Shown here: one piece after another, positions 1-64,000 of the stretch
How the letters are laid out: every line of letters starts with the position of its first letter
How positions within the stretch are numbered: the first letter of the stretch is position 1
IMG/VR virus record: IMGVR_UViG_3300024331_000007
Location: 256,001-320,000 of that record
Origin: a virus
Taxonomy: Duplodnaviria > Caudoviricetes
Length of the DNA: 64,000 nucleotides
Direction: 5' to 3' (one strand)
Made by a program: the position numbers and the translations under genes
The notes under the pieces: model-generated
What the model was told of the DNA's origin: nothing
Databases searched by the model: none
Seen by the model: only the letters and a program-made list of their open reading frames with translations

Positions 1-202
1 CCTCTTCGTCGGACATTTTTCTAATGTTGCGTGAAGCTTTCTGAGCACCATCGTTAAATCTTGAGGTTTGAGTCAGAACAGCCAGCCCCAATGTTTCTCT
101 GACTGATGAAACTTTTCCAGTCTCCATAAATGGTTCACGAAGATTGTGCCGCCAATATACCATATCACCACTGGCTAGCTCTACCCCATCAACATCTTTC
201 AT
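1..202 (-). CDS. KOW/SH3-like small protein, family A (3' end runs off the window)
   Basis: Manual translation MKDVDGVELASGDMVYW...RNIRKMSDEE; ATG at 202 overlaps the upstream stop (ATGA); paralogous to 420-653 and 650-874. Confidence 0.8.
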   Translation of the reverse strand, partial: MKDVDGVELASGDMVYWRHNLREPFMETGKVSSVRETLGLAVLTQTSRFNDGAQKASRNIRKMSDEE

Positions 203-423
203 GAGTGTTCCAACTTCCACAGCATTGCTTTCTCGTCAGATAATTTTACAAGTTTGTTAGGTGGAATATAAAACGTATAAGAGAGTATATCATCGTCCAA
301 AATACTAATGTTTGGGAACTCTACTTGCGCCATTTTGGTTTTTCTATTCATAGCCTGAACAACACCAATCATACTTTTCTTTTGACGATGTTTACATCTA
401 ACAATATCACCCTTATTAATCAT
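199..423 (-). CDS. KOW/SH3-like small protein, family A, with LWKLE tail
   Basis: MINKGDIVRC...KLSDEKAMLWKLEHS; start 423 chosen from ATGA overlap. Confidence 0.8.
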   Translation of the reverse strand: MINKGDIVRCKHRQKKSMIGVVQAMNRKTKMAQVEFPNISILDDDILSYTFYIPPNKLVKLSDEKAMLWKLEHS

Positions 424-653
424 GCGTTTTCCAACTTCCACAGCATCATAATTTCAGGAGATGCTTTTTTTAAATTTGTGAGGTATTTGGTCATCACTTT
501 GTCTGCTCTTACATCAGTAACGTCAATCCATTCTCCACTTGAGTATGATGATGTTACTGTTCCTAATCTGTTGTATGAGAAATTTTCTTCATCACTCATC
601 TTCCACAAGACCAAATCCCCGTAATCAAGTTTATTATTGTCAACGTCTTTCAT
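420..653 (-). CDS. KOW/SH3-like small protein, family A, with LWKLE tail
   Basis: MKDVDNNKLDYGDLVLW...EIMMLWKLENA; start 653 from ATGA overlap. Confidence 0.8.
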   Translation of the reverse strand: MKDVDNNKLDYGDLVLWKMSDEENFSYNRLGTVTSSYSSGEWIDVTDVRADKVMTKYLTNLKKASPEIMMLWKLENA

Positions 654-874
654 ACGTTTTCTAGCTGCCACAGCATTGCCTCTTCGTCGGACATTTTTCG
701 TACATTGATAGGAAGCTTTTCCACTAACATACGATTAGTTGTTCGAATGGTTAAATAAGGAGTTTCCTGCGGCGATCCTACAATTCCGATACTGCTAAAG
801 GAATTATATTCTCCGTTAATTCTGTACCAAACTATGTCTCCCACTTCCAGTATTTTTCCGTCGGTATCTTTCAC
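650..874 (-). CDS. KOW/SH3-like small protein, family A
   Basis: MKDTDGKILEVGDIVWY...KMSDEEAMLWQLENV; GTG start overlapping the upstream stop. Confidence 0.8.
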   Translation of the reverse strand: MKDTDGKILEVGDIVWYRINGEYNSFSSIGIVGSPQETPYLTIRTTNRMLVEKLPINVRKMSDEEAMLWQLENV

Positions 875-1101
875 GCGCTCTCCAATTTTGTTACCATATT
901 ATGAAGGATAGTTCTGGCAGCACGATACCAGCATTGTTCTTCACTGGTAAAACTATATTCAATTGCCTTTTCGCTGGTTGTATTCGGATCAACGTTTTCG
1001 GGAAAAATCATATACCACTCGCCCATTGATTCGGATCGGGTATGGCATTTGCAGTTTGGATAAACTGCTTGGACTATTGCTTTGTGTTCTTCAATATTCA
1101 T
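871..1101 (-). CDS. YP-AW-KLE family small protein (family B)
   Basis: IVQAVYPNC...QCWYRAARTILHNMVTKLESA. Confidence 0.85.
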   Translation of the reverse strand: MNIEEHKAIVQAVYPNCKCHTRSESMGEWYMIFPENVDPNTTSEKAIEYSFTSEEQCWYRAARTILHNMVTKLESA

Positions 1102-1427
1102 TATGACGCTTTCTTACTTCTTCGAAAAATAATCGGTGATCGCGGTTTGTCTTGTGTATTACCTTCAAGCTGATACATGATTTCTTCGTCAATGTGTTGG
1201 CGAATTTCCTTCCAAGTTTTTCGCCAGTCATCGTGACCATCCGTGCGATAGACAATCCCTAAAAGATTGCCTTTAATTTCGTCAGTGGCGTTTGAAACAT
1301 CATACACAGCCATGTTCCTTTCCCACCATCGTTTTATTTCTATTTTTGTGTACATGTTGCGAATGTATCGTTCATTCTCATCCATGTCTCCATCACCAAA
1401 CCAACCACCATCTTCAAAAATTGCCAT
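1101..1427 (-). CDS. Diverged, extended family B-like protein
   Basis: YIRNMY...LLG...WKEIRQHIDEEIMYQLEG; coupled to neighbours. Confidence 0.7.
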   Translation of the reverse strand: MAIFEDGGWFGDGDMDENERYIRNMYTKIEIKRWWERNMAVYDVSNATDEIKGNLLGIVYRTDGHDDWRKTWKEIRQHIDEEIMYQLEGNTQDKPRSPIIFRRSKKAS

Positions 1428-1630
1428 TAGCTCTCCAATTCTTCCAGCATATCTTTACGCAATGTTCTGGCGGCACTTCTCCATGCAACAGTATTCGAAT
1501 ATCCACTATAGCCCAAAACCTTTAGTCCGATTGGATCAGCGTATATCACGTATTTGACTCTTTCAACTTTGTTGTCTTCGTCACAGAATGCTTTTTTATA
1601 CACACTCCTGACGAATGATTTATTTGTCAT
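1427..1630 (-). CDS. Family B small protein
   Basis: MTNKSFVRSVY...AWRSAARTLRKDMLEELES. Confidence 0.85.
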   Translation of the reverse strand: MTNKSFVRSVYKKAFCDEDNKVERVKYVIYADPIGLKVLGYSGYSNTVAWRSAARTLRKDMLEELES

Positions 1631-1845
1631 GATTTTAAATGTGCCAGCATCTTGCGTCCCATATCAACAACGGCATCTTTCCATGCAAGATGTGGAGTTG
1701 GCCCCCACCCCATTATATTCCTGATTCCCTTTCTGCTTGTTTGAACATATACAACGTACTTATCAAACAGAATGTTATCATTCTTGCCTTTCAACTCACA
1801 TACTGCTGAGGGATAGACATTCAAATATTTGTCTTTATATGTCAT
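1627..1845 (-). CDS. Family B small protein
   Basis: YLNVYPSA...GWGPTPHLAWKDAVVDMGRKMLAHLKS. Confidence 0.85.
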   Translation of the reverse strand: MTYKDKYLNVYPSAVCELKGKNDNILFDKYVVYVQTSRKGIRNIMGWGPTPHLAWKDAVVDMGRKMLAHLKS

Positions 1846-2051
1846 TCTTTTTCCAGAATCGATACCATTTTCTTTCCAATTGCTTCAGCGGCCATGTCCC
1901 ATGCTTTTTCTTCGCTCTCCATATCGTACCCGATCATGTTTGGCGCTAATCCACCAAAATCATAGATCAAATAATACGAACCAGACGGAGATGGAATTTC
2001 TCGGCATTCCGCCTGTGGGCAAGCACCCATCACTACTTTTTTGTTTTTCAT
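1842..2051 (-). CDS. Family B small protein
   Basis: VVMGACPQA...EEKAWDMAAEAIGKKMVSILEKE. Confidence 0.85.
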   Translation of the reverse strand: MKNKKVVMGACPQAECREIPSPSGSYYLIYDFGGLAPNMIGYDMESEEKAWDMAAEAIGKKMVSILEKE

Positions 2052-2269
2052 TTTTCAAACCTTTCCAACATTGAATTTTTGATTTTATCCGCAGCGTACT
2101 TCCAAACTCTTTTCGGTGGTCCCGGTATCAACTGATTAGATATAACTGAATCGCCGTTCCTTATGTAATACAATTGGTTTAATTTCGCATGGTATCCAGA
2201 AGCCCCAAAGGTTGTTATTGCAAGTCTAGCCTTTGGATATATGCTCAGCACCAATTCCTTATTAGTCAC
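2048..2269 (-). CDS. Family B small protein
   Basis: MTNKELVLSIYPKA...VWKYAADKIKNSMLERFEK. Confidence 0.85.
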   Translation of the reverse strand: MTNKELVLSIYPKARLAITTFGASGYHAKLNQLYYIRNGDSVISNQLIPGPPKRVWKYAADKIKNSMLERFEK

Positions 2270-2486
2270 TGTTACCCTCTAACTTTCTGAGCATTGTCAG
2301 TTGAATAGTTTCCCATGATGTTTTCCAAGCATCTCTGCTGGATGTTCCATAACCCAATAGTTGATGCATCCGTGTTCCGTTTTTGCCCATCCACGTATAA
2401 TACACTCTCCACTGCCGTTTATCACCAACTACTTGTTTGCATGTGGAATTTGGATGAACTCGCAGTACATAATCTCTTGCTGTCAT
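2262..2486 (-). CDS. Family B small protein
   Basis: VLRVHPNS...GYGTSSRDAWKTSWETIQLTMLRKLEG. Confidence 0.85.
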   Translation of the reverse strand: MTARDYVLRVHPNSTCKQVVGDKRQWRVYYTWMGKNGTRMHQLLGYGTSSRDAWKTSWETIQLTMLRKLEGNSD

Positions 2487-2698
2487 GCAGCCTCTAACTG
2501 TGAAAGCATTTTTTGCCTGAATGTTTCAGCAACCTGTTTCCATGCATCTTCTTCGCTCATATAACTGTGACCAACAATGTATTCGCGATTGTGACCATCC
2601 ATTGCATAAATCACATACATGGATTCGGCGTCTGTATACTCTTGGAGCATACATATCGCAGTGGGTAATACGGATTGAACAAACTTTTTCTCACTCAT
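2483..2698 (-). CDS. Family B small protein
   Basis: MSEKKFVQSVLPTA...SEEDAWKQVAETFRQKMLSQLEAA. Confidence 0.85.
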   Translation of the reverse strand: MSEKKFVQSVLPTAICMLQEYTDAESMYVIYAMDGHNREYIVGHSYMSEEDAWKQVAETFRQKMLSQLEAA

Positions 2699-2916
2699 CT
2701 GGTTAACTCTCTTAACATCAATTCCTGAATAACTTTTGCTGCGCTATACCAAGCCTCTTCCTCTGTTCTTCCCATTCCAATCAAATCAGTTCGTGCGCCT
2801 TCTATTGTTCGACCCAATTCGTATATTCCAAATCCTCTTCCACCAACATACACTCGACCAAAGATTGCGTCGGCAAATGGAAACGTTGCATGAACAACAG
2901 CCATATCATCTACCAT
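2695..2916 (-). CDS. Family B small protein
   Basis: MVDDMAVVHATFPFA...GMGRTEEEAWYSAAKVIQELMLRELTR; start moved to 2916. Confidence 0.8.
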   Translation of the reverse strand: MVDDMAVVHATFPFADAIFGRVYVGGRGFGIYELGRTIEGARTDLIGMGRTEEEAWYSAAKVIQELMLRELTR

Positions 2917-3164
2917 TCTAGTTTCTTCATCATTTTTCTTGTAATAACATTCCATGCATTTTCCCATGCTTTCGGTTGAGATTTTGTGCTGTATCCGATC
3001 CACACTTTCCCAAATTCATCTCCATAAATTTGGTAATGGACTGTATTGTCATCGAATGTCAATTTCATGCATCCAGCGTCGGGATATACCGCAACAACAT
3101 TCTGTTGACTATCAGTATTTAATCCAGCCATTTTTTCAATAGTTGCTGGGGTTCTGTGATTCAC
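2910..3164 (-). CDS. Family B small protein
   Basis: VVAVYPDA...PKAWENAWNVITRKMMKKLEW. Confidence 0.85.
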   Translation of the reverse strand: MNHRTPATIEKMAGLNTDSQQNVVAVYPDAGCMKLTFDDNTVHYQIYGDEFGKVWIGYSTKSQPKAWENAWNVITRKMMKKLEW

Positions 3165-3385
3165 GATTCTAACGTCTCCATCATTCTCTTTGTAATCTCA
3201 TTTGCAGCATCCTGCCATGCTTCCTTCGGAGTGCTTCCTGTTCCTAAAAGGCGCTTGTATGATGATTTTGTTCCTTTGGGTTGGCGTCGAATGAATACAC
3301 CAAAATAAATACGACCACTGGTGCTCTCGCCCTGATATAGGTAAGCTTCGGGATAAATTGATAGCACATGTGGTTTGGCTTTCAT
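3161..3385 (-). CDS. Family B small protein
   Basis: MKAKPHVLSIYPEA...GTGSTPKEAWQDAANEITKRMMETLES; start 3385. Confidence 0.85.
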   Translation of the reverse strand: MKAKPHVLSIYPEAYLYQGESTSGRIYFGVFIRRQPKGTKSSYKRLLGTGSTPKEAWQDAANEITKRMMETLES

Positions 3386-3573
3386 TGTTCCAGTTTCTGC
3401 ACCATTCTTTTGCAAATTCTATTTGCAGCCTGTTCCCATACAGCTTCTTCAGATTCATAGCTAATCGCCAGATACTCCGTTCCGATCCAAACCCCAAAGA
3501 ATCCTTCAAGGCTTTGATCTGTCACAAGTCTTACGTTTGGGTATGCTGCTTTTACTATGTCTTTATTCATCAA
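3382..3573 (-). CDS. Family B small protein
   Basis: IVKAAYPNV...SEEAVWEQAANRICKRMVQKLEQ. Confidence 0.85.
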   Translation of the reverse strand: MMNKDIVKAAYPNVRLVTDQSLEGFFGVWIGTEYLAISYESEEAVWEQAANRICKRMVQKLEQ

Positions 3574-3782
3574 TTCTCCAACTTTCTCATCATCATGCGA
3601 TTTATATCAATCGCTGCATCCTTCCACGCTTCACTTCTTGATGAATGCCATTCGTTTGATATCGGCCTGCCAGTTGAAAGATCAAAAATTGCAAAGAATG
3701 TTTTAGGCGAAAGAACAGTTGTTTCACTGGTAACACATTTTGCTTCTGGATAAACTGTTAATACCAATTTTCTGTTTTTCAC
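3570..3782 (-). CDS. Family B small protein
   Basis: VLTVYPEA...SEAWKDAAIDINRMMMRKLEN. Confidence 0.85.
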   Translation of the reverse strand: MKNRKLVLTVYPEAKCVTSETTVLSPKTFFAIFDLSTGRPISNEWHSSRSEAWKDAAIDINRMMMRKLEN

Positions 3783-3994
3783 GATGCAAGTGTCCTGAGT
3801 ATTTCGTAGTTCAAATTATCCGCTGCTGCTTGCCACGCCATTTCTTTTGTGGTTGACTTTCGCATATTACGCCAGCACATTGAAAGGTTTGTCCCATCAC
3901 TTGTGCGAACAAACCACTGTTTACTGACACGAACGCTCTGAATGCATTTAGCATCTGGGTACAATGACAACACGAATTTTTGTTCTGGTATCAT
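3779..3994 (-). CDS. Family B small protein
   Basis: MIPEQKFVLSLYPDA...EMAWQAAADNLNYEILRTLAS; start 3994. Confidence 0.85.
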   Translation of the reverse strand: MIPEQKFVLSLYPDAKCIQSVRVSKQWFVRTSDGTNLSMCWRNMRKSTTKEMAWQAAADNLNYEILRTLAS

Positions 3995-4206
3995 CCTTCT
4001 AATTTCTTCAAAAATTGTTTTTGAACCATATCGTAGCTCTTTTGCCATGCTAGGCTTTCCTGTTTGTCGTCCGAATCAAGGTAGTATCTGTCGCCATGCT
4101 CATAATAACAAATGATTACAAATGAATCAGTTACTGATGGTTTTAAAAACCATACAGCCTGTGCCGTTGGATACATCTTCAATAAAGAACGTTTTGCGTT
4201 TTTCAT
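3991..4206 (-). CDS. Family B small protein
   Basis: LLKMYPTA...SLAWQKSYDMVQKQFLKKLEG. Confidence 0.85.
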   Translation of the reverse strand: MKNAKRSLLKMYPTAQAVWFLKPSVTDSFVIICYYEHGDRYYLDSDDKQESLAWQKSYDMVQKQFLKKLEG

Positions 4207-4412
4207 GCTTCCAGCTTTTCCAATGCCAGTCTTCCAAGTTCATTTCGAGCAAATTCCCACGCTGTGTTAGGTTTCAATGATGGACCGCCCATCATTGTAG
4301 GGAATCGAGTAGGCAGAGCCACATAGTAAAAGAATCTTTGACCACCAAAAGACTTTACTTTTCTGAGTTTGGCTTCTGGAAAACTCTGTAGAACTATTTG
4401 TCTTGCTGTCAT
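4203..4412 (-). CDS. Family B small protein
   Basis: VLQSFPEA...TAWEFARNELGRLALEKLEA. Confidence 0.85.
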   Translation of the reverse strand: MTARQIVLQSFPEAKLRKVKSFGGQRFFYYVALPTRFPTMMGGPSLKPNTAWEFARNELGRLALEKLEA

Positions 4413-4651
4413 TACGACTCCAGTTTCTTAACCATCTTTTTTCCAATCCCCGCAGCCGCATCTTTCCATGCTCCAGCACGAGATGTCTGATGATAACCAA
4501 GAATTTGCATGTTCTTGTTCTCATCAATGTAAGATATCATAAATCCTTTGCCATTATTGAATATCGGACGACAATGAGCATTCTTGTATGAGGCGCGGGC
4601 TACGTTTCGTTCAGCTACCGCCTGTACTTCGTTTTTCGTCGTTGTCATCAA
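4412..4651 (-). CDS. Family B small protein
   Basis: VARASYKNA...GAWKDAAAGIGKKMVKKLES. Confidence 0.85.
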   Translation of the reverse strand: MMTTTKNEVQAVAERNVARASYKNAHCRPIFNNGKGFMISYIDENKNMQILGYHQTSRAGAWKDAAAGIGKKMVKKLES

Positions 4652-4869
4652 TTCTCCAACTTTAATAAGAAGTCATTCTTTATTTCTTCTGCTGCTGTCA
4701 TCCACGCATCAGGTTCATTTATGAAACTGCTTCCGACCGTGTCAAGAATATCAGTGGTTCTGCTATTCTGAAACACCGTAAACGAACCCCACAGATACTT
4801 ACATACTGCATTTGGATAAACACCAAGAACTACATTTCTAGCCTCGATAAAATCGTTGTAATAGCTCAT
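4648..4869 (-). CDS. Family B small protein
   Basis: VLGVYPNA...EPDAWMTAAEEIKNDFLLKLEN. Confidence 0.85.
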   Translation of the reverse strand: MSYYNDFIEARNVVLGVYPNAVCKYLWGSFTVFQNSRTTDILDTVGSSFINEPDAWMTAAEEIKNDFLLKLEN

Positions 4870-5099
4870 GATTCCAACTTCTTCAATAATTTTTGGCCCA
4901 TAACCTGTTTAGCCCAATACACAGAATTTCTCCAAGCCAATATTTCATTTTTTTGACTTGCTCCCAGATTGTCAATTTGAGTTCCATAATCAAAATATAT
5001 GATATACCACCGCGTTGTTTTCCCGCGATATGTATTATTAACTGCTACACATCTGGCACTTGGAAAATGTAGTTTGACAAATTTTTCGGCCCTAGTCAT
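4866..5099 (-). CDS. Family B small protein
   Basis: FVKLHFPSA...EILAWRNS...KLLKKLES. Confidence 0.85.
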   Translation of the reverse strand: MTRAEKFVKLHFPSARCVAVNNTYRGKTTRWYIIYFDYGTQIDNLGASQKNEILAWRNSVYWAKQVMGQKLLKKLES

Positions 5100-5102
5100 G
5101 CA

Positions 5103-5300
5103 TCAAAAACCTTTCAGGATTGAGCGAAAGATGGATCGAAGCACTGCACCGTTTGACGGGAGTTTATGGAAATTGTGAAAATTGTGAAAGTCATTTGGAT
5201 CAAATTCAACAAAATGCTCGTATGTAGTTTTCCCATGTACTTGTCTGAGAATCCTCTTTCCGTCCATTGTTATTTTCTGCATGGTTTCAACAGTTGTCAT
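5103..5300 (-). CDS. Small protein with C-terminal amphipathic helix
   Basis: Ends AVLRSIFRSILKGF; coupled by ATGA. Confidence 0.7.
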   Translation of the reverse strand: MTTVETMQKITMDGKRILRQVHGKTTYEHFVEFDPNDFHNFHNFHKLPSNGAVLRSIFRSILKGF

Positions 5301-5488
5301 CTGATTCCAAACCCTTTCAGTATCGAACGACCAATTGCCAGTAAAACTTTTCCAGAAGATGGTATTACTTCAAAACATGTTATCGTAGCCTTATGTTTGC
5401 CTTTTTGAACTGTGTAAAACTGAGACACCTTATAGGTGTCTGCCATTGCCAATGGAAAAAGTTCTTTGACTCTTTGTTCGTTCGTCAT
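5297..5488 (-). CDS. Family B-like N-terminus with swapped amphipathic C-terminus
   Basis: MTNEQRVKELFPLA...KVLLAIGRSILKGFGIR; start 5488 from ATGA overlap. Confidence 0.7.
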   Translation of the reverse strand: MTNEQRVKELFPLAMADTYKVSQFYTVQKGKHKATITCFEVIPSSGKVLLAIGRSILKGFGIR

Positions 5489-5592
5489 TTTGAAATCAAA
5501 CCCTTCCAAATCACATTCAAAAGAACAGTCAACACTTTCTTGCGCGATGCTACAGGTGGGACGTATGGATTATACACTCCACCGTCCCACAT
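5485..5592 (-). CDS. 35-aa peptide with amphipathic C-terminal helix
   Basis: MWDGGVYNPYVPPVASRKKVLTVLLNVIWKGLISK; start just after the 5598 stop; tail resembles the two downstream genes. Confidence 0.5.
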   Translation of the reverse strand: MWDGGVYNPYVPPVASRKKVLTVLLNVIWKGLISK

Positions 5593-5597
5593 TTCTC

Positions 5598-6803
5598 TCA
5601 CTTCACACCCCGAAGCAAGATGCTGTCTCCGTTGATTGCTTCGCGAAGCGGAGTAGCAACGGCCTTGATTCCATTGAACCACTTGACGGCACCCGGCTTG
5701 CCATAGTTGGAAAATTCCTTCAACTGTTCGGCTGGCTTACGCAGAGTTTTTTGCACACTCTTTGTAGGATCGATGTTCGTCAAACGAGTGCTTTTGACTT
5801 CAAAAGACATTCCATTCAACGCAACATAGTGTCCTAATTTCCGAAGGCGAGTATTGTAAACCCACAATTCAGAGCATTTCAAAACTTGCGTTGCGTCAAT
5901 GCTCGTCAACTTCAATTCCTTGTACTCACGAAGAAACTTGAGTTTCGAAACAATCTTCGAGGGTGGTTTTGGTTTGCGCTGGCGAGTCTTATGCATGCTC
6001 TGCTTTTGATGACTGAACACGCTAATCTCGCTGATTGCTGTTTCCCACCATTCGATGGCCGCTTTCATCTTGCGCTTTCCTACGTGTTCATAGGACTCAG
6101 CAATTTGTGCATCTTTTCCAGCAAGTGCAGTTTTGTACTCGCTCAAATACTTCTGACAATAGTCAATCAAATCCTTTGAGCGATTCGCGGGAATTGTTGT
6201 TTCAGGGTCTTTCAGAATAGAGGAAACGGAAGGCGCTTTCTTCGCGGTTGAATAATCCGCTCCCACGAATTGATCGAATGCGTAATCCACTTCACCGCAA
6301 ACTTTACGAATCCGCGCTCTGAGATGATCCTGAATGTTTGGTTTTGATGTACTTCCTGCTTCCTTCTCTTCAATCTGCTTTTGATTAGTAAGACATTCCT
6401 TGATGAACTTCACGATGAAACGGCGTTCACGAAAACGCAGGAACAGTCCGACATGTGCCATACGCAAAACCTTGGCGACGGTAACAGAAAAAGTCAGTGT
6501 GGAATTTTTGATGGCAATAAGAAGTTCAGGAAAATGACCGCTCAAACCCAATGCGGAAAGTCCAAGTGCAATCAGTTCCTTATCTTCCTGAGTCTGTGCG
6601 TACCAGTTCAAGGCTGCGCTTAATTGTTTGTCATACTCAGTGCGAGTCCATGCCTTTTGAACATCGATAGAAGGCCACGTTGGTTCTGTTTCTCCAATGT
6701 ATTTCGCTCCCTCGCGTTTGAAATGCAAGGTACGAATGGGCTTCAAAGCCGCTGGCTGAAAAGAGCGTACAGGTCTGGAAGGCGTTTTTGCGCTGTTCTT
6801 CAT
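5598..6803 (-). CDS. Conserved T4-superfamily hypothetical protein
   Basis: 401 aa; C-terminal block ELWVYNTRLRKLGHY...SVQKTLRKPAEQLKEF recalled as conserved in large T4-like phages. Confidence 0.8.
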   Translation of the reverse strand: MKNSAKTPSRPVRSFQPAALKPIRTLHFKREGAKYIGETEPTWPSIDVQKAWTRTEYDKQLSAALNWYAQTQEDKELIALGLSALGLSGHFPELLIAIKNSTLTFSVTVAKVLRMAHVGLFLRFRERRFIVKFIKECLTNQKQIEEKEAGSTSKPNIQDHLRARIRKVCGEVDYAFDQFVGADYSTAKKAPSVSSILKDPETTIPANRSKDLIDYCQKYLSEYKTALAGKDAQIAESYEHVGKRKMKAAIEWWETAISEISVFSHQKQSMHKTRQRKPKPPSKIVSKLKFLREYKELKLTSIDATQVLKCSELWVYNTRLRKLGHYVALNGMSFEVKSTRLTNIDPTKSVQKTLRKPAEQLKEFSNYGKPGAVKWFNGIKAVATPLREAINGDSILLRGVK

Positions 6804-6809
6804 GTGCCT

Positions 6810-6838
6810 ATGATACCGAAGTTTAGAGCAAAAGTCAA
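6810..6838 (-). promoter_or_regulatory. Sigma70-type promoter for the leftward operon (predicted leaderless)
   Basis: TTGACT (6838-6833), 17 bp, TATCAT (6815-6810), then 6 nt to ATG 6803; no SD. Confidence 0.7.
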
Positions 6839-6899
6839 CGCAATCCGTAAAACCAGTGAAATCATATGCTTATTTGGCAAAATAAAATAAACTTTTTGG

Positions 6900-6928
6900 T
6901 TGCAATTCTGACCAAACTTTGCTATTCT
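6900..6928 (+). promoter_or_regulatory. Early promoter cassette 1
   Basis: TTGCAA, 17 bp, extended -10 TGcTATTCT, followed by conserved atatRRGTAGTCGAGARGGAG leader. Confidence 0.8.
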
Positions 6929-6954
6929 ATATAAGTAGTCGAGAGGGAGAAACG

Positions 6955-7272
6955 ATGAGACGGAGAGTACACACAATTGAAACCCTTCGGATGCAAGGCA
7001 AACTAAACAAAGACTTTGCAAAAACCACTCCCGACCATGCCACGGACGGAACGAAAGCCTATGATGTGATTGGCATTTCAGGTGATCATTGGCAGGTTCA
7101 CAAGCACGGATGCAGCGCAACGTTCTCCAAGCCGGGTCAAGTTTTGACTGCTGATCTTGTTTGGTCCGCAAAGACAACCGATATACCCGCGCAAGTTATT
7201 GATTCTGAACTTCTTGACATGGGTTTTGACTACACTTGCGTAGTTTTCCACAATTGCACAAAGAAATATTAA
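6955..7272 (+). CDS. Hypothetical early protein
   Basis: SD GAGGGAG before ATG 6955; MRRRVHTIETL... Confidence 0.75.
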   Translation: MRRRVHTIETLRMQGKLNKDFAKTTPDHATDGTKAYDVIGISGDHWQVHKHGCSATFSKPGQVLTADLVWSAKTTDIPAQVIDSELLDMGFDYTCVVFHNCTKKY

Positions 7273-7281
7273 ACTTTTTGG

Positions 7282-7310
7282 TTGACTTTGCCGCCAAAGT
7301 TTGATATTCT
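7282..7310 (+). promoter_or_regulatory. Early promoter cassette 2
   Basis: TTGACT, 17 bp, TGaTATTCT; same leader as cassette 1. Confidence 0.85.
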
Positions 7311-7335
7311 ATATGGGTAGTCGAGAAGGAGCCAC

Positions 7336-7563
7336 ATGAGCTACAAAGCAGCGATTAAGGTCGGTCTCGGAAACGAACGTAGCTACAACTCTCTGCGCTT
7401 TGCAACTCCCGAAGAAGCAACGGCCTATGCGAAGAATTTGTTCTCTCGCTGGATGCTCATGACTGGTTTTGAAGTCGAACCCTCTGAGGATGCCGTGAAC
7501 TATGTGTGGGAAAACAATGTACTTACGGCAATTGCCGTTACAAACCCACCGATCAGTGTATAA
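7336..7563 (+). CDS. Conserved phage hypothetical protein
   Basis: AAGGAG SD; NSLRFATPEEATAYA...RW...SEDAVNY. Confidence 0.8.
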   Translation: MSYKAAIKVGLGNERSYNSLRFATPEEATAYAKNLFSRWMLMTGFEVEPSEDAVNYVWENNVLTAIAVTNPPISV

Positions 7564-7591
7564 CCAATCTCAATATTCGGGAGAACAAACG

Positions 7592-7855
7592 ATGCGCCCA
7601 CTCAAGTTTGAAGGTGTTGCTGAAGTTGGAGACAAGATTCGCGCCTATGATTTTGAACCTATGGAGGGGCGTCCTGACCGCTATATCGAGGGCGTCGTTC
7701 GTGAAGTTGTTCAATGGGTTCGCGCTGGTGGATACAAAGCATATGACATTGTTCTGACATATGACAGCATGGGCGGAAGGCCAATAGGCACAGCAATTTA
7801 CGTTCCAATGGAAATTGGAATGGACTTCGACATTCGAGTTCAGAAAATCAGTTAA
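7592..7855 (+). CDS. Conserved phage hypothetical protein (SH3-like)
   Basis: GGGAG SD; MRPLKFEGVAEVGDKIRAYDF...YIEGVV. Confidence 0.8.
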   Translation: MRPLKFEGVAEVGDKIRAYDFEPMEGRPDRYIEGVVREVVQWVRAGGYKAYDIVLTYDSMGGRPIGTAIYVPMEIGMDFDIRVQKIS

Positions 7856-7903
7856 CCCCTTTGTTTCTGCACGAAAAAATGTCAGTATTTTCGCATAATT
7901 TGC

Positions 7904-7932
7904 TTGCATTCATGACCAAACTTTGATATTCT
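7904..7932 (+). promoter_or_regulatory. Early promoter cassette 3
   Basis: TTGCAT, 17 bp, TGaTATTCT; same leader. Confidence 0.8.
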
Positions 7933-7958
7933 ATATGAGTAGTCGAGAGGGAGACACA

Positions 7959-8279
7959 ATGATTGCAAACGCGAAAGTTTCTCAGAGGCTTGAAGGTTTC
8001 GTAGCAAAAGTACAGGCCGAAACACTTGCGTATTACGCCAAAAAGTTCCCTACGCTCATTCCTTCGATCATCGAAGTTGAAGAGGGCAGCAAGTTCTATC
8101 GCATCGTAAAAGCAGAGCGTGGTACACGTAGCGTTCACTCGTTTGTGTCCAAGGCGAACGGCGACATTTTCAAGGCTGCTGGTTGGAAGGCACCCGCGAA
8201 GCATGTTCGTGGCAACATCTTTGCCGCTGATTACGGCTGGTCTTCAATGAATGTGTATGGCGCGAAATATCTCCGCTAA
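7959..8279 (+). CDS. Conserved phage hypothetical protein
   Basis: GSKFYRIV...SVHSFVSKANGDIFKAAGWKAPAKHVRGNI, a widespread phage motif (recalled). Confidence 0.85.
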   Translation: MIANAKVSQRLEGFVAKVQAETLAYYAKKFPTLIPSIIEVEEGSKFYRIVKAERGTRSVHSFVSKANGDIFKAAGWKAPAKHVRGNIFAADYGWSSMNVYGAKYLR

Positions 8280-8319
8280 ACAATTTGTGTATGTCAACCG
8301 ATAGCAAAGGATTGAAGCA

Positions 8320-8598
8320 ATGACTGATCTATTTTCGGCAACGATCAAGCAATACATCTACGGAACATCAGGAACTGAACTTCCGCCGCCTGTTGAAAAA
8401 GTAAAGTCAACGACATTTTTATCTTTGCCAACTGAGACGAAAGAAGAATTCGAGCGCAAAGTCCAAGAATACGGCATGGCACTGCGCATCAAAGCTGCCA
8501 ATGTTACTCCACGGCCATATAGTCAACGAGATGGAATTGATTGGTCTATATCATGTATTGAACCTCGACCTTATGATTTTGATAGCAACGCGGAGTAA
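8320..8598 (+). CDS. Hypothetical protein
   Basis: 92-aa ORF filling the operon. Confidence 0.65.
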   Translation: MTDLFSATIKQYIYGTSGTELPPPVEKVKSTTFLSLPTETKEEFERKVQEYGMALRIKAANVTPRPYSQRDGIDWSISCIEPRPYDFDSNAE

Positions 8599-8604
8599 TC
8601 GTTT

Positions 8605-8844
8605 ATGTCTCAGCATAGCTCCGCTAAACAATTTGTGCAATCCCTTTACCCATCTGCGATATGCAAGTGGGTAAAGGTGCTTCCGAATGAGTTTGTGATT
8701 ACCGTTTCGTTTGCTGAATGGAACGGCTTTGAAAGTCGCCAATATAAAACAGTTGAATTGGAATGGGCAACAACTGCGATTGGCGCATGGTGCGCAATGC
8801 GCGAACTAATCAATGCGAAGATTATGGAGAAACTAAACTCGTGA
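8605..8844 (+). CDS. Family B small protein
   Basis: KQFVQSLYPSA...GAWCAMRELINAKIMEKLNS. Confidence 0.85.
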   Translation: MSQHSSAKQFVQSLYPSAICKWVKVLPNEFVITVSFAEWNGFESRQYKTVELEWATTAIGAWCAMRELINAKIMEKLNS

Positions 8845-9164
8845 TCGACAAAAAGATTCGCCCACTGCCGAAAAGACTTTCGAAGTTTCAAAGGATTGTT
8901 CTGGCGTCGTATCCAAACGCCCGAATCGGAAGTGCCGATGCTGTCAAGGAAACAATGAAACCTTATTGGGATCGCAAGTCTGGATTTGAGATGTTTGACA
9001 GCTTTGGTAAAACTTCGAAGTGGGCAATTTATACAGAGCCAGAAAGTGATCGAATTACAATCTTAGTTAACGTGATTGGCGTGAGTTCTAGCTCACAATC
9101 GAAGGCATGGGAAGATGCTTGCAACGTAATGGGCGCATTCATGTTGATGAAATTGGAGAAATAA
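8841..9164 (+). CDS. Family B protein with internal insertion
   Basis: GTG start 8841; IVLASYPNA...KAWEDACNVMGAFMLMKLEK. Confidence 0.8.
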   Translation: MIDKKIRPLPKRLSKFQRIVLASYPNARIGSADAVKETMKPYWDRKSGFEMFDSFGKTSKWAIYTEPESDRITILVNVIGVSSSSQSKAWEDACNVMGAFMLMKLEK

Positions 9165-9592
9165 TGGAAAAGTCCGTAATCTCGTCAGAACAAATGGATA
9201 ACTTGTGCTTTGCCAGCTATCAACTATTGCAGGCGATGAGTAATGTTTATGGTTCCGATCCTGCCTATGAAATGTTCCTCAAACTTGAGGAAGTACTAGG
9301 ACCTGAGGTTAAGGGCAATCTATTTTTGAAGATGTTAGACAGCCAATACACAGGTGCTGGCCCTATGCATTTCAAATTTCCAAATGGTCAGTGTGGAAAC
9401 GCCATTCTCATGATTCGAGGCGTCCGTGAATTTTCAGTTGACAAATATGGAAACAAATGGAGTCTGAAGGACGCCAAAGATGTTATCGACACGTCGAGGT
9501 TTGGTGGTATCGGAACAATTCATTTCATAACAGTTGGCGAGCGTAACGAATTTATCAAGCTGTTGAAGTCTAATAACGGCGTGACCATATGA
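9164..9592 (+). CDS. Protein with ribosomal L7/L12 C-terminal-domain-like motif
   Basis: ILMIRGVREFS...WSLKDAKDVID resembles the bL12 CTD IKxVRxxTGLGLKEAKxLVE; start 9164 with GGAG SD. Confidence 0.65.
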   Translation: MEKSVISSEQMDNLCFASYQLLQAMSNVYGSDPAYEMFLKLEEVLGPEVKGNLFLKMLDSQYTGAGPMHFKFPNGQCGNAILMIRGVREFSVDKYGNKWSLKDAKDVIDTSRFGGIGTIHFITVGERNEFIKLLKSNNGVTI

Positions 9593-9822
9593 GTCCGAAC
9601 GAAACAATTGTGAAGGCAGTCTATCCGAATGCAGAAATTCGGGAAGTAGCATCTGGAGTTTATCGAGTCTTTACGCAGCCAAGCGGATTTTCTAAAGATG
9701 GAGATTTGACTTTTAGCATTGGGCATTCTCTCGGCGCTTCATGTTTCACAGATACAGAAGACAAATGGAAGAATGCGGCAGATTCGATCAATTTCAAAAT
9801 GATGAGGGAACTTGAATTATGA
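9589..9822 (+). CDS. Family B small protein
   Basis: IVKAVYPNA...DKWKNAADSINFKMMRELEL. Confidence 0.85.
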   Translation: MSPNETIVKAVYPNAEIREVASGVYRVFTQPSGFSKDGDLTFSIGHSLGASCFTDTEDKWKNAADSINFKMMRELEL

Positions 9823-10031
9823 CACCAAAGCAAACAATTCAGCAAGTTTATCCACACGTAAATTGCCACAAAATAACATGGGCAATTGGATCGAACCTTC
9901 CCAGATTTCAAGTTTATGTAAATGGAATCTCAACTTCATTTGGAGTAACTCGTTACGCAGCATGGAAGGAAGCATTGGTTTGGTATAATAACGCCATTCA
10001 AAAACGGCTGCTGAGAAAGCTGGAATCATGA
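9819..10031 (+). CDS. Family B small protein
   Basis: IQQVYPHV...AAWKEAL...RLLRKLES. Confidence 0.85.
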   Translation: MTPKQTIQQVYPHVNCHKITWAIGSNLPRFQVYVNGISTSFGVTRYAAWKEALVWYNNAIQKRLLRKLES

Positions 10032-10273
10032 AAGAATATCTTCGTAATCACAATAATGTAACGATGTTTCTGAGTACGTGGGTTTCGTTTCCAATTTGTA
10101 TTCTTTTGGTTCATAACATGACCATTCCAGTAATGCCGTGGCATCTTTGTTTCAAGCTCGTTTTTCCAATGCTGGGATTTTGCTCAGTTGTATTTTTTCT
10201 GTTGGGTTGGATGACTGACGGAATGAATAGGCAGACCTTAAAGGAAGAATTTTTGCGGAAACTGGAATCGTAA
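10028..10273 (+). CDS. Two-TM membrane protein with family B tail
   Basis: Two hydrophobic segments, then KEEFLRKLES. Confidence 0.75.
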   Translation: MKEYLRNHNNVTMFLSTWVSFPICILLVHNMTIPVMPWHLCFKLVFPMLGFCSVVFFLLGWMTDGMNRQTLKEEFLRKLES

Positions 10274-10482
10274 TGTACAAAACAGAAAAATTCGTGAAGT
10301 CTGTTTTTCCAACTTCCAAAGCGTGTCCTTTATATGGAGGGACCTCGTTCATGATCGACGGATTTCCAGAAGGTTCAGGAATGAAACGATGGGACACATG
10401 GCATGAAACTGAACGAAAATCATGGAATGATGCAGCTAGACAGATACACAGAAATATGTTGAAGAAACTGGAGAATGCGTGA
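10273..10482 (+). CDS. Family B small protein
   Basis: KFVKSVFPTS...KSWNDAARQIHRNMLKKLENA. Confidence 0.85.
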   Translation: MYKTEKFVKSVFPTSKACPLYGGTSFMIDGFPEGSGMKRWDTWHETERKSWNDAARQIHRNMLKKLENA

Positions 10483-10688
10483 GCAAGGCTCAAAAATTCG
10501 TGAAGTCTCTTTATCCCGATGCGTACCTGCTAGAAACGCTATCACCTGTTGGCAATCATCGGTATCAGGTAGTGTACGATATTACTGGAACCTTTATGCC
10601 AACATGGTATTGGGCTAAAAAGAATGATGCATGGAAACAGGCTGAGTTAAGAATAAATCAGAGACTCATGGAGAAGCTAGAATCGTGA
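10479..10688 (+). CDS. Family B small protein
   Basis: KFVKSLYPDA...DAWKQAELRINQRLMEKLES. Confidence 0.85.
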   Translation: MSKAQKFVKSLYPDAYLLETLSPVGNHRYQVVYDITGTFMPTWYWAKKNDAWKQAELRINQRLMEKLES

Positions 10689-10894
10689 GAGCAAGGGATC
10701 AAGTTTTGGCGAGGTATCCAGATGCTGTGGTGTTCAAATCATCCGCCACCTGTATGTGGGAACTGTACTCAAAATTGAGAGCCAAACATTGCTTCAACGG
10801 ATTTATTGTTTGGGGATGTATGACTAAAGGATCGGCGTGGCAAGAAGGACTAGACTATCTTGACCGCGAACTTTTGAAGAAGTTGGAATCATGA
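10685..10894 (+). CDS. Family B small protein
   Basis: VLARYPDA...SAWQEGLDYLDRELLKKLES. Confidence 0.85.
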   Translation: MRARDQVLARYPDAVVFKSSATCMWELYSKLRAKHCFNGFIVWGCMTKGSAWQEGLDYLDRELLKKLES

Positions 10895-11130
10895 CAGATA
10901 AAGAATTTGTTCAAACCACATATCCCGATGCTGTAATGAGAACTAAAGATTTCTTTGGTCTTAACAAATTAGGCACTGACGAAAACATCTACGCAATTTT
11001 TCGCGGGGATCGAAAGAAAGCCAAACGAAACCATGCAATAACAATGTTCTGGACTAAGACGGAAGACGATGCATGGAAGCAAGCAGCCGCTTACCTACGA
11101 CAACAATTTTTGAAGAAGTTGGAATCATGA
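10891..11130 (+). CDS. Family B small protein
   Basis: MTDKEFVQTTYPDA...EDDAWKQAAAYLRQQFLKKLES. Confidence 0.85.
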   Translation: MTDKEFVQTTYPDAVMRTKDFFGLNKLGTDENIYAIFRGDRKKAKRNHAITMFWTKTEDDAWKQAAAYLRQQFLKKLES

Positions 11131-11327
11131 CTGATAAGCAGTTTGTACTCTCAATCCACGACGACGCATTTGCATCTGAGAGCAATATTTCGGGCTTCAT
11201 AGTAATCTATGACGATAACCTGCAATTCCACCAACTCAGTCAATACTGGATCATTGAAGAGGATGCGTGGAAGGATGCAGCAGATCGACTGAGGGAAAGA
11301 TTTCTGGAAAAATTGGAAAGCCAATGA
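11127..11327 (+). CDS. Family B small protein
   Basis: MTDKQFVLSIHDDA...EEDAWKDAADRLRERFLEKLESQ; start 11127. Confidence 0.85.
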   Translation: MTDKQFVLSIHDDAFASESNISGFIVIYDDNLQFHQLSQYWIIEEDAWKDAADRLRERFLEKLESQ

Positions 11328-11536
11328 CAGATAAGCAATTTGTAAAATCAGTTTGTCCGACTGCCCATCTGCGTAATACGCAGAAAAGTAAAACTGTTTT
11401 TTGGTATATTGACACTCGCCTAAAAGGTGCTTACTGGCCTAAAAAAATCTCAGGAGAGTTTATTATCAAGGGCGATGCGTGGAAACATGCAGCAGAAAGA
11501 CTTCGTATGGACATGTTAAGGAAACTTGAATCATGA
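11324..11536 (+). CDS. Family B small protein
   Basis: MTDKQFVKSVCPTA...DAWKHAAERLRMDMLRKLES; start 11324. Confidence 0.85.
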   Translation: MTDKQFVKSVCPTAHLRNTQKSKTVFWYIDTRLKGAYWPKKISGEFIIKGDAWKHAAERLRMDMLRKLES

Positions 11537-11775
11537 CGGAGGAAGCTGAACTCGCAAAACAGTTTGTGCTATCCATTTATGCTGGAGCTAAATTTGTGCG
11601 AAGAGAGGAGATGCCCAACATAGATGCATTCGCACCAACACCCGACGATTGCCAAATTATGGATGCGGATAGGCGTCATTCTTTAGCTATGAAATGGTCC
11701 TACAATGAAAATGATGCTTGGATTGACGCCCGAAATTTTATCAACTTCAAAATGATGCAGAGGTTGGAATCATGA
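11533..11775 (+). CDS. Family B small protein
   Basis: KQFVLSIYAGA...ENDAWIDARNFINFKMMQRLES. Confidence 0.85.
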   Translation: MTEEAELAKQFVLSIYAGAKFVRREEMPNIDAFAPTPDDCQIMDADRRHSLAMKWSYNENDAWIDARNFINFKMMQRLES

Positions 11776-11998
11776 ATCCGTTCGAAGCAGTTGATTACGT
11801 CCGAGGAATATATCCGTTTGCTTATTGCAAGGAAACCTTTTCCTATGGGAAAAGGGGTTTCGTTATTATGGACGCGGAACGCGGCTCAGGTCATGACGAA
11901 GAATTTTTAACTGGATGGAGCTATACCACAAGAGAACAGGCGTGGGTGAAGCTGTGAGATACATTCATCTCAACATGCTTAGGAAGTTTGAATCATGA
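11772..11998 (+). pseudogene. Frameshifted family B member (1-nt deletion near 11946, or sequencing error)
   Basis: ORF stops at 11957 after EQAWVKL; adding one base gives EQAWVEAVRYIHLNMLRKFES, ending at the ATGA junction 11995-11998. Confidence 0.75.
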
Positions 11999-12216
11999 CT
12001 GACAAGGAGTTTGTTATATCAGCTTATCCCAATGCCGAATGCGATGACAGTCGGCTATTATTTGACCGTAATGGCGTTTTCATGTATGCAATTTATTTGG
12101 CGGGTAGCAAACCTCGTTCAAGTATTTCGGCAATGTGGGCGGAATCCGAAGAACAGGCATGGAAGGAGGCAGCGGACATTATCAGATATGATCTTCTGAG
12201 GAAGTTTGAGTCATGA
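11995..12216 (+). CDS. Family B small protein
   Basis: MTDKEFVISAYPNA...SEEQAWKEAADIIRYDLLRKFES. Confidence 0.85.
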   Translation: MTDKEFVISAYPNAECDDSRLLFDRNGVFMYAIYLAGSKPRSSISAMWAESEEQAWKEAADIIRYDLLRKFES

Positions 12217-12413
12217 ACGAAGACATGGAATTTGTAAAACGATTGTATCCAACCGCAGTGTATGATTCTCATGCATTTTGGGTTTGTGCGGACACAATTG
12301 AGGCTGGTAAGAAACGCACATATATTTTAGGTATCGGTGGAAATGCAAAGAATGGTTGGACCCATGCAGCGCAACACCTTCGTAATAGGGTGTTGCGCCA
12401 ATTTGAAAGTTAA
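12213..12413 (+). CDS. Family B small protein
   Basis: FVKRLYPTA...GIGGNAKNGWTHAAQHLRNRVLRQFES. Confidence 0.85.
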   Translation: MNEDMEFVKRLYPTAVYDSHAFWVCADTIEAGKKRTYILGIGGNAKNGWTHAAQHLRNRVLRQFES

Positions 12414-13897
12414 CCAATCTTGAAACAGATTTTCCCACCGGGTCTTGACGATGCACTGTAGTTTTTTCGGCTGAAAAATTTAACTGTTCCTGTGAATACA
12501 GGTGGCCAAATTACTTGGAAGTTTGAGAACGATGCTCCATTACCAGTTTTCTTAACGCTCGTCTTAACTTGAAGCATATTGCTGCGGCTCAAAATCTCTC
12601 TGAAAAAGTCAGTCACAAATTTTGAGTTCTTATTCAAATGATCAGTGACTGAGTGAGCCACGATGGTTAGCAAATGATAACCAACTGTATAATTCGGACT
12701 GTTCACATTTGGATTTGTGACTGGATTTTTCAGCAATGCCTTTAGCTCTTTCGACAAATGCTTCTTATCCATATGAGGATCGGCGATTGCTCTTTTGATT
12801 TCATCACGCATTGCTGGAGTTATTATCTTATAAAGCACACCAAGGACCAGCGGCCCTTCTTCAGCAGATTTATCCTTCACAACTTTCATAACACTGAACA
12901 GGCTTTTGTACTTTCCGCTTTCCACTAAATCTTCGTATCGTTCTGGATTTCGTTCTATGGCAGAAGTTAAGCTTGTGATGCTTGCTGCTGCTCCGCCCTT
13001 TCCATCCTTGCTGCTGATACCAATCTTATCATTCTTCAGAATTAGATAACTATCAATCAAGGCTTCCCTGTCGCTCATTGGATATCCAATTAATTTGATC
13101 TTCCTCCAACTTGAACCCATTGGTTTCAGCAATTGATCCTCGACTTCTCTGTAATCTCCAGAAACAAAATGTCCTGTGAGTAGCGCGATAGGTGCGGCAA
13201 TTTCTCCAAGGCTAACTTCATATGATGTTGCATATTGGGCAGCATTGGCAACAGGTGTATCAAAACCAGCATATACGTTCTTTACTAGCTGAATAGATTG
13301 CTGACGAACGTCCTGTGGTATTTCTGTATGAGTTGGAAGATTCGTCTGAATTGTTTCCATAATCTCATCAACGGTCATGTATCTGCCGTCACCCACAACG
13401 ACGCTTGGGGTGAGATTCAGGTCAGTTTTTTGTTGTACGTTGTCGTTAATTGAATAACCAGTGTCTCTGGCAAAATCGCTGTTGCTCCAAAAGAATGGAA
13501 CAGCACCAGCACTTTTTGTATTGAATAATTTTACAAATGCAACTGTCTCGCCTCTGCCATTCTTCCATAGAGTAACAAGGGCTGCTCGACCATTCGTATT
13601 AACCAAATTCCAATTTGCATTTGAGATTCTTGCTTTCTTTTGATATTGCGCAAGAACATCCATAACTTTCATGTAACCAGTTTTCAGTAGCTTTTTCTGC
13701 TCTGCTGGCGGAAGTTTACGGGCCTGTTTTGGCAGGGCTTCAATCGTGTCGTTTTCATAAAATGCGGCATCTTCGGGGAAAATAGCATTGCCGATGGCAG
13801 TTATCTTATGCCCGTCTTTGTCGGTGAATACAGCCGACTCCTGTGAGCGGACATATATTCCACGACTTCCAGCTTCTAGTAGTTGATGATATTTCAT
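12410..13897 (-). CDS. Putative capsid-targeted protein with possible PD-(D/E)xK-like nuclease motif
   Basis: N-terminus MKYHQLLE resembles the T4 capsid-targeting sequence; LGE...LIDSY...IGISSK; late promoter 5 nt upstream. CDS is certain, function is inferred. Confidence 0.6.
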   Translation of the reverse strand: MKYHQLLEAGSRGIYVRSQESAVFTDKDGHKITAIGNAIFPEDAAFYENDTIEALPKQARKLPPAEQKKLLKTGYMKVMDVLAQYQKKARISNANWNLVNTNGRAALVTLWKNGRGETVAFVKLFNTKSAGAVPFFWSNSDFARDTGYSINDNVQQKTDLNLTPSVVVGDGRYMTVDEIMETIQTNLPTHTEIPQDVRQQSIQLVKNVYAGFDTPVANAAQYATSYEVSLGEIAAPIALLTGHFVSGDYREVEDQLLKPMGSSWRKIKLIGYPMSDREALIDSYLILKNDKIGISSKDGKGGAAASITSLTSAIERNPERYEDLVESGKYKSLFSVMKVVKDKSAEEGPLVLGVLYKIITPAMRDEIKRAIADPHMDKKHLSKELKALLKNPVTNPNVNSPNYTVGYHLLTIVAHSVTDHLNKNSKFVTDFFREILSRSNMLQVKTSVKKTGNGASFSNFQVIWPPVFTGTVKFFSRKNYSASSRPGGKICFKIG

Positions 13898-13902
13898 ACC
13901 CG

Positions 13903-13969
13903 TATTTATTCCTTTTCGTTAACTTCCCAATTCCTATTTATTACACCCTATTGCCCATTATCATAAATA
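13903..13969. promoter_or_regulatory. Divergent gp55-type late promoters (TAAATA)
   Basis: TAAATA on minus at 13908-13903 and 13940-13935, and on plus at 13964-13969. Confidence 0.7.
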
Positions 13970-13984
13970 GAAAAGAGGGTTACG

Positions 13985-14950
13985 ATGAGGATTTCAGAAA
14001 TTATCAATGAAGGTGGTCATGTTTTTGCCGAAAAAACCACTGCAATCAAGCGAGAGGATATCGCGCCGACTTTAGCAGCCTACTTTAAGGAGCTAAAGCA
14101 ATTATTTCCTAAGAAGGCGTCCATTTTTTCCACGGAATACTTCATCCCACTCGGTTCTGTTGGTAAAAAGCCAGTATCAGGCGATATAGATTTGGGTATT
14201 GATGCAAGTACAATTCTTGATAAGACCATGAGCGATACATCTGTTGCAGCATGGAATATTGATCCGAAGCAACTCCAAAAAGAGTTTGAAATTTTACAAA
14301 AGAGAGCTAGATCGTCGTCTCCAGAACAACTCCGAATGAAAGCTTTCCTTAAACTTCTAACCAAATTTCTGAATGCACGATCAAATAACATTGAGTCCAG
14401 TGAAAAGAAAGTAACAACGGGAAACATGTTTACGCTATTCCCACAAGTTACTGCATCTGGCAAAGGAAACGATAAGGGAGTTCAAATCGATTGGATGATT
14501 GGTAATTTAAATTGGCTGAAGTTTTCCTATTATTCTTCTGAATATCCCGAAGGTTCCAATGTAAAGGGGCTGCATCGCACTCAACTGTTGCTCTCTGCTT
14601 TTCAGACGGCTAATCTAGCATTTGATCACGTATCTGGTGTTAAGGACAAGGAGACTGGGAAGATTTTGGCAACCGATCCAGATACAGCATTAAAGGCTCT
14701 TGGAAAACGGTTGGGTTTTGCTATTCCAATTGAGGATGTTGAGAATTTCTATAAGCTGAACGATCTACTTGCAAAAAACATGACACCTCAACAGTATCGT
14801 GAAACTCTTGATAGATACTACAGAACATTGGATTCAACTCGCGCTGATATTCCAGATAATCTTCAAAAGGATTGGCTGACACGAAAGGACGCGCTCAACC
14901 TAACAGGGGCGTTTCTTCCTGATACTTCAAATCTACAGAGATACTTATGA
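13985..14950 (+). CDS. Pol-beta superfamily nucleotidyltransferase, putatively capsid-targeted
   Basis: LGSVGKKPVSGDIDL (hGS..DhD) and third Asp in GVQIDW; N-terminus MRISEIINE. Confidence 0.75.
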   Translation: MRISEIINEGGHVFAEKTTAIKREDIAPTLAAYFKELKQLFPKKASIFSTEYFIPLGSVGKKPVSGDIDLGIDASTILDKTMSDTSVAAWNIDPKQLQKEFEILQKRARSSSPEQLRMKAFLKLLTKFLNARSNNIESSEKKVTTGNMFTLFPQVTASGKGNDKGVQIDWMIGNLNWLKFSYYSSEYPEGSNVKGLHRTQLLLSAFQTANLAFDHVSGVKDKETGKILATDPDTALKALGKRLGFAIPIEDVENFYKLNDLLAKNMTPQQYRETLDRYYRTLDSTRADIPDNLQKDWLTRKDALNLTGAFLPDTSNLQRYL

Positions 14951-15870
14951 TTATAGAATCAGGCGTAACAGGTGCGGAACGAATTAGAAATAGAGCCGAC
15001 TTTGCTCAGTTTGTGAAGTCGTATACACAGGTAATTTCCAAATTTCCCGGTTTTGTGAGCCTGCGCCCTTCTGGAAGCTATAATTCTGACATGAACAAAA
15101 AAGATTTTGGTGACATTGATCTTATTGTTCATATTGAATCTGATAAGCCCAAGCCTGTTGTGAAGAAAGAACTGCAACGATTCTTTGATGCTATGCCCCA
15201 GACTGTTATTGTTCCGTTTACCTCTCCAAAGCATATTGGAAAGAGAACATACAATGCAGGAGAACTTGTCTCTGTTCGTTATCACGATAGCAAGCTGGGT
15301 TACAGTGTTCAAATCGATAATATTGTTGCTCTTACGGCTCTTGAGTCCGATTTTAAGGAACGATTCCTAAATTTTCGGGCAGAAGAACAGGGTATATTGA
15401 TGGGTTTGGTTAAAATTGCGGCCATTGAAACCGATCCAGCTATATTGTTTAAGAAATTAGGCATCAGAAATCCGGGTCCATTAGGACCAAGACAAGAATA
15501 CGAATTTAATCTCAGTGGAACAGATTTGCAACTCCGCAAAGTAACATACGAACCAAACTCGTACAAAGAAATAAAACGAGAAATACTCTGGCGTACAACT
15601 GACTTCAATGCTGTGGCCAAGTTGCTGTATCAGTACGATATTACCGCGAACTTTGATAGTTTAATTGCTCAGGCAAAAGCCAAAGCGAAGAATCCTCGCA
15701 GTAAGTTTAGACTACCGGGTGTTTTTAATTCAATGATTACTGTAAAGAGCGGCGAGGTTGGAACCCAAAAGGGACAAGGAAAAATCGACGCTCAAAACAA
15801 ACTCGCAGATACTTTTGAATCGCATTTCGGTCTTATCTATCGCGCAATTGTTCTCTGTGAAAAATTCTAG
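14947..15870 (+). CDS. Second Pol-beta superfamily nucleotidyltransferase
   Basis: SGSYNSDMNKKDFGDIDL and SVQIDN; ATGA-coupled to the first NTase. Confidence 0.75.
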   Translation: MIIESGVTGAERIRNRADFAQFVKSYTQVISKFPGFVSLRPSGSYNSDMNKKDFGDIDLIVHIESDKPKPVVKKELQRFFDAMPQTVIVPFTSPKHIGKRTYNAGELVSVRYHDSKLGYSVQIDNIVALTALESDFKERFLNFRAEEQGILMGLVKIAAIETDPAILFKKLGIRNPGPLGPRQEYEFNLSGTDLQLRKVTYEPNSYKEIKREILWRTTDFNAVAKLLYQYDITANFDSLIAQAKAKAKNPRSKFRLPGVFNSMITVKSGEVGTQKGQGKIDAQNKLADTFESHFGLIYRAIVLCEKF

Positions 15871-15899
15871 TTGCGCTGCATCAACATAACTGATACTCT
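15871..15899 (+). promoter_or_regulatory. Possible sigma70-type promoter
   Basis: TTGCGC, 17 bp, TGaTACTCT, 8 nt before ATG 15908. Confidence 0.45.
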
Positions 15900-15907
15900 T
15901 ATAGAGT

Positions 15908-16759
15908 ATGAATACTAAACTATATCAGATTTGTTATCTTCCAGAACATTTTTCCGCAGTGGGCGCACGGTTTGACTTTTGGGACAACACAGTCAATGTG
16001 AAACCTGAATTGCGCGAGTATCCAATTTTCGAACGAGCTTATACTTCTAAACTAACCAAAGGTCTTGATTATTGGGGTTTGGTCAGTCCTAAATTTGAAA
16101 AGAAAGCTAATATCACTGGAGGCCAATTTTTGGATTGGGTTGAAACGGTCCAAAAGACCCATCCATGTGATGTATATTTTGTCAATCCAGTTCCCATCGT
16201 GGAGTCAATCTTCCCCGGTACAATCCAGCATGGTGAAAATTGTCATCCCGGTCTTCTGGGCTTATTGCAGCGAAATATTTCAGAAGCCGCAGGAATTGAT
16301 TTAGCATCAATGTACATGGATTGCAACACGTTCTCAATGTGCAACTACTTTATAGGTAATCGTAAATTTTGGGACTCATACATAAACTTCGTCCAAAAAT
16401 TCCTTGATTCTGTTTCAAAAAATCCAGAAGATGACGAATTAATGTATAGAAAGAGTGCCAACTACGGACCCAATAAAACATTACCCTATTATACATTTGC
16501 TGTTGAGCGCCTGTTCAGCATCTTCCTTAATCTGGAACGTAGAAAACAAGGTGGAATAACAGCTACGCACTACACATATTCGCGCGAAGCCCTACTCACG
16601 AAAACAGGTTTGCCTGAGTCTATCATATCAACCCTTATTGCTCTTACAGACATAAAGCAGATGGCAGTTTCGGCTGGATACCCCGGAATGATGCAACATT
16701 GGGCATTTTTTAGAAACCAGCTATGTCAACAGAATCAATATCTGTTTTTGATGGAATAA
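15908..16759 (+). CDS. Glycosyltransferase-like hypothetical protein
   Basis: KLYQICY...REY...YWGLVSPKF...DVYFVNP...CNYFIG...ERLF; recalled from phage glycosylation loci. Confidence 0.5.
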   Translation: MNTKLYQICYLPEHFSAVGARFDFWDNTVNVKPELREYPIFERAYTSKLTKGLDYWGLVSPKFEKKANITGGQFLDWVETVQKTHPCDVYFVNPVPIVESIFPGTIQHGENCHPGLLGLLQRNISEAAGIDLASMYMDCNTFSMCNYFIGNRKFWDSYINFVQKFLDSVSKNPEDDELMYRKSANYGPNKTLPYYTFAVERLFSIFLNLERRKQGGITATHYTYSREALLTKTGLPESIISTLIALTDIKQMAVSAGYPGMMQHWAFFRNQLCQQNQYLFLME

Positions 16760-16767
16760 ATATTGGT

Positions 16768-17463
16768 GTGAACTACGAAAAGATATATCGTCAACTTATA
16801 GATAATCGAAAAAGAGTAAAACCGTCTGGATACAAAGAAAAGCATCATATCCTTCCAAAATGTATGGGAGGAAAAAACAGTAACAGCAATTTGGTGTTTT
16901 TGACTGCAAGAGAACATTATGTCTGTCATAAACTACTTACTAAATTTGTTGATGACAAGTTTAAAGCAAAAATGATATACGCTTGGCATATGATGACGGT
17001 TGATCGAGGGAACAGAAAAGTAAAAATAACTAGTAACGACTACGCAATATTACGAGAACAGCATACATTAGTGGTATCAAACAGAAAAATTTCAAAACAA
17101 ACTAGGAAGAAGATGTCGGCGTGGCAATTAGGAAAAGTTCCTTGGAATAAAGGAAAGACTGGTATTTATTCAGCAGAAACCATTAAGAAAATGTCCGCAA
17201 AAAGAACTGGAACTGTCTCCTCAAAACATACAAAAAAGAAAATTTCTTTAGCTATATCCGGTAGTAATAATCCTATGTTTGGTAAATCTCATACGATAGA
17301 ATCTAAGAAAAAGATGACTGAGGCTAAAATTGGAGCAAATCATCCAAAATTTGGTAAAAAATTCCAATGGGTATTTAATCCTACGACCAATTCTATGAAA
17401 TCTATTATTCACGAAGACTTAGAAAAATATTTACTCAATGGCTTTAGAAAAGGAAGAAAATAA
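16768..17463 (+). CDS. HNH homing endonuclease with NUMOD3 repeats
   Basis: EKHHILPKCMGG...LTAREHYVCHKLL; PWNKG and NPMFGKSHT repeats; GTG start 5 nt after TAAATA (16757-16762). Confidence 0.85.
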   Translation: MNYEKIYRQLIDNRKRVKPSGYKEKHHILPKCMGGKNSNSNLVFLTAREHYVCHKLLTKFVDDKFKAKMIYAWHMMTVDRGNRKVKITSNDYAILREQHTLVVSNRKISKQTRKKMSAWQLGKVPWNKGKTGIYSAETIKKMSAKRTGTVSSKHTKKKISLAISGSNNPMFGKSHTIESKKKMTEAKIGANHPKFGKKFQWVFNPTTNSMKSIIHEDLEKYLLNGFRKGRK

Positions 17464-18194
17464 TGAAAACATTGTGGCTGATTTCGAGCGCCATCCATAC
17501 GCGCCACGGAATCTTTTCTGCCGAACAGCGCCTTGAACAGACTATAGCCACACTTGAGTCAATCAAGGCTGTAGACCCATCGGCTCGTATTCTTATTGTG
17601 GAAAGTAGCGCAGAAGCATCCATAACAGATGAAGAGTCTGACAAACTGAAGCCATACATCGAAGGTCTATTGAACTTTAATCCAGATGTTCAGGTTCAGG
17701 ATATCTACAAGATGGCTGACAAAAACTGGGATGTGGCTAAGAACCTTACAGAATTGGTAGTTTTTGGTAAGGCGTTGGACTTTCTCATTCGTCAGCAACC
17801 AGACCTGTTGGAAGGTATTGATCGCGTATTCAAAATAAGCGGTCGATACCGTCTTAACGAGAACTTCGACATTTCCAAGCATATCGATCCTAAACAAAAT
17901 GAAAATTACATTTTCGCTGCTAGACGCCCGAGCCAATTCCCAGCAATTGTTACGGATGGTTTGTCCCAGCAAGTAATGAGCAGACTTTGGTCATGGCCCC
18001 CACAGAAAACAGCCCTCATTTTCTTCAGATATAATTTGATGATAGAAGACTTCATTGGAACAATGGCCCAAAAGAAGTACCGCGATATTGAGCATCTTCT
18101 ATTCAAATACTTCGGCGGTCCTTATATGGTCGAACTGCCTGTAATTGGCGTTGAAGGTGAAATCGGTCCAAACGGTGCGGCAGTTAAGGACTAA
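17463..18194 (+). CDS. Glycosyltransferase(GT-A)-like conserved phage protein
   Basis: LISSAI...RLEQTIATLESI...ILIVESS...FKISGRYRL...DIEH. Confidence 0.5.
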   Translation: MKTLWLISSAIHTRHGIFSAEQRLEQTIATLESIKAVDPSARILIVESSAEASITDEESDKLKPYIEGLLNFNPDVQVQDIYKMADKNWDVAKNLTELVVFGKALDFLIRQQPDLLEGIDRVFKISGRYRLNENFDISKHIDPKQNENYIFAARRPSQFPAIVTDGLSQQVMSRLWSWPPQKTALIFFRYNLMIEDFIGTMAQKKYRDIEHLLFKYFGGPYMVELPVIGVEGEIGPNGAAVKD

Positions 18195-18209
18195 TCAAAG
18201 GAAAACATT

Positions 18210-18539
18210 ATGAATCATACCAGCGAAGAAATGATGGCGATAGCGAAGCCAAATTGTTTGATCTGTGTGCCACTAATCAAACCGTGGATAGGCATTGTTA
18301 TAAAGTATGCCGAAGATGACTATGACGAAGCTATCTTCTACCCAAACCCAGATCAGGTAAGAATTTCATCTGGAACAAGAATTGTTAGCAGGTTGTTATC
18401 TGAAGCTGACTCAGATGAAATTAAGAGCGATTGCCAAAAGGCCGGTTCAAACAAAGTTCTATCAGTTGATACTGACTGTTCAACCATAGCCATTTTATCT
18501 TGGGACGAATGGGTTGATTATATGAAAAAGCCAGCTTAA
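18210..18539 (+). CDS. Hypothetical protein
   Basis: 109-aa ORF with AAGGA SD. Confidence 0.7.
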   Translation: MNHTSEEMMAIAKPNCLICVPLIKPWIGIVIKYAEDDYDEAIFYPNPDQVRISSGTRIVSRLLSEADSDEIKSDCQKAGSNKVLSVDTDCSTIAILSWDEWVDYMKKPA

Positions 18540-18551
18540 CCGCTGGCTTTT
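18526..18551. terminator. Bidirectional intrinsic terminator
   Basis: AAAAGCCAGC-ttaacc-GCTGGCTTTT between convergent genes. Confidence 0.8.
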
Positions 18552-19234
18552 CTGCCTTTCACATATCCTTGTTGTTCATAATCTGACACGTCTTCGGGAC
18601 GCACAAACTTGCATTTCATAGTTTCTGGATGATAAAGCCAAATGTTTCCGCGCTTTTTAGCCCCGATTCGTTTGCGCGATTCTTCCGTATGAGTTTTGCC
18701 TAGCCAAATTTGATTCCCTTTCTTGAATTTAGACATTTTCTGCCTGAACTCTTCAGATCGTGTAGGATATTTCTTACCTGTTCGAACCAACGACATTTTT
18801 CGTTTACACTCGTCTGACAAAGTTCTACCCTTGAGAGCATTCGAAAGATTTTCCCTGTGCTCTTTTGAGAAGTTCCCACCAAAATTTGGATTGTTCTCGC
18901 CCTTCCATTGTTCTGAACGCCATTTCTTTGTTTCATCTGATTGAAGATGACCTTTTGAACCATCTCCACCATCCGTATGATTTAGCAGGATTCCAGTTCC
19001 TTTGTCGCGGCGTCCATACAGATGAATCAGAAGCATTTCGGCTTGAAAAGCGTCAGCCTCAGTCATGCTTTCGGATATGAATGCGATGTTTTTGGTGTCT
19101 TTAGGGACATGAACTCCTACGTGATGAGAGAATGCTCGTTTTCCAAGCCCTTTTCCGATATAATAGGGTGTTCCCGCGTTGCCGTGAACGGAGTCTCGCT
19201 GGCGTAGGTAGGAATAGACGTAATAAATATTCAT
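18536..19234 (-). CDS. GIY-YIG-like homing endonuclease with NUMOD3 repeats
   Basis: YYVYSYLRQRDS...TPYYIGKG...LLNHTDGGDG; start 19234 after structured leader. Confidence 0.85.
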   Translation of the reverse strand: MNIYYVYSYLRQRDSVHGNAGTPYYIGKGLGKRAFSHHVGVHVPKDTKNIAFISESMTEADAFQAEMLLIHLYGRRDKGTGILLNHTDGGDGSKGHLQSDETKKWRSEQWKGENNPNFGGNFSKEHRENLSNALKGRTLSDECKRKMSLVRTGKKYPTRSEEFRQKMSKFKKGNQIWLGKTHTEESRKRIGAKKRGNIWLYHPETMKCKFVRPEDVSDYEQQGYVKGRKASG

Positions 19235-19299
19235 GTGCTGTTGCTCCACGAAGCGATAGGGCAGTTGGGTCTTCACACTGCGAACTGCGATAGTATTTA
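19235..19299 (-). promoter_or_regulatory. Late promoter plus structured 5' leader of a homing endonuclease (copy 1)
   Basis: ATAAATAC, stem GCAGTT/AACTGC, SD GGAG inside hairpin; homologous to 42490-42556. Confidence 0.65.
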
Positions 19300-19332
19300 T
19301 CTGTGTTGGCTAAATACCAGCAGAGGATACCA

Positions 19333-19896
19333 ATGGCTAAAGATTCCAACCGAATTGATATACAAGCAATTCTTGACAACATCAAAACAGTATCCATGAG
19401 TCCGTCTGCTATGGAGAGCGTTTGTGAGTTTGAACGAGTAATTGACGAAAATGGCCTTTATGCTTTCCATCACTGGAAGGACGGCGAACTCGTTTCCGGT
19501 CCAAACATTACTGCATATCGCGTCACTTGCACATTTTGCTGGCCGCTTGAGAAGATGCCCGATCCTGCTGGTGCGCAACGTCTTCTTTCATATGGTGTAA
19601 AGGTCTATTACAAGAAGGCTTGGTTAGTTTATCCAATCAAGATTAAATCTGAAGACGATTTCAGACCATCCATCAAAAAACCAAGACTCGCCAGAATCAA
19701 GGTTTGGCTTGTCACAATCAATATGCCAAAGTATCTGATTAAGGAAATCAAGCAGAGCAGCAAAGAAATTATCGATCAGGAAATGGATATGGGTGACATT
19801 AACGATAGTTACGAGCAGAACATTAGCCCAGATGAAAATCCGTTAAGCGGAAATGAACCAACTGAATCTGCGCCTATTGCTCCTCAAGGATTCTAA
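19333..19896 (+). CDS. Conserved late hypothetical protein of large T4-like phages
   Basis: EFERVIDENGLYAF..W..GELV.GP...VTCTF.WP..KMPDP.GA.RL; TAAATA at 19311-19316. Confidence 0.75.
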   Translation: MAKDSNRIDIQAILDNIKTVSMSPSAMESVCEFERVIDENGLYAFHHWKDGELVSGPNITAYRVTCTFCWPLEKMPDPAGAQRLLSYGVKVYYKKAWLVYPIKIKSEDDFRPSIKKPRLARIKVWLVTINMPKYLIKEIKQSSKEIIDQEMDMGDINDSYEQNISPDENPLSGNEPTESAPIAPQGF

Positions 19897-19897
19897 C

Positions 19898-20455
19898 ATG
19901 TCAAAGGTATACGAAAGTTTTGAGGCTGGTGATCTGAAGTTGGTCCTTGAACCAAAAATTCAGATTGACGAATTTAGCTCCAAAATCGGCAAAGACGATG
20001 AAATTTGTGTTTTGAGTTTCATAGTGAATGATCGTCAGGCAGCTATTGACCTTGTTGACTTCTTCGAAAAAGGTTACGATTTCATTTTGGATGCTGACAT
20101 TTCCGCCAGCGAAATCAAGCCGGGTAGTTATCTTGTGTTCGTGGAATTACTCCGACGCATGAGAATTATCCCACAAATTTTCAAAATGATTTCTGATCTG
20201 GAAGCTGCAAGTGGACTAAGTCGTAAAGAGTGGAAATTTCGCTATGTAACTGGAAAGGAATATTATACACTGAATAAAGAGGAACTTAAGAAGCATGTTC
20301 CGCTATCACCAAAATCTTACAGAGAACGAGTTGTAACTCCCATCAAAGAGATGCAGAAGTTATCTGGTATCCCAGTTAATGAATCGTTTTCGAAAGACGA
20401 TGCGATTATTCAGGTTCTACAACACGCAGCAGGTATTGATACCCGCACAAAATAA
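19898..20455 (+). CDS. Conserved late hypothetical protein
   Basis: AGDL...IDEFSSKIGKDDEICVLSF...DLVDFFEKGYDFILDAD; start 19898. Confidence 0.75.
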   Translation: MSKVYESFEAGDLKLVLEPKIQIDEFSSKIGKDDEICVLSFIVNDRQAAIDLVDFFEKGYDFILDADISASEIKPGSYLVFVELLRRMRIIPQIFKMISDLEAASGLSRKEWKFRYVTGKEYYTLNKEELKKHVPLSPKSYRERVVTPIKEMQKLSGIPVNESFSKDDAIIQVLQHAAGIDTRTK

Positions 20456-20467
20456 AAGGAGTTACAT

Positions 20468-20899
20468 ATGTCCTTCAAGACTCTGAATCTTAAGACAGAT
20501 TACGAGAAGATTACCCATTTGTTTTCAACTTTCTTTAAGAAAGAACCACAATGGGCAGTTGTCGCCGAAACCGATTTGGCGTTTGCCGCACCAGTTATCA
20601 ACACAATTATATCGATGACGAAGGAAGCACAATCCGATCCTTCTGTGGCATTGGTTTTATCATCCATAAAGAAAGATTTAGTTCTGGCTACCAAATTCAT
20701 TCAAGCCTATGATAATAGCGTGAATCTAATCGATGTTCTTAACTCGCTAGTAGTAAATCTTCAAGGTTTTTTAACTCTTCCAACAATCCAAGGCCACGTA
20801 CAATTTTCTGATATTTCTGCATATGTGAACGGAGTGCTAGGCGAGATTCAAATGATTCAGGGTTCAATGCCCACAACACCTATAACACCAACAGTCTAA
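20468..20899 (+). CDS. Hypothetical protein
   Basis: 143-aa ORF, AAGGAG SD. Confidence 0.75.
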   Translation: MSFKTLNLKTDYEKITHLFSTFFKKEPQWAVVAETDLAFAAPVINTIISMTKEAQSDPSVALVLSSIKKDLVLATKFIQAYDNSVNLIDVLNSLVVNLQGFLTLPTIQGHVQFSDISAYVNGVLGEIQMIQGSMPTTPITPTV

Positions 20900-20916
20900 T
20901 TCATCGTTCACTATTC

Positions 20917-20945
20917 AAAAGCAGGGAGTAAAATCCCTGCTTTTT
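20917..20945 (+). terminator. Intrinsic terminator
   Basis: AAAAGCAGGGA-gtaaaa-TCCCTGCTTTTT. Confidence 0.85.
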
Positions 20946-20973
20946 CTGCGCCTAAATATAGGTGAGGGAAGAT

Positions 20974-23304
20974 ATGTCCGAAAACAAAAGAATAGGAAGC
21001 CGACCAGCGCCTTACATGAAAACCGAAAACAACGGGATGTTCTCAAGTCCCGGTCCTTTTATCGGTATCATAAAAAACAACATCGACCCTACCTGCGCTG
21101 GAAGACTTCAAGTATATATTCCACAGTACGGTGGCCCTGATGAAAATGATCCGGGTAACTGGCTAACTGTGTCTTATTCAAGCCCCTTCCGTGGGCAGAC
21201 GCGCCAACGCGCCAATTTGAATTGGTATGTTGATGGACATTTTGATTACACCACAACTGATGGACCAATTCAAGAAAACAGTTTTCAAAGTTATGGTTTC
21301 TGGTTTGTTCCGCCTGATTTAAATGGTCGTGTACTTTGTTTCTTTGCCAACAGCGATCCTTCGCAAGGGTATTGGACTGGCTGTATTCAAGATTCTATGG
21401 ACTCGCACATGGTTCCTGCCATCGGCGCTGTTCCTGCCGCAAATACAAATAATCCCGGTGGAGGTGGATACATATGGCAACCATCTGGCGCAAATGCCAT
21501 TCCATCTCATGCAATGTTGCAAAACTTTATTCAAATTTCTGGAGATGGACAAACAGAAATTCCGTTCCGATTACCAGTCAGCGAACCTGTAATTACAAAT
21601 CAGGCAAACTCAAGTCCATCTACGCCTTTACATGTTTTAATGGTTCCTCAGGTTTATCAAACCCTCCAATTGGGAATGCAGGGACTTGCGTTTGATTTTG
21701 TCAGAGGATCAACAAGCGCATCGAGTGTTAGAGAAAATCCAAGTCAAGTATTTGGTATCAGCACACCGGGCCGATTAACCAGTTTTGCTAATGCTGCGCT
21801 GAGTCAAACTCTCATAAATCAACTATCATCTTTTATAAACTCAGGTCAAGCCTCTGGAAGTGCCGAGGGACAAAGTTTAGCGAAGGCTCTTGGATGTTTG
21901 TATCGTACTGGCGGTCATCAATTTGTAATGGATGATGGTTCCGTTGAGGGTCAGGATCAGGGTATTCGTATTCGTACAACTGGCGGAAACGAAATCTTAA
22001 TGGATGATACAAACGGACAAATCTATATTATCAACGGTCCCGGTACGGCATGGATTGAATTGTCACCATCGGGTTACATCGATGTCTTTTCTTCTAAAGG
22101 TTATTCTGTTCGTAGTCAGGGCGACATTAATTTTCACAGCGATCAGAACATTAACTTTAATGCAATTGGTAAAGTACAAATGCATGCGGATAGTGATATC
22201 TCAGTTGATAGCGGAGGAAAGTTTACTACTCGTAGTACAAATGGTGCGACCATATATGACAAAGCAAGCGCACAGATTGGGACTGGAGGAGCACTCACCG
22301 TTTCTGCTAAGAAGGCTGAATTTAATACAGGCGCTGAGTTCAACGTACAAGCCGCATCAGTGCAGCTACCGGGTAAAGCTGGAACGGTTAAAGACCCCGG
22401 CTCTCTGCAATTAAACAAGCAGATCGAAGTTGCTAAACAATCCGGGTCACAGGCTTGGTGGCAGAAAGGAACATTCAAGTCTATTACCTCTCGCGCACCT
22501 GCACATGAACCTTGGCCCGGTCACGAAATTAATGGTATTAAAACAACATCAGTTCCACAAGGAAATGCTTTGGGGACTCCAATTCAACGTCCACAATCTG
22601 GATCAACAAGTTCTGGCGTTCGCGGAACTAACCTCGGCCAATCTGTGAATGAATCTGATATTGCCACTCAACCATTAACTGGACCTTTATGCGGACTAAC
22701 TGTTACTCAGACCCAAGCATTTCTTGCCGCACTAGGTAAGATTGAATCTGGCTGGCCTCAAAATAGACCGGGGATTGGCGGTACTACAACGTGGCAGATT
22801 AGCAATGGCGGAAAAGGCTACTACGCCGTCAACCAACTTGGATTCACTGGAAAATACCAATTTGGTGGTGCTGCGCTGGAGACATTCAAATTTTTGAAGC
22901 CGGGAAGTTCAGCAAACAATACAACAGCCAACGCAATTAACAATCCAGCAAATTGGACTGGTTTCATGGGATGCAATAATGCTGTTGATTTTATGAACAA
23001 TGGATCAGCCCAAGAAGCACTCATCATGTTAATGATGAAAGCCAACTGCAAACTATTAACTAAGTGGGGAATCCTAACTCCTAATAGCTCAGCGGAAGAT
23101 GTTGCTGGATATTTGGGAGTTTGTCAGTTAGTAGGCGCGGGTGGATGTTTGACATATTATCGTCAACAAAATCCCGGCAGTCAATTATACGGCGCTCCAA
23201 CTGGATCATTTTCAACATCTGATGCCAATGGAAGTTCAGCGGGAAGATATTTCGCAATTTCCAGCAATGCAATTCTATTGAGTAATAGCTCGTCTCAGGC
23301 ATAA
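20974..23304 (+). CDS. gp5: Baseplate hub/spike gp5-like protein with C-terminal lysozyme-like domain
   Basis: N-terminal OB fold (GIIKNNIDPTCAGRLQVYIP...FWFVPPDLNGRVLCFFA); beta-helix (GHQFVMDD...IRIRT.GG); C-terminal LGKIESG...GKYQF; TAAATA at 20953. Confidence 0.8.
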   Translation: MSENKRIGSRPAPYMKTENNGMFSSPGPFIGIIKNNIDPTCAGRLQVYIPQYGGPDENDPGNWLTVSYSSPFRGQTRQRANLNWYVDGHFDYTTTDGPIQENSFQSYGFWFVPPDLNGRVLCFFANSDPSQGYWTGCIQDSMDSHMVPAIGAVPAANTNNPGGGGYIWQPSGANAIPSHAMLQNFIQISGDGQTEIPFRLPVSEPVITNQANSSPSTPLHVLMVPQVYQTLQLGMQGLAFDFVRGSTSASSVRENPSQVFGISTPGRLTSFANAALSQTLINQLSSFINSGQASGSAEGQSLAKALGCLYRTGGHQFVMDDGSVEGQDQGIRIRTTGGNEILMDDTNGQIYIINGPGTAWIELSPSGYIDVFSSKGYSVRSQGDINFHSDQNINFNAIGKVQMHADSDISVDSGGKFTTRSTNGATIYDKASAQIGTGGALTVSAKKAEFNTGAEFNVQAASVQLPGKAGTVKDPGSLQLNKQIEVAKQSGSQAWWQKGTFKSITSRAPAHEPWPGHEINGIKTTSVPQGNALGTPIQRPQSGSTSSGVRGTNLGQSVNESDIATQPLTGPLCGLTVTQTQAFLAALGKIESGWPQNRPGIGGTTTWQISNGGKGYYAVNQLGFTGKYQFGGAALETFKFLKPGSSANNTTANAINNPANWTGFMGCNNAVDFMNNGSAQEALIMLMMKANCKLLTKWGILTPNSSAEDVAGYLGVCQLVGAGGCLTYYRQQNPGSQLYGAPTGSFSTSDANGSSAGRYFAISSNAILLSNSSSQA

Positions 23305-23531
23305 TCAAACGATGTCAGATAGCTTTGTTCTACTGATGCTGGAAATTCTTTTTGATTGATCCACGTTTCGGCAACCGTCTTTTCTGAGTCAGCATGACCA
23401 ACCCATTCGATTGTGAACGGCATTTGGTAGAATGTATGATACTCGTCACGAGTGAATATTCCGTAGAATGTTCCATACGGGGAGTCCCAACTCAAAACAT
23501 AGAAAGGTTCCAACGATCCCATATCACTCAT
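23295..23531 (-). CDS. Hypothetical protein
   Basis: 78-aa ORF ending the gp46 operon, ATGA overlap. Confidence 0.6.
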   Translation of the reverse strand: MSDMGSLEPFYVLSWDSPYGTFYGIFTRDEYHTFYQMPFTIEWVGHADSEKTVAETWINQKEFPASVEQSYLTSFDYA

Positions 23532-23863
23532 AGATGATAATACCTTTCTCCTTGATTTTGTTTAGTTTGAGTATTTGTATACTCATTTTTACTCAGAACT
23601 TTATGCATCCATACCCGATGAAAGCCAAACTCTTTTAACTTTGCTGCGTCTTTCCCACACATCTTATATGTGTCTGGTACACCAAATATCTCCAAGCTGT
23701 AATCATAATAGTCATAAGAAAAGTCTTCCCAAGCGAATGGCTTAAGAAGACTATCCAATAAATCACACAACTCAGCATCAATCTTTATCTGTAGAATCTG
23801 TAAATGAAATAAGTCTTCTGCTCTACTTTGTGGTTTAATCGAAGTCGAAGGTTGTAAATCCAT
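23528..23863 (-). CDS. Hypothetical protein
   Basis: MDLQPSTS...KEFGFHRVWMH; AAGGTGG SD before 23863. Confidence 0.6.
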   Translation of the reverse strand: MDLQPSTSIKPQSRAEDLFHLQILQIKIDAELCDLLDSLLKPFAWEDFSYDYYDYSLEIFGVPDTYKMCGKDAAKLKEFGFHRVWMHKVLSKNEYTNTQTKQNQGERYYHL

Positions 23864-25619
23864 TTTCTTTGACCACCTTGCAAATGCTTGTGCATTTGCT
23901 GATGAGTTCGTCTTTATGGCTGATGAGCCAAACATCTTTGTGATGTTCGCGACTCATATCTCTCAACAACTTCACGGCGCTATCTGTTCCGTTGCTATCA
24001 ATACCAGCATCAATCGACTCATCGATCATAAGAATACTTATCTTCTGGAACAAACTTTCCCACACATCACGGAACGAAAAACTGAGACCAAGACTGAGTC
24101 GCGCCATCTCTCCACGAGACAGGTTACCGGGACTCAATTCTCTGCCGAGTTCTGTAATACCAACCGATAAGTCATTTTGGAATACAACCTCGTGAGGTAA
24201 ACCTAGAGCCGTCAGATAATAATTCAACCTCGCATTCAAATAGTTGAGGTTTTGCTCAATGATCTTTTTACGAATAAAGCTGTCCTTGTTAGTTAATAAC
24301 TTCTGCAAAAATTCCTGATGATCAATAAATCTTGCATATGCATTCAGTTGGGTTTTATCTACATCCTCCAATGCGGAGTTCTTCATGCTATCAATCTGTG
24401 AACCATATGGATCAACTTCATTTTGTTTTTGCTGATATTCCTGAGTTAGAAGCATCAACTTATTGCGATGGGCGTGGGCCTCATCAAGGGTGTCATAGTT
24501 TCGAGTTTCGGGCTTATTGGTAACAGGAATCTTTTCAATCTCCGCTGCCAATGCATCCAAACTTTCATTGATAATAGCCAGTTCTTGTTTGCTTGCTTCA
24601 AGCTTAGCTGATGCTTCAATTACTAATTCACCATGCACGTCTGTTGCAAGTTTCTGCTTGCATGTTTGACAACACTGTTCTTTAAGACTATTCAAGTCTT
24701 CTTCGATCTGCGCCAGAATCTTTTGCTCTTTGCTTTGAGCCAATTGCATCTGGGCCTGTTGCTGTTGAAGGTTACTTCTATCACGCTCAGAGTCGTTGTA
24801 TACTTCCCAACTGGCATGCAACAATAGTTCGTTGTCAATGTCAATCTTTGATAGCTTCTGAATCTGCTTATCCAACTTAGCCAGATTTGCTTCCTTTTGC
24901 GTTTGCCACGCTTTCTGTTTCAGAATGAGACTATCAATCTGCTTCTGTATACGTTTATTAGCATCCTCCACCGCTTTTATTCTCGCCTCTTCCTTAGTCA
25001 TTGTTTCGCGAGCAATCTTGATTTCTTCCTTCAACTGCTCAGCCTTTTCGCTGAGCAATGTGATACCAAGAAGCTGTTCGATGATTGTTCTTTGATCGGC
25101 AATCTTCTGGAACAGGAACGGTTGTGTGTAAGTATTAATGGCAACGATCTGACAGAACATGTCATGACTCATGCCAATGACTTTTTCAATTTCCTTCTGT
25201 GTTTCGCGACTATCTCCCTGAGAAGAATCTTCAACTTCATGTTGAGACTTTGGGAGGTCCTTTAGTTTGTTTATACCATCTTCGTAAAATTCAAGTATTC
25301 GGGGCTTCAACCCGCGCACAATACGATAGTTCTTACCATCAGATTCAAAATCCAATGTGACCACCATATTCTTTCCATTTGATGTATTGACAAGATGTTC
25401 TTTTTTGATTTCGGAAATCGGCCAACTAAACAATGCATATGAGATTGCGTTAACCAACGCAGTTTTACCAGTTCCATTTCTTGAACCAGAGTCCTCTCCT
25501 CCCAAATCTAAGTTTTCGCCTAAAATCAAAACTAGTTCATTGCGATTAAGATTTATAGCCTGAGTTGAATTTCCGACTGAAAGAAAATTACGAATTGCTA
25601 CATTCTTTAATTTAATCAT
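23835..25619 (-). CDS. gp46: Recombination endonuclease ATPase subunit (SbcC/Rad50-like)
   Basis: NFLSVGN, Walker A GSRNGTGKT, coiled coil with CxxC hook (CCQTCKQ), LSRGE signature, IDE Walker B, ISHK. Confidence 0.95.
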   Translation of the reverse strand: MIKLKNVAIRNFLSVGNSTQAINLNRNELVLILGENLDLGGEDSGSRNGTGKTALVNAISYALFSWPISEIKKEHLVNTSNGKNMVVTLDFESDGKNYRIVRGLKPRILEFYEDGINKLKDLPKSQHEVEDSSQGDSRETQKEIEKVIGMSHDMFCQIVAINTYTQPFLFQKIADQRTIIEQLLGITLLSEKAEQLKEEIKIARETMTKEEARIKAVEDANKRIQKQIDSLILKQKAWQTQKEANLAKLDKQIQKLSKIDIDNELLLHASWEVYNDSERDRSNLQQQQAQMQLAQSKEQKILAQIEEDLNSLKEQCCQTCKQKLATDVHGELVIEASAKLEASKQELAIINESLDALAAEIEKIPVTNKPETRNYDTLDEAHAHRNKLMLLTQEYQQKQNEVDPYGSQIDSMKNSALEDVDKTQLNAYARFIDHQEFLQKLLTNKDSFIRKKIIEQNLNYLNARLNYYLTALGLPHEVVFQNDLSVGITELGRELSPGNLSRGEMARLSLGLSFSFRDVWESLFQKISILMIDESIDAGIDSNGTDSAVKLLRDMSREHHKDVWLISHKDELISKCTSICKVVKENGFTTFDFD

Positions 25620-25649
25620 TCGCCTACCTGAATCACTTCGATTTATTCA

Positions 25650-26042
25650 TTATACAGCATCAAAGAAATCGTTCATAGTAATTTCTTTGGGGATAGATAG
25701 AATCCCTCGCCATTCATCAGGGATAATAACATTAGAAGGAACGTTGGAAAACATTGGAGCAATTTGTTCGTCCTTGTATCCTGCATTCATACAACCAATT
25801 CGAACCAAATCAAACATGTCTTCTGGATGATCTATTGCATACTGAATAAATGTTTGGACACTACCATTTATTTCATCTAATGATCGTGTAATGTATGGAG
25901 TCTTTTTGGTGGCTATACCATAGCTGTTACCCTGTCTTCCTTCGCCTTGTCCATAAATTGCTCCATGATGTTTCAAAGCAATAAGAGCAGACCCTTTTCC
26001 GTGCCTGCCCTCAAGATTAGAACCAAAAACGTAAACCCTCAT
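25650..26042 (-). CDS. A1S_2505-family phage non-structural protein
   Basis: VYVFGSNLEGRHGKGSA...GAIYGQGEG.QGNSYGIATK...IGCMNAGY...IAPMF. Confidence 0.75.
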   Translation of the reverse strand: MRVYVFGSNLEGRHGKGSALIALKHHGAIYGQGEGRQGNSYGIATKKTPYITRSLDEINGSVQTFIQYAIDHPEDMFDLVRIGCMNAGYKDEQIAPMFSNVPSNVIIPDEWRGILSIPKEITMNDFFDAV

Positions 26043-27061
26043 TACAAGCCCTTGTAAATCTCCAGAAGAAGATTGGAATCATAGAACTCACTGGAAATAT
26101 TTAGTAACTGCCCTTGTACGATTGTATCAACGGATTGAAATTGAATATTACCTCCCGGTGCTAAATCGTCGCTGTGTAAATCTTTCTTCATTGTTACCAA
26201 ACTGAGTTCGCGAAGTTCGTATTCCTCAATTAAATTCTCTTTGAGATATGTCGCTTCTTCATATGAAACATCTGTATCTAAAAACAGCTTTATATATCCC
26301 TGACGAGGGAGAATTGAAGGATCGGAAACTAGATCGCTTATTTTCATAGTGCGATATTTTGGTGCTTTGGGCCACGGAATATATGTTGGTTCCTCACCCC
26401 ACGGCAGAATCATCATGCCACGATTGTCATCGCCTGCATCACCGAAGTTGTGCGGGAATGCATTACCAATGTATGATATATTACCTCGATGCTGACGCAT
26501 GTGGAAGTGACCCGTAAACACATGATGGTATTCCGAAAATTGATCGGCTCGCAACTCTCCGACTTCTGGCATTTCTACCATAGCATTCATCAAAAATTTT
26601 GGAAGCTCGAAGTGACCAAACATGTATGTGCCTTTCTTCTTAAAAAGCTGTTTATGCTCATTGCCAATTAACCACGGCACAAACACAACATCATCAATTG
26701 TTTCGATATCATTGATGATTTTAATGTTTGGAATATGTTCAGCCCATGCAATGCTGCTGATTGATCTTTGGTCACGATAGAAAAGGTCATGGTTACCGGG
26801 AAGCATGATAATACGATCAAATGCATCGCTCAGGATACGCAAACCCCGCAGGCCATAATTCATTGTAACCAGATTTGTGTTGTTTCGATTGTGAAAATAA
26901 TCTCCGAGAAACAGACAAATGTCACATCCGTTTTTTTGTGCCTCGCCCACAAACCAGTCCATATAATCAAGACAATCTTGATTGTGAAGTTGGCTGTTCG
27001 TTTTAAGACCCATGTGAATATCTGTAAAAACTGCCGCTTTCTTGAATAGTTGTGTCATCAT
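26042..27061 (-). CDS. gp47: Recombination endonuclease nuclease subunit (SbcD/Mre11-like)
   Basis: Metallophosphoesterase motifs DIH, GDYFH, GNHD, GHFE, GHFH. Confidence 0.95.
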   Translation of the reverse strand: MMTQLFKKAAVFTDIHMGLKTNSQLHNQDCLDYMDWFVGEAQKNGCDICLFLGDYFHNRNNTNLVTMNYGLRGLRILSDAFDRIIMLPGNHDLFYRDQRSISSIAWAEHIPNIKIINDIETIDDVVFVPWLIGNEHKQLFKKKGTYMFGHFELPKFLMNAMVEMPEVGELRADQFSEYHHVFTGHFHMRQHRGNISYIGNAFPHNFGDAGDDNRGMMILPWGEEPTYIPWPKAPKYRTMKISDLVSDPSILPRQGYIKLFLDTDVSYEEATYLKENLIEEYELRELSLVTMKKDLHSDDLAPGGNIQFQSVDTIVQGQLLNISSEFYDSNLLLEIYKGL

Positions 27062-27300
27062 TCCTCAAATTTTTCTAATGTCTTTTCTAAAATACGTTGC
27101 CATACATCTTCCCATACATCATCTTCATTTGAATGCCAACCAGATGCCGAAAAATATGTTCGCCAGTTGATATTTGGGTCATCATATGGCTCTTTCATAA
27201 GGCAATAATCTGTTATGTCTCCCTCCGCATCGTAATGCACATGGATAAAACAATTGGGGTATATTGCCAAAATCTTGTTTTTAGTTTCTTCTACATCCAT
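27058..27300 (-). CDS. Family B small protein
   Basis: MDVEETKNKILAIYPNC...EDDVWEDVWQRILEKTLEKFEE; start 27300. Confidence 0.8.
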   Translation of the reverse strand: MDVEETKNKILAIYPNCFIHVHYDAEGDITDYCLMKEPYDDPNINWRTYFSASGWHSNEDDVWEDVWQRILEKTLEKFEE

Positions 27301-27301
27301 A

Positions 27302-27526
27302 CTAGTTCTCAAACTTATCCAGCATTGATTCTTGAATCCAAAACCATGCTTGTTTCCAAGCCATCCTTTCTGTTTTATGCCAGCCACTGTACTGCATCGA
27401 TCCATATCCCAAAGTTGATACAAGTTTTTGGTTAGTTTTGGTTTCAAATATACAATATTCTCCCGTCCAACGCCAGCATTGTGCGGTTGGGTAAATTTCC
27501 AAAACCTTATTTTTGTTGCTTCGCAT
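27302..27526 (-). CDS. Family B small protein
   Basis: KVLEIYPTA...ERMAWKQAWFWIQESMLDKFEN. Confidence 0.85.
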   Translation of the reverse strand: MRSNKNKVLEIYPTAQCWRWTGEYCIFETKTNQKLVSTLGYGSMQYSGWHKTERMAWKQAWFWIQESMLDKFEN

Positions 27527-27768
27527 TAGCCCCCAAATTTGGCCAAGGTTTCTATTTGAATGCGTTCATATGCATCACGCCATGCCAGTTCACTCGAATC
27601 CTGCCATCGACTGTAGAATTGGGGCCAAGTTGCAAATACTTCATTTCTCATTACTTGTTCCATCATCTGTGGTGGAATGTCCATCACACAATAAGAATAA
27701 TTCATCATGAAGCAATGCGCGTTAGGGTAAACCCGCTGCACATAATCTTTATAAAAATCAAGATTCAT
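27526..27768 (-). CDS. Family B small protein
   Basis: YVQRVYPNA...SELAWRDAYERIQIETLAKFGG; start 27768 preferred. Confidence 0.8.
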   Translation of the reverse strand: MNLDFYKDYVQRVYPNAHCFMMNYSYCVMDIPPQMMEQVMRNEVFATWPQFYSRWQDSSELAWRDAYERIQIETLAKFGG

Positions 27769-28663
27769 ACCCACCATCGTAGCTGGCAGATGAATCACGA
27801 TTAGTTCGACTATAGCTTGGATTCATATTGTTTTGGATTAGCAAATCGTCTCGAATTGCCTGATTCTTTTTCTCTATGTTTAATATACGCAGGAAGCTAT
27901 TATGAGAAATTTGGGTGAGGAAGGCAAATGGATTTTGGCTCTTACTCTCGTCAAATTGCAAAGCAACCTGACACAATTGTAGCACAGCTTGGCCCTGCAT
28001 TTCCTCACGATAAGAGTAATTTCGCCAGTTACCCTTCAGTGCGTACTTTTCGGTTAGCTTCATAAGCATGCGAGCTAACTTTTCAGTCATCTCTCCGTGT
28101 GTTTTTGAAAATTCACCCGTATCAAATGCGCCAATCCAATGACTTTTTCCAACGATGAATGCCTGTCCCTTCTTAGTCAATCGATAATGAAAGAATGGAG
28201 GGAAATTAACTCGAACATGGTCGGCTTTTACTGTTGTGAGTGATTCCTTAGCCAAAACAGCAACCATTTCGGTTACTTCTGAATCTTCAATATCCTCTTC
28301 GGGGTTTAATTCATCAAAAAACTTGTTCAGGCTTTCACTACGGGCTGCTGGTGCTTTAGCGGTCTTGGTTGTTTTCGCTATTTTTGGTGGAAGTAACGGT
28401 ATATGTTGCCATGTCATGATTCTGAACACCAAATCTTGTTCAGAAATGGTTTCTGGATCGAGTTTAATTCCTTCTTCCTTAAAAATTCTAGTTGCACGAG
28501 TAACTTTGGCCTGAGATATAGAGGACGCATTGATTTCATCAACTGATGGCAGGATGATGTCGTACTGGTGGTCTTTCTCAGCATTCAAAAACGAACAATA
28601 TGTATTTTTTGAAAGATGGATTTCCTTTAGTAAGTCTTTATTGTTTAGATAATTCTGTTTAAT
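27758..28663 (-). CDS. gp55: Late-transcription sigma factor (gp55-like), inferred ATT start
   Basis: NWRNYSYREEMQGQA...FDESKSQNPFAFLTQISHNSFLRILNIEKKNQ; frame open upstream to KQNYLNNKDLLKEIH with GGAGG 6 nt before ATT at 28663. Confidence 0.85.
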   Translation of the reverse strand: MKQNYLNNKDLLKEIHLSKNTYCSFLNAEKDHQYDIILPSVDEINASSISQAKVTRATRIFKEEGIKLDPETISEQDLVFRIMTWQHIPLLPPKIAKTTKTAKAPAARSESLNKFFDELNPEEDIEDSEVTEMVAVLAKESLTTVKADHVRVNFPPFFHYRLTKKGQAFIVGKSHWIGAFDTGEFSKTHGEMTEKLARMLMKLTEKYALKGNWRNYSYREEMQGQAVLQLCQVALQFDESKSQNPFAFLTQISHNSFLRILNIEKKNQAIRDDLLIQNNMNPSYSRTNRDSSASYDGGYES

Positions 28664-28716
28664 GACGCGCCTCCGAAATGCTCGGTTTATGGATGATAAA
28701 TATTAACAACAGGTAT

Positions 28717-28745
28717 AGTGTAACTCATCTATTACTAGGGGTCAA
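28717..28745 (-). promoter_or_regulatory. Sigma70-type promoter for the gp55-gp47-gp46 operon
   Basis: TTGACC (28745-28740), 17 bp, TACACT (28722-28717). Confidence 0.65.
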
Positions 28746-28751
28746 GAAAAA

Positions 28752-29687
28752 TTGTCATCAATTCCTACATTACCGTCTTTTGCAACGCTCGCTCCAGCAC
28801 CACCAATGAGTGACTTTTCGGCGCTTGACCCTACTTCTAGCCGCCTTAGTTCTCTTAATTTCCCTGCTCCAACATCCTCAACACCGATTGTAACATTGGC
28901 AGGCGCACCCATGAATGACAAGCGAGTTAGAATTGCTATGTTACCCGGTAGCCCAGCAATTTTCTACAAGGATCAAGGAAATCCTCTGCTATATAACTAC
29001 TTAGGCGCGACTAACGGAGTTCTATTTCCGTTTCAACCAAAGGTTGATATATCATTCTCAGCCAATTATCAAGCTCAGAAGGTTACACAGAGCAATTTTG
29101 TTTTCTACAGTTACGAAAACAGTGAATTGAAACCATTTGATCTAACATGTAACTTCCCAGTTCGTAATCCATTTGAAGGTCAGTATGTTATTGCCGCAAT
29201 AACCTTCCTTCGTAGCCTTACAATGATGTTTACGGGTAACGACAATAATTTTGGCAACAACGGATTAGACCTAGCTGGTTCTCCTCCTTTGGTAGTTAGC
29301 CTACAAGGAATGGGTTTTGGTGGGTTGGACTACGTACCTATTGTGGTATCTAATGTTACTACAAGCTATAGTGATGATGTTGACTACGTGACCATCACAT
29401 TGCCGGGTGTGGCTAATTTGGCTAATGAAACCATCAAGCTACCATCAATGCTTTCGATTTCTGTTAGCTGCATTCCAATGTTCAGTCGAGCATTCGCTTC
29501 ACAATTCAGCGCACTAGACTTCTCTACAGGCGCTCGACGTTTGCTTGGCCCTGCGGGTGCTGGTTCAGCCCGTTCTGGTGCAGATGTTTCGGTTAGTGCT
29601 GGTGATTTACCAACGCTCAATACTACATCAGCGGATTTATCTAATTTTCAAATTCAAGAAGAAAGTATTCAATCACTGGGTATATAA
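28752..29687 (+). CDS. Baseplate tail-tube cap/initiator (gp48/gp54-like)
   Basis: VLFPFQPKV...QSNF.FYSYENSE...FLRSLTMMFTG...GSPPLVVSL...VPIVV...DDVDY; TTG start; TAAATA at 28697. Confidence 0.7.
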   Translation: MSSIPTLPSFATLAPAPPMSDFSALDPTSSRLSSLNFPAPTSSTPIVTLAGAPMNDKRVRIAMLPGSPAIFYKDQGNPLLYNYLGATNGVLFPFQPKVDISFSANYQAQKVTQSNFVFYSYENSELKPFDLTCNFPVRNPFEGQYVIAAITFLRSLTMMFTGNDNNFGNNGLDLAGSPPLVVSLQGMGFGGLDYVPIVVSNVTTSYSDDVDYVTITLPGVANLANETIKLPSMLSISVSCIPMFSRAFASQFSALDFSTGARRLLGPAGAGSARSGADVSVSAGDLPTLNTTSADLSNFQIQEESIQSLGI

Positions 29688-30005
29688 ATGGCACAAAATA
29701 GTCCAACATATAGCAGCAAAAGCGTATATTATACCACACCGCTGGATTCGCAAGGCAGACTCAGTCTGTGGACTCCGCGACCTGTACCATCATCTATAAG
29801 CGACAAGGTGGTAACAATATCGGCTGTCTATAATCAACGTCCAGACCTATTAGCGCATGACTTGTACGGTGATGCTCGTCTCTGGTGGGTTTTTGCGCAG
29901 CGAAATCCAAACAGCCTAGCCGCTGATCCTCTTGGTAATTTTGTTACTGGTATTCAAATCTACATACCAGATGCAAATGCCTTAAAAACATCACTGGGAA
30001 TATAA
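29688..30005 (+). CDS. gp53: LysM-type baseplate wedge protein
   Basis: YNQRPDLLAHDLYGDARLWWVFAQRN...G.QIYIP. Confidence 0.8.
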   Translation: MAQNSPTYSSKSVYYTTPLDSQGRLSLWTPRPVPSSISDKVVTISAVYNQRPDLLAHDLYGDARLWWVFAQRNPNSLAADPLGNFVTGIQIYIPDANALKTSLGI

Positions 30006-30015
30006 CGGAGCATAG

Positions 30016-32541
30016 ATGTCAACCCCTCTCACTCCAGCGCAACGGTTGGCCGCGCTGCAAAAAGAACTTGGATTTGCTGCTGGTTCAGATTTTCCTAATT
30101 TGAATCCTTCGCCGACTCCTGCTCCAACCACAACGATAGCTGATGACAAAACATCATCTGCTACTCCATCAGCTACGCAAATTAATACAAATGAACCTTC
30201 TCTTATTTTTACACCTGCCACAAATGTATTAAGAAACTATGCATCGTACAGTCCTATTTTATCGTTGTTAGTAACCAATTCTCAAAATTACAACAAGCTA
30301 GTCACTAATCAGAAATTCTATCCACAGGATTGGGATACAATCTGTAAATCAGGCGGAGTTGGTCCTAAGAAAGCGCAAGGGTTTAGCGGTACTACAAATG
30401 AATATTTTAGCCGCGACTTGTATATTGATTCCGCTACGGTATCAACCATTGTCGGAATGAGTCAGGAAAATCGAGGCAGTAATGCCACAGAAATTGAATT
30501 AGTGATTATCGAACCATTTGGTATGGATTTCGTGGAGCAGCTTTATGACTATTGCCACATTGCGTTAGGTGAAAGTAATTATTGTCAGCTTCCATACATG
30601 TTGAAGATTGAGTTCAAGGGCTTTCGAGACGATGGAACCAATGAAACTGTTCCATTTGCCACAAAATATATTCCAATTCATCTCATAACAATGGACATTA
30701 AAGTCAATAATCTCGGAGCTACTTATAAGGTATCTGCTGTTGCGTTCAACGAATTGGGTGTTACTGAGCAATATGGCAGAGTTCCAGCATTAATGCAGTC
30801 AACGCCATTACAATTGGGGACTGAGCTTGCGTTGGCCCAACAAAAGGGACTCGATTCCCAAACACAACGCCAAATAGCTAATGGTGTTGTATCTACTTCT
30901 CTCGCTCAAACTGTATCTAATCAGGCCAACGCCGCTGTAGCGGCTGGGACTTCAGGAATTGCTCCTATTGGTAGTGGGGGGGTCCTGCATGAGATTACTA
31001 CTGCGTTTGCTGGTGTTCTTAACAACGTACAACAGACTCTTGCAAAAAACGGCACTATTTCTATTCCAGATAACTACACGATTACGTATTCAGATGTTCC
31101 AGATAAAAGCGGAAGCATCGATATCGGTCAATATCTATTCTTGGATACTGCAACACTGTCTAGTGAAAATGTTCCAACTGTCGCCCGAGATACTCCAATG
31201 GGCGCTCCTGCCGTTACAGAAGCCAAACCAATAGATGTTTCTGTTGCAGGCAGAAACATGCTCAAATATGCAGTTGATCCTGCCACTGGACAAACAGGCG
31301 GAGGAGCAGTTACATATACTAACGCTCATCTAATTACCTTTAATTCTGGAAGTAGTATTGTTGATTGCTTAAACACCCTTATCATCAACAGCAACTATAT
31401 TGTGTCCCAAATTAATCGATACAATGGTTTCGTGGATAACATCAACAAGACTGCTCAATCTCTGAATTTACAGGCGGGTTCTCCTCTTCCCCCTGATCTT
31501 CAATCTCAGCTTGATTTGTTAAACAATACTCCACTTAATTGGTTTGTTATTGTTCCAACTATTCAGATACTCGGATACGATTCCAAAAGAGGAACTTATG
31601 CCAGAAGCATTAACTACAATATCAAGCCATATAAGATTTATAATACTCGAAGCATAAGTGCTCCAAACGGTAATCCAATCGTAGAGAATCGCGTGGTAAA
31701 AGAATACGACTATATCTTTACTGGAAACAATACTGAAATTCTGAACTTTGACCTTAACTTTAACACTGCATTTCTAACCTACGCACAGTTCAACCACGAT
31801 ACAAAGGTGCAAGGAACTGGTGCAGGGATGCCAGCGTATGCTCAGCAGGCACTGCCAAATAATAGTTTAGAAACGGTATCATCGCCAATCAGTGACGGAC
31901 AACAGAAAAAACCAGTCAGCGCCAGCACAAAGAATGCTCAGGGAATCGGAGCTATCACACCTGAACGAAATCAAGCAGCAGATATTGCAGCTACAATATA
32001 TGGTGTGGCTGAACAAATTCAACTGGATTTAAGTATCTATGGCGACCCTGATTACATTCGTCAAGATGGAATTTTCATCAATCCTCCTATTGGAGACGCT
32101 TACATCAATCCTTCAGCCAATTCTGTCATTCAGGGAATTTTGTTTAACTCTGGCGAAGTATATGCCAATGTCAATTTCAAGATTCCCCAAGATGTTAATT
32201 TAAATTCTGGTCTACTTGATCTTGCCTTTCAAGGGGATGCTGTAAACTATCGCCGAAATGTGTTCAGTGGGCAATACAGAGTAATTACTGTAACTAACAA
32301 ATTTGACAAAGCACTGTTTACTCAGCAACTTAACCTAATTAGATTTGATGACAGCCATAACTATACTGTCAATTCAAGTCAGGCTCAAACGCAGAATGCC
32401 CAAAAAACATCCCAAGTAGTTCCAGTAACAACTCAGGTTCCTGAGCTAAAAACGCCAACACCTCCGTCTCCGCCCCCAGTTAAGTTGTCGTTTGACACGG
32501 TTGTTGCTGGTCAAACTATCCAAATGGGCGGAACCTTATAA
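30016..32541 (+). CDS. Baseplate hub protein (gp27-like)
   Basis: IIEPFGMDF...PYMLKIEFKGF; KEYDYIFTGNNTEILNFD; IYGDPDYI...GQYRVITVTNKF...FTQQL. Confidence 0.65.
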   Translation: MSTPLTPAQRLAALQKELGFAAGSDFPNLNPSPTPAPTTTIADDKTSSATPSATQINTNEPSLIFTPATNVLRNYASYSPILSLLVTNSQNYNKLVTNQKFYPQDWDTICKSGGVGPKKAQGFSGTTNEYFSRDLYIDSATVSTIVGMSQENRGSNATEIELVIIEPFGMDFVEQLYDYCHIALGESNYCQLPYMLKIEFKGFRDDGTNETVPFATKYIPIHLITMDIKVNNLGATYKVSAVAFNELGVTEQYGRVPALMQSTPLQLGTELALAQQKGLDSQTQRQIANGVVSTSLAQTVSNQANAAVAAGTSGIAPIGSGGVLHEITTAFAGVLNNVQQTLAKNGTISIPDNYTITYSDVPDKSGSIDIGQYLFLDTATLSSENVPTVARDTPMGAPAVTEAKPIDVSVAGRNMLKYAVDPATGQTGGGAVTYTNAHLITFNSGSSIVDCLNTLIINSNYIVSQINRYNGFVDNINKTAQSLNLQAGSPLPPDLQSQLDLLNNTPLNWFVIVPTIQILGYDSKRGTYARSINYNIKPYKIYNTRSISAPNGNPIVENRVVKEYDYIFTGNNTEILNFDLNFNTAFLTYAQFNHDTKVQGTGAGMPAYAQQALPNNSLETVSSPISDGQQKKPVSASTKNAQGIGAITPERNQAADIAATIYGVAEQIQLDLSIYGDPDYIRQDGIFINPPIGDAYINPSANSVIQGILFNSGEVYANVNFKIPQDVNLNSGLLDLAFQGDAVNYRRNVFSGQYRVITVTNKFDKALFTQQLNLIRFDDSHNYTVNSSQAQTQNAQKTSQVVPVTTQVPELKTPTPPSPPPVKLSFDTVVAGQTIQMGGTL

Positions 32542-32576
32542 AGTTTGGCTAAATATGGCAGATACTCGGAGAAACT

Positions 32577-33038
32577 ATGCGACTACACGAACTTTTTGAG
32601 GCCCCATTTACGCAACCGGGAACAACATTTATTATTAATGACCCCAATGATCCCCAAAAGCAGCCAGCAATTAATACTGGTCGAAGCATAGGTACGGCTC
32701 CTGCTCCTCCAACAACTATTACTTCACCAACTGCACCGAATCAAATTCCCCAATCAGCATCTCCCACGGTGAATACTGCTCAGACTGGATCAAATACAGC
32801 AAATACCGCAGCACTAGCAGCAGCCAGTCAGCAATTGACCAAGGGTGCTCCTATCAACCTTCCAATGGGTCCAGCAAAGCAACCAACCCAGATGAAGGTT
32901 ACAAATGTAGGTAATAACAGTTTAGGAACTAATCAAAAAATGGTAACTGTTGCCGACCCAAAAAATCCAAATGCCCCACAACAGACTTACAAATTTGATG
33001 ACTTAGCTAATATGATTACAAACAAAGGTAATGTGTAA
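32577..33038 (+). CDS. Putative internal head protein, P/T/Q/N-rich
   Basis: MRLHELFE capsid-targeting-like N-terminus; TAAATA at 32550-32555. Confidence 0.55.
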   Translation: MRLHELFEAPFTQPGTTFIINDPNDPQKQPAINTGRSIGTAPAPPTTITSPTAPNQIPQSASPTVNTAQTGSNTANTAALAAASQQLTKGAPINLPMGPAKQPTQMKVTNVGNNSLGTNQKMVTVADPKNPNAPQQTYKFDDLANMITNKGNV

Positions 33039-33730
33039 TGATGTATCAGAAAATAATTTTAGACCTAGCAAGTAACAAATATATCAATACATATGTTGCT
33101 GTATGTGTTCGCGCCCAATTGCGAGCCAGAACAAAAAAGGAAGCAAATCAACTAATAGGATATGTGGAAGAACATCATATTTTGCCAAAATGTTTTGGTT
33201 TGGGGGGAGAAAAAGATAAGACAAATTTTTCGTATCTTACAGCCAGAGAACATTTTATTTGCCACAAACTACTAGTTTTTGGGTTGAAAAAGACAAAATA
33301 TTATTGGAAATGTCTAAAAGCCGTTTCAGCATTTTCTCAGAGTAACAAGTTACAAAATAGAGTTTTATCATCCAGAAGTTATGAATTTGCTCGTAAATGT
33401 AATTCAGAAGCTATGAAAACGAGAATAATATCTGCTGAAACTCTGCTGGCGATGTCACTATGTCAAAAAGGAAAAATTTCTTCTAAACGCGACACTCATC
33501 TATCAGAAGGACAGAAAAATAAAATATCAAAGACAAAAACAGGAAAACCGTCCAAACGTAAAGGATTTGTTATGTCAGAACCCCAAAAACTAAAAATATC
33601 TTTATCTAAACAAGGTAAGCCGCTAAAAAAATGGTCGCGGGAACGCAAAGAAAAGGCTTCACAACGAATGAAAGAAGCATATCAAAATGGTACGGTTCTT
33701 TTTGGTAAATTCAAAATCCAAGGAGAATAA
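33038..33730 (+). CDS. HNH homing endonuclease with NUMOD3-like repeats
   Basis: EEHHILPKCFGLGG...LTAREHFICHKLL. Confidence 0.85.
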   Translation: MMYQKIILDLASNKYINTYVAVCVRAQLRARTKKEANQLIGYVEEHHILPKCFGLGGEKDKTNFSYLTAREHFICHKLLVFGLKKTKYYWKCLKAVSAFSQSNKLQNRVLSSRSYEFARKCNSEAMKTRIISAETLLAMSLCQKGKISSKRDTHLSEGQKNKISKTKTGKPSKRKGFVMSEPQKLKISLSKQGKPLKKWSRERKEKASQRMKEAYQNGTVLFGKFKIQGE

Positions 33731-33731
33731 A

Positions 33732-34103
33732 ATGGCTATCTATCGCGGTTTTAGTACCGTTAGCAGTTCATCACAGAAGAAATTCGTCCTCACCGATAAC
33801 GACCTAATCAAGCAGGATTTGCTGAATGCGTTCAAGGTGAAGCGTGGCTCTCGTGTCATGCAACCGAATTACGGATGTATTGTTTGGGAGAAGGTGTTTG
33901 AAAATATATCTCCGTCAGATGTTGATGACATTGTTTCCAACTTTACAAATATCATTAAAAATGATCCTCGCGTAAGTTTAGTTAGCATCGATGTGGCCCC
34001 TTCCGTTAATAATCTAACAGTCACGTTGGTTCTCCGATATACTTCAACGAATCAGTTGGAACAAATGGTTATCATTTTCACGGAAGATTCAGTTAGCTTC
34101 TAA
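33732..34103 (+). CDS. gp25: Baseplate wedge subunit
   Basis: YRGFST...LTDNDLIKQDLLN...GSRVMQPNYG...DPRV; AAGGAG SD. Confidence 0.9.
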   Translation: MAIYRGFSTVSSSSQKKFVLTDNDLIKQDLLNAFKVKRGSRVMQPNYGCIVWEKVFENISPSDVDDIVSNFTNIIKNDPRVSLVSIDVAPSVNNLTVTLVLRYTSTNQLEQMVIIFTEDSVSF

Positions 34104-34134
34104 AACCATCGTTTGAAGACACATAAATACTACT

Positions 34135-34743
34135 ATGGCAACTACCGCAAAATTGTTCTATGTTTATCAATATCTTAGACAGAGAGATTCTAAAAATGGA
34201 ACTGCTGGTTCGCCATATTATATTGGCAAAGGCAATGGAAAAAGAATCAAAGGAAAACATTATGTTTCAGTTCCTAAAAATGAAAATAGCATTCAAATTT
34301 TAGCCAATAACTTGTGTGAATCGGATGCGTTTCAGTTGGAGATGTTTCTAATATTTCTTCATGGACGAGTTGATAAGAAAACGGGTATTTTACATAATTA
34401 TACTGATGGTGGCGAGGGAGCCGTTGGAGCTATCCGTAATGAAGCAACAAAAAAGAAAATGTCATTTGCTCATCAAAAGAGATCAGAAGTAACCAAATTA
34501 CGATCTTCCATTAGTCATAAAGGTCAACGAGCGTGGAATAAAGGAAGAAAAATAGGTTCGCCTACAAAAGAGTCAAGAGAGAAAATGTCATTGGCGGCGA
34601 TAAATCGTAAGGCATCTCCAGAAACAAAATTGGCCATGTCTATAACTAGACTTGGAAGAGAAAAAACACAGGATCATAAAAATAAAATAGGTTTATCTAA
34701 CAAAGGCAAAACACCTTGGAACAAAGGATTGAAAGTGGTGTAA
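34135..34743 (+). CDS. GIY-YIG-like homing endonuclease with NUMOD3 repeats
   Basis: FYVYQYLRQRDS...SPYYIGKG...NYTDGGEG...AWNKG, PWNKG; TAAATA 5 nt upstream. Confidence 0.85.
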   Translation: MATTAKLFYVYQYLRQRDSKNGTAGSPYYIGKGNGKRIKGKHYVSVPKNENSIQILANNLCESDAFQLEMFLIFLHGRVDKKTGILHNYTDGGEGAVGAIRNEATKKKMSFAHQKRSEVTKLRSSISHKGQRAWNKGRKIGSPTKESREKMSLAAINRKASPETKLAMSITRLGREKTQDHKNKIGLSNKGKTPWNKGLKVV

Positions 34744-34751
34744 ATACATAT

Positions 34752-37700
34752 ATGGCAACTACTGCACTTCAAGCAACAACAAACTTTGGTGTACAAAATT
34801 GGCAAGCCATATATGAGGCTTTCAATAATCCAGATTTAGCGTCTTACGATTTCGAAACTCTCCGTCAATCGATGCTAAACTACCTTCAGAAGTATAATCC
34901 TGAAAATTACAATGATTACATAAATTCTTCAGAATACGTTGCCCTCGTAGATTTGATTGCCTATATGGGTCAGGCAATGTCTTTTCGATTTGACCTGAAC
35001 GCTCGTGAAAGTTTCCTCTCCACCGCCCAAACACGCAATGCTATCAACGCATTGGCAAACCTCGTAAACTATACGCCATCTCGAAACCTTTGCGCCAATG
35101 GATACTTAAAGATTTTGAATATCAGCATCAACGAAGATGTGTACGATACCCTCGGAAATAATTTGAATGGGATCGGTATTAATTGGAATGATGCAACAAA
35201 CCGCAACTGGCAAGATCAGTGGAATACAATTATCAATGCTGTTCTAACTAGTTCACAAACAGTCGGAAGTCCCGGTAATTCACAGGTAATCAACGGAATT
35301 GATTATTCTGAGTACGGTTTGGCTTGCGCTACAGGTCAGTTTCCTCCATATCCATTTACTGCCACAGTTGATAACTCAAATATGAACTTTGAGGCTGTCA
35401 ATCCAACAAGCGTTGGCAAAACATTCATCTACGAAGTTGATCCAAACGATTCCACCTCCACTTTCAATTTGCTTTTTGAAAATGACGGTCTTGGTTTCAA
35501 CAGCATCAATACTGGATACTTCTTATATTTCAAGCAGGGCGTTCTCGGTTCTCAGTCGTTCTCGCTCGTTAATGCATTACCAAATGCTATTGTTAGTCTA
35601 TCCGCCACAGGTGTCAACAATACCGACGTTTGGTTGTATCAAGTTAACAGTGACGGAACACTAACTCAGTGGACTCAGGTTCAAGCAATCTACGGCGAAA
35701 ATACCTCGTTCAATAACTTACCTGCGTCTGATCAAACAATTTTTTCAATTGCGAATGGTAACAACGATTCCATCTCGCTTGTCTTCGGGGATGGTGTCTT
35801 CGGCGCTATCCCACAAGGCAACTTCATTTGTTTCATGCGTAGTTCAAATGGATTGTCTTATCGAATTAATCCAAGCGAAATGAGCAATATTACTCTTGCC
35901 ATTCCTTACAACAGCAAAACAAATCGTTCACAGATTCTGACTGTTCGTGCCAGCCTTCAGTACACAGTTGGTAACAGTGCGGGAACTGAAACGCTTGCAA
36001 ACATAAAACTAAAGGCACCTCAAAGCTATTATTCACAAAATCGTATGGTGAATGGTCAGGACTATAACAGTTTTCCATTCACACAGTACAGCAACATTCT
36101 CCAGATCAAAGCTGTAAATCGTACAAGCAGCGGTGTGAGTCGTTATCTTGATGTTATCGACCCCACTGGAAAATTCAGCAGTACAAATATTTTCTGCAAT
36201 GATGGTTACATGTATCTTGATTCTAGCATCGTTACCAATAATTTCAGCTATACAAATCTGAACACTCTTGCCAGTATCATTGAGACACAAATTACAGCTA
36301 TGATTTCTGCCAGCAGCACTCTAAGCTTCATTTATAACAATTATCCTCAATTCCAGCCATCTTCGGGAATACCACAGTGGAACATGGTTCTTACTGATAA
36401 TACCAGCAGTAGTGGATGGCTTGGTAATGTCGCCGTTGGCCAGAATAACTCCCTCATGACCATCAACGATGCCGCCTTCAGTAGCGTCACAACTGCAAAT
36501 GCATCTGTTCTTGTTCCCGGCGCATTAATTGTGTTTACGGCTCCGAGTGGATTTGTATTCGATCAAAATAACAATCTGATTGTTGGGAACACAAGTCTTC
36601 CCGGTTTGAATCAGAAAACAACTATCTACGCCACTATCTCAGGAACACCTGTAAATGCAGGTATCGGTAACAGTGTTGAAGGGAATGGTGTTAATGTTGA
36701 TGGAACTGGTGCCATCCAACTAAACCAAAAGGTTCCGTCAGGGGCGATCCTAACATCTATCTATCCATTCTATTCTCCTGTATTGCCATCCAGCATTCTA
36801 CAGAACCTTATTACCTACATTTCTTCAGGGAAAGCGGTTGCTTTGTATTTTAATCCATATCTCGTTGGAACTGGCATCGCTAATTGCTGGTCATTGGTAA
36901 CTAGCCCAACCTTCCCATTGAATTTCAATCCCGCAACGTATGGCTCATCGTTTGTTCCACCAAGTAATGTCACAGCCACCCCAACAAACAGTTGGTTGCT
37001 GGCGTTTGTCCCGAGCATTACAAATAATTTTGTTGTGTATCAACAAAGCAACTCATACTTTTTTGGCAGTCAGAAGCAGACTTCATTCTACTTTGATTCT
37101 AACTCAAAGGTATTCGATCCAGTTAATGCTACTACACTCAGCGATCAAATTACAGTACTGAAGACGAATCCAGCGCCTGTCACAACCACAAATCTCGGTC
37201 TTACAAATGACGTTCCTGTTGACATTTTTGCAACAGTGAATGAAATAAATGGAACTTTGGACAGCAGTCGCGTGGGCATCCAATACGCCGACCTTGCTTC
37301 TAATGGAGTACCATCCGATCCTTCTTTCTTTACTGAGGTTGTGGGAGCTAACCCTGTTGCGAACAACAGTTATGTGTTTTTTGTCACTGACAATTCACAG
37401 AGCACCACAACACTAATTCCATCTGGTCCCGATGCTGTTGTAATTGTCAGTACCCCAAGCATTATTAACAACAACCTATACACATATGCGAACGGTACTA
37501 TTATTTTCTGTATATCGAACCAGACATTCTATCAAATTAGCCGTATAGGAAGTCTCGCCTCTAAGAAGACTCTGAACAATCCCGGTGATACGCTTACCTA
37601 TAGTTTCTTTGTTGGCCGTCAAGATTTGAAATTCCAGTATCAACACAATGCAGCCGATACTCGCCGCATTGATCCAAGTCCAGCAAACCTCATTGACATT

Positions 37701-38240
37701 TACGTGCTGGAGCAGAGCTACGCAACAGCCTATCAGCAATGGATTACTGATACTACTGGTCAGGTTCAGGAGCCAACTCCTCCAACAACCGAAACATTAA
37801 GCAACGACTTCTCCAACTTGAATAACTTCAAGATGGTCAGCGACGAACTTATCTTTAACAGCGCACAGTTTGTTCCATTGTTTGGTTCTAAGGCAACCCC
37901 TGAACTTCAAGCGACCATTGTCGTCGTTGCCAACACAAACTCGCCAATCAGTTCTGGTGAAATTGCAAGCCAAGTCATTACTGCGATCAACAATTATTTT
38001 GCCATTGGTAATTTCAGTTTTGGTCAAACTTTTTATTGGTCACAACTCAGCAACTTCATTCTTAGCCAGCTTGGAAACATCATAAATGCCATCAACCTTG
38101 TTCCTACTGCTGGAAATCTAAATTATGGTGCATTGGAACAGATTACCTGTAATCCATTCGAAATCTTCATTAGCAGCGCGACAGTTCAGAATGTTTCGGT
38201 TGTTTCGGCACTAAATAATCTTAACCTACGCATTAGTTAA
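34752..38240 (+). CDS. gp6: Baseplate wedge subunit
   Basis: ASYDFETLRQSM..YL...NDY..SSE..L.DLIAY...RESFL.TAQ.R; ETL..IK..AP..Y.SQNRMV...DY; start 34752, 5 nt after TAAATA. Confidence 0.9.
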   Translation: MATTALQATTNFGVQNWQAIYEAFNNPDLASYDFETLRQSMLNYLQKYNPENYNDYINSSEYVALVDLIAYMGQAMSFRFDLNARESFLSTAQTRNAINALANLVNYTPSRNLCANGYLKILNISINEDVYDTLGNNLNGIGINWNDATNRNWQDQWNTIINAVLTSSQTVGSPGNSQVINGIDYSEYGLACATGQFPPYPFTATVDNSNMNFEAVNPTSVGKTFIYEVDPNDSTSTFNLLFENDGLGFNSINTGYFLYFKQGVLGSQSFSLVNALPNAIVSLSATGVNNTDVWLYQVNSDGTLTQWTQVQAIYGENTSFNNLPASDQTIFSIANGNNDSISLVFGDGVFGAIPQGNFICFMRSSNGLSYRINPSEMSNITLAIPYNSKTNRSQILTVRASLQYTVGNSAGTETLANIKLKAPQSYYSQNRMVNGQDYNSFPFTQYSNILQIKAVNRTSSGVSRYLDVIDPTGKFSSTNIFCNDGYMYLDSSIVTNNFSYTNLNTLASIIETQITAMISASSTLSFIYNNYPQFQPSSGIPQWNMVLTDNTSSSGWLGNVAVGQNNSLMTINDAAFSSVTTANASVLVPGALIVFTAPSGFVFDQNNNLIVGNTSLPGLNQKTTIYATISGTPVNAGIGNSVEGNGVNVDGTGAIQLNQKVPSGAILTSIYPFYSPVLPSSILQNLITYISSGKAVALYFNPYLVGTGIANCWSLVTSPTFPLNFNPATYGSSFVPPSNVTATPTNSWLLAFVPSITNNFVVYQQSNSYFFGSQKQTSFYFDSNSKVFDPVNATTLSDQITVLKTNPAPVTTTNLGLTNDVPVDIFATVNEINGTLDSSRVGIQYADLASNGVPSDPSFFTEVVGANPVANNSYVFFVTDNSQSTTTLIPSGPDAVVIVSTPSIINNNLYTYANGTIIFCISNQTFYQISRIGSLASKKTLNNPGDTLTYSFFVGRQDLKFQYQHNAADTRRIDPSPANLIDIYVLEQSYATAYQQWITDTTGQVQEPTPPTTETLSNDFSNLNNFKMVSDELIFNSAQFVPLFGSKATPELQATIVVVANTNSPISSGEIASQVITAINNYFAIGNFSFGQTFYWSQLSNFILSQLGNIINAINLVPTAGNLNYGALEQITCNPFEIFISSATVQNVSVVSALNNLNLRIS

Positions 38241-38249
38241 AGAGGTATC

Positions 38250-41200
38250 ATGAAGAAAATTTTATCAGCAATTTTATTGGTTGTAGCATCTGTTGTTGGC
38301 GTAGCAAACGCCCAACAGCCACAAACCTCAACGGCCCCCCTTAGCTCTACCAACGTCAAGTATAATAATGGCGTCGGTAACGGATATTGGCCGACCAAGG
38401 GTACTGGACTTGTGCTTAATGTAGCTGCTGGTACGAGCTATTGCTCTGGTGCAATTTCTACTTATGCTGGTGGAACGCTCACGTTAACAGATAATTCAAC
38501 TAATTATGTATTTCTTAGCTCAAGTTGTGTTTTGGGTTTTAATACAACTGGTTTTGTAGCTGGTAATGTTCCTATCGCTGTTGTAACTACAGTAAGTGGA
38601 GCTATTACGACAATCCAAGATGACAGAACTATGTTTGCGTCAATTCCAACCTCTGGCGCAGGAAATTTACCTAATTTTGTTCCTGTAACTATCAATCTCG
38701 GCGATTCTCTTGCATTGGTTGAACAACAAAATGTAGATATGACCTCTAATACATCCTGCGATGGTGTGACTTGTTTTGATACTACCACCAATCCTTCGTA
38801 TTACTATGTAGGTCAATGGTACAACCACTATGGGCAAATTGCAACTGTATGTACCACTGGTAACACCACAGGAGGTTCAAACCCTTGCTTGGTATTCAGC
38901 CCATCCTGTATGGAATTTTCTTTCGTGCAGGTAACAGCAATTGTTGGTAATCAGATTTTTTACAAGGAATCAGACACGGTTACTCCCACACTAGCTGGAT
39001 GCACAGGTGTTGTATCAGGATCAGGCGGAGCCAACCAAGATGCCACATACATGTGGCCAATGCAGTTGTCTAACTATCCTATCATAACTAATGGCGGCAC
39101 AGCTACGCCCGTAACAAAAAATAGAGCATGGCCCGGTGAAAATATTGATACAGGCGCTTCTAACATCACCGCAAAAGTCAGCGATTATGCTCCAAATACT
39201 ACACATGTTCCTGCACAGGTCATTTTGGATTGGCAAAGCGTGTGTTCTAACAGCGAAGCAGACTATAAATCCGCAACCCAGACCATCTGGACTGGTTTAC
39301 ATTCGATGGGGTTCAAGGTTGTACAATTAACCTTGTTTTATGGTGTTCCAACCATTTGTGGAATCAGCGTAGGAGATAACAGTCAATTCGTAATCGACAT
39401 CAATAATTGGTTCAGACAGCACCAATGCGGCTACCACGCTAGCTATCTTGGCACCACAGCTTGCGCTGATTCAGTAATTGATATCGCGTCTTATGGTGTA
39501 AGCAACACTGCGTTGTTTCAACAAGGACCTCCGTTCTCCCCACATATGACCAATGCAGGAGGTATTTTAACAGCCTCGGTGATAGCTAACGGGTTAATGT
39601 TGGGTAACCTAAATTCAAACGGTGTACCTAACTTTGGACAAAACAACTATTATGGCTATCAAATTGCGCCGGGATTCCAATTTGGTTCACAGCAATTTAC
39701 TGCTAACACTCCCGCTGGTGAAATTGAAGTAGGATTTGGCAGATATTTCAACCTAGCATTCAGTGGAAGTCACTTCACTTATCTATCGCGCTCTGGACCA
39801 TGTTTTGTTCACAACACTGATAGTGGTGGAGATACAGATTATTTTGCCAGCCCTGATAACTGTATTACTGGAGATAACCGTTATACCCATACACTTGACA
39901 TCGGAAGTGGTGGTGTTGAACCATTTGCGCTTAATCAAAATGACGATACAGGTAACATAGCTTTTGGTCAGGTATATCCGCATCAATTTACCGGGGGCAA
40001 TCCTGCTTATGTCAAAAACGGTCAGATATTCTACCGTTCCGATTTGAACCAGTGGTGTCAGTATACTAGCAGCAGTACTACAGTTTGTGGATGGGGTTCC
40101 AGTAGTGGTGGTGCGTTAAATGGCACGGTTACATACACTAGCTCACAAACAGCAAGTATCGGTGACAACGGAAAACTTGTCATAATGAATTGCTCCAGTG
40201 CATGCTCGTATGCTCTACCTGCGAGTCAGCCATCTACAACATGGGTAGTTTGGGTTCAGAGTGTAGGTAGCACTGTAGCCACTATTACTCTTGCTGGTGG
40301 TGACACATATAATGGAACAGCGGGTGTACCTGTACTTAACTCTTTCAGGCCAATACAAATATTTGCCAACACCACTACGGCGACTGACTACAGAGGTGAT
40401 GCACCTATTACTGCTACAACTCCGATTGTGATTACACCATCAGCCAATGGATTCAACGTGGCTTGTCCTTCTTGCTCTACTGGCGGCGGAACAACAATCA
40501 ACTTGCCAAGCAATAGTTCAGTGGGATCGCTCACTGTTACTGGCGAAGTTCCGTTGCTGTTGAGCGATACTTCAGGAAGCGGAACATCACAAACAGCCAC
40601 AAGTTCTCCAACATTTACTCCTGCTAATGGAGTTTGCTGGACTTATCAGACCACAACAGCTAATACTAGCACTGCCTTGACGGTCAGTATCAATGGTCTG
40701 AGTAAGAGTGTTGCTGTCTCTGGTACAAGCGGCTGGACTACTACACTAACAACTGGACAAGTTCCCGCTAACGAACCATTAAAGATGTGTTATGACGGCA
40801 CTAACTACAATGTGTTCGCTACTGGCATTCTTCCAGCAAGCGGCGGAGGTGGAGCTTGTATGACTCCGATCACTGTCACTACTACAGGGTCTGCTGCCAA
40901 CATGAATTTTCCAACCATACCGGGTACTTGTCAGAAGCTGATATTTGACTGTCAGGTGTCATCTAATGACGGCTCTGGTGGTCACAACGTATTCATGACA
41001 GTCAATGGAGATGCCGCTGGTGGTAACGCTCACTATGATTGGGTAGTACTTGATGGAGGTTACTCGCAGAGCCCCGTAGTCGCGTCGGCGCAGAATGATC
41101 AAGATTCATGGCTGGTGGGCTTCACCATCAGGCGAGACGGTGGGTTCCCGATCTTTACCGTGGAGATTCCACAGTATACCTTCGGATTTGCTAGCTACTT

Positions 41201-41372
41201 TGCTAGATACGTTGAACCATGCTACACTACCAGCCCCGCTTGTCATGGACGACTACATGTAGATTCTGTTGGTGGAGAATACCGAGGTGGCGGAGCAGTT
41301 ACCTCGGCCAACATCTTCGTAAGTGGTGACACATTCTTCGACGGCTCGAAGTGCACAGTGCACGGTGAATAA
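38250..41372 (+). CDS. Signal-peptide-bearing, Cys/Thr-rich protein with SGNH/GDSL hydrolase-like domain
   Basis: MKKILSAILLVVASVVGVANA signal peptide; NLGDSL motif; SPHMTNAG...ASVIA C-terminal His block. Confidence 0.55.
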   Translation: MKKILSAILLVVASVVGVANAQQPQTSTAPLSSTNVKYNNGVGNGYWPTKGTGLVLNVAAGTSYCSGAISTYAGGTLTLTDNSTNYVFLSSSCVLGFNTTGFVAGNVPIAVVTTVSGAITTIQDDRTMFASIPTSGAGNLPNFVPVTINLGDSLALVEQQNVDMTSNTSCDGVTCFDTTTNPSYYYVGQWYNHYGQIATVCTTGNTTGGSNPCLVFSPSCMEFSFVQVTAIVGNQIFYKESDTVTPTLAGCTGVVSGSGGANQDATYMWPMQLSNYPIITNGGTATPVTKNRAWPGENIDTGASNITAKVSDYAPNTTHVPAQVILDWQSVCSNSEADYKSATQTIWTGLHSMGFKVVQLTLFYGVPTICGISVGDNSQFVIDINNWFRQHQCGYHASYLGTTACADSVIDIASYGVSNTALFQQGPPFSPHMTNAGGILTASVIANGLMLGNLNSNGVPNFGQNNYYGYQIAPGFQFGSQQFTANTPAGEIEVGFGRYFNLAFSGSHFTYLSRSGPCFVHNTDSGGDTDYFASPDNCITGDNRYTHTLDIGSGGVEPFALNQNDDTGNIAFGQVYPHQFTGGNPAYVKNGQIFYRSDLNQWCQYTSSSTTVCGWGSSSGGALNGTVTYTSSQTASIGDNGKLVIMNCSSACSYALPASQPSTTWVVWVQSVGSTVATITLAGGDTYNGTAGVPVLNSFRPIQIFANTTTATDYRGDAPITATTPIVITPSANGFNVACPSCSTGGGTTINLPSNSSVGSLTVTGEVPLLLSDTSGSGTSQTATSSPTFTPANGVCWTYQTTTANTSTALTVSINGLSKSVAVSGTSGWTTTLTTGQVPANEPLKMCYDGTNYNVFATGILPASGGGGACMTPITVTTTGSAANMNFPTIPGTCQKLIFDCQVSSNDGSGGHNVFMTVNGDAAGGNAHYDWVVLDGGYSQSPVVASAQNDQDSWLVGFTIRRDGGFPIFTVEIPQYTFGFASYFARYVEPCYTTSPACHGRLHVDSVGGEYRGGGAVTSANIFVSGDTFFDGSKCTVHGE

Positions 41373-41377
41373 TCAGT

Positions 41378-41815
41378 ATGCCTAATAACACATACCAAAC
41401 CGTTTGGAATCCCACGCTCAATGCCTTACCACAGGATGAGCGTGGGTACTACAAACTATCACATATTGCTGCTCCCAATCGTCAATCGGTTGGTCAGCCA
41501 TATTTTCGTGTGTTAAATCAGGTTGCAAATACTCACAGCCCATCAACAGGTCATCCTTGGTCTACAGCCAACATCTCCAACATTCAGTTTTCTGGTCAGG
41601 AAACCCCAATTGGAAACATTGATGGATCAAACAAGAACTACAATCTGAAACATGGCAAGGTCGATCCTGCTACATTCTTTGCCACAGTCAATGACAAGAT
41701 TTTGGTTTCAAATGTTGACTACACCCTCACAGGAGCCACCTTCCAAACCCTGTCCCTGACGAACGCTCCTGCAAAAAGTTCGTGGTTCTATGTCTATTAC
41801 GCTTATGGGGTTTGA
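41378..41815 (+). CDS. Putative structural/tail-associated protein
   Basis: C-terminal module ETPIGNIDGSNKNYNL...DYTLTG resembles repeats in the 2644-aa protein. Confidence 0.6.
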   Translation: MPNNTYQTVWNPTLNALPQDERGYYKLSHIAAPNRQSVGQPYFRVLNQVANTHSPSTGHPWSTANISNIQFSGQETPIGNIDGSNKNYNLKHGKVDPATFFATVNDKILVSNVDYTLTGATFQTLSLTNAPAKSSWFYVYYAYGV

Positions 41816-42489
41816 GATTTTTCCACATCTTTCCTTTTCTTAGTTTCTGAGATTTTTCTTTTAGTTTCATCGGAATGTTTCTTTCCGAAAAAATGATTTT
41901 TAGTTCCTGTGTTGGCCTTGGATATTTTGGCCTTTGTTTCTTCAGTCGCTTTCCGTCCCTTAGATTTTTCTCCGTGTAGTCTCCGCGATTCTTCATCTAA
42001 CCACCGCATATTTTGTCCTTTGGACATATTATGTCGTGTCTCGTCTGAAATAATTTTCCCCTTCTTAACAATCGACATTTTGATTTTTGTTTCTTCGGAA
42101 ATTATCTTTCCAACACTATTTGTATTACCCGTCAACTGCAATGCTATTTTGGTCTTTGTTTCTTCCGAACATTTTCTTCCTACGCAACCTTCTCCACCAT
42201 CCGTTCTATTTTGTAAGCATCCAGTGTTAAGATCAATTCGTCCGTTCAAATGAATTTTTAGCATCTCGGCTTGAAATGCATCGGCTTCATTCATTAGAGA
42301 AGAAACCAAAATATTATTTTTATCGATTGGTGGTTTGGTTCTATGATTTTTAGAATTTACCCTATCTAGTTTGCCCTTTCCGACATAATAAGGAGTTCCA
42401 ACAACTCCATGTTTTGATGTATTAGAGCGCAAATATTCGTATACACAAAATTGCTTATCTTGTGATAATTTTGCCTCATAAATATTCAT
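41803..42489 (-). CDS. GIY-YIG-like homing endonuclease with NUMOD3 repeats
   Basis: VYEYLRS...TPYYVGKG...NRTDGGEG...NHFFGKKHSDETK; opposite strand to the structural operon. Confidence 0.85.
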   Translation of the reverse strand: MNIYEAKLSQDKQFCVYEYLRSNTSKHGVVGTPYYVGKGKLDRVNSKNHRTKPPIDKNNILVSSLMNEADAFQAEMLKIHLNGRIDLNTGCLQNRTDGGEGCVGRKCSEETKTKIALQLTGNTNSVGKIISEETKIKMSIVKKGKIISDETRHNMSKGQNMRWLDEESRRLHGEKSKGRKATEETKAKISKANTGTKNHFFGKKHSDETKRKISETKKRKDVEKSQTP

Positions 42490-42556
42490 AGCTGAAGTCT
42501 CCTTGGGACTTTAGGGCGATTGGGTGCTTCAACACCGCGAATCGCATCTGTATTTA
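42490..42556 (-). promoter_or_regulatory. Late promoter plus structured 5' leader of a homing endonuclease (copy 2)
   Basis: ATAAATAC, stem GCGATT/AATCGC with inner GGTG/CACC, AAGTC/GACTT hairpin over the AAGGAG SD. Confidence 0.65.
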
Positions 42557-42613
42557 TCTCCAAACCACACATTTTACTAGCATAAATATAGTAGGAGCAC
42601 AATTAACCCTCAT

Positions 42614-45600
42614 ATGGCCTTATCAAACACAGTAAATTTTCTACCACCATATCTTCAGACTGTAGCCAACCGTCGCTTCTTCGGGGCAACATTAGATTTG
42701 CTCGTAAATCATCCTCAAATTACACGATTCAATGGCTTTATAGGTAGAAATGTATTCAATGGTGCTGTGTTACCCGGAAACTATCTATTAGAATCCACGC
42801 CTATTCGAAGTGCTTATCAATTAGAAGCCGCGTTCATCACTCGTGACAACAATAACAACATCGTTGAAGTCTCAAACTTCTTAGACCTGCTAAATTCTTG
42901 CGCAAATAAGGACGCCGTCACAAATGCATGGAATCGTTTGCTCACCAACAATATCTATAGCTGGCGCGGGTTTAACAACCTTGACAAAATCATCAACTAC
43001 CAGAACTACTGCTGGATTGCCACAAGCGGAAACGATTGGTACTGGAAGAACAGCATTCTTATTCAGCCAGCAAACACGGTCGCCACTGACATTCTAGGAC
43101 AGGTTTCATATACCGATCCAACAGGGGTAGAACTGCTAGACGGAATGATAATTTCATTCCCAATAACCCAACCTGCTCCATATAATGACGGCGCTGCCTA
43201 CATCGTAGAAGGTATTGGCCAAGAGATTGCTCTTGTTCCAGTAACAAATATTCTGACACCAACATTCGTACAGGATCAGAACAATCCACCTGACTATCTA
43301 ACAATTGAGCGAGACGCTGCTGACTTGAACTTATGGTCAAGAACAAACCTCTGGGTCCACAAAGACACAGTAGATAGCATCATTCAGATTCAAAGCGCCC
43401 GTATTCCAAATTTCGATGTTCCAACCAAGTTTACTCTTGCTAATCGTCCAATCATAGAGTTTGAATCTCTTGTGCTGTTCAATTCTGGCCTTGTTGGATT
43501 ACCAGCAGCGACATATTTTGACAACTCCACCACCGATGCGTTCTACATCGTTCAGGGTCAGACAAATTTTGCAGTTGATGGATTCCAGTTGAATACTGGC
43601 GATTCAGTTATCTTTAATGCTGATCATAACCCAGACATTCGCGACAATGTATACGATGTAAATTTTGTTGATACGACTAGAATAAACCAGATTCGTCGTC
43701 TATATCCAGTTCAGGCACTTTCCACAACAAATATCACATTGGCTGGTTTACAAACTATTGACGGCTATGTCACTCTTCAGGGTGATCGTATTCTCGTACT
43801 TGGTCAAATCGATCAATCCCAGAACGGAATCTATCTTGCTTCTACTATTGGTTGGACTCGCGCCAGCGATTTCACTGGAACTGAGCAGGTTGGAGTTCTA
43901 GTTCTATATGGAACTGAATTTAAGAACACATACTACATTTATACACCAGCAACCATTATTAACAATGCGATGGTCGGTACTCTTTCACCAACAGGTAACG
44001 CTCAGGTGTACACGATGCCATTTACGCCTGATCCAAATTCTCTAATGATTTGGGATAATTTCCCATTGATTCCAGAAGTGGGTTATAGCGTTTCTGGCGA
44101 CACAGTTACATTCGCAACAGCACCGGGCATTGGGGATACTCTCACCTATCAAGGATGGTCGCAAGGAACTGCCCCTGTTACAACACCAGTTTCAGGTTTT
44201 CTAGTTGGCATTCAAGATGGAATCAACAGAGTTTTCACAGTTCCAACACCACCAGATGATAGTACCCTTCTTATTTGGGATAACTTTCCTTTGGTTGAAG
44301 GCGTTGGGTATACTATCGAAGGTCTAACCGTTACGTTTGACGTTGCTCCATCAACTACTGATATTCTATTTTATCAAGCATGGTCTAAGTGGACCCTTAG
44401 CGCAACAATTCCAGTTATTCAGCTTGTGCTTCGTAACACAGCACAACTACAAAACTGTGTCCTTATTACCAGTGGTCAAACCTTCTCCGACAAAATGGTT
44501 GTATGGGACGGATCGTTTTGGGTGGTTGCATCTGAAAATAAATCAGCAATCAATCAGGCACCTCTATTCGATGTATTTGATCTATCTGGAAACAGTTTTG
44601 GAAATGTATCCGTCTATCCAGACACTAGTTTTGCTGGAAGCGAACTATTTTCATATGAGATTGGATCAGGTCCAAATGACATTGTTCTTGGATTCCCTTT
44701 GACATTCGGACCTGTTGGAAATCTTAATGATGTCATCTTTAATAACAACTATGTCACTGACACTTTCTCTTACACAGAAGTAACAACACCACAATTCATT
44801 TCGGATGGTCGAGCACACCTCGTTGATCCACTATCTGATGTTGAAAATATTTTTGATGCTTGGCAATATGTTCCATGTAATTTAGAGTTGTATCAAAATA
44901 TTCTCGTAACTGGTCTTTCAACCATTACATTTGCGGGTAATCTGCTTGTTAAGTCAACCCCAAATACTCAGCAGACGCAGGTATTCGTGGATGGAACTCC
45001 GCTTGCGCCATCTAATTATACTGTAACCCAAGCCAACGGAAATATCACTGTTACATTAGCCACGGCAATTGAAAGTACTAACGAAGTTGTAATTAAAATT
45101 TTGAGTACAACTCCAATACCGGGTGCATGGTATGATGTCCCCCCAGCCTTCGATCATAACCCATTGGGGGTCATGCTTACAACATTCAATATGGGTGAAC
45201 TGCGTCTTCATGCTCAGACTGAACAAAATAATGCCAACGACACATCAGGAATCGTTGATTTGTTCCGTAACGAATATGCTGGAGTACCGGGAAGCATCCT
45301 ATTTCAAGAAGCAGTAAGCATACTTCCAACATTAATGTTGTGCAACAAGACATTCGACCTTGATCAATCGCTTCGAACAGCGGGAGAAGATTACAACTTA
45401 TTCAAGCAGCGATTTCTGAACATTTCAACCCAGATTCCAAACGTCAATAATTTGACTGTTAAACAAGCGGTTGATCAAGTTCTTCAGAAAATTGCAGCAT
45501 CATTTATTACAGGTCAGCCGTGGGCAACAAGTGACATGTGCTATTGGGGAGGTACGCCACAAACAATCAGCGTAACCAATCCACATCTTACAACATTCAA

Positions 45601-48600
45601 TTTGGTGCAAACCTACGACTTCACGCAACCAAATACAAAAGAACTACATGTCTATCTGAACAACAATCAGCTTATTATTGGGCGCGATTACACCGTGGCT
45701 GGAAACGTTCTGAGCGTTCTTGCACCATTGAACTTTGGAGATGCTCTTGTAATTTATGAAATTGCAAACACGACAGGTAGCTACATCCCAGCTACTCCAA
45801 CTAAACTAGGATTGGCGCAGGCATATGTTCCGCAGATTTACATGGATTTTACCTATCAAACTCCGCGTCTTGTTTTGCAGGGTCACGATGGTAGCATAAC
45901 AACTTGCTATGGAGACTATCGAGATACATTCTTGCTAGACTACGAACTACGGGTATACAACAATCTAAAGGTTGACAATCAACTTTTATTTGATACTATT
46001 CAATCTCATGTTCCAAACGGTGGAAGATGGAGAAGCGAACAGGCATCCACTAATGCCCTTATTGCTCCATACACACCATCTGAATTGTTGACTATTCAAC
46101 AACGCATGTTCTATGAATGGGCGGCAGAATACAATGTCAGCTACGTCAATAGTTTCTATGATGCTGATGATATGTTCACATGGAACTGGAGCAGCAGTCT
46201 TGACAAACTAAGTGATCACGAGCCGCTATTAGGTTACTGGAGAGGTATATATCGCTGGTTCTATGACACAGAGTACGTTAACACAAAGCCGTGGGAAGCT
46301 CTGGGTCTATCGATCAAGCCTACATGGTGGGATTCTACATACGGCGTTGCTCCATACACAGGAGCTAACTTAGTTCTATGGGAAGATATTGCTCAGGGCA
46401 TCATTCGTGACCCTTCTGGTTTGCGTTTCAGCACATATGGGCCAAAAACATTCGGAGCTAACTCTGTTACCTCTGTAATTCCAGTTGACCCTTCGGGAAA
46501 CTTGCTTGATCCAAACGACAGTGTTGTAGGAGTTCTTAATACGAGTGCCGCTCAAAATGATTTTATTTTTGGTGACGGAGCGCCAGCAGAAGAAGCATGG
46601 AGACGTAGCAGCATATATCCATTTGCTCAGTTGCGAACACAGATTCTACAGAACCCTCTTTTCATGTGTGGAGTTCTATGGAACACAAATAACTATCTTC
46701 CAACAGTCGGACTGAATCAGTTTAGATTTGATGGTAACTTCCTCGGAAGTATCAGCCAAGTCACGCTCAACAGCGTTGATGACAATGGTTCTGCGCTTGT
46801 AAATAGCATTCTGAACTACAGCATTGAATACATGCGCCGAAATGGTCAAGACCCGGCACTACTTCGCACAGCCATCAATAACACAGGTGTACAATTAATG
46901 TATCCGTTGGGTGGATTTTCCGATGCAACCGATTTGATTGCATTTGGATCACCAAACAATCCTACTGACGTAGGTGCAGCAGAGCTAATTCCAGTTCAGG
47001 ATTATACTCTCTTCTTGAATGAGAGCACTCCAACCGGGACTCTAAACTACAGCGGTGTTGTTGTTAATATAACTACCTCGGGCAGTTTTCAAATTTCAGG
47101 TTACAACAAAGTAAATCCATTCTTCACAATATATCCAGCCAATGCAATTGGACCATATGTGCAAATTGGGGTTTCTCCAAATTTCTATCGCTATCCTACT
47201 GCTTTCAGCACAACTCCGCAAGTTGTACCGTACAACACTATATTTTCAGATATTCAAAGCCTAATCAACTTCTTAGCTGGTTATGAAAAGTTTTTGACCA
47301 TAAATGGAATTACATTCACCACAAATACATCGCAAACCCAAGTTGATTGGCAAGCTGCCGCAATTCAGTTCATCAAATGGAGCCTGACAAATTGGGGGAC
47401 CTCCATTCCGCTATCACTGGTATTGAATCCTAGCTCGTCTATTGTTCAGTACAACGCATCCTCTGGTACTCTGGCTAGTTTGACTGATCCCCTATCAAGT
47501 CTTGTACTTGATGTTAACGGCTCTGTTATCACTCAACAGTTCTTAGACGTATTTCGTGATGTTAACTCGGTAACAATTACTCACCAAGGCGGAGGAATCT
47601 TTGCTTGTATCGCCGCTGATATTGTTAGCTTTGAACATCGCGTTGTTTTTGATAACATTACGGCATTTGACGATACTATCTATGATCCTGTTTCTGGAAT
47701 CCGCCAAACTCGTTTGACATTTTCAGGACAGAAAAGCGCAAACTGGAATGGAACGTTGGACAGTCCCGGCTTCCTAATCTGTACTAAATCAGTTCAACAT
47801 TGGAATCCAAACCAAGATTATCTATTTGGTACATTGGTTCAATTCAAGAACAACAATTATGTTGCAACTCAGGATGTAATTGGTGCCGCAACTTTCCAGT
47901 ATGCACAGTTCCAGCTAATTTCAACAGTATTCACGAATAGTATTTTGCCTAATCTATCGTTGAAGGCTCAGGACTATCTACAATCATATAACGTAAACTA
48001 TCGTCCGTTCCTAACTGACCTTGTAAACCTACGCAATAACACAATTGGTTATATTGAACGCGATTGGTTAGCTATTCTTGACATCGACTTAGGGGCGCAA
48101 ACTGCATTTTACAAGGGATGGATCAAAGAAAAGGGAACTCTTAACTCACTTAACAGCTACGGAAGAGGGTCAACACCACAACTGAATACCGTTGTTGCTA
48201 TTAATGAAGAATATGCCATGAAGGTTGGCATATATGGGAGTGACTTGCGCACAGGATATGGTGATGTTAGCTTACCACCAGCAATCAATACTCAGAATCC
48301 TCTTGTAATCGCCTTTGTTTCGTCACCGAACATCAAGGATGCTAACAGTATTCAGGTTACACCAAACAGTTTGTACGAAAAATCTGCAAATTGGACAAAT
48401 GACTTTATTCAGTATTACGGAAATCTTGAATTGGAAACTAGCAGCCTCATAAGTGGTGGTCCTGTAATCCCACAAGAACTAATTAACGCTGCTTCCGCAT
48501 CGATACCCGGCTTCATCAAGACAGATGAACCTGCATTATTCTTTCCAACTGTACCTGATATGATTTTTGGCGTTCAGGAAAGCGTATTAAAGATTGCTGA

Positions 48601-50548
48601 GAATGGTGGTAGTTTCTGGATTGAAAATAACCAGTTAGCGCCCGGTCCTAACCAATGGGATGTTCTCACATTTAGTCCTGTGAGCACAGCTATATCGTCA
48701 ATCACACAGGTAAATTCAAATGCCATCTCCTTTATTCTATCAACTGATATTGGAGCAAAGGCAAATAGTGCAATCGTCATCGACTATACAGATGTTGGTT
48801 CGAATATTTCCATTCGAGGAACATTCCTTGTCAATGATTACTTCATTGCTCCGTTTAGAACAGCAAATACCTCTGGTTATGCAAACCTAATTGTGGCCAC
48901 AACTGCTGGTCAGTTTGGAAATGTGTTCATTACCTATCCAAACCCTGTTCCAACAAGCGACATTTATGTTTCCCGCAGTCTACGTTCCAATAGCATTGCA
49001 GAAGCACCTATTGTTCCTGCCGATTCAACACAATATGTCACAAACGACAAAACAGGCGAGGCCGCTTACAATCTCACTGTACCATATCAGACGGAAATCA
49101 CGTACGCTGACGTATCGGGAAGCATTGCCATCAATTCGATTGCATACGACAGCCCAAATCAGATCATTTGGTGTGGCAAGCCAGCATCGATACCTACAGG
49201 TGTTGTGGAAATGCGCGTTGTTGGGGCTGAACAAGAACCTAGCGGCGAAGTTCTTCCAACCATCAATACTGAAGTTTATGTAATTCAACCTAAGAATCCA
49301 AGTTCTATAAATCTCGGAAACGCGGTTGTTGCCGCAAACAATTTTGCCGCCGTATCAGCAGATGCAAACTCCTTACCGGGACAAATCTACATCTGCGCCA
49401 ACAATCCTCGTCACGCGCCATCCGTGTTGCAGATTCTAAATGCGAATACCGCCGCTCCATATGTTATTACTGACATGGCAATAAGCAGTGATGCAAACTG
49501 GCTCTATGCAGTACAACAACCAACTGGTAACATTGCTCAAATCGCCGTGTTCGCATTGGAATCCAATCCAAATATTGGCCAGCCTTGGTTCCCTGTGTAT
49601 CCAATCGTTTCAACTACTGCCAACACGTCTATTACTGTTGGAGAAATTGTTCCAGATGCATTCTCTGTTACAGTTGAAATTACAGACAATAATGATCTAT
49701 CCAGCCGAGTTTTGATACCGAACTATGAATACACAGTGGCTGGTAATATCATTACTGTAAATGTTGCCGCTGCTGGAACAACTTACATAGGTGATGTTCA
49801 CCATACTACGACTGTAACTGGTCTATCTGAATACTACAAATATCAGGGAACAATAATTACTTCGGCGTATGGCCTTGATTCGTTCAATGCTGCAAGTAAT
49901 TTTGGTGCGTCGATTGCATGTGATGCACTTGGAACAACAATTGCTATTGGTGCACCAGCTAATGGCGGGAATGTTGTGGTGTTTTCTCGTATTACTGAGA
50001 ATCAATATCTACAAACAACAACCAGCATCGTTACGCCTGTCAATCCATTCAGCACTATTACACAGGTAAAGGTAAATGGATTAATCGTATCTCCATCGCT
50101 ATCATTTAGTCCAGCATTACCCGCAGGTACATTGGTTCAGATTGAAGGTTTTTGTTTCAATGTTGAACAGGTAATATCCGCACCAAACCCAACTGACTTA
50201 GGATTTGGCACTAGTGTTGCTATTCAGAATAACCAACTTGTAGTTGGTAGTGTTAACACCGCTGTAGGGAACCAATACAGCAAGGGATCGGCTTATCTTT
50301 ACGCTCTTGACACGTCCGTTACCAGCACAAAGATCATTCCAATTTCGGATTTGACTCTTTCAACCTCGCCATTCATGATAAACAGTTGGGTTATCACTCC
50401 ACTGGATAATACTCTTTCAGGTCTTGTTACCGCCATCAACGCTGGAAGCGGATATACAGGCGTACGTGCTTCTGTTCAAGGAATGAACCTCGTCTTAAAT
50501 ATCAATCCAGCCCTTCACACGTCAGGAGTAGGGTTTTTAGGCGCATAA
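42614..50548 (+). CDS. Very large virion structural protein (baseplate wedge/fibre-associated)
   Basis: 2644 aa; FLP..LQT..N.RF..ATLD.L..P...R.NGFIGR...R.AYQLE N-terminus recalled from jumbo T4-like baseplate proteins; TAAATA at 42583. Confidence 0.7.
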   Translation: MALSNTVNFLPPYLQTVANRRFFGATLDLLVNHPQITRFNGFIGRNVFNGAVLPGNYLLESTPIRSAYQLEAAFITRDNNNNIVEVSNFLDLLNSCANKDAVTNAWNRLLTNNIYSWRGFNNLDKIINYQNYCWIATSGNDWYWKNSILIQPANTVATDILGQVSYTDPTGVELLDGMIISFPITQPAPYNDGAAYIVEGIGQEIALVPVTNILTPTFVQDQNNPPDYLTIERDAADLNLWSRTNLWVHKDTVDSIIQIQSARIPNFDVPTKFTLANRPIIEFESLVLFNSGLVGLPAATYFDNSTTDAFYIVQGQTNFAVDGFQLNTGDSVIFNADHNPDIRDNVYDVNFVDTTRINQIRRLYPVQALSTTNITLAGLQTIDGYVTLQGDRILVLGQIDQSQNGIYLASTIGWTRASDFTGTEQVGVLVLYGTEFKNTYYIYTPATIINNAMVGTLSPTGNAQVYTMPFTPDPNSLMIWDNFPLIPEVGYSVSGDTVTFATAPGIGDTLTYQGWSQGTAPVTTPVSGFLVGIQDGINRVFTVPTPPDDSTLLIWDNFPLVEGVGYTIEGLTVTFDVAPSTTDILFYQAWSKWTLSATIPVIQLVLRNTAQLQNCVLITSGQTFSDKMVVWDGSFWVVASENKSAINQAPLFDVFDLSGNSFGNVSVYPDTSFAGSELFSYEIGSGPNDIVLGFPLTFGPVGNLNDVIFNNNYVTDTFSYTEVTTPQFISDGRAHLVDPLSDVENIFDAWQYVPCNLELYQNILVTGLSTITFAGNLLVKSTPNTQQTQVFVDGTPLAPSNYTVTQANGNITVTLATAIESTNEVVIKILSTTPIPGAWYDVPPAFDHNPLGVMLTTFNMGELRLHAQTEQNNANDTSGIVDLFRNEYAGVPGSILFQEAVSILPTLMLCNKTFDLDQSLRTAGEDYNLFKQRFLNISTQIPNVNNLTVKQAVDQVLQKIAASFITGQPWATSDMCYWGGTPQTISVTNPHLTTFNLVQTYDFTQPNTKELHVYLNNNQLIIGRDYTVAGNVLSVLAPLNFGDALVIYEIANTTGSYIPATPTKLGLAQAYVPQIYMDFTYQTPRLVLQGHDGSITTCYGDYRDTFLLDYELRVYNNLKVDNQLLFDTIQSHVPNGGRWRSEQASTNALIAPYTPSELLTIQQRMFYEWAAEYNVSYVNSFYDADDMFTWNWSSSLDKLSDHEPLLGYWRGIYRWFYDTEYVNTKPWEALGLSIKPTWWDSTYGVAPYTGANLVLWEDIAQGIIRDPSGLRFSTYGPKTFGANSVTSVIPVDPSGNLLDPNDSVVGVLNTSAAQNDFIFGDGAPAEEAWRRSSIYPFAQLRTQILQNPLFMCGVLWNTNNYLPTVGLNQFRFDGNFLGSISQVTLNSVDDNGSALVNSILNYSIEYMRRNGQDPALLRTAINNTGVQLMYPLGGFSDATDLIAFGSPNNPTDVGAAELIPVQDYTLFLNESTPTGTLNYSGVVVNITTSGSFQISGYNKVNPFFTIYPANAIGPYVQIGVSPNFYRYPTAFSTTPQVVPYNTIFSDIQSLINFLAGYEKFLTINGITFTTNTSQTQVDWQAAAIQFIKWSLTNWGTSIPLSLVLNPSSSIVQYNASSGTLASLTDPLSSLVLDVNGSVITQQFLDVFRDVNSVTITHQGGGIFACIAADIVSFEHRVVFDNITAFDDTIYDPVSGIRQTRLTFSGQKSANWNGTLDSPGFLICTKSVQHWNPNQDYLFGTLVQFKNNNYVATQDVIGAATFQYAQFQLISTVFTNSILPNLSLKAQDYLQSYNVNYRPFLTDLVNLRNNTIGYIERDWLAILDIDLGAQTAFYKGWIKEKGTLNSLNSYGRGSTPQLNTVVAINEEYAMKVGIYGSDLRTGYGDVSLPPAINTQNPLVIAFVSSPNIKDANSIQVTPNSLYEKSANWTNDFIQYYGNLELETSSLISGGPVIPQELINAASASIPGFIKTDEPALFFPTVPDMIFGVQESVLKIAENGGSFWIENNQLAPGPNQWDVLTFSPVSTAISSITQVNSNAISFILSTDIGAKANSAIVIDYTDVGSNISIRGTFLVNDYFIAPFRTANTSGYANLIVATTAGQFGNVFITYPNPVPTSDIYVSRSLRSNSIAEAPIVPADSTQYVTNDKTGEAAYNLTVPYQTEITYADVSGSIAINSIAYDSPNQIIWCGKPASIPTGVVEMRVVGAEQEPSGEVLPTINTEVYVIQPKNPSSINLGNAVVAANNFAAVSADANSLPGQIYICANNPRHAPSVLQILNANTAAPYVITDMAISSDANWLYAVQQPTGNIAQIAVFALESNPNIGQPWFPVYPIVSTTANTSITVGEIVPDAFSVTVEITDNNDLSSRVLIPNYEYTVAGNIITVNVAAAGTTYIGDVHHTTTVTGLSEYYKYQGTIITSAYGLDSFNAASNFGASIACDALGTTIAIGAPANGGNVVVFSRITENQYLQTTTSIVTPVNPFSTITQVKVNGLIVSPSLSFSPALPAGTLVQIEGFCFNVEQVISAPNPTDLGFGTSVAIQNNQLVVGSVNTAVGNQYSKGSAYLYALDTSVTSTKIIPISDLTLSTSPFMINSWVITPLDNTLSGLVTAINAGSGYTGVRASVQGMNLVLNINPALHTSGVGFLGA

Positions 50549-50569
50549 ATATTAGAAAGGGAAGGAAAA

Positions 50570-53500
50570 ATGTTTGGTAATAGCCTAAACAGCAAATTTG
50601 TGCTTGTGGATTCTGTATCTGCTACGGACCCCGCTGCCTCAAAATTCGGCCAAAATATTGAATGGCTCGGCACTGACTTGTTTGCTGTCACCAGCAATCT
50701 TACAAACCCTTGGGTTGGTGATGATCTTAGTTTTTCTGATGGAGCCTATTTTGACGGCGGTCATACCCAGTTCGGACAGTTATTTACAACATTCAGCCAA
50801 AAAGTTGATATTTTCCAAGTTCTCGATACAAATAGAACATGGATTAACTCAACGGACGATATCTTAAATCCTGTTCCTGTTGCCACAATTCCTATTACTG
50901 GTGACTCGACTACAGATGTTGTCTATTCTGGTGCAATCGACAATTTATTTGTGTCTGATGCTGGGAATCCTGCCGAAGCTATAAAGATTTTCAATAATCC
51001 TTCCCTTGCACATGGGTGGGCTGTATTTACTGCTCAAGAACAGCGCCTAGATTCAGGAAGCATCAGTCGAGCATGGATTTATGATTCAATCACCAGAATC
51101 AAATTAGCAGACCTTGAGGTTGTTGATCTATATGCTGGCATATTACCGGGAACAATTGCCGCTCAACTCGATTTTGTCTGTGATATTGATCCAGCTATCT
51201 ACAATATCTCTCAATGGATACCGGGAACTTCTTATAAAATTGGTGATCGTGTAATCTATAACGGTCTAACCTATCAAGCCTTGTTTGCTGGCAAGAGCGG
51301 AAGCATGTTTAACACTGCTCTATGGACATTAATTCCCGCTAATACAAATACAAACGCAGAAGGTATCGTTCGGTGGGGTTCAGAACAGGTTGGTAGAACG
51401 TGGTTTAAAACTGCAAAACTAAAGGTCATAAATGCACAGTTGGGCACTCTAACTGAACGAGCACAAAATTGGAATCAATGGTTTCCAAATGTTGCAATTG
51501 AAGTTTATGAATGGGTTAACAGTTCAGTTCCACCATCTCAATATATCAGCAACACAGACAACGGATTTATCCTTGATCCGAATTGTGCGTTTACATTCAA
51601 TCCAGCAACAGCACAATACGGATTCTGGGTTTTTGGTAAGGACACCCTTGGTCCAATTCATAATCAAACAGCAGCACAATTGATCGGTGACATTATAGAT
51701 ATTCCGGGTTCTGGAATACCGATGATCACCGCTATCGATACTAATGCAGTTGCTGTTTGGAATATCAATCAGTTCGTATCTGCCAATACCGTTGTACTTC
51801 ATATTGATTATGTCAACGAGTCTGCCAATAACCAGCTTCATAACGAATTTGCTCTCATCAGCAACGATGGATCAAAGTCATGGTACAAGACCGACATCTA
51901 TCCTAAGTTTGTGGATAGCCTATCGGGCGTGTCTGAAAATAATCAGCTTGTTCCAACCTACACGCTGCCAATTCAGCAACAGGCTGGCATTCTAAACAAT
52001 CCAGTTCAATCGCTGTTTGTTAACCGCGTAACTGCACTTGACATTTATTTCTCAGTCATCAATAAGGAAATTGCTAATCTTGCAATTGCTACATCTGCTG
52101 TAATTTCAGCATTGAGCGCAGAAGACCCTCTACCTACTTCAGGTTTTAATCAGGAAGTTCCAAATCGCGATGTCCTGAATGAACTCGACCCTTCATTGTT
52201 TCCGTCGAATTACCGTATTCTTGTGGACGAAGACGACACTCTCACTCCAGTTCAATGGAGCATTGTTGCAAACGTTGATAATAACTGGCAGATTGTTGAA
52301 CATCAACTTTATAATCTTGTAAATAATTGGGAGTATGCAGACTGGTTCGCGAAAAATTACACCAATGCTACACCAACCTTTATTTTGGAAAATCCCGGCC
52401 AACTATCCCAGATATCATATGTAGCTGGCGACATTATTCAGATCAACAATAACGGAAACGGTAACAAAGTAATCTACCTTGCCGTTATTAATGACATTGA
52501 TCCAGCGGTCACTGAGCTTGATCCTATCTTCATTCAAAACGGAACTATTCAATTCCTACCAAATCTTTATGACTTCTTAGATAGTGGAATTGGTTTTGAC
52601 AATCAGGGATTCGATAGTCAAGGATTCGACAACGATCCTTACATTGCTATTCGTTTAATTACACAAATACTCAACGATACTGTATTTGTTGGAAGCAACA
52701 CTCTTACAGCAGCGGCAGATGATGGGTTCTTTGCAATCCTCAACTACATCTTCTTTGAAAATGAAAATCTCGATTGGTTGTTTAAAACTAGCTTTGTTAC
52801 GGTTGATTACAACAATCGCAATTTGGATGTTCAAGGAACATTCCAGCCTGATAACCAATCTTCAATTGAAGATTTCGTCAGCGAGACATTGCCATTCCAT
52901 ACTCGTGTCCGTGAATTTAGAGACACTTATTCCAGCAACGATTACGCAAATGTTGGAGCAGTTGATTTCGACCTTCCATCTCAATACGATTCAAATTTTG
53001 CTAATATTGTTTTAAACCTTACAGCAAATCCAAAACTGAATATCGATCTTCCCCTTAGTGCATTCAGAAGAAATGTGGGCGTTGCGCTGGATAGTCGTTC
53101 TGTTTATGTAACCAGCAATGGTATTCCTGCTGCACCAACCATGCCTTCATTCATTCAGGATTGGAATTTTGGCATCGTTAAGAAACCAATAACTGAGCCT
53201 ATCAAATATAGTACCGTTCCAAATACACTTGGACCTATCGGTGTTGCTATTGATGGTGTTCCATTCTTTGGACCAAATAGCGGAATTACTGAAACTCTAT
53301 ACCAGTATGGAAATATAAGTGCTCCTTTTGCAAATATTGCCAACTCTGCAACATACACTATCAATAGTGTATTCGCAGCAGAAAATCAGGGCGGCGATCC
53401 CGGTCTCGGTTATACAAACCTAAAAGGTCAATACATATATCAGGCAAATCCTTATGCTATGGCAAATGCCGCTGTTGGTCTACATAGTCCAATTGTCGGC

Positions 53501-55639
53501 TATGCATGGGACGGAAATCCTATTTATGGTCCGTTTGGTTATGCAAATGCAGATGGAACTGGCGGAATCATTCTCAATACCAGTAGCTATCAGCTATCGA
53601 CAACTCCGCGCCTAGATAAAACAGGACAGCCGTTTATCAATGGGTTACAAATGGCGCAGTATGCAGCGCCAAACGGAAACTACATTGAAGATTTTATCTA
53701 TATTCCTAATTCTGGAACACTCGATGAATGTAACGGAAGATTTGTTGTTACCCCGGAATATCCAAACGGCGTTTATGCTTACTTTGCATCAGCTAGTTTT
53801 GAGAATGTAATCTTTATCGATACTGAACTTAACGATGACATCATTACAGAAAATGTAATTAATCTCATTACTGAAAATTCAGCTAATGTTGCATCTCCGC
53901 AACTTCCAGCTTATCCATATGTTATAGGACTAGCATATAATTCTCGACCATTTGGAGTACAATATACTTACATCAACGGCGTTAATACCCCAGTTTACAT
54001 CAATGGAAATGTCACTGTTCCTTTAACTCCATATATTGATACTGTAAATCTAATTCGCACTCCAGACGGCTCAGTTGCTTCTGATCCATTGACTCTATTG
54101 GAACCCGTATACTCTGCGTGGAGTAATAATCACTCATACTCAATAGGCAGTATGATTGTTGAACGTCCCGGTTCTGGATATTTGGAATTGTCATCGGACA
54201 TTATCGTTACACCGACAAACAATGTGGTCGCATCTGTCTCCAGCTTACAATTAGTTTCTGCAAACATTGTAGCTACAGGTAACAATTACTCCATCGGCGA
54301 AAATATCTCTGTAATTGGAGGAATATTTAATAACGTCGCGACTATTCAAGTAACGAATGTAAATGTTGCTGCAAACAATTCCATTGTTAGCTTCATGCTC
54401 AACCCTGTTACCGATGAGGGATACACAATTATTCCTTCTAACATCGCAAACGTAGCAACATCCTCCATTAATGGTAACGGATCAGGTGCTACCTTTAATG
54501 TTGCGTTCGGTCTTGAATCAATTTTTGTTTCAGAAACTGGTAATAACTTTACATCTACACCGTCTGTAACGGTAATCGATTCTAACGCAACCATTCCAGC
54601 AACTGTTTATCCTGTATTGGAAAACAACACAATCCGCAAAATCAATACCACAATGGTATTTGATCGAGTCGAGGCACCTGAGTATCCGGGTGTATTTGTA
54701 AATGCTGGAAACTTCGTTACATCATATCCAGTTCCAACCGGAACGATATTTAATTCCAACGATTCTACTGCTGGTCAAATTTCGTTGAACATCTCATGGC
54801 GTCCTGAGCTAATAAGCGACACCTCTCTAAGTACTGAATACTCCAGATTTGGTAATACTGCTGGTGTTTTCAACAACGAAATTGGTCAGTACATTACGGC
54901 AAACGCAAGCAGCCCTGATCTTGACAAGATTAGCATTAATGCAAATAGCTTCACAGTAGAGTTTTTCATGAACTTCAGCAACTTAGATAATCCAATCGGA
55001 GTCATGGTTGATACTCGCGCAAATGTAGCCAGCGCGAATGGTTTGGTTGTATTCCGTAGTGGTAGCAACCTGTGTGTGGGTTCAAATACAAATGTTGCCA
55101 TTATTTCGACTGGTATTCTTCCATTCACCACAAATGAATGGGAATACATTACCGTACAAGGTAACGGCGGAAACATTTATGCTTATATGAATGGTCAATT
55201 GGTTGGAACTGCAAACATTGCATTCGACTACACTGATCACAATTTGACTTTGGGGGCTGATGTTGCTGGTGGAAATGTCAGCACTGGATATATGGACGAA
55301 ATTCGTTTGACAACCCAACACAATCGCTATGTACCGGGCATCATAAATATTACTGTTCCTACTGCCGCATTCCCACGATCAATCACTGTTGATCCATTCT
55401 TGCTTCCGCAGCATACACCAATTCTATGGGGATTTGAAAACTTTGTTAATGAAAGCGGAACAGACATTACGTTTATATCTGTTAACGCACAAACACTCAT
55501 CAGTGATTTGTCGTGGAATCAAAAGAAGCTGCAACTTGTAAATTACGGAAATGATCTTGTCATTGACGGGTCCACTATCAATGAACTCGAAAATCCTCAG
55601 ACAAGCCAAATTTTAGAAGTACGATTGAATCAAGGATAA
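50570..55639 (+). CDS. Large virion structural protein with YHYH-type and ConA/LamG domains
   Basis: GPIGVAIDGVPFF...HSPIVGYAWDGNPIYGPFGY...GTLDECNGRF..TPEYPNG.YAYF; FTVEFF...EWEYI...GYMDEIRLT. Confidence 0.7.
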   Translation: MFGNSLNSKFVLVDSVSATDPAASKFGQNIEWLGTDLFAVTSNLTNPWVGDDLSFSDGAYFDGGHTQFGQLFTTFSQKVDIFQVLDTNRTWINSTDDILNPVPVATIPITGDSTTDVVYSGAIDNLFVSDAGNPAEAIKIFNNPSLAHGWAVFTAQEQRLDSGSISRAWIYDSITRIKLADLEVVDLYAGILPGTIAAQLDFVCDIDPAIYNISQWIPGTSYKIGDRVIYNGLTYQALFAGKSGSMFNTALWTLIPANTNTNAEGIVRWGSEQVGRTWFKTAKLKVINAQLGTLTERAQNWNQWFPNVAIEVYEWVNSSVPPSQYISNTDNGFILDPNCAFTFNPATAQYGFWVFGKDTLGPIHNQTAAQLIGDIIDIPGSGIPMITAIDTNAVAVWNINQFVSANTVVLHIDYVNESANNQLHNEFALISNDGSKSWYKTDIYPKFVDSLSGVSENNQLVPTYTLPIQQQAGILNNPVQSLFVNRVTALDIYFSVINKEIANLAIATSAVISALSAEDPLPTSGFNQEVPNRDVLNELDPSLFPSNYRILVDEDDTLTPVQWSIVANVDNNWQIVEHQLYNLVNNWEYADWFAKNYTNATPTFILENPGQLSQISYVAGDIIQINNNGNGNKVIYLAVINDIDPAVTELDPIFIQNGTIQFLPNLYDFLDSGIGFDNQGFDSQGFDNDPYIAIRLITQILNDTVFVGSNTLTAAADDGFFAILNYIFFENENLDWLFKTSFVTVDYNNRNLDVQGTFQPDNQSSIEDFVSETLPFHTRVREFRDTYSSNDYANVGAVDFDLPSQYDSNFANIVLNLTANPKLNIDLPLSAFRRNVGVALDSRSVYVTSNGIPAAPTMPSFIQDWNFGIVKKPITEPIKYSTVPNTLGPIGVAIDGVPFFGPNSGITETLYQYGNISAPFANIANSATYTINSVFAAENQGGDPGLGYTNLKGQYIYQANPYAMANAAVGLHSPIVGYAWDGNPIYGPFGYANADGTGGIILNTSSYQLSTTPRLDKTGQPFINGLQMAQYAAPNGNYIEDFIYIPNSGTLDECNGRFVVTPEYPNGVYAYFASASFENVIFIDTELNDDIITENVINLITENSANVASPQLPAYPYVIGLAYNSRPFGVQYTYINGVNTPVYINGNVTVPLTPYIDTVNLIRTPDGSVASDPLTLLEPVYSAWSNNHSYSIGSMIVERPGSGYLELSSDIIVTPTNNVVASVSSLQLVSANIVATGNNYSIGENISVIGGIFNNVATIQVTNVNVAANNSIVSFMLNPVTDEGYTIIPSNIANVATSSINGNGSGATFNVAFGLESIFVSETGNNFTSTPSVTVIDSNATIPATVYPVLENNTIRKINTTMVFDRVEAPEYPGVFVNAGNFVTSYPVPTGTIFNSNDSTAGQISLNISWRPELISDTSLSTEYSRFGNTAGVFNNEIGQYITANASSPDLDKISINANSFTVEFFMNFSNLDNPIGVMVDTRANVASANGLVVFRSGSNLCVGSNTNVAIISTGILPFTTNEWEYITVQGNGGNIYAYMNGQLVGTANIAFDYTDHNLTLGADVAGGNVSTGYMDEIRLTTQHNRYVPGIINITVPTAAFPRSITVDPFLLPQHTPILWGFENFVNESGTDITFISVNAQTLISDLSWNQKKLQLVNYGNDLVIDGSTINELENPQTSQILEVRLNQG

Positions 55640-55640
55640 G

Positions 55641-57206
55641 ATGAGTCAAATAAGCTACATTAGAGCCGCTGGTGATCCCGACTATAACTTCGCGTATAGC
55701 GATTTCACTGTGGAATTTTTTGTTGAAACTAGTGATAATGATGGAGTCCAAACTCTGTTCGAAATCGCCAACAACGAATCGGCTGCTGCAAATTTATATA
55801 CTCAGACTCGATTCTTTACAGCAATCGAAAACGGAAATTTGAATGCGTATGCCATTCAAACGGTAACCCCTTTTATAGTTGGTGCTGGTGTTACTGTTTT
55901 CACCAGTCCAACTCCCGTGGGTCCAAACGATAGAGTATTCTATGATGGTCAGTTTTTGACCACTGGCGAATACACAATTTCTGGTTCAACGATAACCTTA
56001 TTAATTCTACCCAACAATCTTAATAATGTTTTGGTTGAAATTGGCCAAGTTCTATTTCAAGTTCAAGGTCAGTCAGTTACAACTGGCAACGTTCATTTTG
56101 TAAGTGCTGAACGTTTTCAAAATCAATTCTACTTATTCCTTGATGGTGAAGCGCAAAGTACTCCAGTTCCAGCATTCAATGCTATTCCAACACAGGTTAT
56201 CTCAAACACCGTTGGAACAGGAAACCTCGCCAGATATGATAGCCCAGCCTTATTGACTATTGGCGCAAACAAAAATGGTAAAGATGCTCTATTCGGAAAA
56301 TTTGGCGACTTTAAGATTACTAATGGAGTTTCTCGTCATGTTCAACAGAGTCAAATTCAACAAACGATAAGCAGTTTATTTACGGATGCCAATCTTGGCA
56401 TGCAGCCATCATCTATTGAAATTGACGGTGGTGGATTCGTTGACAGCATTAGTAGCTACACCCCCGAAGAACTTGTACCGGGGCAAATTTTTGACACCTT
56501 GTACATGCAGGTTTATCAGAGCAGTACATCCAATGCAAATGCAAATGTACTCAGCTTTGCCATGTTTAAACCAACAATTCTTATCGGACCAACTGGTTCA
56601 TATTCTTTTACAATGCCAACAAGCGGAAAAGTAACTGTTCCGTGGACATCTATCGACGCAGCCGCAGCGAGCGTTCTGGTTAACGGAAATGCAATTCCAT
56701 CGACTTCATGGGCTATATTTAACGGAAAACTAACGATCATTGCTGGACCGGGCGATGCAGTGGATATTATTTCCACTGGACCAACGAATTACTACGATGT
56801 TTGCTCAAATTCTGTGTCTACTATTGTTGGAAATGTATACGCCAATAGCAATTCTATCATTGTTTCTTCCACAACCCCTTTTATTACACCAAACGCGAAT
56901 AGTAGAGGTCAGGTGTTCATAAATCAGGAATGCATTACCTATTTGTTTATTGATCGAGTAAACAATATTCTATCTGGTTTAATGCGGGGAACATCAGGAA
57001 CTGGTGTCCCAAACATACATTTGGCCAACTCAAGGATTATATCGGCCTCAAGTAATTGGGATATTGAGACTCTTGCTAATGTTGATCCAAGAACATCAAT
57101 TTGGTATTCAGTTCCATTAGCAAATACTAGCTTACAGAACACAAATACAGCCATTTCAACAGTATTGGTAAATTCAGGCGGGTTACCGCCAGTTACACCA
57201 TTCTAA
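55641..57206 (+). CDS. Virion structural protein with ConA/LamG-like domain
   Basis: DFTVEFF...HFVSAER...YLFLDG...GDFKITNGVSR; IDGGGFVD..S.Y.PEELVPGQIFDTL. Confidence 0.7.
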   Translation: MSQISYIRAAGDPDYNFAYSDFTVEFFVETSDNDGVQTLFEIANNESAAANLYTQTRFFTAIENGNLNAYAIQTVTPFIVGAGVTVFTSPTPVGPNDRVFYDGQFLTTGEYTISGSTITLLILPNNLNNVLVEIGQVLFQVQGQSVTTGNVHFVSAERFQNQFYLFLDGEAQSTPVPAFNAIPTQVISNTVGTGNLARYDSPALLTIGANKNGKDALFGKFGDFKITNGVSRHVQQSQIQQTISSLFTDANLGMQPSSIEIDGGGFVDSISSYTPEELVPGQIFDTLYMQVYQSSTSNANANVLSFAMFKPTILIGPTGSYSFTMPTSGKVTVPWTSIDAAAASVLVNGNAIPSTSWAIFNGKLTIIAGPGDAVDIISTGPTNYYDVCSNSVSTIVGNVYANSNSIIVSSTTPFITPNANSRGQVFINQECITYLFIDRVNNILSGLMRGTSGTGVPNIHLANSRIISASSNWDIETLANVDPRTSIWYSVPLANTSLQNTNTAISTVLVNSGGLPPVTPF

Positions 57207-57219
57207 GCAGGATAAATAT

Positions 57220-57351
57220 ATGAAGCGACCAGATGAAGTGCCAGCGATTAGTGTTCAAGAACACCTAAAAATCACAGTTAGCGATAAAAGTCTTACTGGA
57301 AATTTGGAAACTGTCACCACAAAGACCGTCATCTGCCAGCGAGTTAAATGA
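57220..57351 (+). CDS. 43-aa protein resembling the N-terminus of the 58004 protein (not in ORF track)
   Basis: MKRPDEVPAISVQEHLKITVSD...; AGGA SD and TAAATA at 57213. Confidence 0.55.
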   Translation: MKRPDEVPAISVQEHLKITVSDKSLTGNLETVTTKTVICQRVK

Positions 57352-57357
57352 GGATCA

Positions 57358-58014
57358 ATGCCAAATATTTACAAAACGGTAAACATTATAAATGCTACTT
57401 TTGGTATTAAACCGTTTATGTACATAGGTAGTGATCAGCACGATAACCATAATTATTTTGGGTCAAGCAAAAAATTGAAAAATGATGTGAGGATATTTGG
57501 GTCACAATTCTTTGAAAAACAGATACTACAACATTTTGATAATATCTCAAATTTAGAGTTACGAAAAATCGAGGAGCAATACCTGAAAAGTAATAACGTA
57601 AAAAATGATCCCGCTTTCTATAATAAGATAGACACCTTATTACCGGGTCAAGGTTGTGGGGTTAAGGGTATGAAGCATCGAAGGAAATATCAACGCTCTC
57701 AAAAATGGATAGATTCAAGAACTGGAAAATCATATAATATTTCAGAAGAAACGCGAAAAAGATGGTCAGCTAAAAGAACAGGTGTTTCCACATCCGATAG
57801 ACAAAAAACGGTTTCTCGTGAATACTCGGGTTCAAAACACGCTTCTTCTAAATGCTGGGAACTAACTGATTCGTTAGGAAATAAATATATAGCAAACGAA
57901 GGACTACGAAAATGGTGTCGAGATAGAAATATAAACTATCTATCACTATACCAACATCACAATGAATTTCGCAACTGGTCTTTTAGGAAATTGGGAGCAT
58001 CAAATGAAAGATAA
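57358..58014 (+). CDS. GIY-YIG (Seg-like) homing endonuclease
   Basis: IYKTVN...MYIGS...NYFGSS...F.KQIL...E..YL...FYNK. Confidence 0.8.
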   Translation: MPNIYKTVNIINATFGIKPFMYIGSDQHDNHNYFGSSKKLKNDVRIFGSQFFEKQILQHFDNISNLELRKIEEQYLKSNNVKNDPAFYNKIDTLLPGQGCGVKGMKHRRKYQRSQKWIDSRTGKSYNISEETRKRWSAKRTGVSTSDRQKTVSREYSGSKHASSKCWELTDSLGNKYIANEGLRKWCRDRNINYLSLYQHHNEFRNWSFRKLGASNER

Positions 58015-58606
58015 CGCATTATTTCAAATAGAAGGTTTTGTAAAAATTACCGATACACTCACTAATGAACTTCTATTTGAAGGATTCAATTCGGTTCATT
58101 TTGAAAATCTTTCAGTTGCTATTGCTCAAAGTCTGGGCGCTGGTCCTCTCGAACCTTCTTGTCCCGGTTTCATATATACTATGAATTTTGGTAATGGCGG
58201 AACAACCGTCAATTCCAGCGGTATTGTAACCTACAATCCACCCAACACTGTTGGAGCTACCGCACAACTTTATAACCAAACGTACAGCAAGGTTGTTAAC
58301 AACCAATTTGCAGCAGATATCGATACTGTCAACAACAACATCACCTATAGTCATATTCCCGGTAAAGCCTACACCGATATTATCGTAGTATGTCGTTTGG
58401 ATTATGGTGAACCAGCCGATCAGTTGCCGTTCGACAATTCAAATGACATCAACAGCACATACGCCTTTGACGAATTAGGTTTGTTCACGTTTAATGGTCA
58501 GCTTCTCACTCACGTTATATTTTCACCAGTTATCAAGTCGTTGAACCGACTCATTGACATTGCCTACACTGTGAGAATTTCAACCCTTAGCTCACTAAGC
58601 GTGTAA
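58004..58606 (+). CDS. Conserved baseplate/tail-associated protein
   Basis: QIEGFVKITD...NSVHFENLSVAIAQSL...NFGNGGT...LDYGEP...FDELGL...LLTHVIFSPV.KSLNR; start 58004. Confidence 0.75.
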   Translation: MKDNALFQIEGFVKITDTLTNELLFEGFNSVHFENLSVAIAQSLGAGPLEPSCPGFIYTMNFGNGGTTVNSSGIVTYNPPNTVGATAQLYNQTYSKVVNNQFAADIDTVNNNITYSHIPGKAYTDIIVVCRLDYGEPADQLPFDNSNDINSTYAFDELGLFTFNGQLLTHVIFSPVIKSLNRLIDIAYTVRISTLSSLSV

Positions 58607-58619
58607 CAGAGGAATCAGA

Positions 58620-60320
58620 ATGAGTTACCAGATCGTCCTAACTAACGGAAATATTCTTACAACTGTACCAGATACCCAACTTGTGTCTACCTACGGTGGT
58701 TTAGACCTTATCGGTAAGAACTATGCTGGCTTCGGAACAGCATTCAATAACAATCTTGTACATATGGTGGAGCATTTTGCTGACAGCACACCTCCAACCA
58801 ATCCGTTCATTGGTCAGATTTGGTATGATACTGTTTCTAACGCCATCAACTTCTGGAATGGAACTCAGTTTAAACCTATCAGTGTTATTACAAGCAGCCC
58901 AACCGCCCCTCTTGATCCACAGGAAGGCGATGAATGGTACGACAGTGTAAACCAACAACTTAACATCTGGAATGGTTTTGAATGGGTTCTTATTGGACCG
59001 CCAAATCAAGGTGGTGCTAAGGAAGGATTCGTAGTTGCCAGCATTCAGTCTAACACAGGCAATATTTTCTATCTTCAACTTTATGCAAACAACAATCTTC
59101 TTGGAATCGTTTCAGGTGTAAACCTCACCAATCCTGACATTGTTGGTTTTGGTAACCTTCGCGTGGGTTGGAACTTTGTAACCAATCCTGAATCTGCTCC
59201 TGCAATTCTTGAATCTGGCATCTACAATGTTTCAGAAATAACTCTTGGAAACGACGATCAGCTTGGATTTCTAACAGACGGAAACGACAATGCAATCGTT
59301 CAAGTTAATAGCGGAAATGTAATGATTGCCACAAATGGAAATGCAGCATCAAACGTTGCAGCATTTACTGAATGGTCAAATGGAAATATTGAGGGCATCG
59401 TATATTTCAATAAGATTGTCGCTGGAAGTTACGGAAATCTTCCAGCGGGAGCAGCAACCCCCGGTTTAAATAGTCAAGTAATTTATAACAATGGTGGAAA
59501 TTTAGCTGGCTCAGACGCTCTTACTATTCTAGCTGGAAATATTACCGCTCGTGTCGATCATCTTAACGTATCTGCTGATGCCACTGTCATTGGTAACGTT
59601 CAATCATCTGGATTGACGGTAAATGGCAATTCACACACCTCTGGTAATAATTCATCACACATTGTATATGCGGACATATACCAAAATCTTCCACCGTTCA
59701 CTGTACCCGGTTCTACTGGCGAGGTTTTATACAACAACAGCGGAGCGGTTGGAGGTACATCAGCATTAGTTATTGAAGGATCAATAGTTGGCGTTAATCA
59801 GCTTACTGTTAACACCACTGCACAGATCAACGGAACATTGAATGGCAATATAATTAATTGTGCATCTGCTAACGTTTCTGGCCAAACACACACAGGAACT
59901 CTGGCGGTAGATGGAGCGGCATCATTTAACACGGGCGGTAATCAATTCAATCTTCCAACAACACGCGGAAGTGCTGGTAATCCACTTATAAGTAATGGCG
60001 ATGGAACAACCCAATTCTCATCCACTGCCAATCTTGCCCTTGTTTCAAGCGGCACATCAGGTGGCAATTTTTGGGATCGCAATGCAACTGGAAGATATAC
60101 CATGTGGGGTACAATTAGCACTGATATTGGTTCTGGGCCTGTTACTGTCACATTTCCAGTTCCATTCACTAACCTGTTATCAATTTCAATAAACGTAACG
60201 ACGCTATCACCTACAGATCGTATTACATTTGTGGTTGATGGATCAGTTACTGTGAATCAATTTACCGTTTCAAATAACGGTTCAAGCGGCTTTGCCATGT
60301 GGCAAGCAGTAGGTTACTAA
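58620..60320 (+). CDS. Baseplate/short tail fibre-like structural protein
   Basis: LDLIGKNYAGFG..FNNNLVHMVEHF...P.NP..GQIWYD; C-terminal TMWG...VTFPVPFT fibre-tip module. Confidence 0.75.
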   Translation: MSYQIVLTNGNILTTVPDTQLVSTYGGLDLIGKNYAGFGTAFNNNLVHMVEHFADSTPPTNPFIGQIWYDTVSNAINFWNGTQFKPISVITSSPTAPLDPQEGDEWYDSVNQQLNIWNGFEWVLIGPPNQGGAKEGFVVASIQSNTGNIFYLQLYANNNLLGIVSGVNLTNPDIVGFGNLRVGWNFVTNPESAPAILESGIYNVSEITLGNDDQLGFLTDGNDNAIVQVNSGNVMIATNGNAASNVAAFTEWSNGNIEGIVYFNKIVAGSYGNLPAGAATPGLNSQVIYNNGGNLAGSDALTILAGNITARVDHLNVSADATVIGNVQSSGLTVNGNSHTSGNNSSHIVYADIYQNLPPFTVPGSTGEVLYNNSGAVGGTSALVIEGSIVGVNQLTVNTTAQINGTLNGNIINCASANVSGQTHTGTLAVDGAASFNTGGNQFNLPTTRGSAGNPLISNGDGTTQFSSTANLALVSSGTSGGNFWDRNATGRYTMWGTISTDIGSGPVTVTFPVPFTNLLSISINVTTLSPTDRITFVVDGSVTVNQFTVSNNGSSGFAMWQAVGY

Positions 60321-60327
60321 ATTTTTC

Positions 60328-60357
60328 TTGACATGGTTGTCAAACATCTTGTAACAT
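60328..60357 (+). promoter_or_regulatory. Sigma70-type promoter with palindromic -35 (possible operator)
   Basis: TTGACA-tggt-TGTCAA perfect inverted repeat 60328-60343; TAACAT 18 bp after the -35. Confidence 0.5.
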
Positions 60358-60375
60358 ATACATGAGGTATAAACT

Positions 60376-60975
60376 ATGAAATTATTGCAATTTCCACTCG
60401 TCGCTGCATTATGTGGATTAATGGTTATCACTCCTATGACTGGATGCTCAGTTTCACAGGCAAAGATCAATACCGTAGTTCAGGATATTGCCACTTACGG
60501 ACCAATTATTTCAACAGATGCACAAACACTCGCCGCTCTTGCAACTTCTCTTGATCCAGCCGATGCTGCTCTTATTGCATCATCAGTTGCAACTCTTCAG
60601 AAGGACAGTGCATTCCTAACTACTCTCAGCAACCAGTATTTGGCTCATCCTTCACCAAGTTTGCTTAACCAAATCGCTGCTCTTGTGAGTGACATCGCAA
60701 CAACTGATTCTGCCGCCTTGATTCAGGTAGCACAAATCAAGAACCCACAAAGCATCGCAACCGCTCAGGCTGTTCTTGCTGCCGTAGCAACCGCAGTTAC
60801 CATTCTCAGTGCATATCTTTCATCTGTTAATGTTACTGTAACTCCAGCAGCAAACACAGCAATCAAAACAATGAAACCTGTTGTACTAAAAACAACTCTG
60901 GTAAGTGAATTAAACAAGGCAAAATCTCAAGGTATCATTCCTGAAAATACTACTTTACAATCACTTGGATTCTAA
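60376..60975 (+). CDS. Predicted lipoprotein
   Basis: MKLLQF + hydrophobic core + lipobox MTGC; Ala/Leu/Thr-rich helical body; GAGGT SD. Confidence 0.75.
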   Translation: MKLLQFPLVAALCGLMVITPMTGCSVSQAKINTVVQDIATYGPIISTDAQTLAALATSLDPADAALIASSVATLQKDSAFLTTLSNQYLAHPSPSLLNQIAALVSDIATTDSAALIQVAQIKNPQSIATAQAVLAAVATAVTILSAYLSSVNVTVTPAANTAIKTMKPVVLKTTLVSELNKAKSQGIIPENTTLQSLGF

Positions 60976-61008
60976 CTTATACTTACAATCACAACTATAA
61001 TTGTATTC

Positions 61009-61029
61009 GGGGCCGAGCCTATCGGCCCC
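61009..61029 (+). terminator. GC-rich hairpin after the lipoprotein gene
   Basis: GGGGCCGA-gccta-TCGGCCCC; no clean U tract. Confidence 0.45.
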
Positions 61030-61738
61030 ACAATTTCGCTGATTGGGGTTTTATGATTTGCGGTCAGATTTACAAAATTACAAATAAAATCAATGGCAAA
61101 ATCTATATCGGTCAAACGATTAGCAAAAATCCATTAACGAGATGGAAAGACCATCTTTCTGTAGCCAACCATCCTCTATATAAAGCAATGGTTTTAGAAG
61201 GTACTCATAATTTTTGTTTTTCGGTAATGGAAACTGGTATCAGTTCATCCTTAACTCTGAACGCCCTAGAAAAAAATTACATCTGCAACAATAAATCATT
61301 TGATCCAAAATTTGGTTACAATACATCAAAGGGAACCGTTGGCGTAACCGATAGACAGATAAATGGTCAGATATATTGTATCCTAAATTTAAGGAACAAC
61401 AAGATATATATCGGGCAAACATCATATCCAAACTACAGAAGATGGAATGAACATCGTAAATATGCAAGTCACCCTTTGTATAGGGCAATGATACAAGAAG
61501 GCATAGACAATTTTTCTTTCGCCATCATTCACAATAACATTCGAACCAGAACATTATTGAATAAATTGGAGACTCAGCTTATATTTTCGAGTCAATCATT
61601 TTTAAAAAATGTTGGCTATAATCAAGATTTTGGTAAATCAAGTTATCTGGTTAAAACATATCACAGACAAGGTTTCAAAGCACAATAATGATTGTATATT
61701 TACAAATTCGTCAAAAATTTGCACAATCTCGCTGATTG
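61029..61738 (+). repeat. 17-nt direct repeat flanking the double GIY-YIG gene
   Basis: CACAATTTCGCTGATTG (61029-61045) and CACAATCTCGCTGATTG (61722-61738), one mismatch. Confidence 0.7.
61053..61688 (+). CDS. Homing-endonuclease-like protein with two tandem GIY-YIG domains
   Basis: GQIYKITNKINGKIYIGQT...R W..H and GQIYCILNLRNNKIYIGQT...RW..H. Confidence 0.8.
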   Translation: MICGQIYKITNKINGKIYIGQTISKNPLTRWKDHLSVANHPLYKAMVLEGTHNFCFSVMETGISSSLTLNALEKNYICNNKSFDPKFGYNTSKGTVGVTDRQINGQIYCILNLRNNKIYIGQTSYPNYRRWNEHRKYASHPLYRAMIQEGIDNFSFAIIHNNIRTRTLLNKLETQLIFSSQSFLKNVGYNQDFGKSSYLVKTYHRQGFKAQ

Positions 61739-61776
61739 AGAACAATTAGGTAATTAAACCTACCGAGGGACTTATC

Positions 61777-61917
61777 ATGAGTGAAGGTAAACTAATAGAA
61801 ACGAGAGGTATAACAACCAATCCTCACATAGTTATCATCGTATCCGAAGACTACCTTGATAATTGCGTTGGCACGAATCAAAAAATGTCAAACAGGTTGA
61901 GCACTCAGCCGTCATAG
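61777..61917 (+). CDS. Possible 46-aa peptide
   Basis: GAGGGA SD 6 nt before ATG; no recognisable motif. Confidence 0.3.
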   Translation: MSEGKLIETRGITTNPHIVIIVSEDYLDNCVGTNQKMSNRLSTQPS

Positions 61918-61989
61918 TACAACACAACCGCTATGATTTCATTGAATCCCCACGAACCCAAAAAGTGGTAGTGGATCAGGAGGGAATGG

Positions 61990-62500
61990 AAGGTTTGGAA
62001 CTTCGAAGATAATCATACGCATTATCTTTTTACCCAACTTTGACGCCTGCGGCGTTTCTGTCTTTAAAAACAGACCAAAATACTCCCTAGAAAGGAAAAA
62101 ACAAGAAAATGCGACGACGAGAAATTGTGGGTTGAGCAAAGCGAAACACACAATTTTGAGGAGACGCGGGTCGCAACGAGACGCGAAGCGGATCGGCGGG
62201 ACCACTCACAAAGTCCCTTCTGCAATGCACTAATCAATTACAATTAAAAGCTATTATCCTTAAAATCAAGGACGGCCCGAGGTGTGTGAACCAAGCGAAA
62301 ATTGCTCCTTTGGAGCAAGACCGGGTTGTGCTTCGCACAACGCCAACCGCTTCGCGGCTGGCCTTACGTGTAAAGAGGTCTTTCGTTCGTCTGCGCTCGC
62401 TCGCGCTCCTTCGTCGCGGCTCCTCGCTTGACTCACTCAATACCATGTCGCTTCGCTCTTTTTCTTTTGAGGAACCAGAGGTTTGTTGTTTTGTTCTTTA
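61990..62500. other. Hairpin-rich, GC-elevated non-coding region (candidate replication/priming site or ncRNA)
   Basis: Stems at 62006-62028, 62123-62155, 62198-62217, 62302-62318, 62325-62341, 62347-62357; GAAGCGG on both strands. Confidence 0.5.
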
Positions 62501-62541
62501 GAAGGTGTTCCGCTTTTCTGACTAAATACGCCAGAGGTATT

Positions 62542-62994
62542 ATGTCAGAAACAGGTCATTGGGTTTTTCCGAAAGAATTTGATCCAGAGCAATTCATAGG
62601 TTTTGTATATCGGATAACTCATATTCCGACAGGCAGATCATATTTGGGGAAGAAATTTTTTCACTCGACTATTCGCAAGATAGTCAAAAACCGAAAAAAC
62701 AGAAAGAAGGTAATAAAAGAATCGAATTGGAAAAAATATACTGGCAGCAGCAATTGGCTAAACTCAGAAATTGCACTGTATGGAAAAGACCAATTCGCCT
62801 TTGAAATTTTAAGTCTCCACGAATCTCGTGGAACCTTAGCATATGCTGAAGTTGAGATTTTGGTTACGAAAAATGTATTGAGGGCTAAACTTTTGGATGG
62901 GTCTAAAGCCTACTACAATGGATTAATTCCTCCCATCAAGTTCACACCGGGAGATGAAACTGAGATAGAAAAGCAGTACAAAATTCAAACATGA
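62542..62994 (+). CDS. GIY-YIG endonuclease, EndoII/DenA-like
   Basis: FIGFVYRIT...YLGKKFF...KESNWKKYTGSS...FEILSL...AYAE...YYNG; TAAATA at 62523 and GAGGT SD; start 62542. Confidence 0.75.
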   Translation: MSETGHWVFPKEFDPEQFIGFVYRITHIPTGRSYLGKKFFHSTIRKIVKNRKNRKKVIKESNWKKYTGSSNWLNSEIALYGKDQFAFEILSLHESRGTLAYAEVEILVTKNVLRAKLLDGSKAYYNGLIPPIKFTPGDETEIEKQYKIQT

Positions 62995-63016
62995 TGTAAA
63001 TTATGGAGGTGCCACA

Positions 63017-63619
63017 TTGTCCGACCAAAATATTTCCAGCGACCAGTTGCACCAAAATTACATTAAACTTGCTAAGATTTTACATCCTGATCTTAATCCT
63101 GATGATCCAGATGCTGACAAAAAGTTCCAAGATTTGCAGGAACAATACGAAAAAGCACAAAAACTTCTCGGAAATAAAGCCCAGTATCAAGCATCTGTGT
63201 CCATTCCTCTTTCGGAAGCGATTTCAGGTACTGAGAGATTCTTTGTTTCTGATGATGGAAAACGATTTTTGCTGACAATTCCTGCTGGTGTAAAAAACAA
63301 GCAGACAATTTTATATAGAGGCATTCAAGTCAATTCGGATAATGATGCTGTTTTACATATTCGTGTTCATATCGATGCCCCAACCAAATTTAAAATTATT
63401 GGTGATCATCTCATACTTAATGAGCACATCCCTTTCTGGAAATTAATTTTTGGTGGAAGGCATGAGATTACTGGACCAGATGGCAAAATAATTCCAGTGA
63501 CAATTCCTCGTAAAACAAAGAATGGAAAGATGTTTAAGGTTCAGAATGCTGGTCTTTGGAATCGAGCCGATAAGAAGAGGGACCCTCTTTATATTCAATT
63601 TTTTGGTTCTGCTATTTGA
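63017..63619 (+). CDS. dnaJ: DnaJ/CbpA-like co-chaperone
   Basis: J domain YIKLAKILHPDLNP...KFQDL; C-terminal domain ISLSEA..G...IPAG...G..MFKVQNAGL; TTG start with GGAGG. Confidence 0.85.
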   Translation: MSDQNISSDQLHQNYIKLAKILHPDLNPDDPDADKKFQDLQEQYEKAQKLLGNKAQYQASVSIPLSEAISGTERFFVSDDGKRFLLTIPAGVKNKQTILYRGIQVNSDNDAVLHIRVHIDAPTKFKIIGDHLILNEHIPFWKLIFGGRHEITGPDGKIIPVTIPRKTKNGKMFKVQNAGLWNRADKKRDPLYIQFFGSAI

Positions 63620-63644
63620 CACCGTATTCATATTCTGCTATTCT
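63616..63644 (+). promoter_or_regulatory. Sigma70-type promoter for the clp gene
   Basis: TTGACA, 17 bp, TGcTATTCT; same -10 as the early cassettes. Confidence 0.8.
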
Positions 63645-63664
63645 CATTTTGAGGGTCACACATA

Positions 63665-64000
63665 ATGTCTAATTTCAAGACCAGTTCCAGAATCATTGAG
63701 CACGTAGTTGAAATGAGTCTAGCTGTTGCATTCAGTTTTGAGCACACAACCGTAACAACTGAACATGTACTTCTCGGAATCATGCAAAATTCAATTTTGC
63801 GGCGATTTATGGCTGCGAGTAATGTTCAGGTCAATGAACTACTTACCGATGTAATTGATTATGTTGATCAAAATTCTCATCTCCTGAAAAATCCAACTCA
63901 ACAACTCGGCGGAGAGGGATATCTCACAGGACAACTCACGTCTGAACTGATTGTTCTGTTTAAAAATCTTGAGAATTACGCAAAGTCTGAGAATCGAGAA
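63665..64000 (+). CDS. ClpA/ClpB-like AAA+ ATPase, N-terminal Clp repeat domain (partial)
   Basis: Manual translation MSNFKTSSRIIEHVVEMSLAVAFSFEHTTVTTEHVLLGIM...; H-x2-V-T-x-E-H-x-L-L is the Clp N-domain motif; GAGGG SD. Confidence 0.75.
   Translation, partial: MSNFKTSSRIIEHVVEMSLAVAFSFEHTTVTTEHVLLGIMQNSILRRFMAASNVQVNELLTDVIDYVDQNSHLLKNPTQQLGGEGYLTGQLTSELIVLFKNLENYAKSENRE

Follow-up and report, generated by a model that had tools for sequence, protein, structure and literature searches.

The window, that is, the whole stretch of 64,000 nucleotides analysed here, comes from an uncultured giant T4-like phage and carries two adjacent genes on the + strand, ORF1 and ORF2. The ATG of ORF2 overlaps the TGA of ORF1 as ATGA, a configuration of translational coupling. 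A reading based on the nucleotide sequence alone (hereafter the sequence-only reading) had described two ATGA-coupled genes at 13985-15870, and both the ORF coordinates and the shared ATGA agree with that description. The two proteins are basic, with pI about 9.2-9.4. The features of the locus are listed below, in which a slash between residues marks a boundary.

12410..13897, - strand: divergent late gene of 495 aa, starting MKYHQLLE, with two minus-strand late motifs (13903-13909 and 13935-13941)
13963..13969, + strand: late-promoter-like motif ATAAATA, 15 nt 5' of the ORF1 ATG, read from the sequence
13973..13979, + strand: Shine-Dalgarno-like AAGAGGG, 5 nt before the ORF1 ATG, read from the sequence
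13985..14950, + strand: ORF1, 321 aa, starting MRISEIINE; predicted PolX-fold nucleotidyltransferase, predicted mature form 10-321 (pI 9.2), AF2 pLDDT 90.5
13985..14011, + strand: ORF1 codons 1-9 (MRISEIINE), capsid-targeting-like propeptide ending INE/GG; pLDDT <50 for residues 1-9, tag common to unrelated proteins
14153..14191, + strand: ORF1 catalytic motif G57-S58...D67-I-D69 (GS-x8-DID); G57, D67 and D69 invariant and S58 nearly so in alignment A1
14480..14491, + strand: ORF1 VQID (V166-Q-I-D169) with the third catalytic Asp; V166, Q167 and D169 invariant and I168 nearly so in A1
14947..15870, + strand: ORF2, 307 aa, starting MIIE; predicted PolX-fold nucleotidyltransferase, AF2 pLDDT 89.7
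14947..14958, + strand: ORF2 codons 1-4 (MIIE), minimal (I/L)-x-E site before the conserved SGVTGA, as judged from homolog starts and fusion junctions
15073..15120, + strand: ORF2 catalytic motif G43-S44...D56-I-D58 (GS-x11-DID); G43, S44, D56 and D58 invariant in alignment A2
15307..15318, + strand: ORF2 VQID (V121-Q-I-D124) with the third catalytic Asp; Q122 and D124 invariant in A2
15850..15867, + strand: ORF2 C-terminus ...AIVLCE/KF, apparent remnant of a tag-like linker and LxE site; pLDDT <50 for residues 304-307

The canonical T4 late promoter TATAAATA has 0 occurrences in the window. On the genome-wide scale, the 7-mers with the strongest enrichment upstream of ORFs are ATAAATA (40 observed versus 5.6 expected) and CTAAATA (30 versus 2.7), and the motif family [AC]TAAATA shows 7-11 fold enrichment at such positions. 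The genes preceded by motifs of this type include those for the gp5-like hub, virion proteins and the prohead protease. Judging from these sequence data, the phage's own late motif is ATAAATA, a variant of the T4 motif, and ORF1 and ORF2 are putatively transcribed late. Of the late promoter proposed by the sequence-only reading, the ATAAATA element 15 nt before ORF1 stands, in the form of this T4 variant, while the canonical motif does not. Neither a sigma-70-like promoter upstream of ORF1 nor a + strand terminator-like site between the start of ORF1 and the next gene was seen.

Catalytic motifs and predicted fold

A complete catalytic set had been assigned to each gene, and the GS, DID and VQID motifs were found exactly at the positions described and proved to be conserved in homologs. 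Conservation was scored in family alignments of 46 homologs for ORF1 (A1) and 50 homologs for ORF2 (A2). Because the G, the S and the three Asp residues are invariant or nearly so throughout these homologs, the motifs do not represent chance occurrences. The pattern of the Pol-beta superfamily, hG[GS]-x(7-13)-Dh[DE]h with a third carboxylate further downstream, is present in both ORF1 and ORF2. Homologs amounted to 1744 for ORF1 and 458 for ORF2.

Searches with known families gave little. Neither protein matched Pfam or PHROGs beyond a weak NTP_transf_2 match of ORF2 (E 0.04), and the PDB sequence profiles yielded chance matches only. The Pfam models DNA_pol_B_palm and DNA_pol_B_thumb gave zero matches for ORF1 and its 46 relatives, and in the comparison of ORF2 relatives with the Pfam PolX models, DNA_pol_B_palm matches below the gathering score were obtained for 5 of 50, the best with E 0.027. 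When the ORF1 and ORF2 families were compared with each other by hhalign, the GS...DID motif alone was aligned (probability 0.8%), and shared ancestry is not demonstrable by sequence.

The AlphaFold models (pLDDT about 90 for both) match members of the superfamily over the Pol-beta palm. In the Foldseek search against PDB, the best 50 matches listed for both models were Pol beta, mu, lambda or other family X polymerases. By VIA-align, ORF1 was aligned with Pol beta over 182 residues (Z 8.8; chain 142-338) and with ASFV PolX over 164 residues (Z 8.4), across the whole 176-residue chain of the latter, and ORF2 was aligned with the same two enzymes over 183 residues (Z 11.8) and 163 residues (Z 10.5), respectively. 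Other nucleotidyltransferases mostly gave palm alignments of ~100 residues only; for CD-NTases the Z values were 4.3-4.7 (ORF1) and 7.0-8.7 (ORF2), with ~100 palm residues in most rows and rmsd of 9-12 in the few longer ones. Comparisons with AFDB, Atlas and BFVD concur with the PolX likeness. DUF6267, a structural neighbour in Atlas, was also considered, and an HMM search of the genome for this domain gave no match.

Both models include, after the palm, a thumb subdomain of PolX type (nascent base-pair binding). The N-terminal 8-kDa lyase and helix-hairpin-helix domains are absent, model residues 1-14 being aligned to Pol beta 142-143. The TM-scores were 0.31-0.46, and the membership in PolX is by fold only. 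The prediction that both ORF1 and ORF2 belong to the nucleotidyltransferases of the Pol-beta superfamily and keep intact catalytic sets is supported by the models, in agreement with the superfamily named by the sequence-only reading, the motifs being conserved and the modelled palm fold matching. The predicted subfamily is family X polymerase-like, with palm and thumb. Among the subfamilies offered earlier, the PolX-like one was favoured over the cGAS/CD-NTase, CCA-adding and AMPylating-toxin options; PolX leads the fold-match lists of both proteins.

ASFV PolX (PDB 5hr9) resembles the pair as a minimal family X enzyme, composed of palm and thumb with no 8-kDa or fingers domains. The identity, however, is just 11-12%. 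In contrast to ASFV PolX, ORF1 and ORF2 each add a C-terminal helical domain of about 60-80 residues, ORF1 has in addition a helical insert of about 70 residues, and the phage has two distinct enzymes in tandem, the activity of which is predicted. The 'minimal split DNA polymerase III' described for group 2.2 jumbo phages was rejected as a candidate: its NTP-binding and Mg/DNA-binding halves are products of genes that lie far apart (PMC7824862), whereas the present pair comprises two complete catalytic sets in adjacent genes.

The fold bears also on a possible role in RNA repair, in which RlaP-like or CCA-adding-like nucleotidyltransferases would restore nucleotides that tRNA ends have lost to host nucleases of the anticodon or acceptor end, each enzyme performing one step as in split CC-/A-adding pairs. 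In jumbo phages of this group, template-independent nucleotidyltransferases are used together with RNA ligases (PMC7824862), and the RlaP and CCA-adding enzymes belong, as does the pair, to the Pol-beta superfamily. Two different enzymes in fixed order would suit a two-step reaction, and a possible RNA-ligase link exists in Agrobacterium phage Atu_ph07, in which gp65, a relative of ORF1 described below, adjoins gp66 with a KLDGS motif and a weak RNA_ligase match (E 0.002, nearly full model length). In the window, however, no RNA-ligase-like gene adjoins the pair, and RlaP (PF10127) was unmatched by either ORF at E up to 1; the sole weak match of RlaP in a six-frame search of the genome was an unrelated ORF near 127 kb (E 0.018). 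No head/neck architecture of CCA enzymes was seen, and the best fold matches are DNA polymerases, the nearest fold being that of PolX and not of CCA enzymes. RNA repair is considered to be very unlikely as the role of the pair.

Proposed capsid-targeting tag and predicted cleavage site of ORF1

The N-terminal nine residues of ORF1 follow a pattern that recurs on other proteins of this phage. The strict form, M-R-x-x-E-[FI]-I-x-E, was found in 4 unrelated proteins of the genome against 0.02 expected, and a looser form in 13 proteins against 0.6 expected, the protein bodies being without mutual similarity. The late motif is present at 7 of the 13 loosely tagged genes, compared with 67 of 627 overall (Fisher p = 1e-4). 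The tagged set of the genome includes ART-like, NT5C, GP88, GNAT and HIGH-NTase proteins, and 66 further distinct tagged ORFs were found around the pair in related loci. The predicted cleavage site lies before the invariant GGNVF, and among 111 extended ORF1 homologs, P1 is E in 108 and P3 is L, I or V in 107. The length of the prepeptide within the ORF1 family ranges from 4 to 138 aa, and six members start MGGNVF. The genome also encodes a gp21-like prohead protease (Peptidase_S77, 85.5 bits) at genome positions 356996-357439.

In T4, the capsid-targeting sequence (CTS) is MKTYQEFIAE, the internal proteins are cut next to the CTS, and cargo fused to it is packaged (PMC8442874); Alt is cleaved at ITE-6 and LTE-619 (PMC5694885). 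The present system resembles that of T4 IPI-III and Alt, which are processed by gp21 and ejected with the DNA, in the tag pattern (MRISEIINE, MRASEFITE and MRFEEFIVE in this phage and MKTFAQYLAE in a homolog), in the occurrence of the tag on unrelated proteins, in its (L/I)-x-E end, and in the gp21-type protease gene, the late-type promoter motifs and the basic nature of the proteins. The tag here consists of 9 residues, unlike the T4 CTS, and the cargo, for which packaging and cleavage are predicted, is a PolX-fold pair instead of small inhibitors or an ADP-ribosyltransferase.

Atu_ph07 belongs to the same T4-related jumbo group as the window phage, and its gp65 is a member of the ORF1 family (hhalign 97.9%, E 3e-13; tblastn E 4e-8). 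This protein was found in virions by ESI-MS/MS, with 10 unique peptides and 36.8% coverage (PMC6102473, Table S5). The virions had been PEG-purified, and the list holds likely contaminants (for example a RecA-like protein, SSB and ribonucleotide reductase), represented by 1-3 peptides (PMC6102473). The motifs GGxxF, LGSxGKKPxSGDID, VQxDxMxGN and KGLxRT are common to gp65 and ORF1, but gp65 is 28% identical and is without the helical insert and without an annotated tag. A TTG-started extension, MLKFEGTLSM/GG, is readable upstream of the annotated gp65 start; it is not relied on here. The ORF2 profile found no relative in Atu_ph07, leaving gp65 without an ORF2 partner, and the ORF1 profile gave no match in phages RsoM2USA, XaC1 and fHe-Yen9-04. 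The neighbours of gp65, gp60-63, carry M[RK]WxQLxE tags and all four were likewise detected in virions (PMC6102473). The MKYHQLLE tag of the divergent gene next to ORF1 resembles these tags, and this gene probably encodes another capsid cargo protein.

The pair is also present in Flavobacterium phage immuto, both proteins being tagless. Since the homologs of immuto and Atu_ph07 lack the tag, its presence is not universal in the ORF1 family, and some phages may have a cytoplasmic form of the protein. The pair could in such a case represent unpackaged late (or middle) enzymes of repair or replication, for instance for gap filling in recombination-dependent replication or packaging, the N-terminal motif having some other purpose, for example in efficient translation, protein turnover or localisation elsewhere. 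Repair is the classical function of PolX polymerases. The immuto pair lies among genes for primase, exonuclease and 5'-nucleotidase, and in related loci the pair is near dCMP deaminase and family B DNA polymerase genes (L002) or adjoins a thymidine-hypermodification cluster (L004). A cytoplasmic role accounts poorly, however, for a tag that is present on unrelated proteins far above chance and is tied to late motifs, or for the recovery of a family member in Atu_ph07 virions with 10 peptides. Moreover, the helix-plus-LxE element recurs at internal junctions of polyproteins, where a role in translation initiation is impossible. We consider the cytoplasmic explanation quite unlikely for this phage.

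The sequence-only reading had noted that the proteins look virion-packaged, and for ORF1 the tag sharing, the conserved cleavage motif, the gp21-type protease gene and the distant homolog in virions speak for this. The predicted packaging of ORF1 into the phage head is well supported, and the assignment of its tag as a T4-CTS-like sequence, predicted to be protease-cleavable, is supported.

Genomic linkage of ORF1 and ORF2 and proposed function

ORF2 has no capsid-targeting tag, and the same is true for 107 of 120 homologs. Its N-terminal MIIE had been noted beside the tag of ORF1, but a capsid-targeting role had to be abandoned, because 107 of the 120 homologs start with MSG; another 11 start with M[ILVM]xE-SG. 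MIIE looks instead like a minimal (I/L)-x-E cleavage site, as at the junction of ORF1::ORF2 fusions. Such fusions into a single ORF were found in 8 loci from eight metagenomes, and their junctions, [LM]-x-E/SG (...LGE/SG, ...MTE/SG and ...LTE/SG), match MIIE/SG of the window; the fusion in L037, with the MTE/SG junction, is 630 aa long. In 74 of 80 related loci, ORF2 is located directly downstream of ORF1, and 5 of the other 6 are cut by the contig end; one syntenic locus (L018) is without ORF2. In view of their strong co-conservation and occasional fusion, the two genes are likely to have a joint function, as had been suggested for the pair.

In many relatives, a CTP_transf_like domain bearing the motif GRFQP..(H/T)xGH is joined to ORF2, and the linkers between ORF2 and this HIGH-motif nucleotidyltransferase end with ...RALIE/, ...SLLE/ or ...SLME/. 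In the window genome, a stand-alone copy of the HIGH-motif domain carries the tag and is fused to GNAT. The polyproteins of relatives, up to 1122 aa, are composed of ORF1::ORF2, or of ORF2::HIGH-NTase followed by GNAT, DUF6321 or a zincin-like HExxH part. In this respect they are similar to polyvalent proteins, with which several enzymes are delivered together with DNA, whereas the window encodes each module as a gene of its own. Polyvalent proteins contain an embedded metallopeptidase, while processing by the prohead protease at LxE sites is proposed for the phage here. The Pol-beta NTases that Iyer et al. (2017, PMC5512222) described in polyvalent proteins of phages and conjugative elements come from Firmicutes elements and have a minimal, four-strand form; they belong to a family different from ORF1 and ORF2.

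The identity of the accompanying modules raises the question of targets other than nucleic-acid ends. A packaged pair might transfer nucleotides to host proteins, or produce or modify small nucleotide molecules (NAD-related or decoy signals), as part of a counter-defence or takeover set with the NMNAT-like NTase, GNAT and ADP-ribosyltransferase-like cargo. The ORF2-CTP_transf_like fusions and the tagged stand-alone HIGH-NTase::GNAT protein are consistent with such targets, and so is the other tagged cargo, an ART-PolyVal-like protein and an NT5C nucleotidase. Protein modification was predicted for the Pol-beta NTases of polyvalent injected proteins (PMC5512222), and head-packaged NAD/ADPr enzymes were described as common in myoviruses (PMC9503650). 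On the other hand, the PolX-specific thumb is kept, and PolX is aligned over 160-185 residues compared with ~100 palm residues for most nucleotidyltransferases directed at proteins or small molecules (CD-NTases, MenT and ANT). The basic nature of both ORF1 and ORF2 and the RNA-ligase-like gene adjoining the Atu_ph07 homolog also argue for action on nucleic acids, and we regard protein or small-molecule targets as unlikely.

The explanation that we prefer, with a probability of roughly 0.6, is a capsid-loaded pair of distinct, co-inherited PolX-core enzymes, which would be produced late, processed by the gp21-type protease, and ejected with the DNA to act on nucleic-acid 3' ends. It is built on the observed fold, motifs, tag sharing, conservation of the cleavage motif, synteny and fusion, and the distant homolog in virions; from these we infer the packaging of ORF1 and ORF2 themselves, their ejection and their activity. 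Each enzyme would employ a two-metal catalytic triad within a minimal-PolX-like core, followed by the C-terminal helical domain. Both genes would be transcribed late, the MRISEIINE propeptide would take ORF1 into the prohead core, and the gp21-type protease would cleave ORF1 after Glu9, giving the mature N-terminus GGHVF. ORF2 would probably enter together with ORF1, bound to it or, in relatives, joined to it in an ORF1::ORF2 polyprotein, and would be trimmed at MIIE/SG. The two basic proteins would from then on be located alongside the packaged DNA and exit together with it. The expected activity is nucleotidyl transfer to 3'-OH ends of nucleic acids (gap filling or tailing), nucleic-acid 3' ends being our best guess for the substrate. 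The pair would form part of a pre-loaded kit for end repair or end protection, to which relatives would add the HIGH-motif (NMNAT-like) nucleotidyltransferase and a HAD phosphatase.

A bolder version, put forward as a speculation with the odds against it, is a capsid-borne end-processing machine with two polymerases, in which two minimal PolX enzymes, a packaged NMNAT-like NTase and a HAD phosphatase would act on the incoming genome at its ends or nicks, or else on nucleic acids of the host, within the first seconds of infection and before phage gene expression. To our knowledge, an injected polymerase function of such a kind has not been described for any virus of bacteria.

Proteins delivered with the capsid decide the first moments of infection, and those known in T4 are small anti-restriction proteins and an ADP-ribosyltransferase. 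The cargo here would be two PolX-like enzymes from families without a Pfam or PHROG model, with relatives in environmental phages that number well above one thousand (the 1744 and 458 matches). The pair could offer useful minimal polymerases or terminal transferases. The tag itself, M-[KR]-x-x-[ED]-[FIL]-[IL]-x-E with cleavage at (L/I)-x-E, would provide a sequence rule for the probable injected proteome of uncultured T4-like phages, and selects about 13 enzymes in the window genome.

Gene pair and predicted fold

Two adjacent genes of the window overlap by ATGA (14947-14950), in which the ATG of the second shares bases with the TGA of the first, as the sequence-only reading had claimed:

13985-14950, + strand, ORF1, 321 aa, start MRISEIINE
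14947-15870, + strand, ORF2, 307 aa, start MIIE

Both products are basic (pI 9.2 and 9.4). The complete catalytic sets ascribed to them were also found, with GS-x8-DID at 57-69 and VQID at 166-169 in ORF1, and GS-x11-DID at 43-58 and VQID at 121-124 in ORF2. The Gly, the Ser and the three Asp are invariant or nearly so in alignments of 46 ORF1 and 50 ORF2 homologs, indicating that the active sites are maintained and excluding chance matches.

Pfam and PHROGs searches gave no match except for a weak NTP_transf_2 hit of ORF2, PDB sequence profiles gave chance matches only, both sequences fall outside the curated models of family X DNA polymerases (PolX), and the two families resemble each other at the motif level only. 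The AlphaFold models built from the family alignments were confident (pLDDT 90.5 for ORF1 and 89.7 for ORF2, pTM 0.84). The best 50 Foldseek matches listed for each model against PDB were all of family X (Pol beta, mu, lambda and one bacterial PolX), placing both models in this subfamily, and AFDB clusters, ESM Atlas and BFVD gave the same picture. A second, independent comparison was made by all-against-representatives structural alignment.

Table. Structural alignment of the ORF1 and ORF2 models with family X enzymes (Z score, aligned residues in parentheses)
Pol beta palm plus thumb (142-338): ORF1 8.8 (182), ORF2 11.8 (183)
ASFV PolX (African swine fever virus, 176-residue chain): ORF1 8.4 (164), ORF2 10.5 (163)
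TdT: ORF1 8.3, ORF2 11.2
Pol lambda: ORF1 8.0, ORF2 10.9

Nearly the whole chain of ASFV PolX is thus aligned to either protein. Lower scores were obtained for terminal uridylyltransferases, poly(A) polymerases, CD-NTases, OAS and MenT, mostly with a palm of about 100 residues aligned, and the few longer alignments to non-PolX nucleotidyltransferases had rmsd of 5-12. In the models both N-termini start directly at the palm, the 8-kDa and helix-hairpin-helix domains are absent from both proteins, and each carries an extra C-terminal helical domain uncovered by any structural match. By predicted fold, ORF1 and ORF2 are minimal PolX-like enzymes.

The N-terminal tag and probable late expression

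The capsid targeting sequence of T4, MKTYQEFIAE, brings whatever protein is fused to it into the head, and T4 internal proteins undergo a single cleavage beside it (PMC8442874). The internal proteins of T-even phages are diverse and have the tag alone in common (PMC3012670). T4 Alt is shortened by six residues at ITE-6 and by a C-terminal piece at LTE-619 (PMC5694885). The window belongs to a single viral contig of 359,890 bp (G000) from a T4-related jumbo phage, encoding a gp55-like late sigma factor, gp46/47-like nuclease subunits, a gp5-like hub, a gp6-like wedge and a gp21-type prohead protease (Peptidase_S77, 85.5 bits). By the wedge protein, the closest cultured phages are Atu_ph07, XaC1, SCTP-2 and Rak2-like coliphages.

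The pattern M-R-x-x-E-[FI]-I-x-E begins four proteins of this genome, against 0.02 expected from its rate inside proteins: ORF1 and three mutual neighbours at 46.4-50.1 kb (MRASEFITE, MRLREIICE, MRFEEFIVE), the four being without mutual similarity beyond the tag. A looser pattern was found in 13 proteins (0.6 expected), 7 of them with a late motif within 50 nt compared with 67 of 627 ORFs overall (Fisher p = 1e-4). Among the 13 are a member of the GP88 family, a GNAT-like protein, a 5'-nucleotidase of the NT5C type, an ART-PolyVal-like protein and a protein of 511 aa that combines a HIGH-motif (CTP_transf_like) nucleotidyltransferase domain with a GNAT domain. The common start of these about 13 proteins can be written M-[KRL]-x-x-[ED]-[ILVF]-[ILVFE], and from sequence they form a candidate list of capsid cargo:

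G000 46399-50077, - strand, tagged-protein genes
G000 324702-329036, + strand, tagged-protein genes
G000 41217-41888, 74535-75119 and 235591-235809, and window 32577-33038, tagged-protein genes

Untagged ORFs elsewhere in the genome are a nucleotidyltransferase-like one with a weak RlaP match in a 344-aa frame (127268-127381, - strand) and two with ligase-type KxDG motifs (17635-18234 and 153084-154205, both - strand).

Among the 120 best ORF1 homologs, 117 have a GGNVF anchor. In 111 of these a prepeptide, 4 to 138 residues long (mode 9), stands ahead of the anchor, and in the other six the initiating Met alone. The last residue of the prepeptide is Glu in 108/111, and P3 is Leu, Ile or Val in 107/111; some prepeptides are close to the T4 tag (MKTFAQYLAE, MLTFKQFITE). 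In the ORF1 model, residues 1-9 are the sole stretch with pLDDT below 50. Since its length varies, the P1 Glu and P3 residue are kept and it is modelled with low confidence, the extension is an add-on in which nothing is constant but a T4-type protease site, placed immediately ahead of an unvarying predicted mature N-terminus. The proposal that MRISEIINE is a T4-like tag is therefore supported, both by its occurrence on unrelated proteins and by the (L/I/V)-x-E site kept in the ORF1 family. Tags of this kind (MRAKEFIVE, MRAREFITE, MLLNEFFG...) also begin 66 additional distinct ORFs located close to the pair in 80 related viral loci, a clustering that resembles the T4 internal-protein loci.

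A late promoter had been proposed for the pair. The canonical T4 motif TATAAATA does not occur within the window, but an enriched variant, ATAAATA, precedes ORF1. Of all 7-mers within 60 nt upstream of ORFs genome-wide, CTAAATA (30 observed, 2.7 expected) and ATAAATA (40 observed, 5.6 expected) show the strongest enrichment, and [AC]TAAATA lies 5-35 nt upstream of the genes for the hub, the protease, the two giant structural proteins and several virion proteins. Judged from this distribution, [AC]TAAATA probably serves as the late-promoter motif of this phage in place of TATAAATA. The 87-bp gap between ORF1 and a divergent gene holds three late motifs, two of them on the opposite strand for that gene. 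Upstream of ORF1 no sigma-70-like site was found, nor was any + strand terminator-like site between ORF2 and the next gene.

12410-13897, - strand, divergent late gene, 495 aa, start MKYHQLLE, two late motifs
13963-13969, + strand, ATAAATA, followed before the ORF1 start by a Shine-Dalgarno-like AAGAGGG (sequence reading)
15908-16759, + strand, 283-aa protein, weak DUF4422, glycosyltransferase-like, no predicted terminator after the pair
17463-18194, + strand, 243-aa protein, likewise without a predicted terminator
16723-17463 (+), 18536-19276 (-), 33038-33730 (+) and 34135-34743 (+), HNH/NUMOD3 (MobE-like) homing endonuclease genes

The four endonuclease genes are dispersed over the late region, one lying within the operon 3' of the pair. 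The 283-aa and 243-aa genes are kept beside ORF1 in L018, a related locus without ORF2. A second enriched motif set (GGTTGAC, TGGTATA, TATACT) has the appearance of sigma-70-type early promoters with extended -10. Positions 19333, 20974, 42614 and 50570 are window examples of the promoter motifs of this phage.

A virion relative, pairing and fusions

An ORF1 relative in Agrobacterium phage Atu_ph07, first indicated by BFVD, was found in the genome by the ORF1 profile. This protein, gp065 (277 aa, start MGGRAF), matches ORF1 at tblastn E 4e-8 and, over 218 columns, the family profile (97.9% probability), with every family motif present; it is a distant, tagless relative. ESI-MS/MS of virions detected Gp 65 (32.16 kDa) through 10 unique peptides that cover 36.8% of it (PMC6102473, Supplementary Table S5); the virions were PEG-purified, and their list holds a few likely contaminants with 1-3 peptides (PMC6102473). 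The Gp numbering of the list agrees with RefSeq for gp70 and gp181/182. The neighbours gp60-63, starting MRWDQLTE, MKWHQLTE, MRWHQLIE and MRLFQLLE, are all listed with 9-13 peptides each (PMC6102473). The MKYHQLLE start of the 495-aa protein, itself without a Pfam or PHROG match, resembles their M[RK]WxQLxE pattern. Nine codons ahead of where gp65 is annotated to begin, a TTG in the same frame (5175-5201 of the Atu_ph07 locus, L093) would give MLKFEGTLSM|GG ('|' marks a proposed junction), resembling the longer tags of ORF1 homologs, and the annotated start may be wrong. No ORF2 relative was detectable in Atu_ph07.

ORF2 directly follows ORF1 on the same strand in 74 of 80 loci collected with the ORF1 profile, bearing out the co-occurrence expected of a functional pair; five of the other six end at a contig end, leaving L018 as the only one truly without ORF2. 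The junction is ATGA in 21 loci and a one-base overlap in 20. MIIE of ORF2 had also been taken for a capsid-targeting start, a view that fails: it is not a targeting sequence, because 107/120 ORF2 homologs start with MSG; M-[ILVM]-x-E-SG is found in 11/120, including that of the window, and a full tag in 1/120.

In eight loci from eight different metagenomes, the pair forms a single ORF of 612-633 aa, in three sequence types with junctions ...KAHLGE|SGSTGA, ...ANMTE|SGVAGA and ...RLTE|SGVAGA, the (L/M)-x-E site standing exactly at the position of MIIE|SG in ORF2. Many ORF2 homologs, up to 1122 aa, run on through a tag-like helix ending in LxE (...RALIE|, ...NSLLE|, ...RSLME|) into a CTP_transf_like domain with an NMNAT-type GRFQP..(H/T)xGH motif, followed by GNAT, DUF6321 or other parts. 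The C-terminus of the window's ORF2 still reads ...RAIVLCE|KF, and the genome's own HIGH-motif domain, in the tagged 511-aa protein, is 38-44% identical to the post-ORF2 domain of ten loci. On the simplest reading of these sequences, the modules would reach the prohead in one of two forms, each with a tag of its own or joined in polyproteins, which the prohead protease would cut apart.

In Flavobacterium phage immuto (L001), the homologs of the pair are tagless and lie among replication genes, and the ORF2-like protein has two HExxH motifs, indicating that the family is used in more than one delivery format. This protein, gp088 (8908-11631, 907 aa, annotated NadR/NMNAT), consists of an ORF2-like PolX-fold domain, a HIGH-motif nucleotidyltransferase and a C-terminal part with the HExxH motifs, zincin-like as in polyvalent proteins. 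In an uncultured phage of 156 kb (L004 1-6025), a cluster of the thymidine-hypermodification type (Tet_JBP, GATase_6, GNAT, ADDT and a P-loop nucleotide kinase) immediately precedes the pair.

Substrate and delivery

The repeated fusion of ORF2 to an NMNAT-like domain and the ART-like and GNAT cargo alongside leave some likelihood to a nucleotide- or NAD-centred counter-defence role. For these two basic co-travelling proteins with a PolX-like fold and intact catalytic residues, we favour nucleic-acid 3' ends as substrate, in gap filling or tailing, because the PolX-specific thumb is retained, because Atu_ph07 gp65 adjoins an RNA-ligase-like gene (KLDGS motif; RNA_ligase E 0.002), and because a HAD-type NT5C phosphatase is tagged in this genome and follows the pair in immuto.

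Polyvalent proteins contain Pol-beta nucleotidyltransferases of another, minimal family (PMC5512222), and the split minimal Pol III of the T4-related jumbo phage group is likewise distinct from this pair (PMC7824862). PolX-like enzymes were not found described as cargo of a capsid. The proposed capsid delivery route is the one known from T4; the PolX-like cargo is new.

Follow-up and report, generated by a model that had tools for sequence, protein, structure and literature searches.

What does a gene-free stretch of about 0.8 kb do between the tail-fibre genes and the chaperone genes of a large phage? An earlier note, drawn up from the letters of the DNA, had offered an origin of replication or a single-strand initiation (ssi) signal, with an undescribed RNA as the alternative. 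The comparison of eight homologous regions reported here strongly supports that alternative: because a promoter is mostly conserved upstream, helices covary over long distances and pairing is strand-specific, with G-U pairs far outnumbering A-C mismatches, we think it likely that the region is the gene for an undescribed, large, multi-domain structured non-coding RNA (ncRNA), read from the plus strand in a clade of T4-related jumbo phages.

Genomic setting, relatives and coding content

The window, by which we mean the whole stretch of DNA analysed (64,000 nucleotides), comprises bases 256,001–320,000 of a 359,890-bp virus record that is rated 90% complete. We assign the source genome (~360 kb), that of a giant soil phage, to the T4-related jumbo myoviruses on the strength of its PHROG and Pfam matches; among them are a baseplate hub/lysozyme resembling gp5, a nuclease similar to SbcC and a fibre C-terminus like that of gp53. 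ARAGORN predicted 53 tRNA and tmRNA genes genome-wide, none of them in the window. At genome positions 146104–146480 and 24352–25279, the predictions include a tmRNA-like gene in permuted form and three tRNAs of the suppressor type (anticodon CTA twice, TTA once). The long ORFs of the window read normally under table 11. The region is bounded upstream by a GIY-YIG endonuclease gene (61053–61688) and downstream by a SegE-like GIY-YIG gene (62542–62994, plus strand; Pfam SegE_GIY-YIG, E = 9e-37). Further out, tail-fibre-like genes precede it, and genes for DnaJ-like and ClpB-like proteins, heat-shock-type chaperones according to Pfam, follow the SegE-like gene.

The elevated G+C content remarked on before was borne out (0.43–0.53 against 0.30–0.38 in the flanks), and the AT skew flips from +0.35 (62100–62299) to −0.43 (62300–62499), a switch from purines to pyrimidines near 62300. 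The region is not the only long gap, as had been claimed: within its first 12.5 kb, the window contains four stretches, each 1.2–1.9 kb long, that are likewise devoid of ORFs of at least 100 aa. All six stems named in the earlier note were found (for instance 62006–62013/62021–62028, 62122–62129/62149–62156 and 62198–62202/62213–62217), including both hairpins with TTC loops (62325–62341 and 62342–62362). The complementarity described there between a purine-rich and a pyrimidine-rich block is real in the window (duplex z = −2.9) but significant in only three of the eight sequences, and long-range pairing of the two blocks was rejected as a conserved feature for this reason. Since folding of the single sequence brought just a modest gain over shuffled sequences (z = −1.9 on the plus and −3.0 on the minus strand), the case for structure rests on covariation in relatives.

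Homologues were searched for in viral and metagenomic contigs with the DnaJ neighbour as anchor, which yielded eight distinct regions: the window, L015, L003 (identical to L022), L018, L023, L036, L019 (identical to L020 and L025) and L012 (identical to L021). The locus is constant, lying between the tail-fibre genes and the SegE-like/DnaJ/ClpB block, and in every homologue a gene-free stretch of 0.7–0.95 kb is found directly upstream of the SegE-like gene, the same neighbour at all loci. The spacing of landmark motifs is also kept, at 328–380 nt in the first and 178–197 nt in the last part. In the closer relatives, the nucleotide identity of the region is similar to that of the flanking protein genes: L015 shares 82% of the region with the window against 77–86% of the flanking genes, and L018 shares 71% against 48–67%. 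Four further contigs (L008, L011, L026 and L027) were discarded as homologues because they represent chance matches within unrelated coding regions. Neither the region (blastn) nor the DnaJ neighbour (tblastn) matched any of 50,697 records of cultured phages, and pattern scans of viral contigs returned nothing beyond the same clades. A gapped pattern gave eight matches in a bacterial genome collection, none of which was supported by nhmmer profiles, and these are regarded as chance. Within the phage genome the element is single-copy, without paralogues except for a duplicated leader. Nor does the region resemble an 85-nt antisense cassette carried on homing endonuclease genes.

The view that the region is mostly non-coding agrees with the comparison of relatives, among which no reading frame is conserved and no ATG-initiated ORF of at least 30 aa is shared. 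In four relatives, two or three codons are all that is left of the 46-aa ORF at 61777–61917, the indels between the relatives' regions have lengths that are not multiples of three, and the stop-poor minus-strand frames across 62279–62484 change frame even against the closest relative. A Pfam search of the local ORFs gave no match. Judged by these comparisons, the region lacks coding capacity. In the source record of L015, a called gene of 288 aa (3076–3942) runs through the pyrimidine-rich RNA domain; the gene proper probably begins near 3365, downstream of an AGGAG site, and the frame before that point stays open only through the scarcity of stop codons.

Covariation, strand and domain structure

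The 5′ part of the region, domain A (61690–62065, ~375 nt), was folded as a consensus with RNAalifold from five and then six sequences. It opens with a nested leader hairpin, to which three small hairpins and then a multi-branched core (61790–62065, plus strand) are joined; the core is closed by a long-range helix (61790–61803/62053–62065). The strands of this closing helix are ~260 nt apart, and yet an A-U pair is replaced by G-C through a compensatory change in both L015 and L023. Altogether 97% of cells are paired in domain A, and 23 pairs are compensatory compared with 10.1 ± 2.1 in column shuffles (0 of 500 shuffles reached the observed value), where it has to be considered that only six to eight sequences were used, which are related to each other, so that shuffle statistics overstate their independence. 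Controls in which the pairing partners were slid by one to three columns contained one to four compensatory pairs, and with the sixth sequence included, 32 of the 92 predicted pairs were compensatory. The divergent pair L019 and L012 barely aligns with the other sequences inside domain A; when these two sequences were analysed on their own, the closing helix and the two helices after it were recovered, and 19 of the 55 pairs were compensatory.

As G-U pairs outnumber A-C mismatches by 48 to 4, the pairing can be assigned to the plus strand, which also folds better than its complement in six of the eight sequences. The asymmetry and the better folding of the plus strand rule out a DNA cruciform or a minus-strand product, and on this comparative evidence we regard domain A as an RNA read from the plus strand.

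Inside the core, an inner sub-domain on the plus strand (61888–61998) is built from an invariant helix (61888–61893/61993–61998) around three covarying arms, and a one-sided A to G change in L036 leaves a G-U pair there. Further downstream follows a variable hairpin (62006–62028, plus strand), whose stem differs in sequence between lineages while the pairing, as read from the alignments, is kept. Two terminator-like sites are present in the region. One of them, picked up by a terminator scan, belongs to a plus-strand G+C hairpin that is succeeded by the most conserved block of the region (62042–62070), in which a single degenerate pattern of 19 nt with three variable positions fits all eight homologues. 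The T-rich tail of this terminator-like site (62042–62065) is at the same time the 3′ strand of the closing helix. In most relatives the conserved block runs well past the T-run, which argues that 62042–62065 is more than a terminator.

Domain B (62071–62278, plus strand) comprises purine-rich hairpins (62122–62156, 62177–62195 and 62198–62217) and a subsequent A+T-rich spacer. In folds of the individual sequences the hairpins exhibit a common motif, tandem G-A mismatches around a mini-stem of 2–4 bp with a GAA or AAA triloop, which is favourable only on the plus strand. The sequence of the stems differs in every lineage and the pairing is maintained. Conservation within the region is lowest in the purine block and the spacer, with lengths ranging from 129 to 227 nt.

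The pyrimidine-rich domain C (62279–62454, plus strand) has a possible closing helix (62279–62284/62449–62454) and three hairpins, the first nearly invariant (62325–62341), the second strongly covarying (62342–62362) and the third long and irregular (62377–62444). Of its 39 pairs, 14 are compensatory, again exceeding the shuffles (6.5 ± 1.7; 0 of 500). The 19 G-U pairs against three A-C mismatches derive mostly from the closing helix, in which all changes are one-sided; folding energy has no strand preference, and the unpaired bases are rich in U and C, which is unusual for a structured RNA. The plus strand is thus a less secure assignment for domain C than for domain A. An RNA from the minus strand would turn the unpaired bases into purines, and was rejected because the closing helix forms only on the plus strand; inspection by eye revealed no conserved minus-strand promoter or terminator for this domain. 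Kissing between GAA and UUC triloops was likewise dismissed, since the variants in the relatives (UAC, CUC and UGUC as opposed to GAA and AAA) do not covary by eye. In L012, a 14-nt direct repeat lies in the pyrimidine-rich domain (4300–4345), and a larger hairpin replaces the usual second one. Domain C is trailed by a small plus-strand hairpin (62472–62484), whose 12-nt core (62473–62484) is identical in all eight homologues. A T-rich run comes next, and hairpin and T-run together (62472–62490) are a possible 3′ end of the RNA.

Promoter, leader copies and proposed expression

The best match of the promoter scan (10 of 12 positions) is a sigma70-type promoter on the plus strand, TTTACA and TATACT with an 18-nt spacer (60954–60983), upstream of the region. 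At the matching place L015, L018, L019, L012 and L036 have a TTGACA-type box and a −10 box of the form nATACT or TATAAT. The −10 box of L003 is poor, and L023 is without a box beside the leader but has one possible box ~100 nt upstream. In most relatives free of the homing endonuclease gene, the promoter precedes the conserved leader by ~16 nt, a spacing that is ~30 nt longer in L012. No conserved internal promoter was found.

In the window the leader of ~55 nt is present twice (within 60984–61745). Copy 1 (60990–61043, plus strand) is a nested hairpin; its counterpart is the only leader of L015, with which it aligns and shares a G+C-rich inner hairpin. This copy is separated from the RNA body by the GIY-YIG homing endonuclease gene (plus strand; Pfam GIY-YIG, E = 2e-20; PHROG homing endonuclease). 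Copy 2 (61683–61782, plus strand) is made up of an outer helix (61690–61695/61723–61728) and an inner hairpin, followed by three small hairpins. Covariation is seen in both the outer helix and the inner hairpin, and the stem of the latter has a wholly different sequence in L015 and L023. The endonuclease gene is missing at the matching place in L015, L018, L023, L019, L012 and L036, which characterises it, in a comparison of these loci, as an insertion within the RNA leader and outside the RNA family. Because the inner hairpin of copy 1 is of the L015 type and that of copy 2 of the L003/L018 type, the gene seems to have arrived together with the downstream leader copy from another lineage. With this second copy brought along, the RNA body retains an intact 5′ structure in the window. 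L036 also carries the leader twice but lacks the endonuclease gene in between, and this double leader may be the footprint of a gene loss. That a homing endonuclease invaded the locus without breaking the fold suggests that the RNA is under selection.

The following model of expression is compatible with these data. The RNA would be transcribed rightwards on the plus strand from the sigma70-type promoter. In T4-type phages, promoters of this type are read by the unmodified host polymerase early in infection, and the promoter class would accordingly place the transcription in the early phase. Domains B and C would be 3′ parts of the same transcript, the simplest reading given that no conserved internal promoter was found, so that the RNA would measure ~0.8 kb and end near 62484; both transcript ends are predictions from the DNA sequence. 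Sequencing runs looked up for 60900–63100 included no RNA run holding this stretch, an outcome that weighs neither for nor against a transcript. A shorter species of ~375 nt could arise by partial termination at the hairpin and T-run of 62042–62065. The folded RNA would most likely act in trans, and we would guess that, during take-over, it serves as the scaffold or the decoy of some host or phage factor; neither a partner nor a target nor a catalytic motif came to light.

Downstream of the candidate 3′ end, a TAAATA box (62523–62528, plus strand) precedes the SegE-like gene; in six relatives its distance from the ATG is 5–13 nt. An extra gene is inserted after the box in L015. The box resembles a T4 late promoter in the window (62523–62545) as well as in L003, L012, L018, L019, L023 and L036. 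A very small hairpin, ATAY-NN-RTAT in form, overlaps with the start codon of the SegE-like gene in the window (62523–62545) and at the matching sites of relatives, and a Shine-Dalgarno sequence is missing in most relatives. The short distance of the box to the ATG, the hairpin at the start codon and the mostly absent Shine-Dalgarno sequence suggest that the late mRNA is nearly leaderless or that translation of the SegE-like endonuclease is masked.

Alternative readings and known systems

Comparison with Rfam, the check suggested along with the RNA alternative, did not connect the region to any known family. With Rfam 15 at gathering thresholds, the whole window gave no match, including to GOLLD, ROOL, introns, RNase P, tmRNA and 6S RNA, and at E-values up to 10 the region in the window, L012 and L023 produced unrelated chance matches, none of them recurring. 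A group I or II intron was discarded, because the region is preceded by a stop codon and a promoter, has complete genes on both sides and does not fit any Rfam intron model.

A more specific reading goes beyond a structured RNA and sees in the region a new, intrinsically active class of ornate RNA, either a ribozyme or a particle of RNA only that assembles itself as ROOL and GOLLD do, expressed from the early promoter for the take-over or disarming of the host. The arrays of purine-rich and pyrimidine-rich hairpins would then be interaction surfaces. We regard this as possible, if rather unlikely.

Another reading keeps the RNA and makes it a long cis-acting 5′ leader of the SegE-like, DnaJ and ClpB genes, for example an attenuator or an RNA thermometer of a chaperone operon. 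The position directly upstream of the same genes on the same strand in all eight homologues is what such a leader would show, and the genes downstream encode heat-shock-type chaperones. However, 0.8 kb is many times the length of known leaders, domain A is closed and self-contained and ends in a hairpin and T-run, the TAAATA box between RNA and ATG in every homologue suggests separate expression, and no switch by alternative pairing was found. Taken together, a cis-acting leader is improbable.

Neither the origin nor the ssi reading of the earlier note was supported, as the region harbours a strand-specific fold of hundreds of bases in a T4-type double-stranded (ds) DNA phage whose skew is explained by gene class. 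A GC-skew inflection had been suggested as a test of the former. In the 359,890-bp record, the cumulative GC skew does indeed reach its global minimum inside the region, at 318,464 (window position 62464), but a change of gene class would account for it. The genes on either side of the minimum are on the plus strand, and the GC skew at four-fold sites is negative on both sides of the region without a change of sign. Across the genome, the coding-strand skew at four-fold sites is −0.2 to −0.4 in blocks of structural genes irrespective of their place or direction and near zero in most others, and codon usage specific to gene classes looks to be what shapes the cumulative curve. Moreover, the skew maximum is found only 46 kb from the minimum and not opposite to it in the genome. 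Because the four-fold skew keeps its sign and tracks gene class, and because of this short distance to the maximum, the minimum probably marks the point where the structural module gives way to the next one.

These data bear on one version of the origin reading, an RNA-primed origin with a structured pre-primer in the manner of ColE1 RNA II or T4 oriF/oriG, in which the purine-rich stretch 62071–62220 stays R-looped beside the A+T-rich spacer (62220–62278) and DNA synthesis starts there. As in those systems, a promoter-driven structured transcript would be followed by a possible stable RNA–DNA hybrid next to an easily melted A+T-rich stretch; the order of promoter, structured RNA, purine-rich block and spacer fits, mini-hairpins of the GCGAAGC type lie on opposite strands flanking the spacer, and the skew minimum occurs although the flanking genes are co-oriented. 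Against this stand the behaviour of the four-fold skew and the near-by maximum, the low conservation of spacer and purine block, and the terminator-like site upstream of the supposed R-loop zone. Unlike in those systems, neither an antisense regulator nor a middle-mode promoter was seen in the region, a MotA-type promoter having been looked for by eye only. The only conserved promoter is of the sigma70 type and lies 0.5 kb upstream, a distance that the inserted endonuclease gene extends to 1.3 kb in the window. An RNA-primed origin is therefore, in our estimation, about as improbable as the cis-acting leader.

We consider it very improbable that the region contains ssi or primosome-assembly hairpins acting at the DNA level. 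The motif GCGAAGC is present once on the plus strand (62183) and three times on the minus strand (62330, 62350 and 62450), and most loop variants in the relatives fit G-N-A or G-N-N-A on the minus strand. However, a T4-type primase is not known to need a hairpin signal, the genome is dsDNA without a rolling-circle or single-stranded (ss) DNA stage, the paired strands are up to ~260 nt apart and include many G-U pairs, each of which would turn into an A-C mismatch if the complementary strand were the one to fold, and a promoter is conserved upstream in most relatives. Mini-hairpins of the GCGAAGC type have been reported, in a review, at the priming sites of G4 and RSF1010. The region shares the short GCGNAGC motif with these sites, but they are ssDNA signals of 40–130 nt from ssDNA phages or plasmids, whereas here the motif is a minor part of a strand-specific fold of 0.8 kb in a dsDNA myovirus.

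Unannotated small protein genes, to which local ORFs of 46–88 aa on both strands and the nearly stop-free minus-strand frames over 62279–62484 might point, have next to no probability, given the lack of a common ORF and of Pfam matches, indels that are not multiples of three, the change of frame between the window and its closest relative, and the simultaneous opening of several frames that is expected of a T-poor composition.

A large structured ncRNA thus remains the likely product of the region, and it would constitute a new family in a group, that of the large structured RNAs, which has few members. Large, highly structured ncRNAs are, to our knowledge, rare, and each characterised class has turned out to be a ribozyme, the core of a ribonucleoprotein or, lately, an RNA-only assembly. 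The candidate RNA combines clear covariation support from just eight sequences with a defined promoter and a genomic context between the structural and chaperone modules of a T4-related jumbo phage. The locus is also a cautionary case, in that the GC-skew minimum of a phage can mark a gene-class boundary and not an origin.

Among known systems, the T4 stable RNAs C and D, encoded in the tRNA cluster region that also contains the homing endonuclease gene segB, provide a parallel in that a stable-RNA locus of a T4-type phage serves as a landing place for Seg-type GIY-YIG genes. These RNAs are ~120–140 nt long and are processed together with tRNAs, whereas the RNA proposed here has no tRNA neighbours and a predicted promoter of its own, and would be three to six times larger. 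A further parallel is provided by GOLLD and ROOL, large ornate RNAs that often occur in phages and prophages, although the region matches neither covariance model and is not beside tRNA genes, and although host range and phage type differ, the present examples stemming from uncultured T4-related jumbo phages in environmental metagenomes. Like GOLLD and ROOL, the RNA proposed here is a large (0.4–0.8 kb), multi-domain, phage-borne ncRNA candidate with many covarying helices, discovered through comparative analysis of an intergenic gap.
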